Of a stretch of 64,000 nucleotides of DNA, positions 1 to 64,000 are shown one piece after another. Below the pieces are notes generated by a model, which saw nothing but the letters and a program-made list of their open reading frames with translations, had not been told where the DNA came from and did not search any database. A program made the translations under genes and the position numbers. Origin of the DNA: Hyalangium minutum (GTDB lineage Bacteria > Myxococcota > Myxococcia > Myxococcales > Myxococcaceae); the NCBI RefSeq assembly GCF_000737315.1, contig NZ_JMCB01000020.1, positions 124,001 to 188,000 on the forward strand. Reading direction: 5' to 3'. How positions within the stretch are numbered: position 1 is the first letter of the stretch; every line of letters starts with the position of its first letter.

Positions 1-1247
1 ACGTGGGGCGCGAGCTGGCCCCGGCCCGTGGTGAGCACGACGGCGGCCTCGGCCCAGCGCTCCTGGATGAGCAGGGCACAGCGCGCCGCCAGGGTGGCCG
101 GATCCGTGGCGGAGCCGTGGGTGGCCCGGAGGGTGGCCACCAGGAAGCCATTGGCGAGCAGCTCCACCTGGGCACCGTGGGGCGCTAGCAGCGTGCGGAG
201 CGTGTCCCGGAGCATCCGGCGCGAGTCTTCAACCTCGGGCCCGGGAGGCTGAGCGGCCGGAGTGCGAGGCGCGGCCAGCAGGACGCTCACCAAGTGTTGC
301 TCGGAGCCCGTCAGCGGCAGGGGCGCGGTGCCGGTGGACAGTGCGGGTTTGGAATCAGGCCGCAGGCGGCTCTGCAGGGAGTCCAGGGCCGCCAGCAGCC
401 CGGAGGCGTCGGGGAAGCGGCGCTCGGGCGCCTTCGCCAACAGGCGATGGAGCAGCTCCTCCAGGGCTGCGGGCAGCTCCGGGCGCAGGGTGCGCAGGCC
501 CTCCGGCTCGGTGAAGAGGATCTTCGCCAGCGCAGCCACGAAGTGGGGCGCGGAGAAAGGTGGCCTGCCGGTGAGGCACTCGTAGAGGACACAGCCCAGG
601 GAGAACAGGTCGGCGCTGGGCGTGAGCGGCGCTTGAGCGGAGATCTGCTCCGGCGCCATGTAGCCCGGAGTGCCGAGCACCATCTGGCTGGCGGTGAGCG
701 CCATCGAGGGCACCTCGTGACGGGCCAGGCCGAAGTCCAACAGGACGACGTCCTCGGGGCGCCCCCGGCGCAGGAAGAGGTTGGAGGGCTTGATGTCTCG
801 GTGGATGACGCCGCGCTGGTGGGCCAGGGCGAGTGCCTCGGAGGCCTGGCGCAGCAGGGCCAGGGACTCCGTGAGGCTCAAGGGCTCGCGTGCGAGGCGC
901 TGGGCCAGGTTCTCTCCCTCCAGCCACTCCATGGCGAGGAAGGGGCCGGCGCCGGGAGTGGAGCCATGGGCGACGTAGGAGACGATGCCCGGGTGGCGCA
1001 GCTGGGAGAGGACGGCGGCCTCGCGAGAGAAGCGCTGGAGGGCCTCGGCGCTCTCGACGTGGAGCAGCTTGAGGGCCACGGGCTGGCCGGAGACGGAGTC
1101 GGTGGCGCGGTAGATGGTGCCCATGCCGCCCTTCTCCACGAAGGCCTCAAGCGTGAAGCGCTCGGCCAGAAGCGTGCCGGCTGGGAGTGCCTCCGTCCGG
1201 GGCGCGGGGGGCGCGGGCCGAGGAGAAGGTGGGAGGGTGCTGGCCAT
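1..1247 (-). CDS. Ser/Thr protein kinase (likely kinase-ATPase fusion), runs off the window edge
   Basis: Manual translation from ATG at 1247: GGMGTIY, VALK, HRDIKPSN, DFG, GTPGYMAPE. The frame stays open past position 1, so it is absent from the ORF track. Confidence 0.92.
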   Translation of the reverse strand, partial: MASTLPPSPRPAPPAPRTEALPAGTLLAERFTLEAFVEKGGMGTIYRATDSVSGQPVALKLLHVESAEALQRFSREAAVLSQLRHPGIVSYVAHGSTPGAGPFLAMEWLEGENLAQRLAREPLSLTESLALLRQASEALALAHQRGVIHRDIKPSNLFLRRGRPEDVVLLDFGLARHEVPSMALTASQMVLGTPGYMAPEQISAQAPLTPSADLFSLGCVLYECLTGRPPFSAPHFVAALAKILFTEPEGLRTLRPELPAALEELLHRLLAKAPERRFPDASGLLAALDSLQSRLRPDSKPALSTGTAPLPLTGSEQHLVSVLLAAPRTPAAQPPGPEVEDSRRMLRDTLRTLLAPHGAQVELLANGFLVATLRATHGSATDPATLAARCALLIQERWAEAAVVLTTGRGQLAPH

Positions 1248-1396
1248 GTAAGAGAAGAGAGCCGGTTCAGGCTTCAGGGGGGCTTACCCCTGACAGCCCA
1301 CTTGCGCCACCCGACAACCGCTCCCCTCGGCTGGCTGTTCCCTGCGAATGCGAGAACTGGATTTAAGTGTTATACAGGTATTTCCGGGAGATATTC

Positions 1397-1825
1397 ATGT
1401 CCGACAGTTCTTCGACGAAGAGGGCGCACCCGCGCCGCGCGGCCTTGGGTGGGGTGGTGCTGCTGGGCGCTTGGATGGTGCTGGTGGCCCCCAGTGCCTG
1501 TGGTGTGACGGCGCAGGACCCGAGCGCTTCGCTGAGCGAGCACTCCGCGGACCTGGGGATTGGCGTGGCGGAGCCTGCGGAACCCCTGCCCACGGAGCCC
1601 CTTCCCGCAGGGGATGGGGGCGTGCCCTGGCGAGGCGAGTGCACGGCGGACTCGGACTGTGATCAGTCCGCAGCTGCGGCGCTATGCGGCGAGGACACGG
1701 AGATGTACTGCAAGTTCTTCAAGAGGAAGGATGGTGGGCCGGCCGACAAGGGCACCTGCGAGTGCCGCGTGAAGACGGCCACGCCCACCCCGATCGATGC
1801 CGGTGTCATCGTCATCATGGACTGA
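1397..1825 (+). CDS. Small secreted Cys-rich protein
   Basis: ATG at 1397 after GGGAG; basic then hydrophobic N-terminus; 6 Cys in the C-terminal half. Confidence 0.65.
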   Translation: MSDSSSTKRAHPRRAALGGVVLLGAWMVLVAPSACGVTAQDPSASLSEHSADLGIGVAEPAEPLPTEPLPAGDGGVPWRGECTADSDCDQSAAAALCGEDTEMYCKFFKRKDGGPADKGTCECRVKTATPTPIDAGVIVIMD

Positions 1826-1909
1826 CACCGCCCCGACGCTCCCAAAAGACACCCGCGCGGCCACCTTTAGAGGCAGCCGCGCCGGCGGAGACTTCTCTGC
1901 AGCTTGGGA

Positions 1910-3502
1910 TTACTGGCCGGAGCTCACCGTGTAGGTGACGCCGGAGTAGGCCGTGTAGCCCTTGATGAGGACGTAGTACGTGCCCGCCTTCGGCGCGTTG
2001 ATGATGCACGACTCGGCGGTGGTCGCGCCCGCGGAGCGGCAGTCATAGGTGGTGGTGGTGGGCGCGCTGCCGAAGCGGACGTACAGGTCGGCGTCACCCG
2101 TGCCACCAGCCATCTGGAACTTCAGCGCGGTCGCACCCGCCGGCGTGGCGGTGGTGTAGTTCGTGCTGCTGCTCTTGGCGCCCGACACGTTGTTGAGGGT
2201 GGTGAGCACCGTCCAGGTCGGCGGAGCGGCCACGCCCACCGCGGTCCAGGCCGCGTTCACCGAGGCGGCGGCAGCCGAGCCGTACAGGTCCGTGGCCGCC
2301 TGCGCGGTGGCGCCGCGCGCGTCGGAGAAGGTGCTGCCCGCGGTCAGGTACACCGTGTTGGCCCGGTAGAAGATGGCCGCGCCCTTCTGGATGCTGAGGG
2401 TCGGGTTGGAGTCCAGCGGCGTCACCACCGTGGTCGTCTTGCCGCGCGGGTGGCTGCCGCCGGAGACCATCAGGTAGAAGGCCAGGTTGGCGATGCCCGA
2501 GTTCCAGTGCACGCCGCCGTTGTCCGAGGTGCCCGTGTAGCGCGTGGGGTAGTAGTCGTAGTCACCCGCCAGCGCCGGGTCGTTCATGTAGCGCAGCGCA
2601 TCGCCCGCGGTGCCAGGCGTCCAGCACTCCTCGCCCACCTTCCAGGTGTTCGCGCTCACCACGCCGTCGCGGAAGGCCTCGATGGAGGTGCCGAAGACGT
2701 CGGACATGGCCTCGTTCAGGGCGCCCGACTCGTTCGCGTAGACGAGGTCCGACGAGGTGTCAGTGACGGCGTGGGTCAGCTCGTGGCCCACCACGTCGAG
2801 CACCGTCAGCGCCGTGGACTGCGAGCCGTCGCCGTCGCCGTACACCATCTGCGTGCCGTCCCAGTACGCGTTCACGTAGTTGCGGCTGTAGTGCACGGTC
2901 GAGGAGAGGATGCCCCCGGTGCCGTTGTAGCTGTCGCGCCCGAACTTGCTGAAGTAGAAGTCGTACACGAAGCCCGCGTTGTCGTGCGCCTGGTTGGCCA
3001 CCGCGTCGCTCACGGGGCCCTGGCCCTCGGAGCGCAGCAGCGTGCCGGGCAGCGAGGTGCGGGTGGCGGCCGTGTACGTCTTGCGGTTCTTGGCCGTCTT
3101 CAGGTTGTCGTACGAAGAGACGAGCTCACCCGACTGCGCGTCGATGAAGAGCACGGGCAGTGAGCGCTCGCCCTTGGCGTTCACGGTGTCCATCTGCACG
3201 CGCCACGTCAGCCGGCCGACCTTGTCCTGGGCGAGGATCTGCAGGTCCGCCTTCGGGGTCGTCTGGCTGAGGGACTCCTTCTGGTAGCCCAGTGCCAGCT
3301 GCACGGCCTCGTTCGAGCTCAGCTTCGCAGTGGTGTCGACCTTGAGGTCGCGCTCGAGCCGGTCGGTGACGGCCTCGACGGCGCCGTTCTTGTCCAGGTG
3401 GAGGATGGCCTCGCCGCCGAACACGGGAATGCCATTGAGGGTCTGCTGCACGCGCTCGTGGCCCTTGCCCAGGGTGTCCACCAGGCCGCGCTTGAAGTGC
3501 AC
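1910..3502 (-). CDS. M4 (thermolysin-like) metalloprotease with partial propeptide and C-terminal PPC domain; N-terminus apparently truncated
   Basis: HELTH, NESGALNEAMSD, DNGGVHWNSGIAN; PPC-type GGTGDADLYVRFGS; no signal peptide in frame. Confidence 0.9.
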   Translation of the reverse strand: MHFKRGLVDTLGKGHERVQQTLNGIPVFGGEAILHLDKNGAVEAVTDRLERDLKVDTTAKLSSNEAVQLALGYQKESLSQTTPKADLQILAQDKVGRLTWRVQMDTVNAKGERSLPVLFIDAQSGELVSSYDNLKTAKNRKTYTAATRTSLPGTLLRSEGQGPVSDAVANQAHDNAGFVYDFYFSKFGRDSYNGTGGILSSTVHYSRNYVNAYWDGTQMVYGDGDGSQSTALTVLDVVGHELTHAVTDTSSDLVYANESGALNEAMSDVFGTSIEAFRDGVVSANTWKVGEECWTPGTAGDALRYMNDPALAGDYDYYPTRYTGTSDNGGVHWNSGIANLAFYLMVSGGSHPRGKTTTVVTPLDSNPTLSIQKGAAIFYRANTVYLTAGSTFSDARGATAQAATDLYGSAAAASVNAAWTAVGVAAPPTWTVLTTLNNVSGAKSSSTNYTTATPAGATALKFQMAGGTGDADLYVRFGSAPTTTTYDCRSAGATTAESCIINAPKAGTYYVLIKGYTAYSGVTYTVSSGQ

Positions 3503-3746
3503 GTCGCCCGCGCCGCGGAGGAACTCGGGGCTCTGCGCCTTCAGCGAATGCGCATGGGGGATTTCCTCCGGCTTGATGGCAGATCAAGCGCATTCTCGTT
3601 TTATGATAAAATGAGATTAACAGTCAGGAGGTAGAATTCCGTTGTTCTGGAAGCAGGCTGGGAAGATGCCTTGCCACCCTCTGAAGGAGTCCGCACCCTG
3701 AGCCGGTGAAAGCCCAGGGCTCTCAGAGCCCGAAGAGAGGACCCTC

Positions 3747-4514
3747 ATGCGCTCGGTTCGGTCACTTGCCTTGGGAATCGTGCTGACGCTGTCCGCGTGT
3801 ACATCGTCTCCAGAGGTGGTTGATCCTCCGTCCGAGCCGACCCTCTCGGGAGACGCGGTGGCGACTTCGCAGGGGGATCTGATCATCCACCCCGTCAATC
3901 ACGCCACCTTCGTCATGCAGTGGCAGGGCAAGCTGTTCTACGTGGACCCGGTGGGGGGCGCGGAGCGGTTCACGGGACTGCCGGCGCCGCAGGTCATCTT
4001 CATCACGGACATCCACGGCGACCATCTGAGCGCGGACACGCTGAAGGCCCTCGTGCAGACGGACACGGTGATCATCGCGCCGCAGGCCGTAAAGGACATG
4101 CTGCCCGCGGAGCTGCAGGCGGTGACGCAGGTGCTGGCCAACGGAGCGACGACGAGCGTGGCGGGCGTCGGCGTGGAGGCCATTCCCATGTACAACCTCA
4201 CGGCGGACCGCCTCCAGTACCACACGAAGGGCCGGGGCAATGGCTACGTGCTGACGATGGGAGGCAAGCGCATCTACATCGCGGGGGACACGGAGGACAT
4301 CCCGGAGATGCGGCAGCTGCGCGACATCGAGGTGGCCTTCATCCCGATGAACCTGCCCTTCACGATGACGGTGGAGCAAGCGGCGGACGCGGTGCGCGAG
4401 TTCAAGCCGAAGATCGTCTACCCGTACCACTTCCGCGGAAGCGACATGGACGCGTTCACCCGGCTCGTGGGCACGGACGCGGGCGTCGAGGTGCGCGTGC
4501 GCAACTGGTACTGA
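3747..4514 (+). CDS. MBL-fold metallo-hydrolase lipoprotein
   Basis: Lipobox LSAC; HATF, TDIHGDH, YIAGDTED and PYHF motifs. Confidence 0.88.
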   Translation: MRSVRSLALGIVLTLSACTSSPEVVDPPSEPTLSGDAVATSQGDLIIHPVNHATFVMQWQGKLFYVDPVGGAERFTGLPAPQVIFITDIHGDHLSADTLKALVQTDTVIIAPQAVKDMLPAELQAVTQVLANGATTSVAGVGVEAIPMYNLTADRLQYHTKGRGNGYVLTMGGKRIYIAGDTEDIPEMRQLRDIEVAFIPMNLPFTMTVEQAADAVREFKPKIVYPYHFRGSDMDAFTRLVGTDAGVEVRVRNWY

Positions 4515-4538
4515 CCGGCGCGCATAGGCCGGGGCGGC

Positions 4539-5912
4539 TCAGTGGCTTCCCGCGGGAGCGTGCGCGGTGCCATGGGCCTCGGCCGCTTCGTGGTGCTGCT
4601 CATCGAAGGGGAGCGCGCCCGCGAGCACCTGCTCGGCGCGAGGCTTGTCGAGCTCGCGCGTCCACGCGCCGATGAGCACGGTGGCCACGGCGTTGCCGGC
4701 GAAGTTCGTCAGGGCGCGGGCCTCGGACATGAAGCGGTCGATGCCGATGATGAAGCCCACGCCGTCCACGAGGTCTGGCCGGTGGGACTGGAGGCCGCCC
4801 GCGAGCGTGGCGATGCCCGCCCCCGTTACGCCGGCGGCGCCCTTCGAGGCGATGATCATGAACACCAGCAGGGAGATCTGCTCGCTGAGCACCAGCGGCT
4901 TGCCGAGCGCCTCGGCGATGAAGAGCGAGGCCATGGTGAGGTAGATGGCCGTGCCGTCGAGGTTGAACGAGTAGCCGGTGGGGACGACGACGCCCACGAC
5001 GGGCCGGGAGACGCCCAGGTGCTCCATCTTGGCGATGAGCCGGGGAAGGGCGGTCTCCGAGGACGAGGTGGAGAGGATGAGGAGGAACTCGCGGCCCAGG
5101 TAGCGCAGGAGCCGGAAGACGGAGAGGCCCGTGGAGAGCTTGAGCACGGTGCCCAGCACGCCGAAGACGAAGATGAAGCAAGTGACGTAGAAGCCCACCA
5201 TGATGACGGCCAGGCTCTTGAGGGCGTCGATGCCCGTGGCGCCGACGACGGCGGCCATGGCGCCGAACGCGCCGATGGGGGCGGCCCACATGACCATCGC
5301 CAGCACCTTGAAGACGAGGCGCTGGAAGTAGCCGATGGTGCGGAGGATGGGGGCGCCGGACTCGCCCATGCCCTGCACGGCGAAGCCCACGAGCAGCGCC
5401 ACGAACAGCGCCTGGAGCACCTCGCCGGAGACGAGCGGGGACACGAGCGTGGAGGGGATGATGCCGAGGATGAAGTCCGTGGTGCTCCTGGCCTCGCCGG
5501 TGCTGGCCTTGGCGCCCGCGCCGCGCAGGGCGTCGGTGAGCTGGAGCTCCGAGCCAGGGTGGAGCAGGTTGCCCACGACGAGGCCAATGGCGAGCGCGAA
5601 CGTGGACATCGTCACGAAGTAGCCCAGCGCCAGGCCGCCGACGTGCCCCACCTTCGCGGCCTGCCGCACCGAGCCCACCCCGAGCACGATGGTGCAGAAG
5701 ATGATGGGGCTGATCATCATCTTCACGAGGCCGACGAAGCCGGTGCCCAGCGGCTTGAGGGACTTGGCGAACTCGGGGGCGGCGAGCCCGACGATGACGC
5801 CGGCGATGGCGGCGATGATGACGGCCGCGTACAGGTGGTGCGATTTGAGCCAGCGCTTCCCTTGGGGCGCTTGTGCCGGAGCTCCGTGCCCGCTGGTGAT
5901 CTCGCTCCCCAT
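4539..5912 (-). CDS. dctA: C4-dicarboxylate/cation symporter (DAACS family)
   Basis: STSSSETALP, PTGYSFNLDGT, SKGAAGVTGAG, GIDRFMSEARALTN; start set at MGSEIT (5912). Confidence 0.9.
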   Translation of the reverse strand: MGSEITSGHGAPAQAPQGKRWLKSHHLYAAVIIAAIAGVIVGLAAPEFAKSLKPLGTGFVGLVKMMISPIIFCTIVLGVGSVRQAAKVGHVGGLALGYFVTMSTFALAIGLVVGNLLHPGSELQLTDALRGAGAKASTGEARSTTDFILGIIPSTLVSPLVSGEVLQALFVALLVGFAVQGMGESGAPILRTIGYFQRLVFKVLAMVMWAAPIGAFGAMAAVVGATGIDALKSLAVIMVGFYVTCFIFVFGVLGTVLKLSTGLSVFRLLRYLGREFLLILSTSSSETALPRLIAKMEHLGVSRPVVGVVVPTGYSFNLDGTAIYLTMASLFIAEALGKPLVLSEQISLLVFMIIASKGAAGVTGAGIATLAGGLQSHRPDLVDGVGFIIGIDRFMSEARALTNFAGNAVATVLIGAWTRELDKPRAEQVLAGALPFDEQHHEAAEAHGTAHAPAGSH

Positions 5913-6045
5913 CACGTCCCCTCGCGTTGGTGCGGGCGCCACCATATGCGAGCCGGAGGCTGCCGAGCGAGCGCGCACCCGGGCTACCGGATGGCCCAGG
6001 TGACTGCACAGGTTGTCGGTAAACGAGCCTGCGAGGACCGACACC

Positions 6046-6213
6046 ATGAACTCCAAGCCCTTCGGCAACACCCAGTACAAGTGGCGCCCCATCCAGCCCA
6101 AGAAGATGGGGAACCCGGTCTCGAAGGTGACCCTGGTGGCGGGCAAGCGGATTGGAGGCGCGCTTCGGGCGGAGCAGGCCCGCCAGCAGAAGCGGCGTGA
6201 CACACGGCGTTAG
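6046..6213 (+). CDS. Small basic hypothetical protein (55 aa)
   Basis: GAGGA upstream of ATG 6046; K/R-rich; fills the dctA-dusA gap. Confidence 0.5.
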   Translation: MNSKPFGNTQYKWRPIQPKKMGNPVSKVTLVAGKRIGGALRAEQARQQKRRDTRR

Positions 6214-6289
6214 CCCTGGCCGGAGAGCAGGCCTGGGAGAGGGCGCCTGTCTGAGAGAAGGGGTGGGCGAAGCCGGGAAACCGAGGTAG

Positions 6290-7294
6290 ATGCGTCTGAT
6301 GCTGTCCTATCCTATGCCCCTGTGTGTGGCTCCGATGATGGATTGGACGGACCGGAACTGCCGGTTCTTCCACCGCCAGATCAGCCAGCACACGCTGCTC
6401 TACACGGAGATGCTGACCACGGGCGCCGTCATCCATGGTGACCGCGAGCGGCTCCTGGGTTTTTCGCCGGCGGAGCATCCGGTGGCCCTTCAGCTGGGGG
6501 GCTCGGAGCCCGAGCAGCTGGCGCAGGCCGCGCGCATTGGCGAGGAGTGGGGGTACGACGAGATCAACCTCAACTGCGGCTGCCCGAGCGACCGGGTGCA
6601 GTCGGGGCGGTTCGGCGCGTGCCTGATGGCGGAGCCGGAGCTGGTGGCGCGGTTGGTGGGGGCGATGCGCGAGGCGGTGCGCATCCCGGTGACGGTGAAG
6701 TCACGGCTGGCCATCGACGAAATGGAGGAGTGGCCGACGATCTTGAACTTCGTGAAGCAGGTGTCGGCGGCGGGCTGCCAGCGGTTCATCATTCACGCGC
6801 GCAAGGCGTGGCTGCAGGGGCTGAGCCCGAAGGAGAACCGGGACGTTCCGCCGCTGCGCTACGAGCTGGTGCACCGGCTGAAGGCGGAGTTCCCGCACCT
6901 GGACATCAGCTTGAACGGTGGGGTGAAGACGCTGGACGCAGCAGCGGAGCACTTGCAGCACGTGGATGGGGTGATGATTGGCCGGGCGGCGTACGAGAAC
7001 CCGTACATCATGGCCGACGCGGATCGGCGGTTCTTCGGCTCCACGGCGGCGCCGAGGGACCGGCACGCGGTGGTGGAGGCGATGCTTCCTTATATGGAGG
7101 AGCGCCTGAAGCAGGGAGCACCGCTGAGCGCCATCACCCGGCACATGCTGGGGCTGTTCCAGGGACTGCCGGGGGCGCGCGCCTGGCGCCGGTACCTGAG
7201 CGAGAACGTGCACAAGCCCAGCGCGGGTCCTGAGGTGGTCACCGCCGCGCTCGCGCAGGTGCGGCGGAACGGTCCCGCCGAGGCTGCAGCCTGA
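6290..7294 (+). CDS. dusA: tRNA-dihydrouridine synthase DusA
   Basis: APMMDWTD, EINLNCGCPSDRVQSGRFGACLM, IHARKAWLQGLSPKENR, GVMIGRAAY. Confidence 0.95.
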   Translation: MRLMLSYPMPLCVAPMMDWTDRNCRFFHRQISQHTLLYTEMLTTGAVIHGDRERLLGFSPAEHPVALQLGGSEPEQLAQAARIGEEWGYDEINLNCGCPSDRVQSGRFGACLMAEPELVARLVGAMREAVRIPVTVKSRLAIDEMEEWPTILNFVKQVSAAGCQRFIIHARKAWLQGLSPKENRDVPPLRYELVHRLKAEFPHLDISLNGGVKTLDAAAEHLQHVDGVMIGRAAYENPYIMADADRRFFGSTAAPRDRHAVVEAMLPYMEERLKQGAPLSAITRHMLGLFQGLPGARAWRRYLSENVHKPSAGPEVVTAALAQVRRNGPAEAAA

Positions 7295-7295
7295 C

Positions 7296-7517
7296 TTAAC
7301 CGTTGCCCATGAGGTCCGAGAGGCGCGTGACGGTCAACGCTCGATCGAACCACTGGTCGAGTGTCTCCAGTTCGGTGCATCCCAGGATGCGCTGACGGGT
7401 TCCGTCATCCACGGGGATGCCCCGCTTGGACAGAATGCGCAGCACACTGTCGGCACGTCCTCGGGCTACACCCTTCATCCATCCCTGCTCGATCAGGTCC
7501 TCTGCGATGGTGGTCAT
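7296..7517 (-). CDS. C-terminal module of an Rpn/DUF4351-type protein (RpnS-like); N-terminal nuclease absent
   Basis: MTTIAEDLIEQG...VLRILSKRGIPVDDGTRQRILGCTELETLDQWFDRAL; GGAGGAG RBS before ATG 7517; in-frame TAA about 22 codons upstream. Confidence 0.7.
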   Translation of the reverse strand: MTTIAEDLIEQGWMKGVARGRADSVLRILSKRGIPVDDGTRQRILGCTELETLDQWFDRALTVTRLSDLMGNG

Positions 7518-7683
7518 CCACTCCTCCGCTCGCTGCCCTGGGCTTATCCCCAGTGTCGTGATCAATGGGGTTATGTAGCCAACTTAGTAGGTAGGGCAGC
7601 CCGTTCAAACTCCTAGGGGAGGAACCTGTACCAGTGCTGTGGACATTCAAGCTCTGTCGCCCTGGAGCCGACCCGTTGCAGCC

Positions 7684-7739
7684 CTGTTCGGAAATGTCGG
7701 GACTTTTTAGGCCCCAAAACCCCCGACATTTCCGAACAG
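7684..7739. repeat. Perfect 18-bp inverted repeat with 20-nt loop
   Basis: CTGTTCGGAAATGTCGGG (7684-7701) and CCCGACATTTCCGAACAG (7722-7739). Confidence 0.9.
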
Positions 7740-7783
7740 CATGCCAGGGGACAGTACCGACAGGGACTGGGCTTGCGCGCCCG

Positions 7784-10732
7784 TCAGGCGAACAGCTCGA
7801 GCAGGTCCTCGCGGGTGATGGCCGTGGCGGCCGCCGCTTCGCTCAGGGCGGCCTCGAACAGGGCGCGCTTCTTCTCCTGTAATCCGAGGATGCGCTCCTC
7901 CACCGTTCCCTGCGCTACCAGCCGGTACACCATCACCGGACGCTCCTGTCCGATGCGGTGGGCGCGGTCCGCCGCCTGCGCCTCCACCTGCGGGTTCCAC
8001 CACGGATCCATCAGGAACACGTGGTCCGCCGCCGTGAGGTTCAAGCCCGTGCCGCCTGCCTTCAGCGACATCAGCATCACCGGCGCGCCCTCGGCGGATT
8101 GGAAGCGAGACGTCACCTCGCCGCGGTTCGGTGTCGAGCCATCCAGGCGCTCGAAGCCAATCCCTGCGCCCTTCAGCGGCGCCTCGATCAGGTCCAGCAG
8201 CGAGGTCCACTGCGAGAACACCAGCGCCTTGTGCCCGTCCGACACCGCCGTGGTGAGCGCCTCCACCAGCGTCTGCACCTTCGAGGACGTGTTCGCCTGC
8301 TGCCCTGGCACGAGCGCCGGATGGCACGCCGCCTGGCGCAGCCGGAGCAGGGCCTCCAGCGCCTTGATGACGCTGCCACCCTCGCTCAGCAGCGCCACCA
8401 CTTCCTTGCGCGTCGCCGCCATGATCGCGTCGTAGACCGAGCGCTCCCGCTCATCCAGCGACACGTGCATCACCGACTCAGTGCGCGGCGGCAGCTCGGG
8501 CGCCACGTCCCGCTTGAGTCTCCGCAGCACGAACGGGCGGATGCGCCGCCGCAGCCGGTCCGCCGCGTCGGCCTGTCCCTCCGCGATCGGCCGCGCCACC
8601 TTGTCCTCGAACTGCCGACGGCCCCCGAGCAGCCCCGGGTTCGCGTAGTGCATCAGGCTCCAGAGCTCCTCCAGCCGGTTCTCCATCGGCGTACCACTGA
8701 GCGCCAACCGGAAGTTCGCCTTCAGCCCGAACGCCGCGCGCGCCACCTGGCTGTCCGGGTTCTTGATGGCCTGGGCCTCGTCCAGCACCACCGTGTCCCA
8801 CGTGCGCCCCGAGAGCGCCGCCGCATCCAGCCGCAGGATGGCGTAGGTGGTGAGCGTCACGTCGGCGGCTTCGTCCAGCGTGCGGCCCGGCCCGTGGTAC
8901 GTGCAGACCTTGAGCGAGGGACGGAAGCGCTGCAGCTCCGCGGCCCAGTTCGGCAGCACGCTCGTCGGGCACACCACGAGCGAGCCACGCCCCAGCACGC
9001 AGATCGTCTGCAGCGTCTTTCCGAGGCCCATGTCGTCCGCCAGGATTCCGCCCAGCCCCGCGGACCGCAGGAAGCCCAGCCAGCTCACGCCCTGCTGCTG
9101 GTACTGGCGCAGCGTCGCCGTGAGGTCTCCCGGCAGCGACGGCGGCGGGAGCTTCTCGAAGCCCTCGATCATCGGCGCGAGCTTGTCGAGCCCCGGCGGA
9201 GGCGGCTGCTCCAGCGTCTCGCACAGCGCGCTCAGCTCGGGCAGCGCGTGGTTGGACACCTTGCCATCCGCCTGCCGCGCGGCCAGCAGATCCGCCACGC
9301 GCTGGCCATTCTTGTCCAGCCACGCCCGAGGCAGTGGCGCCCAGCCTCCGCCCTCCAGCGGCACCAGCCCCAGCCCCTCCGACCACGCTCGCACCACCGC
9401 CGCCGCGTCCACCGTCTGCGGCCCGCCCTTGCCGCCCTCCACCTGGAACTCGAGCGTGAAGCGCACGTCGGGAATCCCTGCCCCCGTGGCGCCCGCGTCC
9501 ACCTTGAGCAGCGGCTTGAGCCGGACGTCCGGGCTCACCAGCCCCGCCGCGTCTCCCGTCAGGTCTCCACGGAAGCGCCGGAGCTTGTCCGCCCAGCGCA
9601 CCATCTCCGGGCCTGCCACCGTCAGCCGCCGCCCAGGAACCAGGTTCAGCTCGTCCCGCAGCTGGTGCACGAGCCGCTGCTCCAGCGCCTCATCGCGCAG
9701 CGGCACCGCGCCTCGCAGATACACCATGCGGCCGTTGTCGATTCGCACCGACGGCGGCGCGCCATAGACGAGCGTCGGCAGCACCGACAGGCCCGCCTCC
9801 AGCTGCTGGAGCTCCAGCTGGATGCGCGGCTTCAGGTCGCGATCGATGGGCGGCAGGCGCTTGCTGCGCACCTCGATGGGAAGCCGCCGGGCCAACTCCG
9901 GGAGCACCTTCGAGGCCACCTCGCCAAGCTGCTCCGCCCCATAGGTGCGGACGAGCGGCAGGCTCTGCAGCCACGGCCCCGTCATCGACATCTCGCCCAG
10001 GCGGGCCAGCGCGTCGCCGGCCAGGGCCACCCCCGGGCTGAGCACCTCCACGATGCGAGGATCGCGCGTGATGGTCACAACGAGCTGCGCCCCCCGGTCC
10101 TCCACGACCGCTCGGGGCAGGACGGCCTCCTCCGAGACAGCCACGGGCCGTCCATCCAGCAGCACGTTGCGCGCGGGCTGGAGCGCCGTGAGGAGCGCAT
10201 CGAGCTTCTCGGGCGAGAGCGCCCCGCGCAGGCGCCGCTCCAGCAGGCGATCCGTGACCAGATCCGCCTGCTCCACCTGCAGCTGCGCGGCCTGGGCCGG
10301 CTGGGACATCAGTGCGGCGAGGCTCCCCTCCAGGGGCTCCTCCTTCCCCTCCGCGTGTGCGAGCGTGCGGTGCAGCTCCAACCCACCAGGAACCCGGGTG
10401 AAGTGGTACACGACGCGAGACCACCGGCTGGCGGTCGTCACCATCGGCGTGTCCTGCGTCTCCGCCTGCTGGAGCGAGATGGCCGCCGCCACCACGTGCT
10501 CGCACGGATCCACGCGGCCCGGGCAGTCACACTCCCAGGCCTCGTCGCCTGGATACAGGACGACCGTGAGAGGCACCGAGCGACCTGCGGCTCGCACCCT
10601 CATCTCGATTTCAGTGGCGGAGCGGGACTGGAGCGCCACGGCCCCCGAGCGAGCGAGGTTCACTCCTTGGGACCAGATGCCGGGGCGGGCTTCCTTCCGA
10701 ACGGCTTCGAGCAATTGAGCGGTCGCGGACAT
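7784..10732 (-). CDS. SWIM zinc finger-SNF2 family DEAD/H helicase
   Basis: CDC...CEH SWIM motif; [43 protein letters not shown]. Confidence 0.95.
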
Positions 10733-10825
10733 GGGCAGGCGTTCCCTACGCTGCACCGCTGCGCCGCGCAATGCCGTTGAGCGAGGGGCTCCGCGCGACG
10801 CCTGCGGAGCGCGTAGCACCCAGGC

Positions 10826-11047
10826 TCAAGGCTGGGGGGGCTCGGCCGCAGAAGGTGGGGTGGCCGGGCCGCGCTTCTTGGGGACAAGGGAGCGGCGCGG
10901 GCCTTTGAGGGCCACGCTCAGCAAGAAGGCCCCGGGCAGCAGCATGCCGAGCCCTTGGGAGAAGTTGGTGGGCGGATGCACCACCATCCCGAGCACGAGC
11001 GCGGCGAAGAGCAACCCACAGACCAGGCGCAGCACCAGAGAGTTCAC
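10826..11047 (-). CDS. Small two-TM membrane protein
   Basis: 73 aa with two hydrophobic segments; fills the gap between co-oriented genes. Confidence 0.55.
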   Translation of the reverse strand: MNSLVLRLVCGLLFAALVLGMVVHPPTNFSQGLGMLLPGAFLLSVALKGPRRSLVPKKRGPATPPSAAEPPQP

Positions 11048-11149
11048 GGCGGCGACTCTACTTCAAGCCGCTCCAGCCCTGCCTGCTTCCCTCCGAGGCA
11101 GGGAAGGGAACTCAGGCCTCCTTGCTCTGGGGAGCCGGGACGTCGCGCC

Positions 11150-13057
11150 TCAGCCACCGTAGGGGGTGGAGAACTCCGCCCACCGCCCGTTGGGCTGCAG
11201 CCCTGTGCCGGGGTTCTGGGTGCGGTTCTCGGCGGTGCGCAGCTCCCGCGCGGACTTCGCCAGCGACTCGATGGACAGCACGCGCGCGTTGAGCTGCGCG
11301 TCCTCCGCGCCCTCCAGCTGCTGAATCCACGTGCGCATGAAGCGGACGGCGTAGAGCACCTCGTCGCGGTCGAAGATCTCACCCGTCTTCTTCAGGTCCT
11401 CCTCCACCAGGTAGATGAACATCCGGGCGAAGTTGGCGAACATCCGGTTATGCACTGGGCGCCGGCGGCTGTCGGCGGGGGGCGGGCTGAAGTTGTCGCG
11501 CAGCTGCTTGAAGCTGAAGGTGCGCACGCTGGCGATCTTCCCCGTGCCCGCGCGGAAGCCCGGCGCATCCATCCAGTCGCGCGCCGCCGACTTCTCCACC
11601 GCCATCTTCGCGACGACGAAGGCGTGGTGCACGTCGTAGTAGGGCAGCAGGACGGACTCCAGGTAGTCCCCGATGAAGGTGGCGAAGCTGTCGCCCTCGT
11701 AGAGCAGCGCCGGATCCCGCTGGAACGACATCAGGAACCAGGTCTGCTGGAACACCTCGCTCTGCTTGATGCGGGCCTCCGTATAGGAGGGTTCGCTGTG
11801 GATGGTCTGGTCGACGACGGGGGGCAGCACGGTGCACGGGTGCGCTCCGTCGTCGCACGTCACCGGGAGCCTGCGCGCCAGGGGCTGGATGCGCAGGAAG
11901 TCCCCCGTCTCCCAGATGGGGTTGCGGGCGATGACTTTCTCCAGGTGGTTGCGCAGGGGCACGGGCTCGGAGCCGGTGCGCTCGTCCACAAGCAGCTCGG
12001 GGTAGCGCAGGGTGCCGTGACGCAGCATGTGCTGGAAGACCTGGAGCGAGCGGTACTTCAGGCGCATCCACTCACAGGCGCGCGGGTAGTCCGCGAGGTT
12101 GGCGCCGGCCAGATCCGGGTTGCACGCCGTCAGCGCGGGGACGGCGTCGTAGTAGCCCCAGAGGTTGCGGTCGCTCGGGTCGGACAGGTACGCGTCCACC
12201 AGACGGTACCACTCGGCGCTCGCGCTGGGCTTGGGCTGGGTGGCCATGTCCGGGAACCACTCGAAGACGGAGCGGTGCTCCTCGCCATGGAAGCCATCCT
12301 CGGAGAGGTGGTCGAACGGCAGGCCCAGGCGCAGCTGGCGCAGGTCGATGGCGAGCAGCTCCTCATAGGCCTGGCGGGCCTTCTCCAGCGAGTCGATGCG
12401 GCCGGTGGCCCACAGCAACTTCCGGTCGTTGAGCAGGTGGTCCATGAAGAGCTCGTCCCGCTCGCTCTGGGCGCGCGAGTCATGGACGGGCAGGCCTTGT
12501 GTCTTGGCGGCGAAGGGCTCGTAGGCGGGCTGGAGCGGCCGGAAGCGCGCGGGGTGCAGCAGGCGCTTCATGTCGTAGCGCTGCCGCTGCACATGGACGA
12601 GGCCGACGATGGCCTGGGCCCGGGCGCTGTCGACATGGGTGGCGGCGCGCCGGAGCACATCTGCGTCCGTGTACCCGACACGCGCCAGCTCGATGGCATC
12701 TGGGCTGTGGCAGCTGGCGCAGGAGCCGCGCGTGCCCTCGTAGCGCCAGGCCGCGAGGCCCGTGTTGTAGCGGGTCTGCAGTTCCTCGGCGCTCATCGCG
12801 CTCGCCACCGCATAGGGCGTGCCGCACAGGGGATCCGAGCCAGAGGACTCAGGGCAGAGCAGGGACTCGGGGTACTCGGCGGCCTCGGAGACCGGGGGGG
12901 TGGGCACCGAAGGCACCGGGTTCTCCGGCGTGGGCTCGGGGGGAGGGGGGGCCTTATCGCCGCAAGCCACCAGCACCAGCAGCGCTCCGAGCGGCAGCAG
13001 CCGCAGGGAGGACGTGGACCCACAACGCGGAAGGCCAATCGTCAGGAGCGAGCGCAT
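11150..13057 (-). CDS. Lipoprotein with a single CXXCH heme-binding motif, function unknown
   Basis: Lipobox LVAC, Pro-rich linker, CASCH. Confidence 0.75.
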   Translation of the reverse strand: MRSLLTIGLPRCGSTSSLRLLPLGALLVLVACGDKAPPPPEPTPENPVPSVPTPPVSEAAEYPESLLCPESSGSDPLCGTPYAVASAMSAEELQTRYNTGLAAWRYEGTRGSCASCHSPDAIELARVGYTDADVLRRAATHVDSARAQAIVGLVHVQRQRYDMKRLLHPARFRPLQPAYEPFAAKTQGLPVHDSRAQSERDELFMDHLLNDRKLLWATGRIDSLEKARQAYEELLAIDLRQLRLGLPFDHLSEDGFHGEEHRSVFEWFPDMATQPKPSASAEWYRLVDAYLSDPSDRNLWGYYDAVPALTACNPDLAGANLADYPRACEWMRLKYRSLQVFQHMLRHGTLRYPELLVDERTGSEPVPLRNHLEKVIARNPIWETGDFLRIQPLARRLPVTCDDGAHPCTVLPPVVDQTIHSEPSYTEARIKQSEVFQQTWFLMSFQRDPALLYEGDSFATFIGDYLESVLLPYYDVHHAFVVAKMAVEKSAARDWMDAPGFRAGTGKIASVRTFSFKQLRDNFSPPPADSRRRPVHNRMFANFARMFIYLVEEDLKKTGEIFDRDEVLYAVRFMRTWIQQLEGAEDAQLNARVLSIESLAKSARELRTAENRTQNPGTGLQPNGRWAEFSTPYGG

Positions 13058-13125
13058 GGCCGGAGATCAGACGGCCAGGCGGCAAGCCCGGTCAAGCGGG
13101 CAGCAGGACCCCTGTGCCTTCAAGA

Positions 13126-14082
13126 CTAGAACTGGCCAGCGCGGGCCTCGTCGAAGGACACCCGGTGCTTCATGTAGAGGGTGTCCAGCATGTGGTTGCT
13201 GATCGGGTTGAGGTTGCCGTCCGTGAAGCGGTGCACCACCGCGCCCTTGCCCGCGTCCTTCAGGAACTGGAGCGGATCCAAGCTGCCGCCCAGGCCCGTG
13301 AGCGTGGGCACGGGGTCCGCGTTGTTGACGTAGTGCACGTACTGCGGCCCGTCCGGGTACTTCGTCGAGGCAGCCCCGAAGGTCTCCACCTTGAGGTGGC
13401 TCATCAGGTTCTCCACCTGATCCTTGGACATCCCGTCCTCGGCGCGCAGCCGCTTCTCCACATCAAAGAGGGCGCGCGCGGTGATGAGGCCGCCCTGGCT
13501 GTAGCCCATCAGGTGCACGTCGCGGCCGGCCTTCAGCTCCGAGTAGACGGTGTCGGCCAGCGTGTCCACGGCGGGGTTGGTGCCCTTGTCGAGCTTGTCC
13601 GTCACGCACTGGGCCAGGTCCGCCGTCAGGCCCTGGGTGGCGTTGTGGATGCCCACCACCTTGGCGCCCGAGGTCTCCGCGATGGACTGCATCTCCTTCA
13701 TCTGGCCATCCAGCGGCGTCATGATGCCGTTGACGTAGAGGAGGGTCTCCGAGGGGTTCGGGTTGTTCTTCGGCGTGACGCCGGGGATCTGGCTCAGCGG
13801 GGTGCCGGGCGGGAACGTCTGGCCCTGCGTGCCCACGAGCTTCCCGTCGTTCAGGCGGTCCGGCTTGGCGTCACCGCCGAACAGCTTGTTCAGCTCCGCT
13901 CCGTGCGCGGCCTCGAACACGTCCAGGCCCATCTTCACGAAGCGGGGAATGTCGGCGATGCCGTCCTTGGCCAGGTCCACCAACTTCCCGATGGGATTCA
14001 GGGACTTGGACTCGGGGGTGGCGCGCGCGGCGGTGGTGCTGGCCGGGCTGAACGCGCTCTGGTTGCGGTGGATGGAAGTCAT
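13126..14082 (-). CDS. Alpha/beta-hydrolase-fold (lipase/cutinase-like) protein
   Basis: HLMGYSQGG nucleophile elbow; NNADPVP; C-terminal NH; GGAG RBS before ATG 14082. Confidence 0.75.
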   Translation of the reverse strand: MTSIHRNQSAFSPASTTAARATPESKSLNPIGKLVDLAKDGIADIPRFVKMGLDVFEAAHGAELNKLFGGDAKPDRLNDGKLVGTQGQTFPPGTPLSQIPGVTPKNNPNPSETLLYVNGIMTPLDGQMKEMQSIAETSGAKVVGIHNATQGLTADLAQCVTDKLDKGTNPAVDTLADTVYSELKAGRDVHLMGYSQGGLITARALFDVEKRLRAEDGMSKDQVENLMSHLKVETFGAASTKYPDGPQYVHYVNNADPVPTLTGLGGSLDPLQFLKDAGKGAVVHRFTDGNLNPISNHMLDTLYMKHRVSFDEARAGQF

Positions 14083-14223
14083 GGGAGGCTCCTGCAAACC
14101 TTTGCTTTGAAAGGTGATGCTTTGCCTGAATTATCCCACATGGTGGGGGAAAGTTGCGTGCCTGCGCCCACATTGTGGTGAAAAGTCGTTTTCGAAGGGG
14201 CCGCGCGCCTGGGGAGGGAGGGC

Positions 14224-15546
14224 TCAGAGCGGGAGCCGGTGGTACAGCGGCAGGTCGGCAGGGGCGGGGTAGAAGGAGAACCAGCCTGCGTAGCCGACGT
14301 CCGGACTGGTGATGACCGTCGTGGGGGACTTTTCGCCCGAGCTGAGGAGCTGATCCGGGCCGAACCGGCCGAACTCCCCCGCCCGAAGCGCGAACCACAT
14401 GCCTCGGCCCTCGTCGAACACAATCCCGTCCGGGAGCGCGGTGACGGTGAGGCTGATCAGGACCGAGGGCGTGAGGGTGACTTCGCCTGAGCCCTGCTGG
14501 TCGGCGGGGGTGAGCCGGGCGAAGGTGCCATCAAAGGTGCCCCACAGGTTGCCGTTCGCGTCGAACGCCAGGCCCGAGGGCGCGCGGAGGTCGGCGAAGA
14601 CAGGCCCGGGTGTCCTGCCCTGGATGACGAGGTCCGGAGCCGCGGTGGACGAGGCCGTGAGGCGGCTCGCGTTGTAGCGGGCCACCCGGTCCGAGCCAGT
14701 GAAGGCGACCCACAGGTTGCCGCCCGCGTCGAACGCCAGCCCCGAGGGCCCGTCGAGCCCAGTGAGCTCGACGCCGGGCGTGGGGCTGCCGCTGGCGGTG
14801 AGCTGGTCCGGGGTGTAGCGGACGATCTTATTGTTGAAGACCACGGAGACCCAGAGGTTGCCGCTCGCGTCGAAGGCCAGCGCGCGGGCGCGGGGGAAGC
14901 CGCCCTCGAGGGGGCCGCCCTTCAAGGTGATGTCCGCGGCCTTCTGGCCCGAGCTGCCCAGAATGCTCGCGGGGAGCCTGAGCACCGGCGGATCCGCGGT
15001 GGTGCCGCCGACCACCCACAGGTTGCCCTCCTTGTCGAACGCGGAGCCGTCCGCGCCTCCGGTGGTGGCCGCCACCGTGGCGGCGGGGCTGCCGCTGGCG
15101 CTCAGCAGCGTCGAGGCGAATCCAAGCAGGGGCGCCGTGCCGCCCGAGCCGTTGCTGGTCCACAGCTTCCCGCTGCTGGCAATGGGAGAGTACGTCACCG
15201 TCACCTCGGTGCGCTCACCGCCCCGCACGCAGGCGGAGGAGGACGAGGCCACTCCCCGATAGGCTGTTCTCACCGGCTCCTGAAACGGTGCGACGGTCTG
15301 CGGAAGGATCTCCACAGTCCCCTGAGGCCAGCTCAGCTCCCCGGCTCCCTCCTGGAGACGGGTCAGGTGCGAGTCCTTCACCTGAATCTTCGCGGCCGCG
15401 GGATTGGGCAGCCCGGTGACGATGAGCTGGAGCGTTCCGAGTCCTCCGCTCCCGGTGCATCCGGTCTCGGGCGGCTTGTCCTCCGAGCCGCACGCCGTGA
15501 GGAACAGCAGAGAGCCCAGCAGGCTCAGGAGCCAGCGTCCGCGCAT
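14224..15546 (-). CDS. Lipoprotein with NHL-like beta-propeller repeats
   Basis: Lipobox LTAC; repeated (P)SGLAFDAxGNLW motifs. Confidence 0.82.
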   Translation of the reverse strand: MRGRWLLSLLGSLLFLTACGSEDKPPETGCTGSGGLGTLQLIVTGLPNPAAAKIQVKDSHLTRLQEGAGELSWPQGTVEILPQTVAPFQEPVRTAYRGVASSSSACVRGGERTEVTVTYSPIASSGKLWTSNGSGGTAPLLGFASTLLSASGSPAATVAATTGGADGSAFDKEGNLWVVGGTTADPPVLRLPASILGSSGQKAADITLKGGPLEGGFPRARALAFDASGNLWVSVVFNNKIVRYTPDQLTASGSPTPGVELTGLDGPSGLAFDAGGNLWVAFTGSDRVARYNASRLTASSTAAPDLVIQGRTPGPVFADLRAPSGLAFDANGNLWGTFDGTFARLTPADQQGSGEVTLTPSVLISLTVTALPDGIVFDEGRGMWFALRAGEFGRFGPDQLLSSGEKSPTTVITSPDVGYAGWFSFYPAPADLPLYHRLPL

Positions 15547-15786
15547 GACACCTCCAAGGGAAGGAGAGGGGGCAAGTCCACGCGCACGGGCTCCGAGCGT
15601 CAATGCAGGTGAGCCCTCAGCTGGACGCTTCGCGTCAAGGACGGCGGGTGTGTCTGCCTGACGGTCCAGCGGCGGGCCATGGGGCCGTTCTCACCCGCGT
15701 CGAGCCCCCCAGCATGGGGGGCCGAGTGTTTGCCACACCATCTACCTACAGGGTATTCAGTCTGCTCTGAACCATAAGGGGAGCAC

Positions 15787-17181
15787 ATGAGCATCCTCAT
15801 CAAGAACGGCCGCATCGTCACCGCCGTGGATGACTACGTGGCGGACGTGTTCATCGAGGGCGAGAAGATCACCCTCATCGGCAAGGACCTGAAGGTCCAG
15901 GCGGACAAGGTGATCGACGCCTCGAACCGGCTGGTTCTCCCTGGCGGCATCGATCCCCACACGCACTTCGACATGCCGTTCGGCGGCACCACGTCGGCGG
16001 ATGACTTCGCCAGCGGCACGAAGGCGGCGGCGTTCGGCGGCACCACCACCATCATCGACTTCGCCATCCAGACCAAGGGCGAGTCCACGCTGAAGGGCCT
16101 GGACGCGTGGCACGACAAGGCCAGCGGCAAGGCCACCATCGACTACGGCTTCCACATGATCATCACCGACATGCCGGACGAGCGGCTGCCGGAGATGCGC
16201 CGGTTGGTGGATGAGGGCATCACCTCGTACAAGCTGTTCATGGCGTATCCGGGCGTCCTCTATGTAGACGACGGCACGCTGTACCGCACGTTCCGGCAGG
16301 CGGGGGAGAACGGCACCCGCATCTGCATGCACGCCGAGAACGGCATCGTCATCGACGAGATCATCAAGGGCGCGGTGAAGGACGGGAAGACTTCGCCCAA
16401 GTGGCACGCGCTCACGCGGCCCACGCGCATGGAGGCCGAGGGCGTGCACCGCGCCATCGCCATCGCCGAGGTGGCCAAGGTGCCGCTGTACATCGTCCAC
16501 CTGTCGAGCTCGGACGCACTGGAGCAGGTGAAGATCGGCCGGGCCCGCGGCGTGGACGTGGTGGCGGAGACGTGTCCCCAGTACCTCTTCCTGGACCACA
16601 GCTACTACGAGCGCGAGGGCTTCGAGGGCGCCAAGTGGGTGATGACGCCCGCGCTGCGCGAGAAGTGGAACCAGGACGTGCTGTGGCAGGGCCTGAAGTT
16701 CCGGGACTTGGAGACGATCGCCACGGACCACTGCCCGTTCTGCTTCAAGGACCAGAAGGAGCTGGGCAAGGACTCCTTCACGAAGATTCCGAACGGGGCG
16801 CCGGGCGTCGAGAACCGGATGAGCCTCGTCTACAACGGCGGCGTGGTGGGCGGACGCATCAGCCTCAACCGCTTCGTGGAGCTCACGTCCACGGCGGCGG
16901 CCAAGGCGTTCGGCCTCTTCCCGAAGAAGGGCACCATCGCCGTGGGCTCCGACGCGGACATCGTCATCTTCGATCCGGACCGCAAGGAGACCATCAGCGT
17001 GAACAACCCGCACACCCACCACATGAAGGTGGACTACAGCGCCTACGAGGGCTTCCAGGTGCAGGGCTTCACGGAGACGGTGCTCTCCCGTGGCCGAGTC
17101 ATCATCGAGAAGAACGAGCTGAAGACCGAGGGCGGCGGCCAGTACATCAAGCGCGCCACCCACGGCTCGCTGCTGCGCTGA
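15787..17181 (+). CDS. hydA: Dihydropyrimidinase
   Basis: PGGIDPHTH, SYKLFMAY, MHAEN, VHLS, ATDHCPF, IPNGAPGVENR. Confidence 0.95.
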   Translation: MSILIKNGRIVTAVDDYVADVFIEGEKITLIGKDLKVQADKVIDASNRLVLPGGIDPHTHFDMPFGGTTSADDFASGTKAAAFGGTTTIIDFAIQTKGESTLKGLDAWHDKASGKATIDYGFHMIITDMPDERLPEMRRLVDEGITSYKLFMAYPGVLYVDDGTLYRTFRQAGENGTRICMHAENGIVIDEIIKGAVKDGKTSPKWHALTRPTRMEAEGVHRAIAIAEVAKVPLYIVHLSSSDALEQVKIGRARGVDVVAETCPQYLFLDHSYYEREGFEGAKWVMTPALREKWNQDVLWQGLKFRDLETIATDHCPFCFKDQKELGKDSFTKIPNGAPGVENRMSLVYNGGVVGGRISLNRFVELTSTAAAKAFGLFPKKGTIAVGSDADIVIFDPDRKETISVNNPHTHHMKVDYSAYEGFQVQGFTETVLSRGRVIIEKNELKTEGGGQYIKRATHGSLLR

Positions 17182-17213
17182 GCGCGGTCCCATCCCCTTT
17201 AGAAGAGGAATCC

Positions 17214-18089
17214 ATGGCACGTAAGGTCATCGGCGGGCTCATCCAGATGTCCAACCCCATCAACGATCCGTCGGCATCCGTGCAGACGATCCGCGATGCG
17301 ATGTTCGAGAAGCACCTGCCGCTCATCGAGGAGGCCGGCAAGCGCGGCACGCAGATCCTCTGTCTGCAGGAGGTCTTCAACGGCCCCTACTTCTGTCCCT
17401 CGCAGGATCCGAAGTGGTGCGATCTCGCCGAGCCCATCCCCAACAGCCCCACGGTGGAGCGGCTGAGCGCCTACGCCAAGAAGTACCAGATGGCGATGGT
17501 CATCCCCATCTACGAGCGAGAGATGGCGGGCGTCTACTACAACACCGCGGCGGTGGTGGACGCGGACGGCACGTACCTGGGCAAGTACCGCAAGAACCAC
17601 ATTCCTCAGACGAACGGCTTCTGGGAGAAGTTCTTCTTCAAGCCGGGCAACCTGGGCTACCCCACGTTCCAGACGCGCTACGCGAAGATTGGCGTGTACA
17701 TCTGCTACGACCGGCACTTCCCCGAGGGCGCGCGCCTGCTGGGCCTGAACGGGGCGGAGATCGTCTTCAACCCGTCCGCCACGGTGGCGGGCCTGTCCCA
17801 GTACCTGTGGAAGCTGGAGCAACCGGCTCACGCGGTGGCCAACGGCTACTACATCGCGGCCAGCAACCGCGTGGGCACCGAGGCCCCGTGGAACATCGGC
17901 AAGTTCTACGGCACCAGCTACTTCTGCGATCCGCGCGGCCAAATGCTCGCGGTGGGCAGTGAGGACAAGGACGAGCTCGTCACGGCGGAGATGAACCTCG
18001 ACATGATCGAGGAGGTGCGCCGCACCTGGCAGTTCTACCGGGATCGCCGCCCGGACACCTACGAGAACATGGTCAAGCAGCTCCCGTAG
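17214..18089 (+). CDS. Nitrilase-family beta-ureidopropionase (N-carbamoyl-beta-alanine amidohydrolase)
   Basis: E-K-C triad in LQEVF, KYRKNHIP and ICYDRHF; lies between hydA and preT. Confidence 0.88.
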   Translation: MARKVIGGLIQMSNPINDPSASVQTIRDAMFEKHLPLIEEAGKRGTQILCLQEVFNGPYFCPSQDPKWCDLAEPIPNSPTVERLSAYAKKYQMAMVIPIYEREMAGVYYNTAAVVDADGTYLGKYRKNHIPQTNGFWEKFFFKPGNLGYPTFQTRYAKIGVYICYDRHFPEGARLLGLNGAEIVFNPSATVAGLSQYLWKLEQPAHAVANGYYIAASNRVGTEAPWNIGKFYGTSYFCDPRGQMLAVGSEDKDELVTAEMNLDMIEEVRRTWQFYRDRRPDTYENMVKQLP

Positions 18090-18128
18090 TTCGAGTCGAG
18101 CACTGAGGTCTTCACCGAAATGAGAGTC

Positions 18129-19466
18129 ATGGAACCGAAGCGCTTCGACCTGCCTACTGGCCGCGCAGAGGAGGGCTTCAAGGACAAGAAGCCCCTCTAC
18201 ACATTCGGCGAGGCGATGGCCGAGGCAAACCGTTGCCTGTATTGCTCGGACGCGCCGTGCATCAAGGCGTGCCCCACCGCCATCAACATCCCGGAGTTCA
18301 TCCGGAAGATCGGCACGGGCAACGTGAAGGGCGCCGCGCGCACCATCCTCACCGCCAACATCCTGGGCCAGAGCTGTGCCCAGGCCTGTCCGGTCGAGGT
18401 GCTGTGTGCGGGCTCATGCGTCTACACCGGCTGGGGCCGCGAGCCGATCAACATCGGCCGGCTGCAGCGCTACGCGGTGGAGAACACGCTCGAGAAGACG
18501 CCGGAGCTCTTCCAGGCCAAGCCCTCTACCGGCAAGCGCATTGCCCTGGTGGGCTCGGGCCCCGCGTCCATCGCGGCCGCGGGCATGCTCGCGCTGGAGG
18601 GACACACCTGCATCATCTACGAGCGCAAGGCCATCCCCGGCGGGCTCAACTCGCTGGGCATCGCCCCGTACAAGCTCAAGAGCCCCGAGGCCCTCCGCGA
18701 GTTCGAGTGGGTGCTCTCGCTGGGCCGCATCGAGCTGCGCATGGGCGTGGAGGTGGTGGAGCAGGCGAAGGAGCCGGGCCAGGTGTCCACCTCGGAGCTG
18801 CTCGCGTCCCATGACGCCGTGTTCCTCGGGCTGGGGCTCGGGGCGGACTCCAAGCTGGGCGTGCCCGGCGAGGAGGGCGAGGGCGTCCACGGCGCCACCC
18901 ACTTCATCGAGCGCATCAAGGTGGAGCCAGGCCTCGCGCTGAAGGGCGTGAAGCGCGCCATGGTGGTGGGCGGCGGCAACACCGCGCTGGACATCGCCCA
19001 CGAGCTGGCGCTGCTCGGCGTCGAGGTGGACATGGTGTACCGCCGCTCCGAGAAGGAGATGGGCGGCTACTCCCACGAGCTGGACGGCGCGCGGGTGGAC
19101 GGCGTGCGGCTCGTGGAGAACCGCCAGCCGGTGGAGATCGTCCACAAGGATGGAAAGGTGGTGGGCGTGAAGCTGGCCACCACCCGTGATGGCAAGCCCG
19201 TGCCGGGCACCGAGGAGCTGGTGCCGGTGGAGCTCGTCTGCATGGCCATTGGCCAGGAGCGCGCCACCGGCGTGGCTCGGGCCTTCCCGGGCGTGGAGCT
19301 GGACTCCCGCGGCCGGGTGAAGGTGGACGCGGCCACGCACCGCACCGGCAACGCCAAGGTGTGGAGCGGCGGGGACTGCGTCAACGGAGGCAAGGAAGTC
19401 GTCAACGCCGTCGCGGAAGCGAAAGTCGCCGTCCGGGACATTCAACGGCACTTGGCAGGAGCGTAA
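18129..19466 (+). CDS. preT: Dihydropyrimidine dehydrogenase subunit PreT
   Basis: EANRCLYCSDAPCIKACP, GSGPASIAAA, VGGGNTALD; adjacent to preA. Confidence 0.88.
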   Translation: MEPKRFDLPTGRAEEGFKDKKPLYTFGEAMAEANRCLYCSDAPCIKACPTAINIPEFIRKIGTGNVKGAARTILTANILGQSCAQACPVEVLCAGSCVYTGWGREPINIGRLQRYAVENTLEKTPELFQAKPSTGKRIALVGSGPASIAAAGMLALEGHTCIIYERKAIPGGLNSLGIAPYKLKSPEALREFEWVLSLGRIELRMGVEVVEQAKEPGQVSTSELLASHDAVFLGLGLGADSKLGVPGEEGEGVHGATHFIERIKVEPGLALKGVKRAMVVGGGNTALDIAHELALLGVEVDMVYRRSEKEMGGYSHELDGARVDGVRLVENRQPVEIVHKDGKVVGVKLATTRDGKPVPGTEELVPVELVCMAIGQERATGVARAFPGVELDSRGRVKVDAATHRTGNAKVWSGGDCVNGGKEVVNAVAEAKVAVRDIQRHLAGA

Positions 19467-19472
19467 AGAGCG

Positions 19473-20861
19473 ATGGCCGATCTGGAGATTGATTTCTGTG
19501 GGGTTCGCAGCCCGAACCCCTTCTGGCTGGCTTCCGCGCCGCCCACCAACACCGGCGATCAGGTCATGCGCGCCTTCGACGCGGGCTGGGGCGGCGCCGT
19601 GTGGAAGACGCTGGGCAACCCCATCGTCAACGTGACGAGCCGCTTCGGTGGCATCGACTACGGCAGCACCCGGCTGATGGGTCTCAACAACATCGAGCTC
19701 ATCACCGACCGGCCGCTGGAGGTGAACCTGCGCGAGATGCGCGAGGTGAAGCGGCGCTACCCGAAGCACACCCTCATCGCCTCGCTCATGGTGGAGACGA
19801 AGGAGGAGTGGAAGGAGATCATCCGCAAGGCCGAGGACACCGGCGCGGACCTCCTGGAGCTCAACTTCGGCTGCCCCCACGGCATGTGCGAGCGTGGCAT
19901 GGGCTCGGCCGTGGGCCAGGAGCCCAAGGTGCTGGAGGAGATCGCCCGGTGGGCCATGGAGTACGCCCAGGTTCCCGTCATCGTGAAGCTCACGCCGAAC
20001 GTGGGCGACATCCTCGAGCCCGGTGAGGCGGCAGTGCGCGCGGGTGTCCCGGCGCTCTCGCTCATCAACACCGTGAAGTCGCTGATGGGCGTGGACCTGG
20101 ACCGCATGGTGCCGCTGCCGCGCGTGGGCAACGCCTCCACGAACGGTGGCTACTGCGGTCCGGCGGTGAAGCCCATCGCGCTGCACCTGATGTCGCAGCT
20201 GTCGCGCCATCCGCAGTGCGGCAAGCTGGCCATCTCGGGCATCGGTGGCATCTCCAACTGGAAGGACGCCGCCGAGTTCATCGCCCTGGGCGCTACCTCC
20301 GTGCAGGTGTGCACGGCGGTGATGCACTACGGCTACCGCATCGTCGAGGACATGATCGAGGGGCTCTCGAACTTCCTGGACGAGAAGGGCATGAAGTCGG
20401 TGATGGAGCTGCGCGGCCGCGCGGTTCCCGCGTACCAGGACTGGGGCGAGCTGGACCTGTCCTACAAGCTGGTGGCGAAGATCAACGAGGACAAGTGCAT
20501 CGGCTGCCAGCTTTGCTACGTGGCCTGCATGGACGGCTCGCACCAGTGCATCCACGTGCCGGGGCGCACGGAGGAGGAGTCGCGCAAGGCTGGCCACACG
20601 CACATCCCGAAGGACATCCCCAACCGCGTGGTGACGGCGAAGGCCGGCACGCCGGGCGCCCGGGTGCCCTTCGTGGACAACGACGAGTGCGTGGGCTGCA
20701 ACCTCTGCCAGCTGGTGTGCCCGGTGCCGGACTGCATCACCATGGAAGAGCTCCCCACCGGCAAGCCCATGGAGACGTGGAATGACCGGGTGGCCAAGGG
20801 GACAGACTTCGTTCCCGGCGGCCTGGAGGCGACCCAGGCCGCGCGCAGGAAGAGCGGCTAG
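19473..20861 (+). CDS. preA: Dihydropyrimidine dehydrogenase subunit PreA
   Basis: NPFWLASAPPT, ELNFGCPHGM, VKLTPN, two CxxCxxC ferredoxin motifs. Confidence 0.95.
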   Translation: MADLEIDFCGVRSPNPFWLASAPPTNTGDQVMRAFDAGWGGAVWKTLGNPIVNVTSRFGGIDYGSTRLMGLNNIELITDRPLEVNLREMREVKRRYPKHTLIASLMVETKEEWKEIIRKAEDTGADLLELNFGCPHGMCERGMGSAVGQEPKVLEEIARWAMEYAQVPVIVKLTPNVGDILEPGEAAVRAGVPALSLINTVKSLMGVDLDRMVPLPRVGNASTNGGYCGPAVKPIALHLMSQLSRHPQCGKLAISGIGGISNWKDAAEFIALGATSVQVCTAVMHYGYRIVEDMIEGLSNFLDEKGMKSVMELRGRAVPAYQDWGELDLSYKLVAKINEDKCIGCQLCYVACMDGSHQCIHVPGRTEEESRKAGHTHIPKDIPNRVVTAKAGTPGARVPFVDNDECVGCNLCQLVCPVPDCITMEELPTGKPMETWNDRVAKGTDFVPGGLEATQAARRKSG

Positions 20862-22472
<1,611 letters not shown>

Positions 22473-22514
22473 ACACGCCTGTGGGCCCTACCCTAAAGGT
22501 GGGGCCCGCCGCGC

Positions 22515-23147
22515 TCAGGCGAGCTTGCGCCCGAGGAAGTCGAAGGCCTCGAGCTGAAGCTGGCTGGCTGCGGTCCGCAGGTATTCCGACGCCAGGAGCG
22601 TGAAGCACATCAAGTCACCCCGGGGGTGGTGCGGGGCGAGCTGCCTGTCTCTCAGCCGCCCCTCGAACGTGAACCCCAGCCGTCGCGCCATCGCCGCGCT
22701 CCGCTCATTCCCCGGCGAGCACATCAAGTCCAACCGCCGCACCTTGTCGAACTCGAAGGCCACCTTCACCATCGCCGCGGACATCTCTGTCGCGAGGCCT
22801 TTGCCCACCGCGTCCTTGCGGAACCAATAGCCGATCTCCAGCGCCGAGATGCCTGCCCGCTTGAGCAGGAAGCCCTCCCCCATCATCCGCCCGCTCTCCG
22901 GATCGAACGCCCCGTAGGTCCGGTCCTGGTCCAGGTCGAAGTTCCCCCGCATCCGCCGCACGTGCGCGAGGTGCACCTCCAGCGGCTGGACTGCCTCGGG
23001 ATAGACGTCCGCCAGGTGCTCCCCGCTGGAGTCGTGAGCCTCCTTCCGGAGCGCCGCATCGCCCGGCTCCAGGCAGCGGATGAGGAGGCGAGGCGTTCGC
23101 AGGAGGTACGGCGGAGACACAGGCGGCACTGCGGTGGGCGTGCTCAT
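22515..23147 (-). CDS. RimJ/RimL-type GNAT N-acetyltransferase
   Basis: LRTPRLLIR, EIGYWFRKDAVGKGLATE, NERSAAMARRLGF. Confidence 0.88.
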   Translation of the reverse strand: MSTPTAVPPVSPPYLLRTPRLLIRCLEPGDAALRKEAHDSSGEHLADVYPEAVQPLEVHLAHVRRMRGNFDLDQDRTYGAFDPESGRMMGEGFLLKRAGISALEIGYWFRKDAVGKGLATEMSAAMVKVAFEFDKVRRLDLMCSPGNERSAAMARRLGFTFEGRLRDRQLAPHHPRGDLMCFTLLASEYLRTAASQLQLEAFDFLGRKLA

Positions 23148-23178
23148 GCCGCGGTTCTACACAAGAAGCCGCGGAGGG

Positions 23179-26100
23179 TCAGGTCCCTCCGTTCTTCTCG
23201 AGCAGCGGCAGCTCCAGCGTGGCCGTGGCTCCCTGTCCTGGCCCCCCGCTGTCCAGGCGGAGCTCTCCTCCTAACATCCGCGCCGCCAGCGCGCTCGAGT
23301 GCAGGCCCAGGCCGTGCCCGCCCTCGCGCGTGGTGAAGCCTTGGGCGAAGAGCCGTGGGCGGACCTCCGGCTCAATGCCGACGCCGTTGTCCATCACCTG
23401 GATGCGCGCCGTGTTGCCCACCGCGTCGAGCCGCACGTGCATGTTGCGGTGTCCCACAGGCAGCGGTGCCATCGCGTTCTTCGCGTTGGAGATCAGGTTG
23501 ATGAGGATCTGCAGCACCTTGTGCTTGTCCACCCGCACCTGCGCCTGAGTCTGCGGAGGGAGTTCACGGATGACGGTGACGCCGTGGCGCTTGAGCGCCG
23601 CCATCTGAATGCTCAGCGCATCGTCGACCAGCTGCGAGAGATCGCACTCCTCGGTGACGAGCGTGTTGCGCGCATAGGTCTGCTGCAGCTGGACGATGGC
23701 TCGGATGTGCTCCATGTGCTTGCCCATGGCCGACATGCCGTCCAGCAGCGTGGACTGCTCGCGGAGCAGCTCGTCGGTCAGGGCGGAGAGGTAGTCCGGC
23801 AGCTTCGCCCCGCGGGGATCGCGCGTGAGGAAGTCCGCCAGCTTCAGCGCGTTCTCCGAGAACATGGCGGACACTTGCTTCAGCCGCCCCATGCGCGAGG
23901 TGCCCAGCACCTGACTCATCGTCTGGACGTTGATGATGGCGCTCGTCAGCACGTTGCCCACGTTGTGGAGCACACTGGTGGCCACCTCGGCCATACCCGC
24001 CGAGCGGGCCGTCTCCACCAGCTGCACCTGGGCCTGCCGCAGCTCCCGCGTGCGCTCCTCCACCCGCTTCTCCAGGTCGTCATTGGCGCGGCGCAGGGCC
24101 ACCTCCGCGCGCTGCACGTCCGCGTACAGCCGCGCGTTCTCCAGGGAGATGGCCGCTTGCGAGGCCAGGTGCCCCAGCAGTGCGCTCCGCGCTGGAGTGA
24201 AGGCATTGGAGGCCAGGCTGTTCTCCAGGTACAGCACCCCGCGGAACTCCTCCTGGCGCAGCAGCGGCACGCAGAGCACGGAGCGGACCTTCCCGCGCTC
24301 CAGCCACGTGTCCGTCGCGAAGGGGTGGGGCTGGGCGGCGTCGTTGATGAGGACCTGCTCGTGCGTCCGCCGGACGTAGGCGAGGACCGTCCACGGCAGC
24401 GAGGACTCGGCCGGCAACCCCACGGAGCTCTCGGGAGCGGTGCCCGCGAGCGCCATGACCGAGAGCGTGCCCCCGTGCGGCAGCAGCAGGGCGCCGCGCT
24501 GCGCCCCGGCGTTCTCGATGGCCACCTTCAGCAGCGTGTCCGCCAGCCGCTCCAGGACAATCTCGCCGGAGATGGCCTGCTGCGCCTTCACCACCGTGAG
24601 CGCATCGATCTGCGTCGAGTCCGTATCGGTGATCGTTTGTTCGCTGGCCACCGCGTTGGCCACGTGCGGCCACTGCGCATCCAGCTGCTCCGCCTTGCCC
24701 TTGGCTCCCCAGCGCAGGTACGCCTCGCGGGCCTTGCGGGCGTAGTTGTCCGCGATGGTGGGCATCCGCTGCGCGAACCAGAAGCGGGCCGCGAGCTCAC
24801 TGGCCAGCGCCACGTACTGGATGAAGTCGTGCTCGCGGGCCGCCTGGAGCGCCTCCTCGTAGGCACGGAAGGCTTCGGTGTCCCGGCCCGTGACGCGCGC
24901 CAGCTCCGCGAAGACCAGCCGCTCGGGCGCGCGGAAGGTCTCCACGCAGTTGCCTGCCCACTCCGCCAGCTGCTCGTGATGCTTGCGGAGCTCCTCGATG
25001 GCCCAGGCCCGCTGCTCGGCGCTCATTCCGTCGAGTGAAGTCGCCAGCGTCAGCGCTCGGAAGAGGTGGAAGTCCAGGAGCTGGATGTGGCCTACCGAGG
25101 ACCAGAGCAGCTCTTCCGCCCGGACGCTGGCCGCGCGGGCCTCGGCATAGGCGCCCGCCATGTAGCGGGCCTGCATCTTGATGACCCAGTACCAGCACCG
25201 CATGATGCTCATGCGCGCGGGGGTCAGCCCGGCTTCGAAGGTCTCCTCGTGGAAGTCCTCACCGCTCAGCGAGCCGAACGTGGGCGCGAGCCCGCGCAGC
25301 TGCTGAACGTAGCGCTGGGTGAAGTGGATGATGTCACGCACGTCCAGGAACTGCGCCTTGCGCGCGAAGTCCAGGCGCGCCACGGACTCCTGGTAGACCT
25401 CCTCCAGCTCGTGGCCCAGCGCGAGGCGATCCGTGACGATGTGGTTGCAGCAGTAGCCGGCGATCTGGAAGTCACTGGCATGGAGCGCGTGGTGGAAGGC
25501 CCGGCGGATGTAGTCCAGGGCGGTGGAGAGCGGCCGGGTGAAGTAGCAGATCGTCTCCATGCTGTAGAGCGCGGAGCCCCGCAGCGCGGCCAGGTCATAG
25601 CGCTCGACGAGCTCGCAGGCGAGCTGCCCGAAAGCGAAGCCGTCCGCGTAGCGCTTGAAGAAGGGCCCCAGCACCAGCCCGTAGGAGGAGTAGCCGGGGA
25701 TGGAGGCGGGTGCGTTGCCGTGCCGCAGGCTGAGCGAGACGAGCCGGCACAGGTGGAGCACCAGCAGGTTGATGTCCGTGAGGTAGGCCGGCGCGTACAG
25801 GGCCGCCAGCACGCTCATCACCGCCTCCATGTCCGGGTCGGACGCGCGAGGCAGCTCGGCCAGGCTCGCGATGGAGCGGTCCCCCAGCAGCCGCCACACC
25901 TCCGCATTGGCGGCGGCCACCTCCTCCTGCGAGGGGTGCGCGGGCAAGGGCATGCCCATCAGCGAGAGCGCCTCCAGGAGGCTCTCGAGCGCGGCTTGGA
26001 TCTCTCCCGCGACGATGTGGAGATCATTCTTCAGGCGGTAGACAGAAGCAGTCTCCGTCCGCGTACGTGCCCGGGGCAGCAGCGCCTCGACCAGCCGGCG

Positions 26101-28482
26101 GGCCTCGGCGGGGTTGCCGCTCATGAACTCGCAGCGCGCCTGCTCCCGCTGGAGCTTGAAGGCCAGCTCGCGGTTCGTCTCCCAGGGATTCCCTGGCAGC
26201 AGCTGGAAGGCGAGGGCGAAGTAGGTGGCGGCCGAGCGGTGGGCCGTGGAGGCCTGGGCCCGGGTGCCGGCCTCGGCGTTGAGGCGGGCCGCGCGGTGGC
26301 GCTCCTCTGAGTCCGTGAGCAGCTCCGCGCCCACGTTGAGCTGGCTCACCACATCGAAGAGGTTCTCCTGGAGCTCCTCGGGCCGCAGGCTCGCCAGCAT
26401 CAGCCGGCCGATGCGCAGGTGGATGGCCTTGCGCTCCTCCAGGGGGATGAGGGCTTGGGCCGCTTGCTGGATGCGGTCGTGAAGGAAGCGGTAGGCGTCC
26501 GGTCCCGCTGGCGCCACCAGCCCCTCTTGGAGCGCCGGCTCGAGCCCCTGCTCCAGGTCGAGGGGCTCCTCCAGCGGGGAGATGAGGAGCAGGATCCGCA
26601 GCGGGAAGACGTTCCCCACGCACGCGGCAAGCCGTAGCAGGAGCTGTGTGCTGGTGGGGAGCTGGCGCAGCTTGCTCACCATGAAGTCCACGACGTTGTC
26701 GGAGTAGCCCTTGGCGCGGACGCCCTCGGCATCCCAGCGCCAGGTACCCTCGGGCGTGCGCACCAGGAGCCCGTCCTGGTTGAGCGTGAGCAGGAACTGG
26801 AGAAGGAAGAAGGGATTGCCGCCCGTCTTCTCCTGGAGCCGTGCCGACAGCGGCTCGATGAGCGCCGGGCCCGCGCCGGGCAGGGTGTCCGCCACGAGCC
26901 GCTGGACTTCCTCGACGCTCAAGGGCTCCAGCCGCAGGTCTGTCATCCGCGCGCCGGCCTTGCGCAGCTCCGTGAGGGTCAGCGACAGCGGGTGCGAGAG
27001 GCTCACCTCGTTGTCCCGGTACGCGCCAATCCACAGCACCGGCGGCGTCTCCGGGTGGGTGAGCAGGTGCTGGAGCAGCTGGAGGGTGGCCAGGTCCGCC
27101 CACTGCAGGTCATCCAGAAAGAGGACGAGCGGGTGCTCGGAGGTGGCGAAGACGCCGAGGAACCGGCGGAACACGCGGTGGAAGCGGTGCAGCGCCTCGG
27201 AGGCGGGCAGCTCGGGGACCGCGGGCTGTTTGCCGGCGACGAGCTCCAGCGAGGGCACCACCTCCACGAGCACCTGGCCCTGGCCCTCCCAGGCCTGCTG
27301 CAGGTGCTCGCGCCACCGGGCCAGCTCCGCGTCCGTGCCGGACAGCAGCTGCTGCGTCAGCCCTCGGATGGCCTGGGCGAGCGTGGAGTAGGGAATGTCC
27401 TGCTGGAACTGATCGAACTTGCCGCTGAGGAAGAAGCCCCGCTGGCGCACCACGGGCTTGTGCAGCTCATGCACCAGCGCGGACTTGCCGATGCCGGAGT
27501 AACCGCGCACCAGGACGAGCTCGGGCCGGCTCTCGCGGGAGATGCGCTCCAGGGTCTGGCGAAGCGTGGCGGCCTGCGTGTCCCGCCCATAGAGCCGCTG
27601 CGGCAGCTGGAAGCGCGGAGAGTGGTCCAGGAGGCCGGGCACGAAGTGCTCGTGCACGCCCCGGCGCACGCTGTCCCAGCAGCGCTCCAGGTCCGCCTGG
27701 AGCCCCTCGGCGCTCTGGTAGCGCTCCTCGGCCACCTTGGCCAGCAGCTTGAGGACGATGGCGGACAGCACGGGCGGCAGGCCGGGCACCCGCTCCAGGG
27801 GAGGTTGCGGCGCCTGCGCCATGTGCGCGTGGAACCACTCGAGCGCATCCTTGCCGTGGAAGGGGCGCGTGCCGGTGAGCAGCTCGTAGAGGGTGATACC
27901 CAGCGAATACAGGTCCGTGCGGTAGTCCACCGAGCGGTTCATGCGCCCGGTCTGCTCCGGGGACATGTACGCCAGGGTCCCCTCGATGAAGGGCGAGTGG
28001 AGCGCGTCCACGTGCTCCACGAGCTGGAGGCTGGCGGTGCCGAAGTCGATGAGGCACGTCTCCCCGGTGCGGGCGAGGATGACGTTGGAGGGCTTCACGT
28101 CCTTGTGGATGATGCCCCGGCGGTGGAGCTCGGCCAGCGTGGAGGCCAGGGAGATGCCCAGCTCCAGGGCGCGCAGCACCTCGAAGGGCTTGCCCGTGGA
28201 CTCGGACAAGGGCTCTCCCTCCACCTCCTCGAGCAGGAGCACAGGCCGGTCGCGAATCTGCTCGCAGGCATGGACGCGCGGCACGCCCCGCACATCCCGG
28301 AGCCGCTGCAGGATGCCGAACTCGCGGCGGTAGCGCTCCCGCTCGCGCGGGCCGGGTGAGGCCGCCGTGGGCGTCTTCAGGATGAGCGGAAGTCGATCCG
28401 CGTCCCGCACCGCGTGGAAGAGCAGGTTGGTGCCCGTGGATTTGATGGCACCCAGGAGGGTGTAGCCGGAAATGTTGAGCAT
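23179..28482 (-). CDS. Multidomain Ser/Thr kinase-AAA ATPase-GAF-histidine kinase
   Basis: HKDVKPSN/DFG; GYSGIGKS and LDDLQW; GAF (GVLYLEN); H-box LHNVGN, N-box NLISNA, DNGVG, GHGLGL. Confidence 0.95.
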   Translation of the reverse strand: MLNISGYTLLGAIKSTGTNLLFHAVRDADRLPLILKTPTAASPGPRERERYRREFGILQRLRDVRGVPRVHACEQIRDRPVLLLEEVEGEPLSESTGKPFEVLRALELGISLASTLAELHRRGIIHKDVKPSNVILARTGETCLIDFGTASLQLVEHVDALHSPFIEGTLAYMSPEQTGRMNRSVDYRTDLYSLGITLYELLTGTRPFHGKDALEWFHAHMAQAPQPPLERVPGLPPVLSAIVLKLLAKVAEERYQSAEGLQADLERCWDSVRRGVHEHFVPGLLDHSPRFQLPQRLYGRDTQAATLRQTLERISRESRPELVLVRGYSGIGKSALVHELHKPVVRQRGFFLSGKFDQFQQDIPYSTLAQAIRGLTQQLLSGTDAELARWREHLQQAWEGQGQVLVEVVPSLELVAGKQPAVPELPASEALHRFHRVFRRFLGVFATSEHPLVLFLDDLQWADLATLQLLQHLLTHPETPPVLWIGAYRDNEVSLSHPLSLTLTELRKAGARMTDLRLEPLSVEEVQRLVADTLPGAGPALIEPLSARLQEKTGGNPFFLLQFLLTLNQDGLLVRTPEGTWRWDAEGVRAKGYSDNVVDFMVSKLRQLPTSTQLLLRLAACVGNVFPLRILLLISPLEEPLDLEQGLEPALQEGLVAPAGPDAYRFLHDRIQQAAQALIPLEERKAIHLRIGRLMLASLRPEELQENLFDVVSQLNVGAELLTDSEERHRAARLNAEAGTRAQASTAHRSAATYFALAFQLLPGNPWETNRELAFKLQREQARCEFMSGNPAEARRLVEALLPRARTRTETASVYRLKNDLHIVAGEIQAALESLLEALSLMGMPLPAHPSQEEVAAANAEVWRLLGDRSIASLAELPRASDPDMEAVMSVLAALYAPAYLTDINLLVLHLCRLVSLSLRHGNAPASIPGYSSYGLVLGPFFKRYADGFAFGQLACELVERYDLAALRGSALYSMETICYFTRPLSTALDYIRRAFHHALHASDFQIAGYCCNHIVTDRLALGHELEEVYQESVARLDFARKAQFLDVRDIIHFTQRYVQQLRGLAPTFGSLSGEDFHEETFEAGLTPARMSIMRCWYWVIKMQARYMAGAYAEARAASVRAEELLWSSVGHIQLLDFHLFRALTLATSLDGMSAEQRAWAIEELRKHHEQLAEWAGNCVETFRAPERLVFAELARVTGRDTEAFRAYEEALQAAREHDFIQYVALASELAARFWFAQRMPTIADNYARKAREAYLRWGAKGKAEQLDAQWPHVANAVASEQTITDTDSTQIDALTVVKAQQAISGEIVLERLADTLLKVAIENAGAQRGALLLPHGGTLSVMALAGTAPESSVGLPAESSLPWTVLAYVRRTHEQVLINDAAQPHPFATDTWLERGKVRSVLCVPLLRQEEFRGVLYLENSLASNAFTPARSALLGHLASQAAISLENARLYADVQRAEVALRRANDDLEKRVEERTRELRQAQVQLVETARSAGMAEVATSVLHNVGNVLTSAIINVQTMSQVLGTSRMGRLKQVSAMFSENALKLADFLTRDPRGAKLPDYLSALTDELLREQSTLLDGMSAMGKHMEHIRAIVQLQQTYARNTLVTEECDLSQLVDDALSIQMAALKRHGVTVIRELPPQTQAQVRVDKHKVLQILINLISNAKNAMAPLPVGHRNMHVRLDAVGNTARIQVMDNGVGIEPEVRPRLFAQGFTTREGGHGLGLHSSALAARMLGGELRLDSGGPGQGATATLELPLLEKNGGT

Positions 28483-28619
28483 GCCTGATGTCTGGAGCTG
28501 GGAGCCGCCGTTCTCTCGGCTCGACCACCGTCGGTTACGAAGGGATGGGACCAGAGTCCTAGGGACTCCGCAATGGGAGTCCTCTCGGACACCTCTTCAG
28601 CAAGACCTCACGAAGGTGC

Positions 28620-29546
28620 TCACTCTTCACTGCGAGTGAGCTTGGAGGCAGGCGAGAGATTGGCCAGGGCCGCGGCGGAGAGGATGAGCATGCCGCCCAG
28701 GATGAGTGAGGCGGTGAGCGGCTCCTGGAGCAGTCCCACGCCCACGACGACCGCCACCAAGGTGTCGAGCAGAGCCATGGCTCCCACGGAGGAGAGGGAG
28801 AGCCGAGGCAGCAGCCAGTAGAAGAGCTGGTAAGTCACCACTGTACCCCCCAGTGCGAGCCACAGCAGGGCCGCCACCGCGCGAGGCGTCCAGTGTACGG
28901 GCAGCCCGCCCTCGAGCAGAAAGGAGGCCGCCAGCAGGGGCACGCCGCTGCTCAGCGTCTGGACGCACACCAGCAGGTGCGGCGGGACATGGCCCATGTG
29001 CCGCTTCACGAGCACGTTGGCCAGGGCGCAGAACCCCGCCGAGCCGAGGATGAGCAGGCCCCCGGCCACGCCCAGGCTGGAGAGCTTCAGCCCGCTCAGC
29101 TGGGTGTTCTGCAGCGCGAAGACGCCCGCCAGCCCGAGCGCCGCGGCCAGCAGCTTGGGCCCTGTCAGCAGCTGATCCGGGAGCAACAGGCGCCCCATCA
29201 GGAGCACCCAGACGGGGTAGGTGGAGAAGAGCAGCGCGGCCCAGCTCGAGGGCACCCACTGCTGCCCGATGAACATCATCGCGAAGGGAAAGCCGATCTG
29301 CAGGGTGCCCACGCCCACGAGGCTCCCGAGGGTGCGGGGCGTGAGCAAGGACAGGTGCGAGCGGACGAACGGCAGCAGCGCCGCTCCGGCCACCAGCATG
29401 CGGACGCCCACGAGGCGCAGCGGCGGCAGGTCCTCCAGGCCGATCTTGGCCACGGCCCACGTCGAGCCCCAGGTCAGGAAGCAGATGCAGTAGGCGAGGA
29501 CGATCTTCAGTCTGTCCGCGGGACGGCGGACCGGGAGAGGGGCCAT
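28620..29546 (-). CDS. EamA/DMT family transporter
   Basis: TWGSTWAVAK start and about 10 TM segments. Confidence 0.9.
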   Translation of the reverse strand: MAPLPVRRPADRLKIVLAYCICFLTWGSTWAVAKIGLEDLPPLRLVGVRMLVAGAALLPFVRSHLSLLTPRTLGSLVGVGTLQIGFPFAMMFIGQQWVPSSWAALLFSTYPVWVLLMGRLLLPDQLLTGPKLLAAALGLAGVFALQNTQLSGLKLSSLGVAGGLLILGSAGFCALANVLVKRHMGHVPPHLLVCVQTLSSGVPLLAASFLLEGGLPVHWTPRAVAALLWLALGGTVVTYQLFYWLLPRLSLSSVGAMALLDTLVAVVVGVGLLQEPLTASLILGGMLILSAAALANLSPASKLTRSEE

Positions 29547-29560
29547 GGAGGCGAGGGAAC

Positions 29561-30385
29561 TCAGAAGCCTTGGGCGGGCATGTCTGGGGCGCGCTGCAGC
29601 CAGTTGTCGCGCGGGTAGGTGGCCGTGGCGTCGATGCAGTGCACCGAGTAGGCGTGGCGGCTCTTGGGCGAGGTGTTGGCGCCGCTCTTGTGGGGCAGCT
29701 GGCCGTGGAGCATCACGAGCGTGCCCTTCTTCACCTCCAGGGGCACGAAGCCCTCCTCGGGCATGGGCGTGGGGTCCAGCACCTGGAACGCGGTGCCTCC
29801 GCCCGGCGCGCGCACGAAGCGCTTGCGCAGGCCCTGCTTGTGCCCGCCCGGCAGCGCCCACAGGCAGCCGTTCTCCACCGTGGCGTCCTCCAGCGCGAAC
29901 CAGAAGCCCAGGCACGTGAGCGGCTCGGTGTAGAGGAACGTGGAGTCCTGGTGGCTGTTCACCTCGCCGCCGATGTGGGGCTGCTTGAAGATGTACATGG
30001 ACTGCAGCAGCAGCGGCTGCTTCAAGCCCAGCTCGGTGGCCAGCGCCGCCATCCCGGGCGCCCGCGAGAACTGGCGGAAGAGGGGATCCAGGTCATGTAG
30101 CGCATGGCCGATCTTGTTGATGGACAGCGCCTTGCCCTGGCGCAGCGTGCCGTCCGGCTTGAAGGCGTTCTCCTCGAAGAAGAAGTGCACCTTGTCCCCG
30201 GAGGACAGGAAGTACGCATCCGACGTGCGCGTCTGCTCGTGCGTGGTGAAGATGGAGACCGTCTCCGGCTGGAAGGCGGCCACCAGCGCCTCGGCGCGCG
30301 CCTTCAATGCGTCGCACGCGGCCTCCGAGGCGAAGCCCGGCAGCACGAGGTAACCCTGTCGCTCAAACTCATCGGCCCTGCTCAT
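29561..30385 (-). CDS. Phytanoyl-CoA dioxygenase family (PHYHD1-like) 2OG-Fe(II) oxygenase
   Basis: QSMYIFKQPHIGGEV, HQD, H...KSGAN, SRHAY. Confidence 0.9.
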   Translation of the reverse strand: MSRADEFERQGYLVLPGFASEAACDALKARAEALVAAFQPETVSIFTTHEQTRTSDAYFLSSGDKVHFFFEENAFKPDGTLRQGKALSINKIGHALHDLDPLFRQFSRAPGMAALATELGLKQPLLLQSMYIFKQPHIGGEVNSHQDSTFLYTEPLTCLGFWFALEDATVENGCLWALPGGHKQGLRKRFVRAPGGGTAFQVLDPTPMPEEGFVPLEVKKGTLVMLHGQLPHKSGANTSPKSRHAYSVHCIDATATYPRDNWLQRAPDMPAQGF

Positions 30386-30584
30386 GTTCGCCCCCTGCGC
30401 GCGGCGGGACCGTAGCGTTGAATGCTGGATGCTCCAAGGGCGGGCTGAGACTGGGGAACCCGGGGGGGCGCCCGATGTGTGACGAGGTGTGATCAGTTTC
30501 AAGCGATGGTGTGAGTCCCGCAGGTGCGTGAGGGCGCCGCCGGCAGCACTTTGGGCCTGATCCCTGGAGCGATGGGAGCGGGCG

Positions 30585-33500
30585 ATGGGTGAACTTTTTC
30601 CAGGCGAGGAAGTGGCAGCGCCAGGGGCTTCGCGGGGACTGGCTTCACGAGGGGCGAACACCCTCCTGAATGCCGAGCCTCCTACGGGCACAGTGGCCCT
30701 GGTCTTCACCGATGTTCCTGCGGCCGCGCGGCTCTGGGAGCGGTGCCCCGAGGCGATGGGGGACGCGCTCGAGATCCAGGACCAGGTGCTGCGGGTCCTG
30801 CTGGATCGGTGTGGCGGCTACGAGGTGAAGACGCAGGGCGGGGCGTTCATGGTCGCGTTTGCCTCGCCTCGGGAGGCGGTGCGCTGGTGCCTGGTGGCCC
30901 AGGAGGCGCTGCTCATGGCGCCCTGGAGCCCGGAGCTCCTGGCCCAGCCCGAGGCCTCCGAGGAGGTGGGGCCCCGAGGCCTGCTCCACCGGGGCTTGCG
31001 CGTGCGCATGGGCGTGCACGTAGGCGAGCCGGAGATCCGCGTAGATGGGCGCACGGGCCGAGTGGATTATGTCGGCCGCGTGGTGAATGCGGCGGCGCGC
31101 GTGGCGGCCGCAGGTCATGGGGGCCAAGTGCTGGTGAGCGGCGCGGCCTGGGCGCAGGTGGCGGGCTCGGCGGAGCTTCCGGGCCAGGCTGCCCGGCCGC
31201 TGGGCACGTTCCGGCTGCGAGGGCTCGATAGTCCGCTCGCGTTGGTGGAGGTGCTCCCCACCTCGCTGGTGGATCGCAGGTTTGGGGTGTTGCTGGCGGC
31301 CCGCGAGCGGCAGGGCAATGTGCCCGCAGTGCAGCCGGACCTCATTGGCCGGAGCACCGAACTGGAGACGCTGCGGCAGTGGTTCGGCGAGGGCCAGCGG
31401 CTCGTCACCTTGCTGGGACCGGGAGGCATGGGAAAGACCCGGCTCGCCACCCACTTCGGTGGCTTGGAGCTGGAGGCCTGCACCTGGGAGGGCGGGGTGT
31501 GGCTGTGCGAGCTGGCCGAGGCGAGGACCGAGGACGGGCTCTGCCACGCCGTGTGCCAGGCGCTCGGTGTCACCTTGTCGCGGGAGCGGGAGGCGGCGGA
31601 TCCCGTGGAGCAACTGGGGACCGCGCTGAACGGCTACGGGGATGTGCTGATCATCCTCGACAACCTGGAGCAGGCCACGAGCCCTGGAGCGCGGCTGGTG
31701 GAGCGCTGGCTCGCGCTGGCACCCCGGGCGCGCTTCCTGGTCACCTCGCGCGAGGTGCTGGCGCTGCCCGAGGAGCGTCTGCTGGAGCTGGCCTCGCTGT
31801 CGCTGCCGGACGCGGGGGAGACGCGGCTGGAGGAGGTTGCGCGCTCGGAGGCAGTGCGCCTCTTCGTGCAGCGGGCCCGGGAGGTCCGCGGGCGCTTCGA
31901 GCTGACGGCCAAGGAGGCGCCGCACGTGGTGGACATCGTCCGGCGGCTGGACGGGGTTGCCCTGGCCATCGAGCTGGCGGCGGCGCGCACGGGCGTGCTG
32001 GGCGTGAGCCAGCTCCGGGAGCGGCTGTCGCGGCGCTTCGAGCTGCTGCGCACCGGACGGCGGGGGACCTCGGAGCGGCAGGCCACGCTGCGCGGCGCGA
32101 TTGACTGGTCCTGGAACCTGCTGTCGCCGGAGGAGCGGATCGCGCTCGTCCAGTGCTCGGTGTTCCGGGGCGGCTTCACGCAGGAGGCAGCGGAGGCGGT
32201 GGTGGTGGTGCCTGAGAGCGGCGCGAGCGTCCGGCAGGTGCTCCAGTCGCTGCGGGACCGCTCGCTGCTGCGCGCGGTGGAGGCGGAGGACGCGTGCGGC
32301 GAGCCGCGCCTCGGCATGTACGAGAGCATCCGGCAGTACGCCGCGGACCGGCTCCACGAGCAGGGCAGCGAGGCGTCGGTGTTGGCGAGGCACTCACAGT
32401 GGTACCTCGGGCTCGCGCAAGGGTTGAGGCAGCAAGTGCGGGGAGTCAGAGGGGCGGGGGCGCTGCGGCGGCTGGCGCTCGAGCGGGAGAACCTGTTGGC
32501 TGCCTGCGATGAGGCGCTCTCGGGAACTGCGGCAACTCCACGCTCCTTGAAGCTGGCGCTGGCGACACTGGAGGCGCTGGAGCCCGACTTCGTGACGCGT
32601 GGCGCGCTCAGCCTGCTGCTGACGCGGCTCGATCGGGCCCACGAGCTGGCCGGTGCCTTCGCGGGGACTGCCACGCTTTCGGCGGAGATCCTCGCGGTCC
32701 GGGGCCGCGTCCACCTGGAGGCGGGACACCTCGAGCCCGCGCGAGAGGATCTGGAGCGCGCCTGCGCGGCGTTGGGTATCAGTGGAGACGTGGCGGGACA
32801 GAAGCGAGGGCTGGTGGAGCTGTCCATCGTGGCGCGCCAACAGGGAGACCTGGAGGCGGCGTGGCAGTGCATCCAGCAGGCCCAGCAGCTGTCCTCGGGA
32901 GAGGACGGGTGGCTGGAGGCGTACACGCGCGGCAACCTCGGCCTGCTCGAGCAGGCTCGCACGGGCGCGGAGTCCGCGCTGCCTCACCTCCTCGCGGCCC
33001 AGGAGCTGTTCCAGACCGTGGGGGATGTGGCTTCTGAAGTGGGCTTCACCACCCACTGCGCCGTGGCGCTCGGGGAGCTGGGACTCGTGGATGAGGCGGT
33101 GGAGCACGTGTCCGATGCGATGACCCGCGCCGCCAGCGTGGGAGACCGTGGAGGCCACACGCTGGCGCGGCTGCACCTGGGCTGCCTGCTGCTCGAAGGC
33201 GGACGGGCCCTGGAGGCGCGCGAACACCTCACGGCCGCCATGCGCCTGGGACGCCAGCTCGGCGCGCGTCTCTTGGAAGGCCTGGCCATGGGCGAGCTGG
33301 GCCGCACGGAGATGGCGTTGGGAGAGCTGGCGGAGGCGAGGCACTGGCTGGCGGAGGCCGTCTCCGCGCTGGAGGAGGTGGCCCGGTGGCACGCGCTCCG
33401 CTTCGCCGCGCATCGAGCCGCGGTGGAGGCTGTGCTGGGAGATCTCCCGGCCGCGCTGTCGAGCTTCGACGCGCTGGAGGATGAGCCACAGGTCCGCACC

Positions 33501-33719
33501 GATCCGGTCCTGCGCCCGCTCATCACGCTGCTGCGCGCGGCGGCGGAGCTGGCGCTGGCGGACGAGGCCCCGGTGGGAAGTGAAGAGGCAGGTCAGTCCC
33601 TGGCTTCAGCACGGCGGCGCGTGGCGGCCGTCTCCAACGCACAGGAACGCCCGAACTCCTCGGACATGCGCGGAGCCTTGCGCTTCTTGAAGCAACAGCT
33701 CTCCCGGCGCTACTCCTGA
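30585..33719 (+). CDS. Class III cyclase-like domain + P-loop ATPase + TPR-like helical region
   Basis: LVFTD, RVRMGVHVG, DYVGRVVNAAARV; GPGGMGKT, LDNLEQ, LAIELAAAR. Confidence 0.9.
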   Translation: MGELFPGEEVAAPGASRGLASRGANTLLNAEPPTGTVALVFTDVPAAARLWERCPEAMGDALEIQDQVLRVLLDRCGGYEVKTQGGAFMVAFASPREAVRWCLVAQEALLMAPWSPELLAQPEASEEVGPRGLLHRGLRVRMGVHVGEPEIRVDGRTGRVDYVGRVVNAAARVAAAGHGGQVLVSGAAWAQVAGSAELPGQAARPLGTFRLRGLDSPLALVEVLPTSLVDRRFGVLLAARERQGNVPAVQPDLIGRSTELETLRQWFGEGQRLVTLLGPGGMGKTRLATHFGGLELEACTWEGGVWLCELAEARTEDGLCHAVCQALGVTLSREREAADPVEQLGTALNGYGDVLIILDNLEQATSPGARLVERWLALAPRARFLVTSREVLALPEERLLELASLSLPDAGETRLEEVARSEAVRLFVQRAREVRGRFELTAKEAPHVVDIVRRLDGVALAIELAAARTGVLGVSQLRERLSRRFELLRTGRRGTSERQATLRGAIDWSWNLLSPEERIALVQCSVFRGGFTQEAAEAVVVVPESGASVRQVLQSLRDRSLLRAVEAEDACGEPRLGMYESIRQYAADRLHEQGSEASVLARHSQWYLGLAQGLRQQVRGVRGAGALRRLALERENLLAACDEALSGTAATPRSLKLALATLEALEPDFVTRGALSLLLTRLDRAHELAGAFAGTATLSAEILAVRGRVHLEAGHLEPAREDLERACAALGISGDVAGQKRGLVELSIVARQQGDLEAAWQCIQQAQQLSSGEDGWLEAYTRGNLGLLEQARTGAESALPHLLAAQELFQTVGDVASEVGFTTHCAVALGELGLVDEAVEHVSDAMTRAASVGDRGGHTLARLHLGCLLLEGGRALEAREHLTAAMRLGRQLGARLLEGLAMGELGRTEMALGELAEARHWLAEAVSALEEVARWHALRFAAHRAAVEAVLGDLPAALSSFDALEDEPQVRTDPVLRPLITLLRAAAELALADEAPVGSEEAGQSLASARRRVAAVSNAQERPNSSDMRGALRFLKQQLSRRYS

Positions 33720-33990
33720 GGCGGGAACTCAGGCGTCCTTGATCGGGCGGGTACTGCCCGACGCGCGGGGGCGCTCCGCTGGGACGAACTGGGGGCCCAC
33801 AAACGAGAAACCTGCCTGCCCCTCGGCCTGTGTGGCCACCTGTGCCGAGCCGGGCAGCGTCGGCACCTTCGCCGCGAACAGTTGCGCCGGGGAGCCAATG
33901 GCCGCCACCAGCAGCATGGCCAACGCGCGCGGCCTCTCGCCCGAGGATCTTCCCGAAGCGCTTGCCCGCCTCGCGGATCTCCTGAGCACA

Positions 33991-34168
33991 GTCCGCGATC
34001 GCGGACGAATCGTCCGCGTTGGGAGACTGTCGTCCAAAAAGCGCAGGAAGACCGAGACGTTACACAGAGGCGGTGGAGAGGCGTGAGGCTCGACGAACGG
34101 CCAACTGGCTGAAATGACAGGCGTGAGGATTCGCCGCATACGACGGAGACAGTCCGCGATCGTGGACT
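33991..34168. repeat. Two copies of palindrome GTCCGCGATCG(C/T)GGAC
   Basis: 33991-34006 is a perfect 16-bp palindrome; 34151-34168 has one mismatch; both are preceded by ACA. Confidence 0.8.
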
Positions 34169-34197
34169 AGGCCCGTCGCGCCCTGGGCGAGGTGTAG

Positions 34198-34275
34198 CCG
34201 TTGCGGACAGCTGACCGGTCAGCTGTGGCCGCCATCCCGTTGCAGACAGCTGACCAGTCAGCTGTGGCCGCCTGC
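34198..34275. repeat. Tandem 39-bp duplication, each unit containing a 20-bp palindrome
   Basis: ACAGCTGACCGGTCAGCTGT (34207-34226) and ACAGCTGACCAGTCAGCTGT (34246-34265). Confidence 0.85.
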
Positions 34276-34335
34276 GGGGGAACTGTGGCCGCTTGGGGTT
34301 CTCACCCAGGTGTCCGCCCTTCATGGCTCACCGCG

Positions 34336-34455
34336 ATATTCCTGGACGAGGTGGTGGAACTGTCGCTGGAGCAGCAGGCCCAACTGCTGCGGGTGCTGGA
34401 GCGCGGCGAGGTGAAGCCGGTGGGTGCGGCGCGAGCGTTCCAGGTGGTCGTGAGA
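34336..34455 (+). pseudogene. Fragment of a sigma54-activator AAA+ domain
   Basis: IFLDEVVELSLEQQAQLLRVLERGEVKPVG (Walker B region) with no flanking domain sequence. Confidence 0.75.
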
Positions 34456-34477
34456 GGAGTGGGGACCGGGCCCAGAA

Positions 34478-34493
34478 AGGGACTGAAGTCCCT
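34478..34493 (-). terminator. Short terminator-like hairpin downstream of att-like copy 1
   Basis: Minus strand AGGGAC-TTCA-GTCCCT followed by TTCT. Confidence 0.45.
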
Positions 34494-34518
34494 CAAGGCG
34501 GCTGCCCATGCTCGGAAG

Positions 34519-34542
34519 GGAGGCGGCGGGAATCGAACCCGC
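34519..34542 (-). repeat. tmRNA/tRNA 3'-end-like direct repeat, copy 1 (att-like)
   Basis: Minus strand GCGGG-TTCGATT-CCCGC-CGCCTCC; identical to 37956-37979. Confidence 0.85.
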
Positions 34543-34715
34543 GCCGGGCGGTGCGCAACCTCTAGCAGAATCGCGCCCTTTCCTCGCAACCGCCTGGAAT
34601 GACCTGGAGTCGTTATCCCGCCGCGTCACGTGTCGTCCCGCCCTGTCCCAGCACATTCCGCAGGCTCCTGCGACATACGTGCAACATGACGGAGGCCCCC
34701 ACTATGGCCATGCAG

Positions 34716-35435
34716 TCACCCTGCTGGCCAGGGCTGCAACGGCCGCAGCAACTCGGCCCGGTCCAGCAGTTCGTGGACGTGAGCGGCCAGCGCGACGTGC
34801 TCCGGGTTGGAAGCAGTGAACCGCTCGGGGGTGAGGATGACAAGGGTTCCCTTGTCCTCGACGGGCTCGATACGCACGGGGGCAGGCAGTGGAGGCACTT
34901 TGCCACGCAGCCGCGAGAAGTACATCGCCCAGCCTACGAAGGTGCCCGGCTTCGCTTTGTCCGTCACGCTGTCCCGGTGCGCCTCGGATGTGGCCACACC
35001 CCACTCCGGATCCCAGGCTAGAGCCATAGCGCGCAACACCTCGGTCATCACGGGCGCAGTCAGCACCCGCTCCCCTATGAGCCCCTCATCGTAAGGCTTG
35101 AGCACGCAGTTAGATGGGAGCCGGGGGTCAGCTGAACCGCACGCCCCGTTAACGCTGGACGCCTCCTCCTGGGTGTCGCCCGTCCACAGCCAGAAAGAGA
35201 AGTCATCATCGTTTCGCTTCTCTGCCTCCGCGAACAGCTTCTGGAACCTCGTGGCGTCTGTCGTGAATTGGAGTTTGCGCGCCTCCTCAAAGGAGTCTGC
35301 TGTCTCATACCAGCGGGTCCACGCTGGGTCGCAGCGACCCAGGAGGTGGAAGAAATGCTCCGCGCGGCGTGCACATGCCCCACTGGGTTCGGACCGGGCA
35401 AGCCAGTAGCTGCCAGCGTAGTATGTCTCTGTCAT
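34716..35435 (-). CDS. Imm52 family immunity protein
   Basis: YYAGSYWLAR...WDPEWG...FVGW..Y.SR.RG.VPPLPAPVRIEPVEDKGTLV.LTPERFT; starts 14 nt after the toxin stop. Confidence 0.85.
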   Translation of the reverse strand: MTETYYAGSYWLARSEPSGACARRAEHFFHLLGRCDPAWTRWYETADSFEEARKLQFTTDATRFQKLFAEAEKRNDDDFSFWLWTGDTQEEASSVNGACGSADPRLPSNCVLKPYDEGLIGERVLTAPVMTEVLRAMALAWDPEWGVATSEAHRDSVTDKAKPGTFVGWAMYFSRLRGKVPPLPAPVRIEPVEDKGTLVILTPERFTASNPEHVALAAHVHELLDRAELLRPLQPWPAG

Positions 35436-35449
35436 CGAGCGGCTACTCC

Positions 35450-36886
35450 TCACGGAGTCGGGGTAGGGGAAACATGGACGACCTCGATGTCCTCGAGACC
35501 GTTTGCCTTGAACAGCTTCCTGAGTGCACCCGCGAGTTTCTCCTCAGCGACAATCCACCGGATGGGCGTTCCATTGGCGACTCTGAACTGGCTCTTCGCC
35601 TGCTCCAGGAGTTTGAGGCTGCCCTTGAAGTTCGGCAGGAAGTCTAGCTTCTTGGTGATCCACTGCGCGTAGCCGGTGGCCTTGACCTCAAGCAACACCC
35701 CCTGGTCGAAGCCATCGAAGTCCACCTCCTTGTCACCCACCTGGACGCGGTACGCATAGCCCGGGGGAGCCCCCGTCCTTTGGGCTTGATAGGTCCGGGC
35801 GCTCTCGGACATGTACTCGTCTACCTGGACCCATTCCCCCGGGCCACCGGAACTGGGAGGCGCAGCCTGCGCGCCAGCCTTGCCGCCCGAGATGTCACGC
35901 GCCGCCATGGCGACTGCATTGGGAGCCAGTGCGATGGTGACGCCCTCGGCAGTAATGGCGACCGACTCCACCTGCGCCAGCGCTGGAGCCGTGAAGCGGA
36001 TTCCCAACTGCGTCTCGGCCACCACCGCAGCCTGCCTGGCTCCCGGCAAACTGGGCAGTGCCGCCGCCATCCCCGAAGCCGTGTTCCCCAACGCCACCGT
36101 GCCCAGCATCACGAAGGTTCGGGCCGCCTTCTCTCCCATCGTGTCGCCGAACTTCTCTCCGGACGCGGAGATGCCAGCAAAGGTGGTGGCCTGATCCACT
36201 TCTTTCATCAGCACTAGCCACCCATCAATGAGGCGCCACACCGTGTCCCAGCCCAAGTACGCCATGGCCCCCACCGTCAGCAGCGCAGCCACCCCTTTGC
36301 TCACCGGCTCGGGGAGCGCGAGCAAGATCGCGTACATGGTCAGGCCACTGACGACTGTGGCCACCACCGCCTGGGGGCTCACCATCCGGGCGAGTTCCTC
36401 CTTCATGGCCCCCAGCACTTTGCTGTGAGCAATCGCCATGGCCAGCGCGTACTTGGCATCTCCATCCAGGAAGGGCTTGTCCACCAACAGGCGCAGGCAA
36501 TCCCCGGGGCCCCACGTCCGCTCACACCACTCCAGGTAGCAGCGTTTGAGTTCCTCGTCCTCGGGCAACAGGCGCAGGTTCTGGTGACTGCCCGGCTCCA
36601 AGGCAAGGAGCCGTCGGCCCCTGCTTTCGTACCTGTACCAGCCACTTCGCTCGGGCACTCCGAACAACTGCCGGGCGTGCTCCAAAGGCCACTCCACTAC
36701 AGGCACAGAGAAGGCCTGTTGTGCGACGGCCTTCCTGAACTCCTTCTCGTTCACCACCACCGGTTCTACGTCGCGACGCGGAGTGTGGACGATGGGCTCG
36801 CCCTGGTCCGTGTCCAAGCGGACGACCTTTGTTGTGCTGCACCCTGCGAGGAACGGGACTAGCAGCAGAACCGCCCAGCGTGGCAT
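35450..36886 (-). CDS. Lipoprotein polymorphic toxin with C-terminal Tox-REase-5 domain (SitA-like)
   Basis: GGAGG RBS; lipobox LAGC; C-terminus YQ..TG...VDFDGF..GVLLEVK..GY...Q...PIRWIVAE. Confidence 0.88.
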   Translation of the reverse strand: MPRWAVLLLVPFLAGCSTTKVVRLDTDQGEPIVHTPRRDVEPVVVNEKEFRKAVAQQAFSVPVVEWPLEHARQLFGVPERSGWYRYESRGRRLLALEPGSHQNLRLLPEDEELKRCYLEWCERTWGPGDCLRLLVDKPFLDGDAKYALAMAIAHSKVLGAMKEELARMVSPQAVVATVVSGLTMYAILLALPEPVSKGVAALLTVGAMAYLGWDTVWRLIDGWLVLMKEVDQATTFAGISASGEKFGDTMGEKAARTFVMLGTVALGNTASGMAAALPSLPGARQAAVVAETQLGIRFTAPALAQVESVAITAEGVTIALAPNAVAMAARDISGGKAGAQAAPPSSGGPGEWVQVDEYMSESARTYQAQRTGAPPGYAYRVQVGDKEVDFDGFDQGVLLEVKATGYAQWITKKLDFLPNFKGSLKLLEQAKSQFRVANGTPIRWIVAEEKLAGALRKLFKANGLEDIEVVHVSPTPTP

Positions 36887-37009
36887 GTAGTGCCTCCTGG
36901 CCATGGCCCTCGCGTGCTGGGAGCACGACCCGAGATTACAGGGCGGTCATGACATGCACGTCAATCCAGGGCCTGCCTCGGACTTGGAACTGAACCGAGG
37001 CAGCGTTTC

Positions 37010-37820
37010 TCAATCAGGACGTCGTTCCGGAGAGCAGGCCTTGGATGAGGCGGAGTTGATCCACGAGTCCCTGGATGACCTCACGATGCTCAACCTCCAC
37101 CCTGGGGTAGAGGGGGATGACAGGGGTATCCCGGTAGCTTGGATCTCGCAGGAGCATCGGAGGTGCCTCCAACGCAAGACGCTGCAGGGAGTGCAGCAGT
37201 GCTGGCCAGCACGCCTCGTCAGCGGGAAACTGAAGCCAGAGGGGAGTCTCGGCGAGAGTGTGCCACCGCCACGGGCTGAGCATGAGATAGAAGTCGTGCC
37301 CGGCAAGCCGCACCTTGCGCCAGTAGTACGTGCTGCCAGCACCGCTTGTCCCCTCAAGGGACAGAGGCCCAGCCGAATAGCCTCCTCAGAGACGTCATCA
37401 ACGAGCGCGGCGAACTGGCAGAAACGCCGGCCAATGCCCGCTGACAACTCCTCCGGGCGCAGCGGCAGGAACGCAGTCGTGTCCTCCCGCGTGCACAGCC
37501 CCAGGAGCTGATTCAGGTCCTCGGCAGAAGCGCGATCGCCCTGTGCAAGGGCCGCGCTCTGGAGGCTCTCCAGGAATGGTTTCCAGGCGGCGAGGAGCAG
37601 AAACTTGTTCGGGCCGACCTGCGCCATGAAGTGGTACCCACGCCCGTGCTTTGGCTCGGTTGCGCCGCCCTGAATGCCAGTCTTGCAGCGCAGCAGGAGT
37701 TCTCGCCATAACGTCTGGCGCCGCGTCTCCGGTGCAACCATCAGCACTGCAGTAGGCCTGTCGGCCGGCAGGGCGTCGAGGTACGCCACCGGCTGGCGGT
37801 CGGTGAGCCCCGCCCAGAGT
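37010..37820 (-). pseudogene. 5'-truncated, frameshifted protein, possibly a PD-(D/E)XK nuclease remnant
   Basis: Begins abruptly at LWAGLTDRQP with no credible start. Plausible coding switches frame near 37350-37370 into GTSGAGSTYYWRKVRLAGHDFY. Confidence 0.55.
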
Positions 37821-37910
37821 GGAGCGAGTCTCTGAGAGCGACTGCCACGGATTCAAGATGCTAGAGACGCCACAGGGGCGCACTGAGGACACATGAGGAA
37901 ACCAGGGTCA

Positions 37911-37947
37911 AGAAAAAGCCCAGCAACCCATTGAGACTGCTGGGCTT
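37911..37947 (-). terminator. Rho-independent terminator downstream of att-like copy 2
   Basis: 10-bp stem AAGCCCAGCA/TGCTGGGCTT, 12-nt loop, followed on the minus strand by TTTCTT. Confidence 0.75.
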
Positions 37948-37955
37948 CTCAGGTC

Positions 37956-37979
37956 GGAGGCGGCGGGAATCGAACCCGC
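37956..37979 (-). repeat. tmRNA/tRNA 3'-end-like direct repeat, copy 2 (att-like)
   Basis: GGAGGCGGCGGGAATCGAACCCGC on the plus strand, identical to copy 1. Confidence 0.85.
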
Positions 37980-38036
37980 AGCAGGGCGGAAGCAAAACCC
38001 TCAGCAGGGCGCGCTGTTACCGGCTAACACCAGTTC

Positions 38037-39056
38037 TCAGCGCGCGGGCGGTAGGGGCTCGCCGGCGCCTCGGCGGACGCCGGGCACCTTCAGCAGACGC
38101 TGGAAGACCTGCTCCATCCGGGTGGGCCCCGCGTCATTGCGCACGTCGAGAGTCAGGGTGACATCGTCGAGCCGATGGGCCCGCTCGAAGTCCAGGGGCG
38201 GGCGAGGCAGGTTCTCGATGCCTGCGGCGGGGCCGCGCAGGCCGGCGTTCCACTCGCGCACGAGCTGCTCCACCGAGTAGCCCTGGAGCTGAAGCTGGTA
38301 CGCCTGCTCCGAAGTATCGGAGTACTTCAGCAAGGGCTTGCCCACCACCTCATAGCCCTCCTTGCGCAGCGCGGTGCGCTGGGCACCGGTAAGGAACGTC
38401 TCGGGCGCGAGCGCGGGAGCCTCCGGGTCCGCGAACGGACTGACCGGCACTGTGGCCAGGAAGAAGAGGAACTGGCTTCGCTCCTTCTGGCCCGAGGGAC
38501 GGGCCATGAAGTCCTTCATCGCGGCCAGCAAGGCCCCTCGCCTGGCCTCGAAGACCTTTTGCCTCTGCTCGAGCTGCTTCTTCTGCTCGTCGTCGAGCAG
38601 CTTGTGCTCCACAGCCGCCACGATCAGTTCGTGCACCTGGGCCGTTGGGGCGCCCGTGGTGGCCGGGTCGAAGGAGACATGGACGAGAAACGCGGGAGGC
38701 TCGCCCGGCGTCCGGCGCACCAGAACCTCGCCTGGGATGAAGAGCTCAAGGTGGCCCTCCGGCGTCGTCATCGCCGTCTGGAAGGGCGTCTGGAGAGAAG
38801 GGAACCGGCGCTGCTGCTCGGCATCCCGGGGCCAGGCGAACCACAAGCTGAAGGCCTTCTTCTCCGGGAGCCGTGCCGGCAGCTTCTCGTCCAGGCGAAG
38901 GAGGAGGAGGCCATCCTCGGTCCGTCCCTCTTCCTTCAAGGTGATGCAGGTCCCGTGCGGGTTGCAGACCGCCTTGGACAGCTGCACGCGCGGAGGCGGG
39001 GCCGCCGTCATCAATGAGAGCCCCAGCCCCAGCGTGCCCAGCCACACAGTGCTCAC
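38037..39056 (-). CDS. Hypothetical exported protein
   Basis: 339-aa ORF with a signal-like N-terminus; no recognised domain. Confidence 0.75.
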   Translation of the reverse strand: MSTVWLGTLGLGLSLMTAAPPPRVQLSKAVCNPHGTCITLKEEGRTEDGLLLLRLDEKLPARLPEKKAFSLWFAWPRDAEQQRRFPSLQTPFQTAMTTPEGHLELFIPGEVLVRRTPGEPPAFLVHVSFDPATTGAPTAQVHELIVAAVEHKLLDDEQKKQLEQRQKVFEARRGALLAAMKDFMARPSGQKERSQFLFFLATVPVSPFADPEAPALAPETFLTGAQRTALRKEGYEVVGKPLLKYSDTSEQAYQLQLQGYSVEQLVREWNAGLRGPAAGIENLPRPPLDFERAHRLDDVTLTLDVRNDAGPTRMEQVFQRLLKVPGVRRGAGEPLPPAR

Positions 39057-39068
39057 GAGGCTCTCCTC

Positions 39069-39764
39069 TCAGCGAACCGCCTTGGCGAAGTGGTGGGCGA
39101 GGCGGTGCTGCAGCTCGGTGAGCTCGGCCTGGGCGGCCTTGAGCTTGGGGACCTGGGTGCGCAGCTCCTCCGGGGTCTTGCCGTGCTTGGCGAGCGTGTC
39201 TTTCCACTGCGTCAGCCAGCGGTCCAGGTCCTCGGCGCCCAGCTCCATGTGGAACTGGAAGCCATAGGACTTGCCCAGCCGGAACGCCTGCTGCGTGTAG
39301 CGGTCCGTGGAGGCCAGGAGCGTGGCGCCAGGCACGGCCTTGAAGGTGTCCTGGTGCCAGTGCGCCATGACGGTGCGCGGCTTCACGCCTGCGATGACCG
39401 GATCCTTCATCCCCTCCTGGGTCCACCGCACGGGGAGGGCGCCCGCCTCCAGGCCGTTCTTGCCGAGGAACACCTCCGCGCCCGCGGCGGCCGCGAGCAT
39501 CTGAGCGCCCAGGCAGATGCCCAGGCACGGACGCTCGTTGGCGAGCCGCTCGGAGAGCAGGGCGATCTCCTCCTTGAGGAAGGGGTGCTGATCCGCCTCG
39601 TAGACGCCCATGTGGCCGCCCATGACGACCACGAGCTCGGCGTCCACGTCCTCGCGCTTGGTCGTCCGGAACCGCCTGACGAGGGTGAACCCGGCCTGCT
39701 GCAGCGCCGGGCCCAGGTGGGCAAGGCCTGCATCCTCATCATGCTCGAAGACCACGGCTCTCAT
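39069..39764 (-). CDS. Class I glutamine amidotransferase-like protein
   Basis: VMGGHMGVY, GICLGAQ, FQFHME (C-H-E triad). Confidence 0.9.
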   Translation of the reverse strand: MRAVVFEHDEDAGLAHLGPALQQAGFTLVRRFRTTKREDVDAELVVVMGGHMGVYEADQHPFLKEEIALLSERLANERPCLGICLGAQMLAAAAGAEVFLGKNGLEAGALPVRWTQEGMKDPVIAGVKPRTVMAHWHQDTFKAVPGATLLASTDRYTQQAFRLGKSYGFQFHMELGAEDLDRWLTQWKDTLAKHGKTPEELRTQVPKLKAAQAELTELQHRLAHHFAKAVR

Positions 39765-39796
39765 CGGTGTCACCTCGGGGGCTCGGAGCCCCGGTT

Positions 39797-40339
39797 CTAC
39801 TCCGCCAGAGCCGCGTCGAGCGCCTTCTTCAGCTCGGCGCTGTCGGGCTCCACACTGCTGGCGAAGGCGGCCTTCACCTGGCCGTCCTTGCCTACCACGT
39901 ACTTGTGGAAGTTCCACTTGGGCGCGCCGTGCTTGCGCGCGAGGAACTCGTACACGGGCGACTGGCCCTCGCCCTTCGTCTTCACCTTCTCGAACATGGG
40001 GAAGGTGACCTTGAAGCGCAGCTCGCAGAACTTGGCGATCTCCTGCGAGGTGCCCGGTTCCTGGCCGCCGAAGTCATTCGAGGGGAAGCCCAGCACCACC
40101 GCGCCCTTGTCCTTGTACTCCTTGGAGAGCTTCTCCAGCCCGGCGTACTGCGGCGTGTAGCCACACTCTGAGGCGGTGTTCACCACCAGGAGTACCTTGC
40201 CCTTGTACTCCGACAGGTTCTCCTGCTTGCCGTTGAGACGGTTCGGTTTGAGATCGAAGAAGGACACGGCGGGCTCCGCGAAGGCAGCGGCCCCGAAGGT
40301 GGCCGCCACGAGGGTAAACAACAGGGTGAGTTTGCGCAT
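39797..40339 (-). CDS. Glutathione peroxidase (Cys-type) with signal peptide
   Basis: VNTASECGYTPQY, LGFPSNDFGGQEPG, PKWNFHKY. Confidence 0.93.
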   Translation of the reverse strand: MRKLTLLFTLVAATFGAAAFAEPAVSFFDLKPNRLNGKQENLSEYKGKVLLVVNTASECGYTPQYAGLEKLSKEYKDKGAVVLGFPSNDFGGQEPGTSQEIAKFCELRFKVTFPMFEKVKTKGEGQSPVYEFLARKHGAPKWNFHKYVVGKDGQVKAAFASSVEPDSAELKKALDAALAE

Positions 40340-40371
40340 AACACTCCTGACGTCTGAGTTGCCGCCGCGTT

Positions 40372-41361
40372 TCATCTCGTGCGGGCTGCATAACGTTCGG
40401 CCAGCACGGAGCAAACGATCAACTGGAGTTGGTGGTAGAACATCAACGGAAGGACGATGAGTCCCAGCCCTGGGTAGGCTCCGAAGAGCAGCCGCGCCAT
40501 GGGAACACCCGAGGCCAGCGTCTTCTTCGAGCCACAGAAGACGGCGGCGATCTCGTCCTCCTTGTCGAAGTGGGCCAGGCGGGCGGCCCGGGTGGTTAGC
40601 CACAACACCACCGCGAGCAGGAGCGCCGCGCCCCCGAGCGTCGTGGCGAGCAACCCCCCGCCGTACTGGGTGAAAAGGCCCGCCTCCACCGAGTCGCAGA
40701 ACGAGGCGTACACCAGCATCAGGATGACGAGCCGATCAAAGGTGTTCGTGTACTTCTTGTAGCGGGCGAACCAGGCCCCCACCAGCGGCCGGGCCAGCTG
40801 CCCCAGCACCAGCGGGAGCACCAACAGCGCCGCGAGCTTCAGCACTGCGTCCGCGAACGAGAGCGGCTGTCCCGTGGTCTTCGCCAGCAAGCCCACGAGC
40901 AGGGGCGTGAGCACGACGCCCAGGAGGCTCGACAGGCTCGCGTTGAAGATGGCGCCCGCCACATTGCCCCGGGCCACGGCCGTCATTGCCACCGAGGAGG
41001 AGATGGTGGACGGCACCGCGCACAGGTAGAGGAAGCCCAGCGTCAGGTCCGCCGGGAGCCACCGGCCCACCGCCTTATCGAGCACCCACCACAGCAGCGG
41101 GAACACGATGAAGGTGAAGGTCTGCACCAGCAGGTGGAGCCGCCAGCGCGCTACCCCGGCCTTCAGGTGCGCGGCGGAGAGCCCCACGCCATGGAAGAAG
41201 AAGACGAGGAAGATGCCCGCGTTGGCGAGCTTGTCCGCGTGCAGCGGCCCGCCCGTGCGGCCCACTCCTGGGAAGAGCGCCGCGAGCACCACTGCGCCAA
41301 TCATGCCTCCCAGGAACCAGTCGCGAGACAGCCGCTGGAGGACGCGGGAGGCGACGCTCAC
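40372..41361 (-). CDS. Bile acid:Na+ symporter (SBF-like) family transporter
   Basis: PSTISSS, GNVAGAIFNASLSSLLG, FCGSKKTLASGVPM; GTG start overlaps the upstream TGA. Confidence 0.88.
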   Translation of the reverse strand: MSVASRVLQRLSRDWFLGGMIGAVVLAALFPGVGRTGGPLHADKLANAGIFLVFFFHGVGLSAAHLKAGVARWRLHLLVQTFTFIVFPLLWWVLDKAVGRWLPADLTLGFLYLCAVPSTISSSVAMTAVARGNVAGAIFNASLSSLLGVVLTPLLVGLLAKTTGQPLSFADAVLKLAALLVLPLVLGQLARPLVGAWFARYKKYTNTFDRLVILMLVYASFCDSVEAGLFTQYGGGLLATTLGGAALLLAVVLWLTTRAARLAHFDKEDEIAAVFCGSKKTLASGVPMARLLFGAYPGLGLIVLPLMFYHQLQLIVCSVLAERYAARTR

Positions 41362-42359
41362 AGCGCGGCGATGATGGCGTCCGTGAACTCGCGGGTGTTG
41401 GCGGTGCCGCCGATGTCGCCCGTGCGCACCTTGGCCTCGGTGTAGACCTTCTCGATGGCCGCCTGCATGCGCTTGGCCTCGGGGCTCATGCCCAGCCAGT
41501 CCAGCATCATCACCGCGGACATCATCAGCGCCGTGGGGTTGGCGATGCCCTTGCCGGCGATGTCCGGCGCGGTGCCGTGGACGGCTTCGAACACCGCGGT
41601 GCGCTCGCCGATGTTGGCACCCGGCACCACACCCAGGCCGCCCACCAGGCCCGCGCACAAGTCACTGACGATGTCGCCGTAGAGGTTCTCCATCACCAGC
41701 ACGTCGTAGCGGGTGGGGTCCTTCACCAGCTGCATGCAGAAGTTGTCGATGATGAGCTCTTCGTACTGGATCTCCGGGAACTCGCGGCCGACCTTGCGGG
41801 TGCAGTCCAGGAAGAGGCCGTCCGACAGCTTCATGATGTTGGCCTTGTGAACGGAGGTCACCTTCTTGCGGCCGTGCTTCTTGGCGTACTCGAAGGCGAA
41901 GCGGGCAATGCGCGTGGAGGCCTTCTCGGTGATGATCTTCAGCGACTCGACGACGCCCGGGACGATGATGTGCTCCAGGCCGGCGTAGAGGCTCTCGGTG
42001 TTCTCGCGCACCACCACGAGGTCCACGTCCTCGTAGCGCGTCTTCACGTTGGGCACGCTCTTCACCGGGCGCAGCGAGGAGTACAAGTCCAAGCGCTTGC
42101 GCAGGCCCACGTTGGCCGAGGCCATGCCGCCGCCCACCACCGTGCCCGTGGGGCCCTTGAGCGCCACGCCGCTGCGCAGCACTGCCTCCACCGTCTCGTG
42201 GGGCAGATTGGTGCCGTACTTCGCAATGACTTCGGCGCCTGCATCCTTGTACTCGAACTCGAGGGGCAGCTTGAGCGCCTCGAGAACCCGGATGGTGGCC
42301 GCCATGACCTCGGGGCCGATGCCGTCGCCATTGATGATTGTAACCGTGCGGTTCGCCAT
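41358..42359 (-). CDS. Isocitrate/isopropylmalate dehydrogenase family (probable NAD-type IDH)
   Basis: GDGIGPEV, RENTE, HKANIMK, ENLYGDIVSD, EAVHGTAPDIAGK. Confidence 0.9.
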   Translation of the reverse strand: MANRTVTIINGDGIGPEVMAATIRVLEALKLPLEFEYKDAGAEVIAKYGTNLPHETVEAVLRSGVALKGPTGTVVGGGMASANVGLRKRLDLYSSLRPVKSVPNVKTRYEDVDLVVVRENTESLYAGLEHIIVPGVVESLKIITEKASTRIARFAFEYAKKHGRKKVTSVHKANIMKLSDGLFLDCTRKVGREFPEIQYEELIIDNFCMQLVKDPTRYDVLVMENLYGDIVSDLCAGLVGGLGVVPGANIGERTAVFEAVHGTAPDIAGKGIANPTALMMSAVMMLDWLGMSPEAKRMQAAIEKVYTEAKVRTGDIGGTANTREFTDAIIAAL

Positions 42360-42446
42360 GGGCCGGATTCAAGGCACAAAAGCCCGGGGCTCGAAAGCAG
42401 GAAAAGGCCCCCGCCTCGCCCGCACTGATGGAAACCACAAGCAGCC

Positions 42447-43241
42447 CTAGTGGGTCGAAGGGATGATGGGTGGGGGGCGGCCGGACGGCGGCGCGGGAGG
42501 CTGGTCAGGCCGGGTGCGGCGGGGCCGGCGCACGGCATAGGGCCGGTAGAACGACTCCAAGAGCGTATAGCGGCGGGTTCTGTGGCGTGGGCGCAGCTCG
42601 CCCAGCGGAGCGCGGACGAAGTACGAGGAGATGAAGAGGTAGGCCGCCAGCAGGGACAGCACCGCGACGATGATCATGATCACGCTGCCCGGCATCGGGC
42701 CGACGTGGGCCCGGTCCACGAACTCGCGGAAGGTGACCGGCGGCTGCGGGTGGCTGTAGACCTTCACGAACCAGCTCAGCAGCAGGACGATGAGGATGGG
42801 CCCGTACGTGCGGTTGAGCCGCGTGGAGATGGCGGAGAACAGCGACAGGTGGATCTGCGGCCGTGACAGCTCCACGGCCAGCTCGCGCAGGGCGTCTGGA
42901 TCCACCGGCTCGTGGCGCAGCATGGGCGCCCAGTAGCCATCCTCGAGCAGGCGGACGCGCCGGTTCCACAAGTCGTAGTAGCGGTAGCGGCGCGCCTCGA
43001 CCATGAGGAAGGAGATCACCATCCAGATGCCCACCAGGAATGTCACGTGGGGGCTGGAGGCGTTGGCGAAGCCGAAGGAGATCACCGCCGCCGTGGTGGT
43101 GAGCGCCCAGTTCGTCGTGGTGTCGAGGCGCGTGCGCCACTTGTCCGAGCGGCTGAGCTCCCCCCGGTAAAGCTGGGCCATGGCCGCGTCCGAGAGGTTG
43201 AGCGACTCGAGCCCGTTCTTGTCCCGTCCATTGACTCGCAT
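42447..43241 (-). CDS. DUF2270-like membrane protein
   Basis: LYRGEL.RSD.WRTRLDTTTNWA, EARRYRYYD. Confidence 0.85.
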   Translation of the reverse strand: MRVNGRDKNGLESLNLSDAAMAQLYRGELSRSDKWRTRLDTTTNWALTTTAAVISFGFANASSPHVTFLVGIWMVISFLMVEARRYRYYDLWNRRVRLLEDGYWAPMLRHEPVDPDALRELAVELSRPQIHLSLFSAISTRLNRTYGPILIVLLLSWFVKVYSHPQPPVTFREFVDRAHVGPMPGSVIMIIVAVLSLLAAYLFISSYFVRAPLGELRPRHRTRRYTLLESFYRPYAVRRPRRTRPDQPPAPPSGRPPPIIPSTH

Positions 43242-43360
43242 TCCTAACCGGAAAGGTAAGGGTGCCAGCCGAGAACGTGCCGCCAGCCGGGAGTAGCTTG
43301 GCTGCCTGCCTGCTCGGGGGTGGCCTCGCCCGCCTGCCGTGGCCACCTTGCTGTCCTGAC

Positions 43361-45412
43361 GTGACACCGAACGAGACCATCGACACGCTGGCGGAGCTGG
43401 TCCAGGAGGAGCGCGAGCGTTTGACGCGCCTGTGGGCCAAGCGCCTCCGCGAAGAGCTGTACGAGATAGACCTCCCGGGCCGGGATCTGCGCGCACCGCT
43501 GCGGCGGCTGATCGATGAGCTTGCCCGCCTGCTGAGCGATCGGCCGGATGAGGTGCTGCGGCTGTGGCCCGAGGTGGTGCGGGCCCACGGGGCCTTCCGG
43601 TACGACCAGCGCTTCGAGCCCGAGGACCTGGTGCGCGAGTTCAAGGCGCTGGAGGAGGTGCTGCTGCGCGTCTACTCCCGCCGCCACGAGGGCCGGCTGG
43701 AGCCGGAGGTGGCCGAGTTCATCACCGAGCTGGTGGGCGAGGCCAACGCCTCGGCGCAGGCCTCGTATGCGCGCGTGCTGAGGACGGAGGAGGTGCGTTT
43801 CCGCGAGGCGGCGGTGATGGAGTCCATCCTCTACCACATGGATGTGGGCATCCTGCTGGCGGAGGTGGATGGGAGCGTGTCCTTCGCCACTCAGCCGGTG
43901 AGCAGGCTGATGGGGGTGCCCATGCGCTCGGTGGTGGGGGCGCGCACGGCGAACTCGCTGGCGCCGGTGCTGGCGCAGGTGCGCGCGCACCACCCCTCGG
44001 GGGAACCGTTCAAGGTGACGGACCTGCCCTTCATGCGGGCGCTCCAGGAGCGCGGGCCGGTGCGTGGAGTGATGATGGTGGTGGAGCGGCCCGGAGGCGG
44101 AGAGGCCTGGCTGGAGATGAGCGCCACGCCCATCTGGGAGGAGGGCGGCGAGCTGGCCGGCGTCATCCAGACGCTCACGGATCGCACCGAGGCGGCCACG
44201 AAGACGCGGGAGCTGACGAACGCGCAAGACGAGCTGCGGCGGCTGCAGGGGCGGCTGCTGCAGCGCACCCGGGCGCAGGCGCTGGGGCAGCTGGCCAGCG
44301 GGGCGGCGCACGCGCTCAACAACTTCCTCAACGTGCTGCGCCTGCGCATCACCCTGCTGCGGCGCGAGTTCAAGCCCGAGCACCTGGACGCGCTGGACCG
44401 GACGGTGGGGCAGATTGGCGAGCTGGTGGGGCGGCTGCAGGAGTTCAACGTGCAGCGCACCGAGGAGGTGCTGAAGGACGTGCCCCTCGATGCGGTGGTG
44501 CGCGAGGCGCTGGAGTTGGTGCGCGGCGAACTGGAGCGGGGAGGGCATCCGGTGGCGGTGGATCTGCACCTGGGAGATCCGGGCATGGTGCATGCCGATA
44601 CCGGCTTCCTGCGCGAGCTGGTGGTGAGCCTGCTGCTGGCGGCCCGGGACCGGATGCAGCAGGGTGGCCGGTTGGATCTCACCACGCAGGCGGAGGGCAC
44701 GGATCGCGTCACCTTGCGCATCCAGGACGAGGGCCCGCCCTATGCGGTGGAGGAGCTGTCGAGGTTGTTCGATCCGCTCAACCGGGAGGCGGGGGCGCCT
44801 CAGGTGGCCTTGCAGCTGGCGGTGGTGCGGGCCCAGGTGCAGCGCTGGGGCGGTGAACTGACGGTGGAGAATTCGCAGAGCGGGACGGGCGGCGCCTTCG
44901 TGGTGCGGCTGCCTCGCGCGAAGGCCGCGCATGAGCAGGAGCCCCGTCCCGAGGCGGTGACGACGGGGCCACGCCGCTTCCAGCAGACGCGCCGCGTGCT
45001 GGTGGTGGACGACGACATGGACAACGCGCGGATGCTGGCGGAGGTGCTCGGGGACGAGGGCTATGACGTGCAGGTGGCCCAGAGCGCGGAGGTGGCGCTG
45101 CAGCTGTGGGAGCGCCGCCGCTACGACGCGGCCCTGCTGGACGCGCTGATGCCAGACAAGACCGGCTGGGAGCTCGCGAAGGAGCTGCGCCAGCGGACGC
45201 CGCAGGCCCTGCTGGCCATCGTCACCGGCATGGACGTCCGGGGGCAGAGCCGCGCCACGCTGGCGCTCGTGGACGCGGTGTTCCGGAAGCCGATCGACGT
45301 GGGCGCGCTGGACGAGTTCCTCTCTCAGTCGGAGACGCCCGCCACCCCCTCCGAGCCGTCTGCTCCGGCGTCCGGTGGGGAGAAGGTTGGGGAGGGCCCG
45401 TTGACCCATTAG
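43361..45412 (+). CDS. Hybrid sensor kinase-like protein (RsbRD_N-like/PAS/HisKA/degenerate HATPase/REC)
   Basis: H-box AHALNN; PAS-like region; receiver VLVVDDD...LLDALMP...RKP. Confidence 0.85.
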   Translation: MTPNETIDTLAELVQEERERLTRLWAKRLREELYEIDLPGRDLRAPLRRLIDELARLLSDRPDEVLRLWPEVVRAHGAFRYDQRFEPEDLVREFKALEEVLLRVYSRRHEGRLEPEVAEFITELVGEANASAQASYARVLRTEEVRFREAAVMESILYHMDVGILLAEVDGSVSFATQPVSRLMGVPMRSVVGARTANSLAPVLAQVRAHHPSGEPFKVTDLPFMRALQERGPVRGVMMVVERPGGGEAWLEMSATPIWEEGGELAGVIQTLTDRTEAATKTRELTNAQDELRRLQGRLLQRTRAQALGQLASGAAHALNNFLNVLRLRITLLRREFKPEHLDALDRTVGQIGELVGRLQEFNVQRTEEVLKDVPLDAVVREALELVRGELERGGHPVAVDLHLGDPGMVHADTGFLRELVVSLLLAARDRMQQGGRLDLTTQAEGTDRVTLRIQDEGPPYAVEELSRLFDPLNREAGAPQVALQLAVVRAQVQRWGGELTVENSQSGTGGAFVVRLPRAKAAHEQEPRPEAVTTGPRRFQQTRRVLVVDDDMDNARMLAEVLGDEGYDVQVAQSAEVALQLWERRRYDAALLDALMPDKTGWELAKELRQRTPQALLAIVTGMDVRGQSRATLALVDAVFRKPIDVGALDEFLSQSETPATPSEPSAPASGGEKVGEGPLTH

Positions 45413-45421
45413 AGTCGTGCC

Positions 45422-46669
45422 GTGAGCGCCAACCTGGAGAGCATTCGCCGCAAGGTGGAGGCGGGCGAGGTCTTGAGTGACGCGGAGCTGACCGCGCTGC
45501 GCGACGTAGCCGCGGGCAGTGAGGGCCCCACGCTGTGGCTGGCGGTGGCGCACGCGCTCGTCAACGCAGGGGCCGAGCGCGAGGCGCTGCCCCTGATGGA
45601 GCGGCTGCGGCGGGACTTCCCTCAAGACTTGCAGGTGCGGCTGGGGCTGGCGCGGGCGCTGCTTGGGCTGGAGCGGCACGGAGACGCAGAGGAGGTGCTG
45701 CGCGAGGCGCTGGTTCTCAGCCCGGGAGACCCCGAGGCAGTGAAAGTGCTGGCGGTGCTCGCACTGCGCCGGGGCGAGAAGGGCCGCGCACAGCAGTACG
45801 TGACGGACGTGCTGGAGCGGGATCCGTTTGATCCGGAGGCGCGGCTCCTGAAGGAAGAGCTGGAGGCGGTGGAGCTGCCCTCGCACGCGCCCGTCGAGGA
45901 GCAGGTGCTGCGCCCGGAGTTCAACGCGGCGCTGGCCGCGGCCCTGCGCAGGGCGGGCCTCCAGTTCCGCCTGCAGGGACGGGATGTGCTGGTGAAGCTG
46001 TCCTCGGGCGAGGTGGCGCGGGTGAATGTGGCCTCGCTCTACTCGGCCTATCAGGGGGGGAAGCGCGGGCTGACGGAGTACGTGGAGAAGCTGGCCGCGC
46101 AGATCGGCGGCATGCGCACGGAGCTGGGAGAGGACGCCACGCCCCTGTTGCGCCGGCTGCGCCCCGTGCTCCGGCCCAGCGGCTTCGAGGCCCAGGCGGT
46201 GGGCTCGCTGCACCGCGCGGGGCCCGCGGGGCTCGAGGTGTTCTACGTGCTGGAGGATCCGGAGTACGTGCGCTACCTGCCCGAGTCGGCCTTGAAGGCC
46301 ATGGGGCTGACGGTGGAGGCGGCGGACAGCGCCGCGTGGAGCCACCTGGAGGCGAGCCCTGCCCCCGTGCGTCCGGTGGTGGTGGACCGGGGCGTGGTGC
46401 GGCTGGCGGAGACGTTCAGCGGACTCTGGGCCGTGGCGGAGGGAGACGGGCATGACGCGGCGCGACTGCTCACCTCGGAGCAGCGGCGGCGTCTGGCGCT
46501 CCAAGCAGGGGAGGGGGCTCTTCGTGTGAATCTCGGCTGGCGGGAATTCGCGCTCCTCTGCCGCGAGTCGGACGCAGCCGAGTGTGAGGCGCTCTCGAAG
46601 CTGGGACACGCCCCGGACGGCATCCCCGGCGTGTTTCGCCTCTCTGCTGAGGGACTGACCAAGCTCTGA
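45422..46669 (+). CDS. TPR-repeat protein with uncharacterised C-terminal domain
   Basis: Helical repeats such as LARALLGL...ALVLSPGDPEA; 9 nt downstream of the kinase-like gene. Confidence 0.8.
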   Translation: MSANLESIRRKVEAGEVLSDAELTALRDVAAGSEGPTLWLAVAHALVNAGAEREALPLMERLRRDFPQDLQVRLGLARALLGLERHGDAEEVLREALVLSPGDPEAVKVLAVLALRRGEKGRAQQYVTDVLERDPFDPEARLLKEELEAVELPSHAPVEEQVLRPEFNAALAAALRRAGLQFRLQGRDVLVKLSSGEVARVNVASLYSAYQGGKRGLTEYVEKLAAQIGGMRTELGEDATPLLRRLRPVLRPSGFEAQAVGSLHRAGPAGLEVFYVLEDPEYVRYLPESALKAMGLTVEAADSAAWSHLEASPAPVRPVVVDRGVVRLAETFSGLWAVAEGDGHDAARLLTSEQRRRLALQAGEGALRVNLGWREFALLCRESDAAECEALSKLGHAPDGIPGVFRLSAEGLTKL

Positions 46670-46727
46670 GCGGGGCTCAGAGGCCGCGGCGGTGGGTTAC
46701 ACTCGGGAAAGACAAAGGAGCCGCCCC

Positions 46728-47804
46728 ATGCATGAGCGTCTGTTACCGCCCTCCGCCGCTCCCAACGCGTGGGAGACCGTCCCTGACGCCGAGCAGAACT
46801 TCACCGTCTCCGTGCCGCGAGGCTGGCGGAGCCGGGCCTGGGTTCAGAGCAACGGGACCATCCCCGTGCAGCTCGTGAAGACCGAGAGTCCGGACGGAGA
46901 GACGTCGCTGTTCTTGGGCGATCCGACGATTCCCCAGTTCATGGATCCCGCCGCGGTGGTGTTCAGCCCACCTCCGGGAGTGGTGGTCCGGCCGTACATC
47001 TCCATCGAGCACTTCCTGCCCTTCTATGCGCAGCAGCGCTTTGGCGGACTGCCCGGCTTCAAGATGGGCTCGATGGCGCCGTCGCCGGAGCTGTTCCAGC
47101 TGCTGCTGCAGTCGGCCCAGCGCACGGGCGCGCAGGTGGGAATCACAGCGGGCCGGTTCACCTTCTCGTTCGATGAGGGTCCTCGCCGGGTGCAGGCACT
47201 CCTCTTTGGCGCCTGTACGAACTTTGGGCCAATCTGGTTCGCCGAAGTGTACGGCGTCTCCACGGTGGGACAGGCCGAGGCCTTTGCCCCGGCGCTGCTG
47301 GAGATGCTGGCCTCGCGGCGGACGAACCCGGCCGTCATCCGGCGCCTGCAGGAGGAGCGCGCGCGGTCAGCGGCGCAGCACCAGGCCACCATGGCGATGA
47401 TCAACCAGAACACCGCCTTCCTTCAGTCCCAACACCAGCAGAACATGTCGGCCCTGCGGGGCATGGCGGCGAGCCACCAGGCCCATATGGACTCGCTCCA
47501 CGCGAGCCACGATGCGCACAACGCCGCCTGGCAGAGCCAGCAGGCGGCACAGTCCGCGGCCCACTCCGCCTACATGCACAGCCACAGCTCCGATGACTCG
47601 CACCGCCGCTCCATCAACGCCATCACCGAGGAGCGCACCGTGATGGACAGAGAGGGCAACACCTATCAGGTGGCCGACGGCTACGACCGTTACTTCCGCC
47701 GCCGCTCGGACGGCGCGTGGATTGGCACCCCCGCTCACCGCGACCTGCGCGACATCCCCGGGGTGAATCCCGACGACTACGAAGAGGTGAAGATCAAGGT
47801 GTAG
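46728..47804 (+). CDS. Hypothetical protein with His/Gln/Ala-rich segment
   Basis: AAGGAG RBS; long ORF with no recognised family. Confidence 0.78.
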   Translation: MHERLLPPSAAPNAWETVPDAEQNFTVSVPRGWRSRAWVQSNGTIPVQLVKTESPDGETSLFLGDPTIPQFMDPAAVVFSPPPGVVVRPYISIEHFLPFYAQQRFGGLPGFKMGSMAPSPELFQLLLQSAQRTGAQVGITAGRFTFSFDEGPRRVQALLFGACTNFGPIWFAEVYGVSTVGQAEAFAPALLEMLASRRTNPAVIRRLQEERARSAAQHQATMAMINQNTAFLQSQHQQNMSALRGMAASHQAHMDSLHASHDAHNAAWQSQQAAQSAAHSAYMHSHSSDDSHRRSINAITEERTVMDREGNTYQVADGYDRYFRRRSDGAWIGTPAHRDLRDIPGVNPDDYEEVKIKV

Positions 47805-47882
47805 CCCGCCCTTTCTCCTCGCTGCGTGACCGGACAGGTCCCAGGCGCTCCGCGTGCTAGCGTTGAAAGTCTGGAGGAGTGG

Positions 47883-48641
47883 ATGCGCTTCGAAGGAAAG
47901 TCGGCCTTGATCACCGGGGCCAGCGAGGGAATTGGGTTCGCGATCGCGGCGGGCCTGGTCAAGGAGGGCGCGCGGGTGGTGATGGTCGCCCGGCGCGAGG
48001 AGGTGCTCGCGGAGGCCGCGCGCAAGCTGGGGCCCAACGCGTCGTATCTCGTGGGAGATGTGGCGAGCACGGAGACGGCCGAGCGCGCGGTCGAGGCTGC
48101 CGTGAGCCGCCACGGAGGGTTGGACCTGCTCGTGAACAACGCGGGCATCCTGCGCCCCGGGACGGTGGCGGAGCTGTCCATGGAAGACGTGGACGCGATG
48201 CTCGCCGTGAACCTGCGCTCGGCGGTGGCGTTCACCCACTCGGCCGTGAAGCCCCTGAGCCAGCGGAAGGGCGCGGCCATCCTGATGATCTCATCCGCCG
48301 TGGGGCGCATCCCCCTGCCGGGCATGTCCGTCTACGGCGCCACGAAGGCGGCGATGCAGCACCTGACCCTGACCTGGGCCATCGAGCTCGCGGAGAAGGG
48401 GATTCGTGTGAACTGCTTGTGCCCGGGGGCCATCGAGACTCCCGCCTTCCGTGCGGCGGCTCAGCAGATTCCACACCTGGAGCAGTGGACGCTCGCCAAC
48501 AGCCTGATCAAGCGCATGGCGCCCGCCGAGGAGCTGGCGCGGCATGCCTTGACGCTGCTGGACGAGAAGGAGGGCGGGTTCGTCACGGGCGCCGTCTGGG
48601 ATGTGGACGGCGGCTACCAGCTCCAGCGCTTCCTGGGGTGA
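47883..48641 (+). CDS. SDR family oxidoreductase
   Basis: TGASEGIG, NNAG, YGATK. Confidence 0.93.
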   Translation: MRFEGKSALITGASEGIGFAIAAGLVKEGARVVMVARREEVLAEAARKLGPNASYLVGDVASTETAERAVEAAVSRHGGLDLLVNNAGILRPGTVAELSMEDVDAMLAVNLRSAVAFTHSAVKPLSQRKGAAILMISSAVGRIPLPGMSVYGATKAAMQHLTLTWAIELAEKGIRVNCLCPGAIETPAFRAAAQQIPHLEQWTLANSLIKRMAPAEELARHALTLLDEKEGGFVTGAVWDVDGGYQLQRFLG

Positions 48642-48682
48642 GGGAAGCCTTGCTCGCTCACCGGGGGGCTCCTGCTCGGAGC

Positions 48683-48979
48683 CTACTGCTGCGTGCAGCA
48701 GGTCCAGGTGATGGTGTGGTAGGTGCTCGCGGAACACTGCCCCAACAGGTTGTAGCTCTGGCGGTACTCGTTGGCCTGACACGTGGCCAGCCCCAGCAGG
48801 TTCATTTCGTGGACACAGGACGCGAACTGGCGCGCGTCACTCCGGCAGGTCTCCAGCGCGCTCTTCTCCTGCGCCAGCGCCTCCGTTCCCTGCGCCTCCT
48901 CGACTCCGCCGCAGGCCGTCATCAGCAACAGCCCTCCTACCAGCGCACCCCGCGTCATCCTCTGAAAAGCGTTCTTCAT
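48683..48979 (-). CDS. Small Cys-rich lipoprotein
   Basis: GAGGAGAG RBS; lipobox MTAC; 6 further Cys ending in TCCTQQ. Confidence 0.75.
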   Translation of the reverse strand: MKNAFQRMTRGALVGGLLLMTACGGVEEAQGTEALAQEKSALETCRSDARQFASCVHEMNLLGLATCQANEYRQSYNLLGQCSASTYHTITWTCCTQQ

Positions 48980-49281
48980 GGCGAGCTCTCCTCTGCTGCG
49001 AACGGTCTGCAATGAGAATGGAAATCCATGTTAATCAATAAAAACAAGAAAAATAAGTCCAGGGGGCGTTCTCGGGCACCTGCCGCAGGAAGCGCTGACG
49101 GGCCACCTTGTCCGGGGTGTCCTGCGCGCGCTCGCGCACGCAGGACAACGCATGGAGCGGAGTCCAGAGTGACGCCCCACAGCAGGCGGGGCCCCGCAGC
49201 AGGTTGCCGCACACTTGAGGGACTGGGAGTGACATCCTGGGGATTCGTTTTCGAGGAACCCGTACCCCTTGAGGAGGGGAG

Positions 49282-51033
49282 ATGTCCGAGGAACTCCAGG
49301 CCCTGGCGTCCGCGCTGCATGCGGCCAGGCACTTCGAGCAGGCTGCGCTCGCCACGCTCCATCCCTTGCTGCGGATGGCCGAGCAGGCGCTGCAAGCCAG
49401 CCGCTTCGCTGGCAAGGGCCGCCTGCTGCGAGGCATGGTGCACCTGCGGCCCGCGGAGTCCTACCGGCGGTTGGTGGCGCTGGAGCGCGAGGCGCTGGAC
49501 ACCCCCGCTCCGAGCGAGGATTCGCTGCTGCTGGCCGATGGCCCTCGGGTGTCGTTGCTGGCCTCGGCCTCCGCGTGGCGTGCGGTGGTGGAGCACGGCT
49601 GCGCGGTCTCCATCGACGTGGGCCAGGGGACGCTGCAGCCCCACGAGGGGCCCGCACGGAGCCTCTCCGCGCCCAGCCTGGTGACGGCCTTCACTCAGGA
49701 GAGCCAGCAGCGGCTGTTGAGCCGTGAGGCCACCCACGTCTGCGTCTTCCCGCTGCGCGTGCCGGGCGAGCGCATCGACGGGATGATCGCGCTGGAGGCC
49801 AGCTGCATGGCCGCGCTCGGCCAGGAGTTCATCTGGAGAGAGGCGAGTCCCCGGCTGCAGCTCATCGTGGACATGGCCGCCCCCTACCTGTCGGCCCTGC
49901 CCCCTCGCCCCGTGAAGCTCCCGGAGACGGACGAGTTCCTTCCCGTGGTGGGCTCGTCCATGGCCAACCTCGTCGGGGTGCTCCGCATCTTCGCGCAGCA
50001 GGATGAGACGATCCTGGTCAGCGGTCCCACGGGCGCTGGCAAGTCCCGGCTGGCCCGTTGGTGCCACGAGCGCTCCGCCCGCAGGCAGCGCCGCTTCGAG
50101 AGCCTTGATTTGATGACGGTCCCCGAGGAGCTTCAGATGTCCGAGCTCTTCGGCTGGCGCAAGGGAGCGTTCTCGGGCGCGGTGAAGGACAACCCCGGCT
50201 GTCTGGCGCGGGCCGAGGGCGGCACGCTGTTCATCGACGAGATCGACAAGCTGTCGCTCAAGGCGCAGGCGGGGCTGCTGCATGTGCTGGAGGACCGCAC
50301 CTACCGCGCGCTGGGCGATGCGGGGAGCGAGCAGCGGGCCAACGTGCGCTTCATCGTGGGCACCAACGCGGATCTGCTCGACGCGGTTCGCAGAGGCACC
50401 TTCCGGGAGGACCTCTACTACCGCATCAACGTGCTGCCCGTGCGGGTGCCTCCGCTGGACGAGCGCCGGGACGAGGTGGGCCCGTGGGCGCGCTACATGC
50501 TGGCGCGGCACCACCGGGAGAAGAACCCTGCGGGGGTGGCGCGGCTGGCCTCGGAAGCCGAGCAGCGGCTGGAGCAGAGCCCCTGGCCCGGTAACTTGCG
50601 GCAGCTCGACAACATCATCCGCCGCGCCTACACGCTCGCCATGGTGGAGCTGGGTGGCGCCAGCCAGGAGCTGGAGCTGCGAGAGGCCCACATCCGGCAG
50701 GCGCTGGCGTACGAGGGCGGGGCGCAGAGCTCCGCGCTGGTGGATGCGCTGTCCCTGGCCGCGCGAGCCTTCGTGCTCGAGGCGCAGCGCCGCCAGGCTC
50801 CGCTCGACATCGACTTGGCGGAGAGCTTCCGAGGTTTCGTGCTGGCCGAGGCCGTGCAGCAGGTGGGGCGCGAGGAGGCCTTCAAGCTGGTGGGGCGCGA
50901 ATCCTTGGTGCGGAGCCGCAACCACCTCAAGGCGCTGCGGCAGGAGCTGAAGAAGGCGGAGGCGCTGTGCGCCGAGGTGAAGCAGCCGGTCCCGGCCTCG
51001 CTGAGCAAGGCCGGGAGCGACGAGGCTTCGTGA
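49282..51033 (+). CDS. Sigma54-interacting activator (GAF-like + AAA+)
   Basis: GPTGAGKS, SELFG..KGAFSGA, LFIDEI, FREDLYYRINV, WPGNLRQL. Confidence 0.92.
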   Translation: MSEELQALASALHAARHFEQAALATLHPLLRMAEQALQASRFAGKGRLLRGMVHLRPAESYRRLVALEREALDTPAPSEDSLLLADGPRVSLLASASAWRAVVEHGCAVSIDVGQGTLQPHEGPARSLSAPSLVTAFTQESQQRLLSREATHVCVFPLRVPGERIDGMIALEASCMAALGQEFIWREASPRLQLIVDMAAPYLSALPPRPVKLPETDEFLPVVGSSMANLVGVLRIFAQQDETILVSGPTGAGKSRLARWCHERSARRQRRFESLDLMTVPEELQMSELFGWRKGAFSGAVKDNPGCLARAEGGTLFIDEIDKLSLKAQAGLLHVLEDRTYRALGDAGSEQRANVRFIVGTNADLLDAVRRGTFREDLYYRINVLPVRVPPLDERRDEVGPWARYMLARHHREKNPAGVARLASEAEQRLEQSPWPGNLRQLDNIIRRAYTLAMVELGGASQELELREAHIRQALAYEGGAQSSALVDALSLAARAFVLEAQRRQAPLDIDLAESFRGFVLAEAVQQVGREEAFKLVGRESLVRSRNHLKALRQELKKAEALCAEVKQPVPASLSKAGSDEAS

Positions 51034-51042
51034 GCGGAGGGA

Positions 51043-52212
51043 CTACGGCATCACGTCCGAGAGTGACCGGCCCATGACGAAGTTGTCGTGGTACACCACG
51101 CCCGTCTGAGTGATGGTCGAGTTCCGGTACAGGCCCATCTTCAGGTAGTTCACCTGTCCGGAGAACTGGGTGGCGCAGGAGCGCTTGGGAAGCACGAGCT
51201 GGCCCTGGTGGTAGAGCTCCACGAAGCCGGCGCTCGCGTTGGGCGACCACTTCACGTGGAAGACGAAGTCATTCCAGGTGCTGCGCACCAAGGGGGTGCG
51301 CCACACCTCGGTGCTGCTGCAGTAGAGGATGATGTTGCCGTTGTTGACGGCGAACTCCACCGGAGGCGAGCCGCTGCTGCCCGTGTGGTGCCACTGGGTG
51401 AAGAGCTGCCAGGTGGCCGGGGAGGGGAAGTCCGCCGCGAACATCGTGCTCCAGCGGTAGTAGTACTCGGAGTTCTCAGGTTCGTACGTCAGGCGCACCA
51501 TCTCGTTGCGGTTGCCGCTGGCGCCAATGGGGTTGTCGCCCTGCTTCACGGTGGCCTTGAGCGCATAGCTGCCTTGCCGCAACGGCGACGTGACGAGCTG
51601 CAGCCGATCCGCGCTCACCATCTGCGTCGAGCTCCACTGCGAGAGGTTGCCCGTCTCGAAGTCGCCGCGCCACACCTCCGTGGAGGGGGGCGCCGCGCAC
51701 GGACGCGCCTCGGCGATGCTGGCCCATTCGTTCAGGTTGTTGCCCAGCACGGTGATGCGCAGCCGACGCGCGGTGCGAGCGGGGAACGTATAGGTCTCCG
51801 CCGCCAGGGTCGCGCTGTTCTGCCCGCTGTAGACCTGGGTGTAGTTGATGCCGTCGAGCGTGGTCTGGAGGATGAATTTGTTGGTCTGCGTGGTTCCCAG
51901 GTGCCACGCGATGGCGGCACCCGCCACTGTCTTCTCCGAGCCCAGGTCGTAGTCGATCCAGGAACCCTTGCCGAGATTGCTCCAGCGCGTCTCCAGCCGG
52001 TCATCCAGGGTGTTGGTGGCAGGGTTTCCAGTTTCACTGCCAGAGACGAGCACCGAGGTCGCGGTGAGGGGCGTGCAGTTCTGCACGGTGAGTTCCTCCC
52101 CCTCGGAGGCTGTGCCCAGGCCTGGGAGCTCGTCGGAGAGGGTGTCCTGCGGACTGCAGGCCACGAAGCCGAGAATGAGAAGGAGTCCAATCCCAATAAA
52201 AACTTTCGTCAT
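51043..52212 (-). CDS. Lipoprotein: F5/8 type C (CBM32-like) domain + polysaccharide lyase-like domain
   Basis: Lipobox FVAC; TRWS..G..WI.YDLG; WRGDFETG...NRNE...QWH...YLKMGLYR. Confidence 0.82.
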   Translation of the reverse strand: MTKVFIGIGLLLILGFVACSPQDTLSDELPGLGTASEGEELTVQNCTPLTATSVLVSGSETGNPATNTLDDRLETRWSNLGKGSWIDYDLGSEKTVAGAAIAWHLGTTQTNKFILQTTLDGINYTQVYSGQNSATLAAETYTFPARTARRLRITVLGNNLNEWASIAEARPCAAPPSTEVWRGDFETGNLSQWSSTQMVSADRLQLVTSPLRQGSYALKATVKQGDNPIGASGNRNEMVRLTYEPENSEYYYRWSTMFAADFPSPATWQLFTQWHHTGSSGSPPVEFAVNNGNIILYCSSTEVWRTPLVRSTWNDFVFHVKWSPNASAGFVELYHQGQLVLPKRSCATQFSGQVNYLKMGLYRNSTITQTGVVYHDNFVMGRSLSDVMP

Positions 52213-52528
52213 TTTCGCTCTGTAAAAAAGACAGACGGGGGTATGCCGGGCCGCGGAGCGGTCGGCGGAGACGGGTCTCAGGTGTGTCAGGGTTCAGCTT
52301 TCCTACGTGCTCGAGGCCAAAGGCCAAAGCATCACATCAGAGGAGGATGTATGTGTTTGGAGGAGCCCTTCTCCCGTTTGAGCCGGCTGCGGAATGCGGT
52401 CTCGCTGTGGCCAAGCAAAGCCAAGCGAGATGTCTGTTTTGTACTCAACATTTCTCGCGATGAGAAGTTACTGCGAGAGCAGGCAAGCAGTCCTCTCAGA
52501 GTGATACATGTCTCAGTGCGCTTGTTCC

Positions 52529-53143
52529 TCACCCCGGAGTGACGGGCGCTAGCCGGTCCACGATCCGCACCTCGGTGAAGCCCAGCGAGAGGAAGAGGGC
52601 GCGCAGGGAGCGCTCCGCGGACTGGCGCGCGCGGTCCCTCAGCCGTTGATCATTCCGCACCTCGTACTCGAAGGCGGACCGGGCCCGCTCCAGCAGGTGC
52701 GCCGTTTGCTGGCTGTCCAGGTTGGAGTCGATCACCTCGGTCTCCCCAGGCTTCAGCTCCACCTTCACCTCCAGCGGAGGCAGCACCACGTCCACCTTCG
52801 TCCCCGTCACCCGCAGCGACGAGGTGTCGATGCGCTGGAAGTCGTAGCCCAGGTGCACATCCGCGAAGACGATGGCCCGGCCCCGCGGCGTGTTCAGCTT
52901 GTAGGACGCCCAGTTGATGACGTCCTTCCACAGCGCGTCCTCCGCCCTGGGCTCCGGGCTGAAGGTCACCTTCTTGTAGAGCGCCACATCCAGCGTCTCC
53001 AGCCGCGCCACCTCGCGCATCTGGAGCACCAGCGCCGGTGGGTCAGGCAGGGTCCGCGCCTGCTCTCGCAGGAAGAAGAAGGTCCCCAGCGCCCCGAGTG
53101 CCACGGCGCCAGCCACGAGGAGGATGCGCAGGACGAGCTTCAT
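52529..53143 (-). CDS. DUF4230-like membrane-anchored protein
   Basis: N-terminal TM; VHLGYDF...VVLPP...A..SLRALFLSLGF. Confidence 0.8.
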   Translation of the reverse strand: MKLVLRILLVAGAVALGALGTFFFLREQARTLPDPPALVLQMREVARLETLDVALYKKVTFSPEPRAEDALWKDVINWASYKLNTPRGRAIVFADVHLGYDFQRIDTSSLRVTGTKVDVVLPPLEVKVELKPGETEVIDSNLDSQQTAHLLERARSAFEYEVRNDQRLRDRARQSAERSLRALFLSLGFTEVRIVDRLAPVTPG

Positions 53144-53204
53144 GTCCGGAAGTCTACCCTGGCTGACAGCGCGTGGCCTCTGAGGCACGGTGCGGGGTGA
53201 ACAG

Positions 53205-53807
53205 ATGGAGCTCAAGGACGACGAAATCGAAGCGCTGGGCACCCACGGCTTCTTCATGCGGGATGGCTTCTTGGGGCCGGAGCGGGCGAGCACGGTCCAC
53301 GCGGAGGCCCAGGCTCTCGTGGGGGCGGGTGGCCTGAGGCCCGCCAGCATCCGGCGCGGCGCGGACCGGACCGAGGACACCTCCGTCCGCAGCGACTTCA
53401 TCACCTGGGTCCAGCCCCAGCCGGGGACGGCACTTGGGGAGCTATGGGACGCCTTCGTGCAGCTGGGAGAGGCGCTCTCCGCGGGGGCGTACCTGGGACT
53501 GGGCCGGTTCGATCTGCAGCTCGCTCACTACCCAGGCGGCGGAGCGCACTACCAGCGCCACCGGGACGCCTTCCCCGGCCAGTCGAACCGCCGCGTGACG
53601 GCCATTTACTACGTCAACCCGGACTGGCGGCCAGAGCACGGCGGTAAGCTTCGGCTGTACCTGGACTCCGGGACGCGGGACGTAGAGCCCACCCTGGACC
53701 GGCTGGTGGTCTTCCTCAGCGAGCAGCTGGACCATGAGGTGCTGCCCGCACACGCGCCCAGGCTCGCACTGACAGCATGGTTCTACGGGAGAGACGTGGC
53801 ACGATGA
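53205..53807 (+). CDS. 2OG-Fe(II) oxygenase (PHD/EGLN-like)
   Basis: YQRHRD, TAIYYVNPDW..EHGGKLRLY, HEVLP, RLALTAW. Confidence 0.9.
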   Translation: MELKDDEIEALGTHGFFMRDGFLGPERASTVHAEAQALVGAGGLRPASIRRGADRTEDTSVRSDFITWVQPQPGTALGELWDAFVQLGEALSAGAYLGLGRFDLQLAHYPGGGAHYQRHRDAFPGQSNRRVTAIYYVNPDWRPEHGGKLRLYLDSGTRDVEPTLDRLVVFLSEQLDHEVLPAHAPRLALTAWFYGRDVAR

Positions 53808-54655
53808 CGACTCTCATGGCCGAGCGTCCTCCCAGCTTCGAGAAGGGAACCCTCTGGAGCACCATCGTCGAGCGCACCGCCCGGGCGCTCGCCAGCGGTG
53901 CCCTTGTTCCCATCCGCACCGAAGTGGAGGTCATCGAGGACGAGGGCGTCCCCTTCCTCGTCCGGGTCGTCTCCAATCTGGAGCGCAAGGCGAAGGCCGC
54001 ACCGCCTCCGTCGGACGGCAAGCCCCCGAAGAACCCCTTCATCCCTCCTTATGAGGAGGAGCTCTTCGTCACGCTCGTGCCGCCCGCCCACGCGTGCCTG
54101 CTCAACAAGTTCAACGTCTTCGACCACCACGCGCTGCTCGTCACCCGCGCCTACGAGGAGCAGGACTCCCTCCTCACCGCCGCCGACTTCGAGGCGCTCC
54201 TCCACTGCACCGCCGAGGTCGACGCACTCTCCTTCTATAACGGTGGCCGCGTTGCGGGCGCGAGCCAGCCCCACAAGCACCTTCAGTTCGTTCAGGTGCC
54301 GCTGGCCGCGGACGGACGCCGCACGCCCATGGATGAAGTCATCGGCCGACGCCCGCTGCCGTTCCGCCACGCGCTGGGCCCGCCGCTCCAAACGCCCGAG
54401 CAGGCGCACTCCACTTATATGGACCTGCTGCGCGAGGTGGGCTGCGAGCAGCCGGGGACGCCCTACAACCTCCTGGCCACGCGCGACTGGACGATGGTGG
54501 TGCCCCGCACCCATGAGTGCTTCGGCCCCATCTCGCTCAACGCGCTCGCCTTCGCTGGCTCCTTGCTGGTGAAGAACCGAGAGCAGCTCGAGCACGTGCG
54601 CGCCGTGGGCCCCATGTCCGTGCTCCGCGCCGTGACGGGCTCCTCCCAGGCGTGA
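53804..54655 (+). CDS. ATP adenylyltransferase / Ap4A phosphorylase (HIT-like)
   Basis: NPF, LLNKF, FYNGG..AGASQPHKHLQF, LNALAFAG; ATGA overlap with the oxygenase. Confidence 0.88.
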   Translation: MTTLMAERPPSFEKGTLWSTIVERTARALASGALVPIRTEVEVIEDEGVPFLVRVVSNLERKAKAAPPPSDGKPPKNPFIPPYEEELFVTLVPPAHACLLNKFNVFDHHALLVTRAYEEQDSLLTAADFEALLHCTAEVDALSFYNGGRVAGASQPHKHLQFVQVPLAADGRRTPMDEVIGRRPLPFRHALGPPLQTPEQAHSTYMDLLREVGCEQPGTPYNLLATRDWTMVVPRTHECFGPISLNALAFAGSLLVKNREQLEHVRAVGPMSVLRAVTGSSQA

Positions 54656-54662
54656 GCCCGGC

Positions 54663-55223
54663 TCAGGTCAGCGGGGGCGCCAGCAGCACCACCGAGTAGC
54701 CCACCGCGGTCCGGTCCCCCGGGTTCTCGTACGAGTGCTTCTGGTCCCCCCGGAACACCACCACGTCCCCCGTCTGCAGCACGAAGCGCTCCCCGCTGGC
54801 CACCAGCGCCAGCTGCCCGGACTCGCAGGCCAGGTATTCGCGCGTGCCCGGCGTATGCGGCACTCCGGAGATGCGCGCCCGCGGCGGTAACTCCAGCCGG
54901 TCGAACTCCATCCCCGGCAGCGGATCCGGCAACAGCTTGCGCAGGAAGCCCGCTCCCCGCTGCCGCACCGGCAAGCTCTCGCGCGGGTAGTGCCGGGCAT
55001 TGGCTCGGGGCCGGGCCACCAGCTCCTCCAGTGTCACCTGGAGGGCGCTCGCCACGCGGTGCAGCACGGCGAGGGTCGGGTTGCTCGCCCCGGACTCCAG
55101 GTGGGCCCACGTCGCCCGGGGGATGCCCGCAAGCTTCGACAGCTGGGCCTGCGTCGCCCCGCGCGCTTCCCGGAGCGCCTTGATGTTGCGCGCCAGCCAT
55201 CCCGCCAGCTCCTCGTCGTTCAT
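54663..55223 (-). CDS. XRE-family transcriptional regulator with cupin domain
   Basis: HTH (LESGASNPTL) plus cupin (H..GTREY...GD..HSY). Confidence 0.92.
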   Translation of the reverse strand: MNDEELAGWLARNIKALREARGATQAQLSKLAGIPRATWAHLESGASNPTLAVLHRVASALQVTLEELVARPRANARHYPRESLPVRQRGAGFLRKLLPDPLPGMEFDRLELPPRARISGVPHTPGTREYLACESGQLALVASGERFVLQTGDVVVFRGDQKHSYENPGDRTAVGYSVVLLAPPLT

Positions 55224-55308
55224 GAAGCAGCATTCTGCCAATCCATTGGCAAACCGGACGAAGAATCGGCCAGCCCCGTGTACCTCTCATGGCACAGGAG
55301 GAGACACG

Positions 55309-56034
55309 ATGAAGCTCGAAGGCAAGGCAGTGCTGGTGACGGGGGCAAGCCGGGGACTGGGCGAGGCCCTCATGAAGCGCCTGGCGCGCAAGGGCGCCCG
55401 CGTGGTGGGCGTCTCTCGCAACGCCCAGGAGATGGAGGCCGTGGCGGCGGCCCTCCGCGCGGAGGGCCATGTGGCTCATGCGCTCGCATACGACGTGGGG
55501 GACAAGGAGGCCATCTACCCGCTGGTGGGCGCGGCCTCGGCGCTGGTGGGGCCCCTCGACGTGCTGGTGCACAATGCCAGCACGCTCGGGCCCACGCCCC
55601 TGCCGCTGCTGCTCGACACCGCCTGCGAGGACCTCTCGAAGGTGCTCGAGGTGAACCTCGTGGGGCCCTTCCGGCTCACCAAGGCGGTGGCCGGCGCCAT
55701 GGCCATGCGCGGCAGCGGGGTGGTGGTGCACCTCAGCTCGGACGCGGCTGTGTCCGCTTACCCGCGCTGGGGCGCGTACTCCGTCTCGAAGCTGGCCTTG
55801 GAGCACCTGGGCCGCATCTGGGCCGCCGAGCTGGAGGGCACCGGTGTCCGCTTCTTCAACGTGGACCCGGGTGAGATGGACACGAAGATGCACGCCGACG
55901 CCATTCCGGATGCGGACCGCGCCACGCTCTCGCGCCCGGACGATGTGGCTGCCCGGCTCCTCGGGCTGCTGGAGCGCGCCGAGAACGTTCCCTCAGGCAG
56001 CCGCCTCGAGGCAGCCCGGCTGGAGGCGGCATGA
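55309..56034 (+). CDS. SDR family oxidoreductase
   Basis: AGGAGG RBS; TGASRGLG, HNAS, YSVSK, VDPGEMDT. Confidence 0.92.
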   Translation: MKLEGKAVLVTGASRGLGEALMKRLARKGARVVGVSRNAQEMEAVAAALRAEGHVAHALAYDVGDKEAIYPLVGAASALVGPLDVLVHNASTLGPTPLPLLLDTACEDLSKVLEVNLVGPFRLTKAVAGAMAMRGSGVVVHLSSDAAVSAYPRWGAYSVSKLALEHLGRIWAAELEGTGVRFFNVDPGEMDTKMHADAIPDADRATLSRPDDVAARLLGLLERAENVPSGSRLEAARLEAA

Positions 56035-57056
56035 ACCCCGCACACTGGCCTCGTGAGCACCCCGAGGCAAACCGCCTGCTGCACGTCTCCCCGTCCTCTG
56101 GACGCATCTCGGACCGGCGCGTGGAGCACCTCCCGGAGTTGCTGCGCTCCGGAGACCTCCTGGTGGTGAACGACGCCGCCACCCTCCCAAGCTCCCTGCA
56201 CGGCCTCACCGTGGCGGGGGGCCCCATTGAGCTGCGGCTGCTCGCGAGGGAAGAGGAGGGCACCTGGACGGCGGTGCTCTTCGGCGCGGGCGACTGGCGG
56301 ATGCGCACCGAGGATCGGCCTGCGCCTCCCTTGCTCACCGTGGGAACGCAGCTCGTGCTGGGCACGTTGAAGGCGTGCGTAGTGGAGGTGCTCCCGCCTT
56401 CGCCTCGCCTGCTCCGCGTGGCCTTCGAGGCCCAGGGCGCCGAGCTGTGGGCCGGCCTCTACCGCTCGGGCAAGCCCGTCCAGTACTCCTATCTCTCGGG
56501 ACCGCTCGCGCTCTGGCACATCCAGACCGCCTACGCCGCCCGGCCCTGGGCCGCCGAAGCCCCCTCCGCCGGACTGCCCCTCACCTGGGCGCTGCTGCTC
56601 GAGCTCCGGCGCCGGGGCGTGCGCTTCGCCTCGCTCACCCACGCCGCTGGGCTGTCCTCCACCGGAGACGCCGCGCTCGACGCCGCGCTGCCTCGTCCAG
56701 AGCGCTTCGAGCTTCCCGCCTCCACCGTGGAAGCCATCCACGCCACGCGCGCCTCGGGAGGCCGCGTGGTCGCCGTGGGCACCACCGTGGTGCGAGCGCT
56801 CGAGGGACGTGCCGCTCAGGCCGGTGGAAGGCTCACGGCTGGCGAGGGCGTGACGGATCTGCTCATGGGGCCAGGCTTCATCCCCAAGGTCGTGAGTGGA
56901 CTCCTGACGGGTGTGCACGAGCCTGCGACAAGTCACTACATGCTCCTCCAGGCCTTTGCGCCGCTCGCATTGCTCCGCGAGGCCGCCCAAATCGCGGAAA
57001 AACGCGGTTACCTGGGCCACGAGTTCGGCGATTCGTGCCTGATCCTGGACGCCTGA
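56031..57056 (+). CDS. QueA-family protein (divergent paralog)
   Basis: GDLLVVND, APSAGL, VAVGTTVVRALE, FGD; ATGA overlap with the SDR. Confidence 0.88.
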   Translation: MNPAHWPREHPEANRLLHVSPSSGRISDRRVEHLPELLRSGDLLVVNDAATLPSSLHGLTVAGGPIELRLLAREEEGTWTAVLFGAGDWRMRTEDRPAPPLLTVGTQLVLGTLKACVVEVLPPSPRLLRVAFEAQGAELWAGLYRSGKPVQYSYLSGPLALWHIQTAYAARPWAAEAPSAGLPLTWALLLELRRRGVRFASLTHAAGLSSTGDAALDAALPRPERFELPASTVEAIHATRASGGRVVAVGTTVVRALEGRAAQAGGRLTAGEGVTDLLMGPGFIPKVVSGLLTGVHEPATSHYMLLQAFAPLALLREAAQIAEKRGYLGHEFGDSCLILDA

Positions 57057-57207
57057 GGCGGGATGCCAGGCGGCTGGAGTCACGCTTCGCGCCCTCCGTG
57101 TGGCGCACAAACCCTTAAAATCACTCGGAATCAATCGGAAGGAGGCAGGCGAGGGGCCTGAAATCCGATTTTTGTCGGACCGTGGTGTTGTAAAGGTTTA
57201 GCCAGGC

Positions 57208-57236
57208 TTGACGGGATTTCGGGTTTGATGCATAAA
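57208..57236 (+). promoter_or_regulatory. Putative sigmaA-type promoter
   Basis: TTGACG-N17-CATAAA, about 70 nt upstream of ATG 57304; motif match only. Confidence 0.35.
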
Positions 57237-57303
57237 TAACGTAACTTTAGCGGGTGGCTGGAATTCCCCTTCGAGCCTCTCGCTTTCGCCCCGGAGTCAC
57301 CCC

Positions 57304-60300
57304 ATGAGCCGGAACCCCCTGAGCAGAGCGGCGATGTTGGTGGTCACGCTGGCAGTGATGGCGTGCGGTCAGGAGTCGCAGCAAGCGGCCTCGGAGGCGG
57401 CCGCCCCGACGACTCGTCAGGATGAACTCGCCCAGTTCAAGGCGCTGATCCTGGCGCGCACCGTGGCGGGTGGCACGGAGAGCGTGGAGTACCAGGCCGC
57501 GAAGAACATGGGCTTTCCGGTGACGCTGGCCTCGGACGAGCAGTGGGCGGGAATGACGGCGGAGCAGTTCGCCGAGTACCGCGTCATCATCCTGGGCGAT
57601 GCCAACTGCGCCAGCCTGAACGTGGCGTCCGCGGCGCTGGCCAACCGCCACGTGTGGGGCCCGGTCATCAACGGCAACGTGCTGATCGCCGGCACGGCGC
57701 CGGTGGCCAACGGGGCGACGTCGGTGACGGAGCAGGCCATCCAGTTCGCCGCGTACTCGCCCGGCCAGACGGGCCTGTACCTGTCCCTGAGCTGCTACTA
57801 CCAGAACGCGGCTCCCGAGACGCACGTGGAGTTGCTGGAGTCGTTCGGCGAGTTCTCGGTGCAGGGCGGTGGCTGCCACGCCAGCGCGCATGTCGTCGGC
57901 GAGCACCCGGCGCTTGCGAATGTGACGGACGCTGCCATGTCCAACTGGCCCTGCTCGGTGAACGCGCAGTTCGACCGCTTCCCGAAGGCCAACTTCGCGC
58001 CCCTGTCCGTGGCCGAGTACTCGGAGAGCTCGCGTGGCTCCGCTCCGGTGCACGAGTTCACGGATGGCCGGATGGGCGCTCCCTACATTCTGGCGCGCGG
58101 CGTGAACCTGCTGGGCTGTGGCAACTACGAGCAGGAGGTGGGTGAGGAGTGCGACTACGGCTACGAGTCCAACGGCCTGGCTGGTTCGGAGTGCTCCGCG
58201 ACGTGCCAGCTGAACTGGTGCGGTGACGGCATCGTGAATCCGGGCGAGGACTGCGACCTGGGCTCGGAGAACGGCCAGGGCGTCTGCCCGCGCTCCTGCC
58301 GGACCATTCCCGCGCCGCCCCCGCCGCCTCCGCCCACGAACCGTCCCCCGGTGGCCCGCTGCCGCCCGGTGCACCTGAGCGCCGGCCCGTCCTGCGGTGG
58401 CGTGGGTGCCTCCATCAACGACGGCTCCTTCGACCCGGATGACAACCTGGTGGGCTGCGTGCAGAGCGCGACGGCGTTCGAGGTGGGCTCCACCCAGGCC
58501 ACGCTGACGTGCACGGACGCGGGCGGGCAGGTGTCCTCCTGCACGGCTCTGGTGAACGTGGTGGATGACAGCGCCCCGAGCATCTCCTGCCCGGCAGCGA
58601 GCTCCTTCGAGTGCGGCACGGCCCAGGCGGCGGTGCTCCCCGCCCACGCGAACGACAACTGCGTGGCTCCCTTCGTGACGCACACCCTGCAGGGCGAGGG
58701 CTACACGCTGGGCACGCCGCGCACGGTGCGCTGGCTGGCGAGCGACGGTACCAACGAGGCGACGTGCTCCACCTCCATCACCATGGTGGACACGCTGGCC
58801 CCGAGCCTCACGCTGCGCGGTGCGGCGCAGCAGCAGCTGGAGTGCGGCGTGGGCAGCTACAGCGAGGCGGGCTACACGGCGAGCGACCTGTGCGCCGGGA
58901 ACCTGGTGGACAGCGTCTCGGTGTCCAGCACGGTGAACGCCAAGGCGGTGGGCACCTACGGGGTGAGCTACCGGGTGGTGGATGGCGCGGGCCAGGAGGC
59001 CACGGCGTCCCGCTCGGTGAAGGTGGTGGACACGCTGGCCCCGGTCCTCTCGCTGGTGGGTGCGCAGTCCCTGAAGCTGGAGTGCGGCGTGGACGGCTTC
59101 ACCCACGCGGGCGCCACGGCGGTGGATGCGTGCTCCGGCACCCTGACGGACGCCATCACCTACAGCGGCACGGTGGACACGAAGGCGGTGGGCAACTACA
59201 GCGTGACGGCGCGCGTGGTGGACGGCGCGGGCCTGGCGGCCACGGCGGTGCGCTCGGTCGAGGTGGCGGACACGAAGGCTCCGGTCCTCTCGCTGGTGGG
59301 TGCGCAGTCCATGCAGGTGGAGTGCGGTGGCAGCTTCACCAACCCGGGCGCCACGGCGACGGACGCGTGCTCCGGCCCCCTGACGGGCGCCATCACCTAC
59401 AGCAGCACGGTGAACACGGCGGCGGTGGGGAGCTACAACGTGACGGCGCGCGTGGTGGACGGTGCCGGCCTGGAGTCCACGGCGGTGCGCACGGTGGCGG
59501 TGGCGGACACGAAGGCCCCGGTCGTCACCCTCTCGGGCGCCAGCCTGGTGAACGTGGAGTGCGGCGTGGGCAGCTACACGGAGGCGGGCGCCTCGGCCAC
59601 CGACGTGTGCACCGGTGACGTGAGCAACCGGCTGAGCATCAGCGGCACGGTAAACACGGCGGCCCGCGGCACGTACACGAAGACCTACAGCGTGACGGAC
59701 GTCTCCGGCAACCAGGCCTCGGCCACCCGCACGGTGAAGGTGAACGACACGCTGGCCCCGAGCATCGCCCTGGTGGGTGCGCAGTCCCTGAAGCTGGAGT
59801 GCGGCGTGGACAGCTTCACCAACCCGGGCGCCACGGCGGTGGATGCGTGCGCTGGCAACCTGACGGGCGCCATCGCCTACAGCGGCGCGGTGAACACGGC
59901 GGTGGTGGGCAACTACACGGTGAACGCCAGCGTGGCGGACGCGGTGGGCCTGTCGGCCACGGCGGTGCGCTCGGTGCAGGTGGCGGACACGAAGGCCCCG
60001 GTCATCACGCTCAACGGCGCCAGCGCGATGACGCTGGAGTGCGGCGTGGGCACCTACACGGAGCAGAGCGCCACGGCGGCGGACGCGTGCACGGGCAACG
60101 TGACCAGCCGGCTGAACATCACCGGCACGGTGAACACGGCGGTCCGCGGCACGTACACGAAGAACTACAGCGTGACGGATGTGTCCGGCAACGTGGCCAC
60201 GGCGACGCGCACGGTGACGGTGAACGACACGCTGGCCCCGACGGTGACGCTGGCAGGCTCGGCCACCATGTCCCTCCAGGTGGGCAGCGCCTACGTGGAG

Positions 60301-60915
60301 CCGGGCTCCTCGGCCACGGACTCCTGCTCCGGGACCCTGACCGTCACCAAGACGGGCACGGTGAACACGGCAGTGCCCGGTACCTACACGCTGACCTACA
60401 CGGCGCGCGATGCGGCGGGCCTGAGCGCCTCCAAGACGCGCACGGTGACGGTGGTGGGCAACACCTGCAACACCACCATCACGGTGAAGCCGACCCAGCA
60501 GATCTGGCCGCCGAACCACAACTACCAGACGTTCACCCTGTCTGACTGCGCCGCCGTGACGACCAACTGCGGCCCCGATGATGACGGTGGCTGCGGCCAC
60601 GGTGGCTCGGCCATCGATGAGATGGGCAAGATCCTCTCCATCTACAGCGACGAGGTGGAGGATGCGAATGGCAACGGCGACGGCAAGACGGACGACGACA
60701 TCGTCATCACCGGCCCGAGCAGCTTCAAGCTGCGCGCCGAGCGCCAGGGCAAGGGCAACGGCCGCATCTACGGCGTGCGCTTCAAGGTGACGGACACCTC
60801 CGGTACCATCAAGACGGCCACCTGCAAGTTCGTGGTGCCGCACGACCAGTCGGACCGCCAGGGCATCGATGACGGCGCCGCCGCGGGCTACACGGTGAAC
60901 GCCCCGAACTGGTAG
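57304..60915 (+). CDS. Large surface lipoprotein with Cys-rich repeats and seven DUF5011/Ig-like repeats
   Basis: Lipobox VMAC; CG..E..CD repeats; 7 units of about 80 aa starting DT(L/K)AP; C-terminal WPPNH...LRAER..GNGRIY. Confidence 0.9.
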   Translation: MSRNPLSRAAMLVVTLAVMACGQESQQAASEAAAPTTRQDELAQFKALILARTVAGGTESVEYQAAKNMGFPVTLASDEQWAGMTAEQFAEYRVIILGDANCASLNVASAALANRHVWGPVINGNVLIAGTAPVANGATSVTEQAIQFAAYSPGQTGLYLSLSCYYQNAAPETHVELLESFGEFSVQGGGCHASAHVVGEHPALANVTDAAMSNWPCSVNAQFDRFPKANFAPLSVAEYSESSRGSAPVHEFTDGRMGAPYILARGVNLLGCGNYEQEVGEECDYGYESNGLAGSECSATCQLNWCGDGIVNPGEDCDLGSENGQGVCPRSCRTIPAPPPPPPPTNRPPVARCRPVHLSAGPSCGGVGASINDGSFDPDDNLVGCVQSATAFEVGSTQATLTCTDAGGQVSSCTALVNVVDDSAPSISCPAASSFECGTAQAAVLPAHANDNCVAPFVTHTLQGEGYTLGTPRTVRWLASDGTNEATCSTSITMVDTLAPSLTLRGAAQQQLECGVGSYSEAGYTASDLCAGNLVDSVSVSSTVNAKAVGTYGVSYRVVDGAGQEATASRSVKVVDTLAPVLSLVGAQSLKLECGVDGFTHAGATAVDACSGTLTDAITYSGTVDTKAVGNYSVTARVVDGAGLAATAVRSVEVADTKAPVLSLVGAQSMQVECGGSFTNPGATATDACSGPLTGAITYSSTVNTAAVGSYNVTARVVDGAGLESTAVRTVAVADTKAPVVTLSGASLVNVECGVGSYTEAGASATDVCTGDVSNRLSISGTVNTAARGTYTKTYSVTDVSGNQASATRTVKVNDTLAPSIALVGAQSLKLECGVDSFTNPGATAVDACAGNLTGAIAYSGAVNTAVVGNYTVNASVADAVGLSATAVRSVQVADTKAPVITLNGASAMTLECGVGTYTEQSATAADACTGNVTSRLNITGTVNTAVRGTYTKNYSVTDVSGNVATATRTVTVNDTLAPTVTLAGSATMSLQVGSAYVEPGSSATDSCSGTLTVTKTGTVNTAVPGTYTLTYTARDAAGLSASKTRTVTVVGNTCNTTITVKPTQQIWPPNHNYQTFTLSDCAAVTTNCGPDDDGGCGHGGSAIDEMGKILSIYSDEVEDANGNGDGKTDDDIVITGPSSFKLRAERQGKGNGRIYGVRFKVTDTSGTIKTATCKFVVPHDQSDRQGIDDGAAAGYTVNAPNW

Positions 60916-60945
60916 TCAGTCAGCGCTGAGCGCGTCTCTCGCGCC

Positions 60946-60982
60946 AGACGCCCGGCAATCCCTCGGGGTTGCCGGGCGTCTT
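60946..60982 (+). terminator. Terminator hairpin between convergent genes
   Basis: AGACGCCCGGCAA...TTGCCGGGCGTCT followed by TCATTTT. Confidence 0.8.
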
Positions 60983-61001
60983 CATTTTCAGGGAGCGGGG
61001 C

Positions 61002-62222
61002 TCAGGTGAGCATGGGCGGCTCGAGCTCCACCTTGAGCCAGCCCGGCTTGCGCAGGTCGAAGTTGCGGTAGGCGTCGATGGCGCTCGTGATGGACTCCAC
61101 GCGCGAGAGGATGGCGGTGGGGTCCACTTCTCCGGTGCGCACCAGCTCCAGCAGCTTGGGGATGTACTTGCGGTGGTTGCAGTTGCCCATCCGCAGGGTG
61201 AGGTTCTTGTTCATCGCCTCGCCGATGGGGAACGTGCGGGCCGTCTGCGGGTAGACGCCGATGATGGACAGCGTGCCTGCCTTGGCCAGGGCCTGCACGG
61301 CCCACAGCAGCGCCTGCGCGGGCGCGTCGCCGGGCACCCAGTTGCCGCCGTCCGGGTTCGTCTTGGGCGCCACCTCCTTCACCTCGCGCTTGAACTCGGC
61401 GGCCTCCTTCTTGGCCTCCTTGGCCGCGGGCCCATGGTGCGGGTGCATGGCGTCCACGCCCACCGCATCAATGGCCCGGTCCACGCCGATGCCGCCAGTG
61501 AGCCGGCGCAGCGTCTCCACGGGGTCCTCCTGCTCGAAGTGGATGATCTCGGCGCCCTGGGTCCGGGCCATTTCCAGCCGGTCCTCGAAGCAGTCGATGG
61601 CGAACACGCGGCCGGCGCCCAGCAGCTTGGCGCTCACGATGGCGAACTGGCCCACCGGCCCGCAGCCGAACACGGCCACGGTGTCGCCGGGTTTGATCTC
61701 CGCCAGCTCCGCGCCGAAGTAGCCCGTGGGGAAGATGTCCGACACGAGGATGGCCTGCTCATCCGTGACGCCCTCGGGGATGCGCACCAGGCCTACGTGG
61801 GCGAACGGCACGCGCACCTTCTCCGCCTGCATGCCGTGGAAGGGCCCGGTCATCATCGGGCCGCCGAAGAAGGCGGTGCCCGCCAGCGGGCCCTGGGGGT
61901 TGGCCTCGTTGCACTGTGCGTAGTAGCCGGAGCGGCAGTACACGCAGCTTCCGCACGCGATGGTGGAGGGGATGACGACGCGATCTCCCACGGAGAAGTT
62001 GCGCACGTCCTCGCCCAGCTCCTCGATGTAGCCGACGCCCTCGTGGCCGAGGATGGTGCCCGGCTTCATGCCCGGCAGGGTGCCGCGAATCATGTGCAGG
62101 TCCGTGCCGCAGATGGCACTGGCACTCAGGCGCACGATGGCGTCCGTGGGCTTCTCAATCCTGGGCTCCTCGACGTCATCGAGCCGGATGTCCCCGATTC
62201 CATGGAAAACGACGGCTTTCAT
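61002..62222 (-). CDS. Zn-dependent alcohol/formaldehyde dehydrogenase family
   Basis: ICGTDLH, GHE, CGSCVYC...C, GCGPVG. Confidence 0.93.
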   Translation of the reverse strand: MKAVVFHGIGDIRLDDVEEPRIEKPTDAIVRLSASAICGTDLHMIRGTLPGMKPGTILGHEGVGYIEELGEDVRNFSVGDRVVIPSTIACGSCVYCRSGYYAQCNEANPQGPLAGTAFFGGPMMTGPFHGMQAEKVRVPFAHVGLVRIPEGVTDEQAILVSDIFPTGYFGAELAEIKPGDTVAVFGCGPVGQFAIVSAKLLGAGRVFAIDCFEDRLEMARTQGAEIIHFEQEDPVETLRRLTGGIGVDRAIDAVGVDAMHPHHGPAAKEAKKEAAEFKREVKEVAPKTNPDGGNWVPGDAPAQALLWAVQALAKAGTLSIIGVYPQTARTFPIGEAMNKNLTLRMGNCNHRKYIPKLLELVRTGEVDPTAILSRVESITSAIDAYRNFDLRKPGWLKVELEPPMLT

Positions 62223-62370
62223 CGCGCGCGACTCCTTCCCCAGTAGGGCGCTGTGGTGCGAAGGGCCTCGTCCACACGGCGAGTCCCTGCGCCTTGGAGC
62301 GTGGCCATCCACGGAAGGAGGGGCAAAGCGCGGAGCCGCCCTCTCTGGAGGGCAGGGAGGGGAGCGGGCG

Positions 62371-63873
62371 CTAGCGGCTGACGTGGAAGAAGAGCCGCTT
62401 GCCGAAGACGCTGCGGAAGTTGTTCGTCTGCCGCTCCGCGTTCCACAGCTCCAGGTCCAGCGGCTGCTTGGTGCGCAGGTGGAGCGTGACACCCTCGCGG
62501 CCCTGGGAGGCCTTGAGCTCCTTGATGGCCTGCTGGTGGCTGTGGTCCAGCGCGTTGGCCACGCGCAGCAGGGTGGCGAGCTTGCGCACCGTGCGCGCCT
62601 CGGAGGGGAGCAGCCCCTCCATCCCGGAGTGCCTCAAGTCGGGCGCGCTGCGGCGGTGGTAGCGGGCCACGCGGGCCACCAGCTCGCGCTCGCGCTCGGA
62701 GAGGCCGGGGAGGTCCGCGTGGTGGATGAGGTAGTACGTGTGCTTGTGGTGGCGCTCGTAGTTCACCGCGAGGCCGATGTCGTGCAGCAACGCGGCTACT
62801 TCGAGGTAGGGCCGGGTGGACAGCGGCAGCTGGTGCAGCGCCGCGAGCTGATCGAAGAGGGTGAGCGCGAGCCGGGCCACCTGACGCGCGTGCTTCTCGT
62901 CGAAGTAGAAGCGCTGGCCGATGGCGAGCACCGCGTCCGTGAGGCTGGAGTCATCCCTCGAGGTGTCCTGCCGGTAGAGCAGGTCCACGAGCAGGCCATC
63001 GCGCAGGCCGCGGTTGACGGCGGCCACCGCGTCCACGCCCAGGTGCTTCACCACGCCCTCGAGGATGATGGCGCCGGAGACGATGATGTCCGCGCGGCGC
63101 GGATCAAAGCGCTTGCGGCGGCGCTCGGGAGGCATCTCCGCCAGGGTCTCCACGGCGTGGGAGAGCTGCCGCGCGGAGGCGATGCCCGCGTTGTCGCTGG
63201 CGGCGAAGGACACCACGGCGTTGATGGTGCCAGAGGAGCCGAGCGCCACGCGGGGCAGCCGGGGGAGCTTCTCCGGGAGCGTCTTGCGGACCACCTCGGC
63301 CACGAAGCTGCGGATGAGTCGCAGCTGCTTGGGCGTCAGGGTGCGCGAGGCGTTGAACACCTCGGTGAGCCGCACGGCACCGAGCGCGAGGCTCCAGAGG
63401 TTGTCGGGCTTCTCGCCGGTGGCGGTGGCGACCTCGGTGGAGCCGCCGCCAATGTCCACGAGCAGGGAGCGGGTGCTGGGCGGCTTGCGGTGGAGCACGC
63501 CCAGGCAGATGAGGCGCGCCTCCTCCTTGCCGCTCACCACTTCGAGATCCAATCCCGCCTCTTCGCGCACGCGGCGGACGATCTCGGCACTGTTGCGGGC
63601 TTCGCGGAGGGCGCTGGTGGCCACGGCGCGGACGCGGGCCTTGTGGCGGCGGCACAAGGCGGCGTAGCGGCGCAGGGTGGACAGCAGCCGGTCCGCGGTC
63701 TCGCGCGGCATGGAGCCGGTGGCGAAGACGCCCTCTCCGGGGCGGATGGGGTCTCGCTCCTGGTGGAGCGTCTCGAGCGCTCCATCGGGGTCGGGCCGGG
63801 CGAGCTCCAGCCGGACGGCATTGGTACCCACGTCGATGGCGGCGAGGACGGGCGGAAGGGCAGGGGAGGGCAT
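62371..63873 (-). CDS. ppx: Ppx/GppA exopolyphosphatase
   Basis: AAIDVGTN, VATSALR, GKEEA, DIGGGSTE, LLHDIG, HHKH. Confidence 0.93.
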   Translation of the reverse strand: MPSPALPPVLAAIDVGTNAVRLELARPDPDGALETLHQERDPIRPGEGVFATGSMPRETADRLLSTLRRYAALCRRHKARVRAVATSALREARNSAEIVRRVREEAGLDLEVVSGKEEARLICLGVLHRKPPSTRSLLVDIGGGSTEVATATGEKPDNLWSLALGAVRLTEVFNASRTLTPKQLRLIRSFVAEVVRKTLPEKLPRLPRVALGSSGTINAVVSFAASDNAGIASARQLSHAVETLAEMPPERRRKRFDPRRADIIVSGAIILEGVVKHLGVDAVAAVNRGLRDGLLVDLLYRQDTSRDDSSLTDAVLAIGQRFYFDEKHARQVARLALTLFDQLAALHQLPLSTRPYLEVAALLHDIGLAVNYERHHKHTYYLIHHADLPGLSERERELVARVARYHRRSAPDLRHSGMEGLLPSEARTVRKLATLLRVANALDHSHQQAIKELKASQGREGVTLHLRTKQPLDLELWNAERQTNNFRSVFGKRLFFHVSR

Positions 63874-64000
63874 GGCCGAGGGGAGCAGTGTAGCGTTTCG
63901 AACCCTGGTGTACGGAATTCATGCCAGGGGGGAGGTCAAAGTAGGCTCTATCGTGACATCCCCGTGACGTGACGTGGGGGGTTCCATGCAAGAGTCTGGC

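Follow-up and report, generated by a model that had tools for sequence, protein, structure and literature searches.

A sitA5-sitI5 toxin/immunity cassette of Hyalangium minutum lies between two copies of a tmRNA gene 3′ end that are probably the att cores of a decayed integrative element

How did a toxin/immunity gene pair come to be bracketed by two perfect copies of what looks like the 3′ end of a tmRNA gene, at a chromosomal site that is not a tmRNA gene? The question arises from a sequence-only reading of 64 kb of Hyalangium minutum DNA (the whole stretch analysed, hereafter the window). The repeat is the 24-mer GCGGGTTCGATTCCCGCCGCCTCC, found on the minus strand at 34519-34542 (copy 1) and 37956-37979 (copy 2), the two copies being identical to each other. 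These were the only two matches in the 64 kb at up to three mismatches, and none occurred in 100 shuffles. In each copy, a T arm (GCGGG-TTCGATT-CCCGC) is joined to 7 nt of 3′ acceptor strand, in which position 70 is T. The next nucleotide is C at copy 1 and G at copy 2, and ACCA is absent from both, so that the sequence agrees with the initial description of a tRNA-like 3′ end.

The suggestion that this core is the end of a tmRNA gene was borne out by a Myxococcaceae locus (L175), in which a full-length tmRNA gene (Rfam, 181 bits; ARAGORN tag ANDNVELALAA) ends with ...CCGGAC followed by the exact 24-mer. Downstream of this ssrA gene are an A, the terminator AGCCCAGCAATCTCACCGGGTTGCTGGGTTTTTCTTT, which is the same as that at copy 2 of the window, and a convergent tyrosine integrase gene. 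The 24-mer also terminates tmRNA genes in many IMG/VR contigs. By sequence identity, the core is established as an ssrA 3′ end through the L175 gene, and it is presumably the 3′ end of the host's own ssrA as well, by extrapolation from a Myxococcaceae MAG. As had been noted for the vicinity of the copies, no tRNA or tmRNA gene was detected in the 64-kb window using ARAGORN and Rfam at the gathering threshold, and so there is no complete cloverleaf or tmRNA body; the sole Rfam match was a 21-bit tRNA-Sec hit on copy 2 with a mispaired acceptor. The locus is not at ssrA, which is absent from the 26 kb upstream inside the window and from the syntenic 17-kb regions of relatives.

Between the cores, it was found that there are only sitA5, sitI5 and a pseudogene. 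The sitA5 gene (35450-36886, minus strand) encodes a 478-aa outer-membrane-exchange lipoprotein toxin, recorded in GCA_000737315.1, with a LAGC lipobox, a SitA5 escort domain (NCBIfam NF050093, SitA5_escort, 1.3e-103, 346 bits relative to a cutoff of 160) and a C-terminal Tox-REase-5 nuclease (Pfam PF15648, 1.6e-11). Directly downstream is sitI5 (34716-35435, minus strand), an Imm52-family immunity gene that matches Pfam PF15579 over its full length (7.7e-104) and is also a gene call in L121. All features of a SitA5/SitI5 pair are present, namely a lipoprotein signal, the escort domain, the C-terminal toxin domain and a downstream immunity gene, and in having this canonical lipoprotein (escort plus nuclease) followed by its immunity gene the pair resembles known SitA/SitI cassettes. 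The pseudogene (37010-37800, minus strand) consists of two overlapping ORFs in different frames and is what remains, after frameshifting, of a gene for a conserved hypothetical protein (~355 aa). It gave no Pfam or NCBIfam matches; its homologues from Hyalangium, Archangium, Corallococcus and Myxococcus are 352-356 aa long and were matched at 57% query coverage, with 93% identity to that of H. versicolor. Loci of the sitAI type number 25-80 per genome and are often on mobile DNA, for which Mx-alpha prophage-like units and general horizontal transfer have been described (PMC5562445, PMC8546572); no mention of tmRNA/ssrA att sites or of an integrase for sitAI was found in these two papers.

On its sitI5 side, copy 1 adjoins arm1 (34543-34692, minus strand), a conserved P arm of attP of ~150 nt that begins about 22 nt past the sitI5 stop codon. 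Its counterparts from Archangium, Cystobacter, Myxococcus, Vitiosangium and Hyalangium are 86-90% identical to it, and the interval 34519-34688 shows the same 86-90% identity to arm1-core sequences elsewhere; relative to L052, the match runs on into Imm52. The arm contains repeated GGGAC motifs and palindromes that resemble protein-binding sites. In L122 and L176, arm1 is contiguous with the core, a terminator and int, the gene order being Imm52 remnant-arm1-core-terminator-int in L122 and L052, and PrimPol-HTH_56-HTH_17-int-terminator-core-arm1 in the metagenome contigs L176 and L177, which are not circular. The intact junction in relatives is a ~150-nt arm, the core, the terminator, and then int, xis and PrimPol, which upholds the earlier proposal that arm, core and terminator form an element-side att site. 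An integrase gene adjoins the att site in L122, L175 and L176, whereas none does in the window.

Copy 2 is flanked on its inner side by a P′ arm (37850-37955, minus strand), in which an intrinsic terminator precedes what is left of a convergent integrase gene, its final 8 codons and stop. This arm is 80-87% identical to the core-to-int interval of L122, L159, L154 and L166, and the region 37860-37979, which includes the core, likewise matches core-terminator-int end sequence at 80-87% identity. The integrase remnant (37850-37876, plus strand) reads ARDATGAH-stop, compared with ASDAGGAH-stop in L175, and in the alignment the homology to L175, L176 and L122 ends at ~37851. The sequence-only reading had reported no integrase, which is correct for the window as it now stands: beyond the remnant, none was found using a profile from 100 integrase relatives on the six-frame translation (best E = 3) or using tblastn, and the gene calls around the array include no recombinase. 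However, the 8-codon remnant persists, and relatives carry int-xis-PrimPol. A hairpin does lie behind each copy, that of copy 2 (37946-37918) being strong and followed by a T-run (37917-37910), with a fold z of -2.7 for hairpin plus T-run, and that of copy 1 (34493-34474) being weaker; both were obtained by folding, and neither was detected in a simple terminator scan.

On its outer side, copy 2 adjoins arm2 (37980-38039, minus strand), the upstream end of which overlaps the stop codon of the conserved gene orf339. Over 85 nt, arm2 and the core together share 92% identity with the arm of the second L159 module, and arm2 was found in L178 too. The arms of the two copies are recognisably homologous, as claimed earlier, but only across ~50-60 nt, and they are not equivalent, copy 1 having the full arm (~150 nt) and copy 2 a diverged arm that is probably the relic of an older related element. 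No more than 20-60 nt of arm is left at copy 2, as at several other loci.

The cores are part of a variable island of 4.3 kb (33733-38035) between two convergent conserved genes. The left boundary is orf339 (38037-39056, minus strand), a Hyalangium-conserved gene with homologues in H. versicolor, H. gracile, H. rubrum and MAGs and with conserved synteny; the right boundary is a 1044-aa guanylate-cyclase/AAA/TPR gene (30585-33719, plus strand), identified by gene calls and Pfam families in L121 and L179-L182 and by blastn. The GC content is 60-66% in the island, compared with ~70% in the flanks. The outer flank beyond copy 1 (33733-34518), still within the island, contains the weak hairpin, a 45-aa sigma-54 activator fragment (34333-34467, plus strand) and palindrome-bearing repeats (34158-34290), and has segments in common with L159 (34184-33988) and L178 (34352-34158).

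The island is missing from three related Hyalangium lineages (L179/L180, L181 and L182), which are two named species and one metagenome lineage. In these, orf339 immediately adjoins the cyclase gene, and in the alignment with L179, position 9018 corresponds to window position 38036 and position 9014 to 33732. In the closest relative (L178), the flanks of which are 94.8% identical, arm2-core is followed by SitA6/SitI6 and there is one core only, and L183 has yet another state at the orf339/cyclase site. These comparisons demonstrate that the window carries an insertion which sister genomes lack and that the cargo at one site differs between genomes; both empty-site alleles and, as catalogued across loci, variable cargo between and around the cores do exist.

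Modules of arm1 plus core were found at 34 loci in seven Myxococcaceae/Archangiaceae genera, with several per genome. Their downstream flanks fall into few classes and their upstream cargo is heterogeneous, the genes adjoining the 34 arms being mostly not toxin/immunity genes (kinases, P450, IS elements and helicases). Arrays of cores, which had been predicted, were found in that 10 of the 34 loci have two cores (up to four mismatches) within 8 kb. Modules with no int or with a truncated int are common, orphan immunity genes lie beside att sites in L174 and L122, and arm1-core-terminator adjoins the conserved gene hrpA in L154 and L166. Relatives of the integrase with 70-77% identity have tRNA-Asp or tRNA-Leu as their target, and therefore family membership alone is insufficient to assume target specificity.

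Because the inner flanks of the two cores are two halves of one attP, the cores are best read as the attL and attR of one element. Both halves are in the window, as core-terminator-last 8 int codons at copy 2 and as SitI5-arm1-core at copy 1, and the anatomy of the whole attP is seen in relatives. We consider it probable, with good though incomplete confidence, that the 24-mers are the attL/attR cores of a decayed integrative element from a family whose natural target in the Myxococcaceae is the ssrA 3′ end. Copy 1 would be the attR of the sitA5-sitI5 element, and copy 2, which is identical to the ssrA 3′ end of L175, would be both its attL and the core of the older arm2 module. The sequence-only reading had argued that the copies are not an attL/attR pair; this is not supported, given the terminator and int remnant inside copy 2 and arm1 inside copy 1, the arm upstream of copy 2 being attributable to the older relic.

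In the mechanism that we propose, an intact attP would consist of a ~150-nt P arm (arm1), the 24-bp core (the last 24 nt of ssrA) and a P′ arm contributing the discriminator A and the intrinsic terminator. Beyond the P′ arm would lie the convergent tyrosine integrase gene, an HTH_17 excisionase-like gene and a PrimPol/DUF927 replication gene, and variable cargo would adjoin arm1. Strand exchange within the core would restore the 3′ end of the target, now with the element's terminator behind it, and another core would remain next to arm1, at the element's opposite end. The element bearing sitA5-sitI5 would have recombined not with ssrA but with a core already located between orf339 and the cyclase gene, the earlier arm2-core being the attR relic of an older related element, and the outcome would be arm2-core-terminator ... 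sitA5-sitI5-arm1-core. Later deletion of the int-xis-rep module, with 8 int codons left behind, would yield an att-flanked cassette without an integrase, of the CIME type. This order of events is the one we infer; the family's integrase presumably acts on the cores of the window and of the family, and the cassette may still be movable in trans. In L159, arm2-core-CTTCCAAG is followed by a homologue of window 34184-33988, which indicates that the outer halves of the window are joined elsewhere. This attB-like junction shares with the window just 8 nt after the core and a 197-nt block about 90 nt further on, which counts against the attL/attR reading, as does, with respect to a founding event at the site, the lack of any core-like sequence at up to five mismatches in the island-free alleles. 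The location of the locus away from ssrA and the different targets of the integrase relatives weigh against that reading as well.

The sequence-only reading had instead envisaged an integron-like array, in which a trans-acting ssrA-linked integrase inserts, excises and swaps toxin/immunity cassettes lacking an integrase between arm-core-terminator sites, with the terminator insulating each. Such an array would fit the two perfect cores flanking a cassette without an integrase, the occupation of one site by SitA5/I5 here and by SitA6/I6 in the closest relative, the orphan immunity genes and the abundance of int-less or int-truncated modules. As in integrons, there are repeated recombination sites between short cargo units, a tyrosine recombinase, and cassettes that in principle could be moved in trans. 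However, a platform of resident integrase, attI and common promoter (Pc) is absent, the profile being of this tyrosine-integrase family and not IntI; the sites are tRNA-like cores with ~150-nt arms and not attC hairpins; and the unit is a two-gene operon with element backbone remnants rather than a promoterless attC cassette. Furthermore, the int remnant implies a formerly autonomous element, the SitA6/I6 cassette of L178 has a single core, the cargo elsewhere is mostly of other kinds, and tandem accretion with decay covers every feature without a dedicated cassette system. We therefore regard the array as unlikely.

Less likely still is that the ~150-nt arm and core are the gene or 3′-UTR element of an element-borne tRNA-like RNA (D-armless, with a 5-bp acceptor, one long arm and a T arm) that is conserved for RNA function and not for integrase binding. 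A tRNA-like fold was obtained using RNAalifold, with 98% of cells paired compared with 43-59% in slid controls, although this percentage is inflated because the structure was derived from the same sequences. The 86-90% conservation of the arm across genera with unrelated flanks, the position of the module just 3′ of sitI5 with a hairpin after it, so that it would be co-transcribed, and the misleading of ARAGORN into a tmRNA call at L149 also fit such an RNA. Yet no pairs are changed on both sides, the covariation score is indistinguishable from that of shuffles, Rfam gives nothing beyond the weak tRNA-Sec hit, the arm is shortened at copy 2 and several loci, and the GGGAC repeats and palindromes suggest protein-binding sites. 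A third possibility is that both copies derive from the native ssrA, as displaced 3′ fragments or as pseudogenes, within an island array that still follows the host ssrA immediately. Repeats of this kind usually arise in this way (PMC3146451), and modules abutting hrpA, as in L154 and L166, would be expected where a genuine ssrA array has its distal end. Here, such an origin is highly improbable: the sequence upstream of both cores is not tmRNA-like, compared with ...GGAC + core + ACCA/AC in genuine tmRNA genes, the window has no tmRNA, and in relatives the flanking genes are adjacent with no tmRNA nearby.

Among known systems, Mx8-type myxophages integrate at tRNA-Asp. The integrase family described here has relatives of 75% identity beside tRNA-Asp genes, with the same terminator after int, and differs in having an ssrA-type core as the target and an attP outside the int coding sequence, ~75 nt past the int stop codon. 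Tandem ssrA-specific genomic islands form another related system, reportedly treated by Williams in 2003 ('Traffic at the tmRNA gene'). The ssrA-GIs of Dehalococcoides are bounded by ssrA or a 20-bp direct repeat of its 3′ end, use a serine recombinase, have all repeats within 100 kb downstream of ssrA and carry dehalogenase cargo, and tandem accretion and decay have already been described for tRNA- and tmRNA-targeting islands (PMC3146451). The H. minutum locus resembles them in the short direct repeat of the ssrA 3′ end (24 bp here) with insertion in the T-loop/T-arm region, the conserved non-ssrA-like motif just upstream of each repeat, the integration module by attL with variable cargo by attR, and tandem islands of which some have no integration genes; it differs in the tyrosine integrase, the ordinary chromosomal genes as flanks with no ssrA nearby, and the SitA pair as cargo. 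CIMEs, which form by accretion of integrative elements, have been reviewed (PMC5704250), catalogued (PMC6323972) and invoked for ssrA-GIs (PMC3146451). As in a CIME, the window has an attL/attR-flanked segment with neither integrase nor transfer genes, in which a second element would have entered the att site of a resident one before the modules decayed; CIMEs are defined for Firmicutes ICE/IME families, whereas mobilisation of this cassette is putative. Taken together, the findings fit ssrA-type islands that accrete in tandem and then decay in a CIME-like manner, in this case at a distance from ssrA, and the locus is a familiar sort of genomic-island remnant in an unusual location.

SitA toxins determine which myxobacterial cells merge into one social group, and sitAI loci have been said to be 'frequently on mobile DNA' (PMC8546572). 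The locus supplies a concrete vehicle for sitAI and a searchable signature (~150-nt arm plus 24-bp ssrA core) for mapping cassettes, and it shows a single chromosomal site at which one strain has SitA5/I5 and the closest relative sequenced has SitA6/I6. It also documents a family of ssrA-targeting tyrosine-integrase elements in the Myxococcaceae, relatives of which have switched to tRNA-Asp and tRNA-Leu. A more speculative proposal, which we hold to be possible but doubtful, is that arm-core modules left by ssrA-type elements are portable secondary attachment sites, an ectopic copy recruiting further elements and, with integrase in trans, integrase-less cassettes, and so building exchangeable toxin/immunity and defence arrays away from ssrA; a more remote variant is that the cargo transcript would also end in a tRNA-like 3′ tail made up of arm and core. 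If the proposal is true, portable arm-core sites would be one way in which the dozens of sitAI loci of myxobacteria are built up and rearranged. Apart from these points, the locus represents ordinary island accretion and decay.

The 24-nt sequence GCGGGTTCGATTCCCGCCGCCTCC was found on the minus strand of the window at 34519-34542 (copy 1) and 37956-37979 (copy 2), with no further copy in the window at up to three mismatches. It was absent from 100 shuffles, which rules out a chance origin of the repeat, and the sequence-only reading had described this real feature accurately. By its reading, the 24-mer is a T arm plus 3′ acceptor strand, although ACCA follows neither copy. A strong hairpin with a T-run lies after copy 2 and a weaker hairpin after copy 1, and copies 1 and 2 share homology over the ~50-60 nt upstream. 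No tRNA or tmRNA was found in the 64 kb by ARAGORN or by Rfam in gathering and E-value modes, and on these grounds a hidden tRNA or tmRNA body at the repeats was rejected. The source contig is JMCB01000020 of GCA_000737315.1, and the relatives of a flanking gene were all from Hyalangium.

Among the 24-mer matches listed from IMG/VR, every gene called at the match was a tmRNA 3′ end, in each case with GGAC before the 24-mer and A(CCA) after it. With CCGGC or CTGCT in place of GGAC, and C (copy 1) or G (copy 2) in place of A, neither core of the window is itself an ssrA end. The arms upstream of the cores are not diverged ssrA sequence either, as they lack the ...GTAGA...GGAC that precedes the core in genuine tmRNAs. 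In a Myxococcaceae MAG (L175), a full-length tmRNA (Rfam 181 bits, tag ANDNVELALAA) terminates in the exact 24-mer, which is followed by A, the terminator AGCCCAGCAATCTCACCGGGTTGCTGGGTTTTTCTTT, and then a convergent tyrosine integrase gene; the same terminator follows copy 2 in the window. Judged by sequence, this locus is decisive for the identity of the core as an ssrA 3′ end.

Three genes lie between the cores, all on the minus strand: a frameshifted hypothetical gene, a gene for a SitA5-family lipoprotein toxin (SitA5 escort domain, 1e-103, plus a Tox-REase-5 domain), and an Imm52 immunity gene (8e-104). An IMG/VR provirus (L052, identical to L122) contains an Imm52 remnant, the conserved arm, the core, A, the terminator, and an intact 402-aa integrase gene. 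In blastn its arm side aligned to window 34511-35001 and its terminator side to 37862-38021. Two metagenome contigs (L176 and L177) have the order PrimPol/DUF927, HTH_56, HTH_17, int, terminator, core, and arm1. These intact gene orders indicate an attP that adjoins int and consists of arm1 (~150 nt; 34543-34692 in the window), the 24-bp ssrA-3′-end core, and a P′ arm carrying a replacement terminator. The earlier idea of an element-side att module therefore holds, in that arm, core, and terminator are parts of attP beside int in L122 and L176.

The P′-side homology in the window runs from the core of copy 2 through the terminator to the last 8 int codons and the stop codon, and ends at ~37851. 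This remnant reads ARDATGAH*, and its counterpart in L175 is ASDAGGAH*. No other integrase sequence was found in the window by tblastn with the L052 integrase or by a family-profile hmmsearch of all six frames, so a hidden intact integrase was ruled out and the remnant exists at the DNA level only. Therefore, on the inner flanks, copy 2 is bordered by the int side of attP and copy 1 by its arm side. With both sides of attP facing inward, we interpret the two cores as attL and attR of a single element that lost int, xis, and rep. Terminal overlaps indicative of a circular, excised form were absent from the metagenome contigs.

A scan for the arm end plus core in one genome per species yielded 34 loci, up to four per genome, in Archangium, Cystobacter, Hyalangium, Vitiosangium, Myxococcus, Pyxidicoccus, Corallococcus, and Myxococcaceae-labelled MAGs, with one unclassified delta-proteobacterial MAG as the sole exception. 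Across these modules the arm is conserved over ~150 nt, the base following the core is usually A, the downstream flanks fall into few classes, and a second core (up to four mismatches) lies within 8 kb at 10 of the 34 loci. ssrA was found beside none of them. The upstream cargo was mixed (kinases, DUF5953, DUF6310, DUF2381, IS elements, P450, and helicases by Pfam/NCBIfam), and tblastn revealed no SitA5 or Imm52 homologues beside the 34 modules, which excludes a constant tie to this toxin-immunity pair. The cargo upstream of arm1 included six Ser/Thr kinases and three each of DUF6310 and DUF5953, and we found no literature on either of these domains. At L149 (2757-3092), ARAGORN called a tmRNA (tag ARRARASDFPA) on a module overlapping a kinase gene; this call is spurious and is triggered by the tRNA-like 3′ end of arm1 plus core. 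In Archangium minus (L154) and Vitiosangium (L166), arm1-core-terminator directly abuts a convergent hrpA gene, the same junction in two genera. We infer that a true ssrA array has its distal end at this junction and that ssrA natively has hrpA as its probable downstream neighbour; the class-B terminator would thus be the native ssrA terminator, of which the element carries a copy.

The arm of copy 2 (arm2, 37980-38039) has diverged from arm1. In a Hyalangium MAG (L159), arm2 plus core is 92% identical to the window over 85 nt, with CTTCCAAG directly after it and, ~90 nt on, a homologue of window 34184-33988, the sequence outside copy 1. Thus, the two outer halves are joined there, as a recipient site predicts. 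The L159 arm2 sits at the distal end of another core-terminator-int-fragment unit, and therefore arm2 is also element-derived. We propose that an older arm2-core relic was present first and that the sitA5I5 element would have integrated into its core to give the tandem. A site healed by excision would read arm2-core-CTTCCGAG, and the circular junction of the excised cassette would read sitI5-arm1-core-terminator.

The 4.3-kb island (33733-38035) lies between orf339 (38037-39056) and a gene encoding a 1044-aa cyclase/AAA/TPR protein (30585-33719), with blastn breakpoints at 38036 and 33732. In L179/L180, H. versicolor (L181), and H. gracile (L182), these two genes are direct neighbours pointing at each other, and no core was found there at up to five mismatches. 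In the closest relative (L178, flanks 94.8% identical), orf339 is followed by arm2, a core with one mismatch, and a SitA6/SitI6 cassette (TIGR02269, TIGR02264), and window-like sequence resumes from 34352. On a fifth, Hyalangium-like contig (L183), unrelated genes follow orf339, among them one for a 1286-aa caspase (Peptidase_C14)/nSTAND/WD40 protein (3611-7471); therefore, the site accepts unrelated conflict-type genes. The empty, SitA6/SitI6, and unrelated alleles mark the site, on these genome comparisons, as a plasticity zone with unlike toxin cargo in the two closest genomes. Relative to the empty L179 allele, the only mark at the island ends is a 4-5-nt repeat (CTGAG/TGAG; 38031-38036 and 33733-33737), which may reflect microhomology or a short duplication of the target.

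This synteny speaks against a native ssrA array at this locus, which we regard as highly improbable. Scarcely more probable is that arm plus core is a tRNA-like RNA rather than an integrase attachment sequence: RNAalifold does draw a D-armless tRNA-like fold, but no pair of it shows a compensatory change, and partial arms are common among the modules. The active integron-like cassette system suggested by the sequence-only reading is unsupported, because its defining platform is absent, and not needed, because the data are explained without it.

Further sequences were noted in the island and window. Within 34158-34290 and ~33990-34160, two direct ~45-nt units, each with the palindrome CAGCTGAC(Y)GGTCAGCTG, gave spurious miRNA matches in Rfam, and a GTCCRCGATCGCGGACTGT motif is repeated nearby; both lie in the part of the island beyond the two cores and are in part common to L178 and L159. 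On the plus strand, 34333-34467 encodes a 45-aa sigma-54 activator AAA+ fragment (profile positions 96-140 of 168), a gene relic within the island. At 58789-60482, a ~240-nt unit occurs seven times in tandem, in frame as 80 aa, and probably encodes a repeat-domain surface protein.

Relatives of the integrase number in the hundreds in Myxococcaceae, and some (70-77% identity) are at tRNA-Asp or tRNA-Leu. They are not all at ssrA: L173 has neither core nor tRNA, L174 is at tRNA-Asp, and only L175 is at a genuine ssrA. In L174 (Myxococcus sp. Y35, 11275-14183), the integrase is 75% identical to that of L122 and adjoins tRNA-Asp, and orphan Imm35-like and Imm5-like immunity genes are flanked by a duplicated tRNA-Val/tRNA-Asp set, an arrangement in which accretion at a tRNA gene follows the same logic.

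Dehalococcoides has tandem ssrA-specific islands bounded by a 20-bp ssrA repeat, each copy of which is preceded by a conserved non-ssrA motif; the integration module is at attL, and the authors invoked cis-mobilisable elements and accretion (PMC3146451). The window has the same anatomy of tandem ssrA-specific islands and integrase-less derivatives, but the recombinase family is tyrosine instead of serine, the cargo is SitA, and the site is ectopic, not at ssrA. According to the SitA papers, sitAI loci often reside on mobile DNA (PMC8546572, PMC5562445), and the SitA and Mx-alpha literature searched, including these papers, makes no mention of tmRNA/ssrA att sites. The finding is of moderate interest for those working on myxobacterial kin discrimination and on mobile elements.
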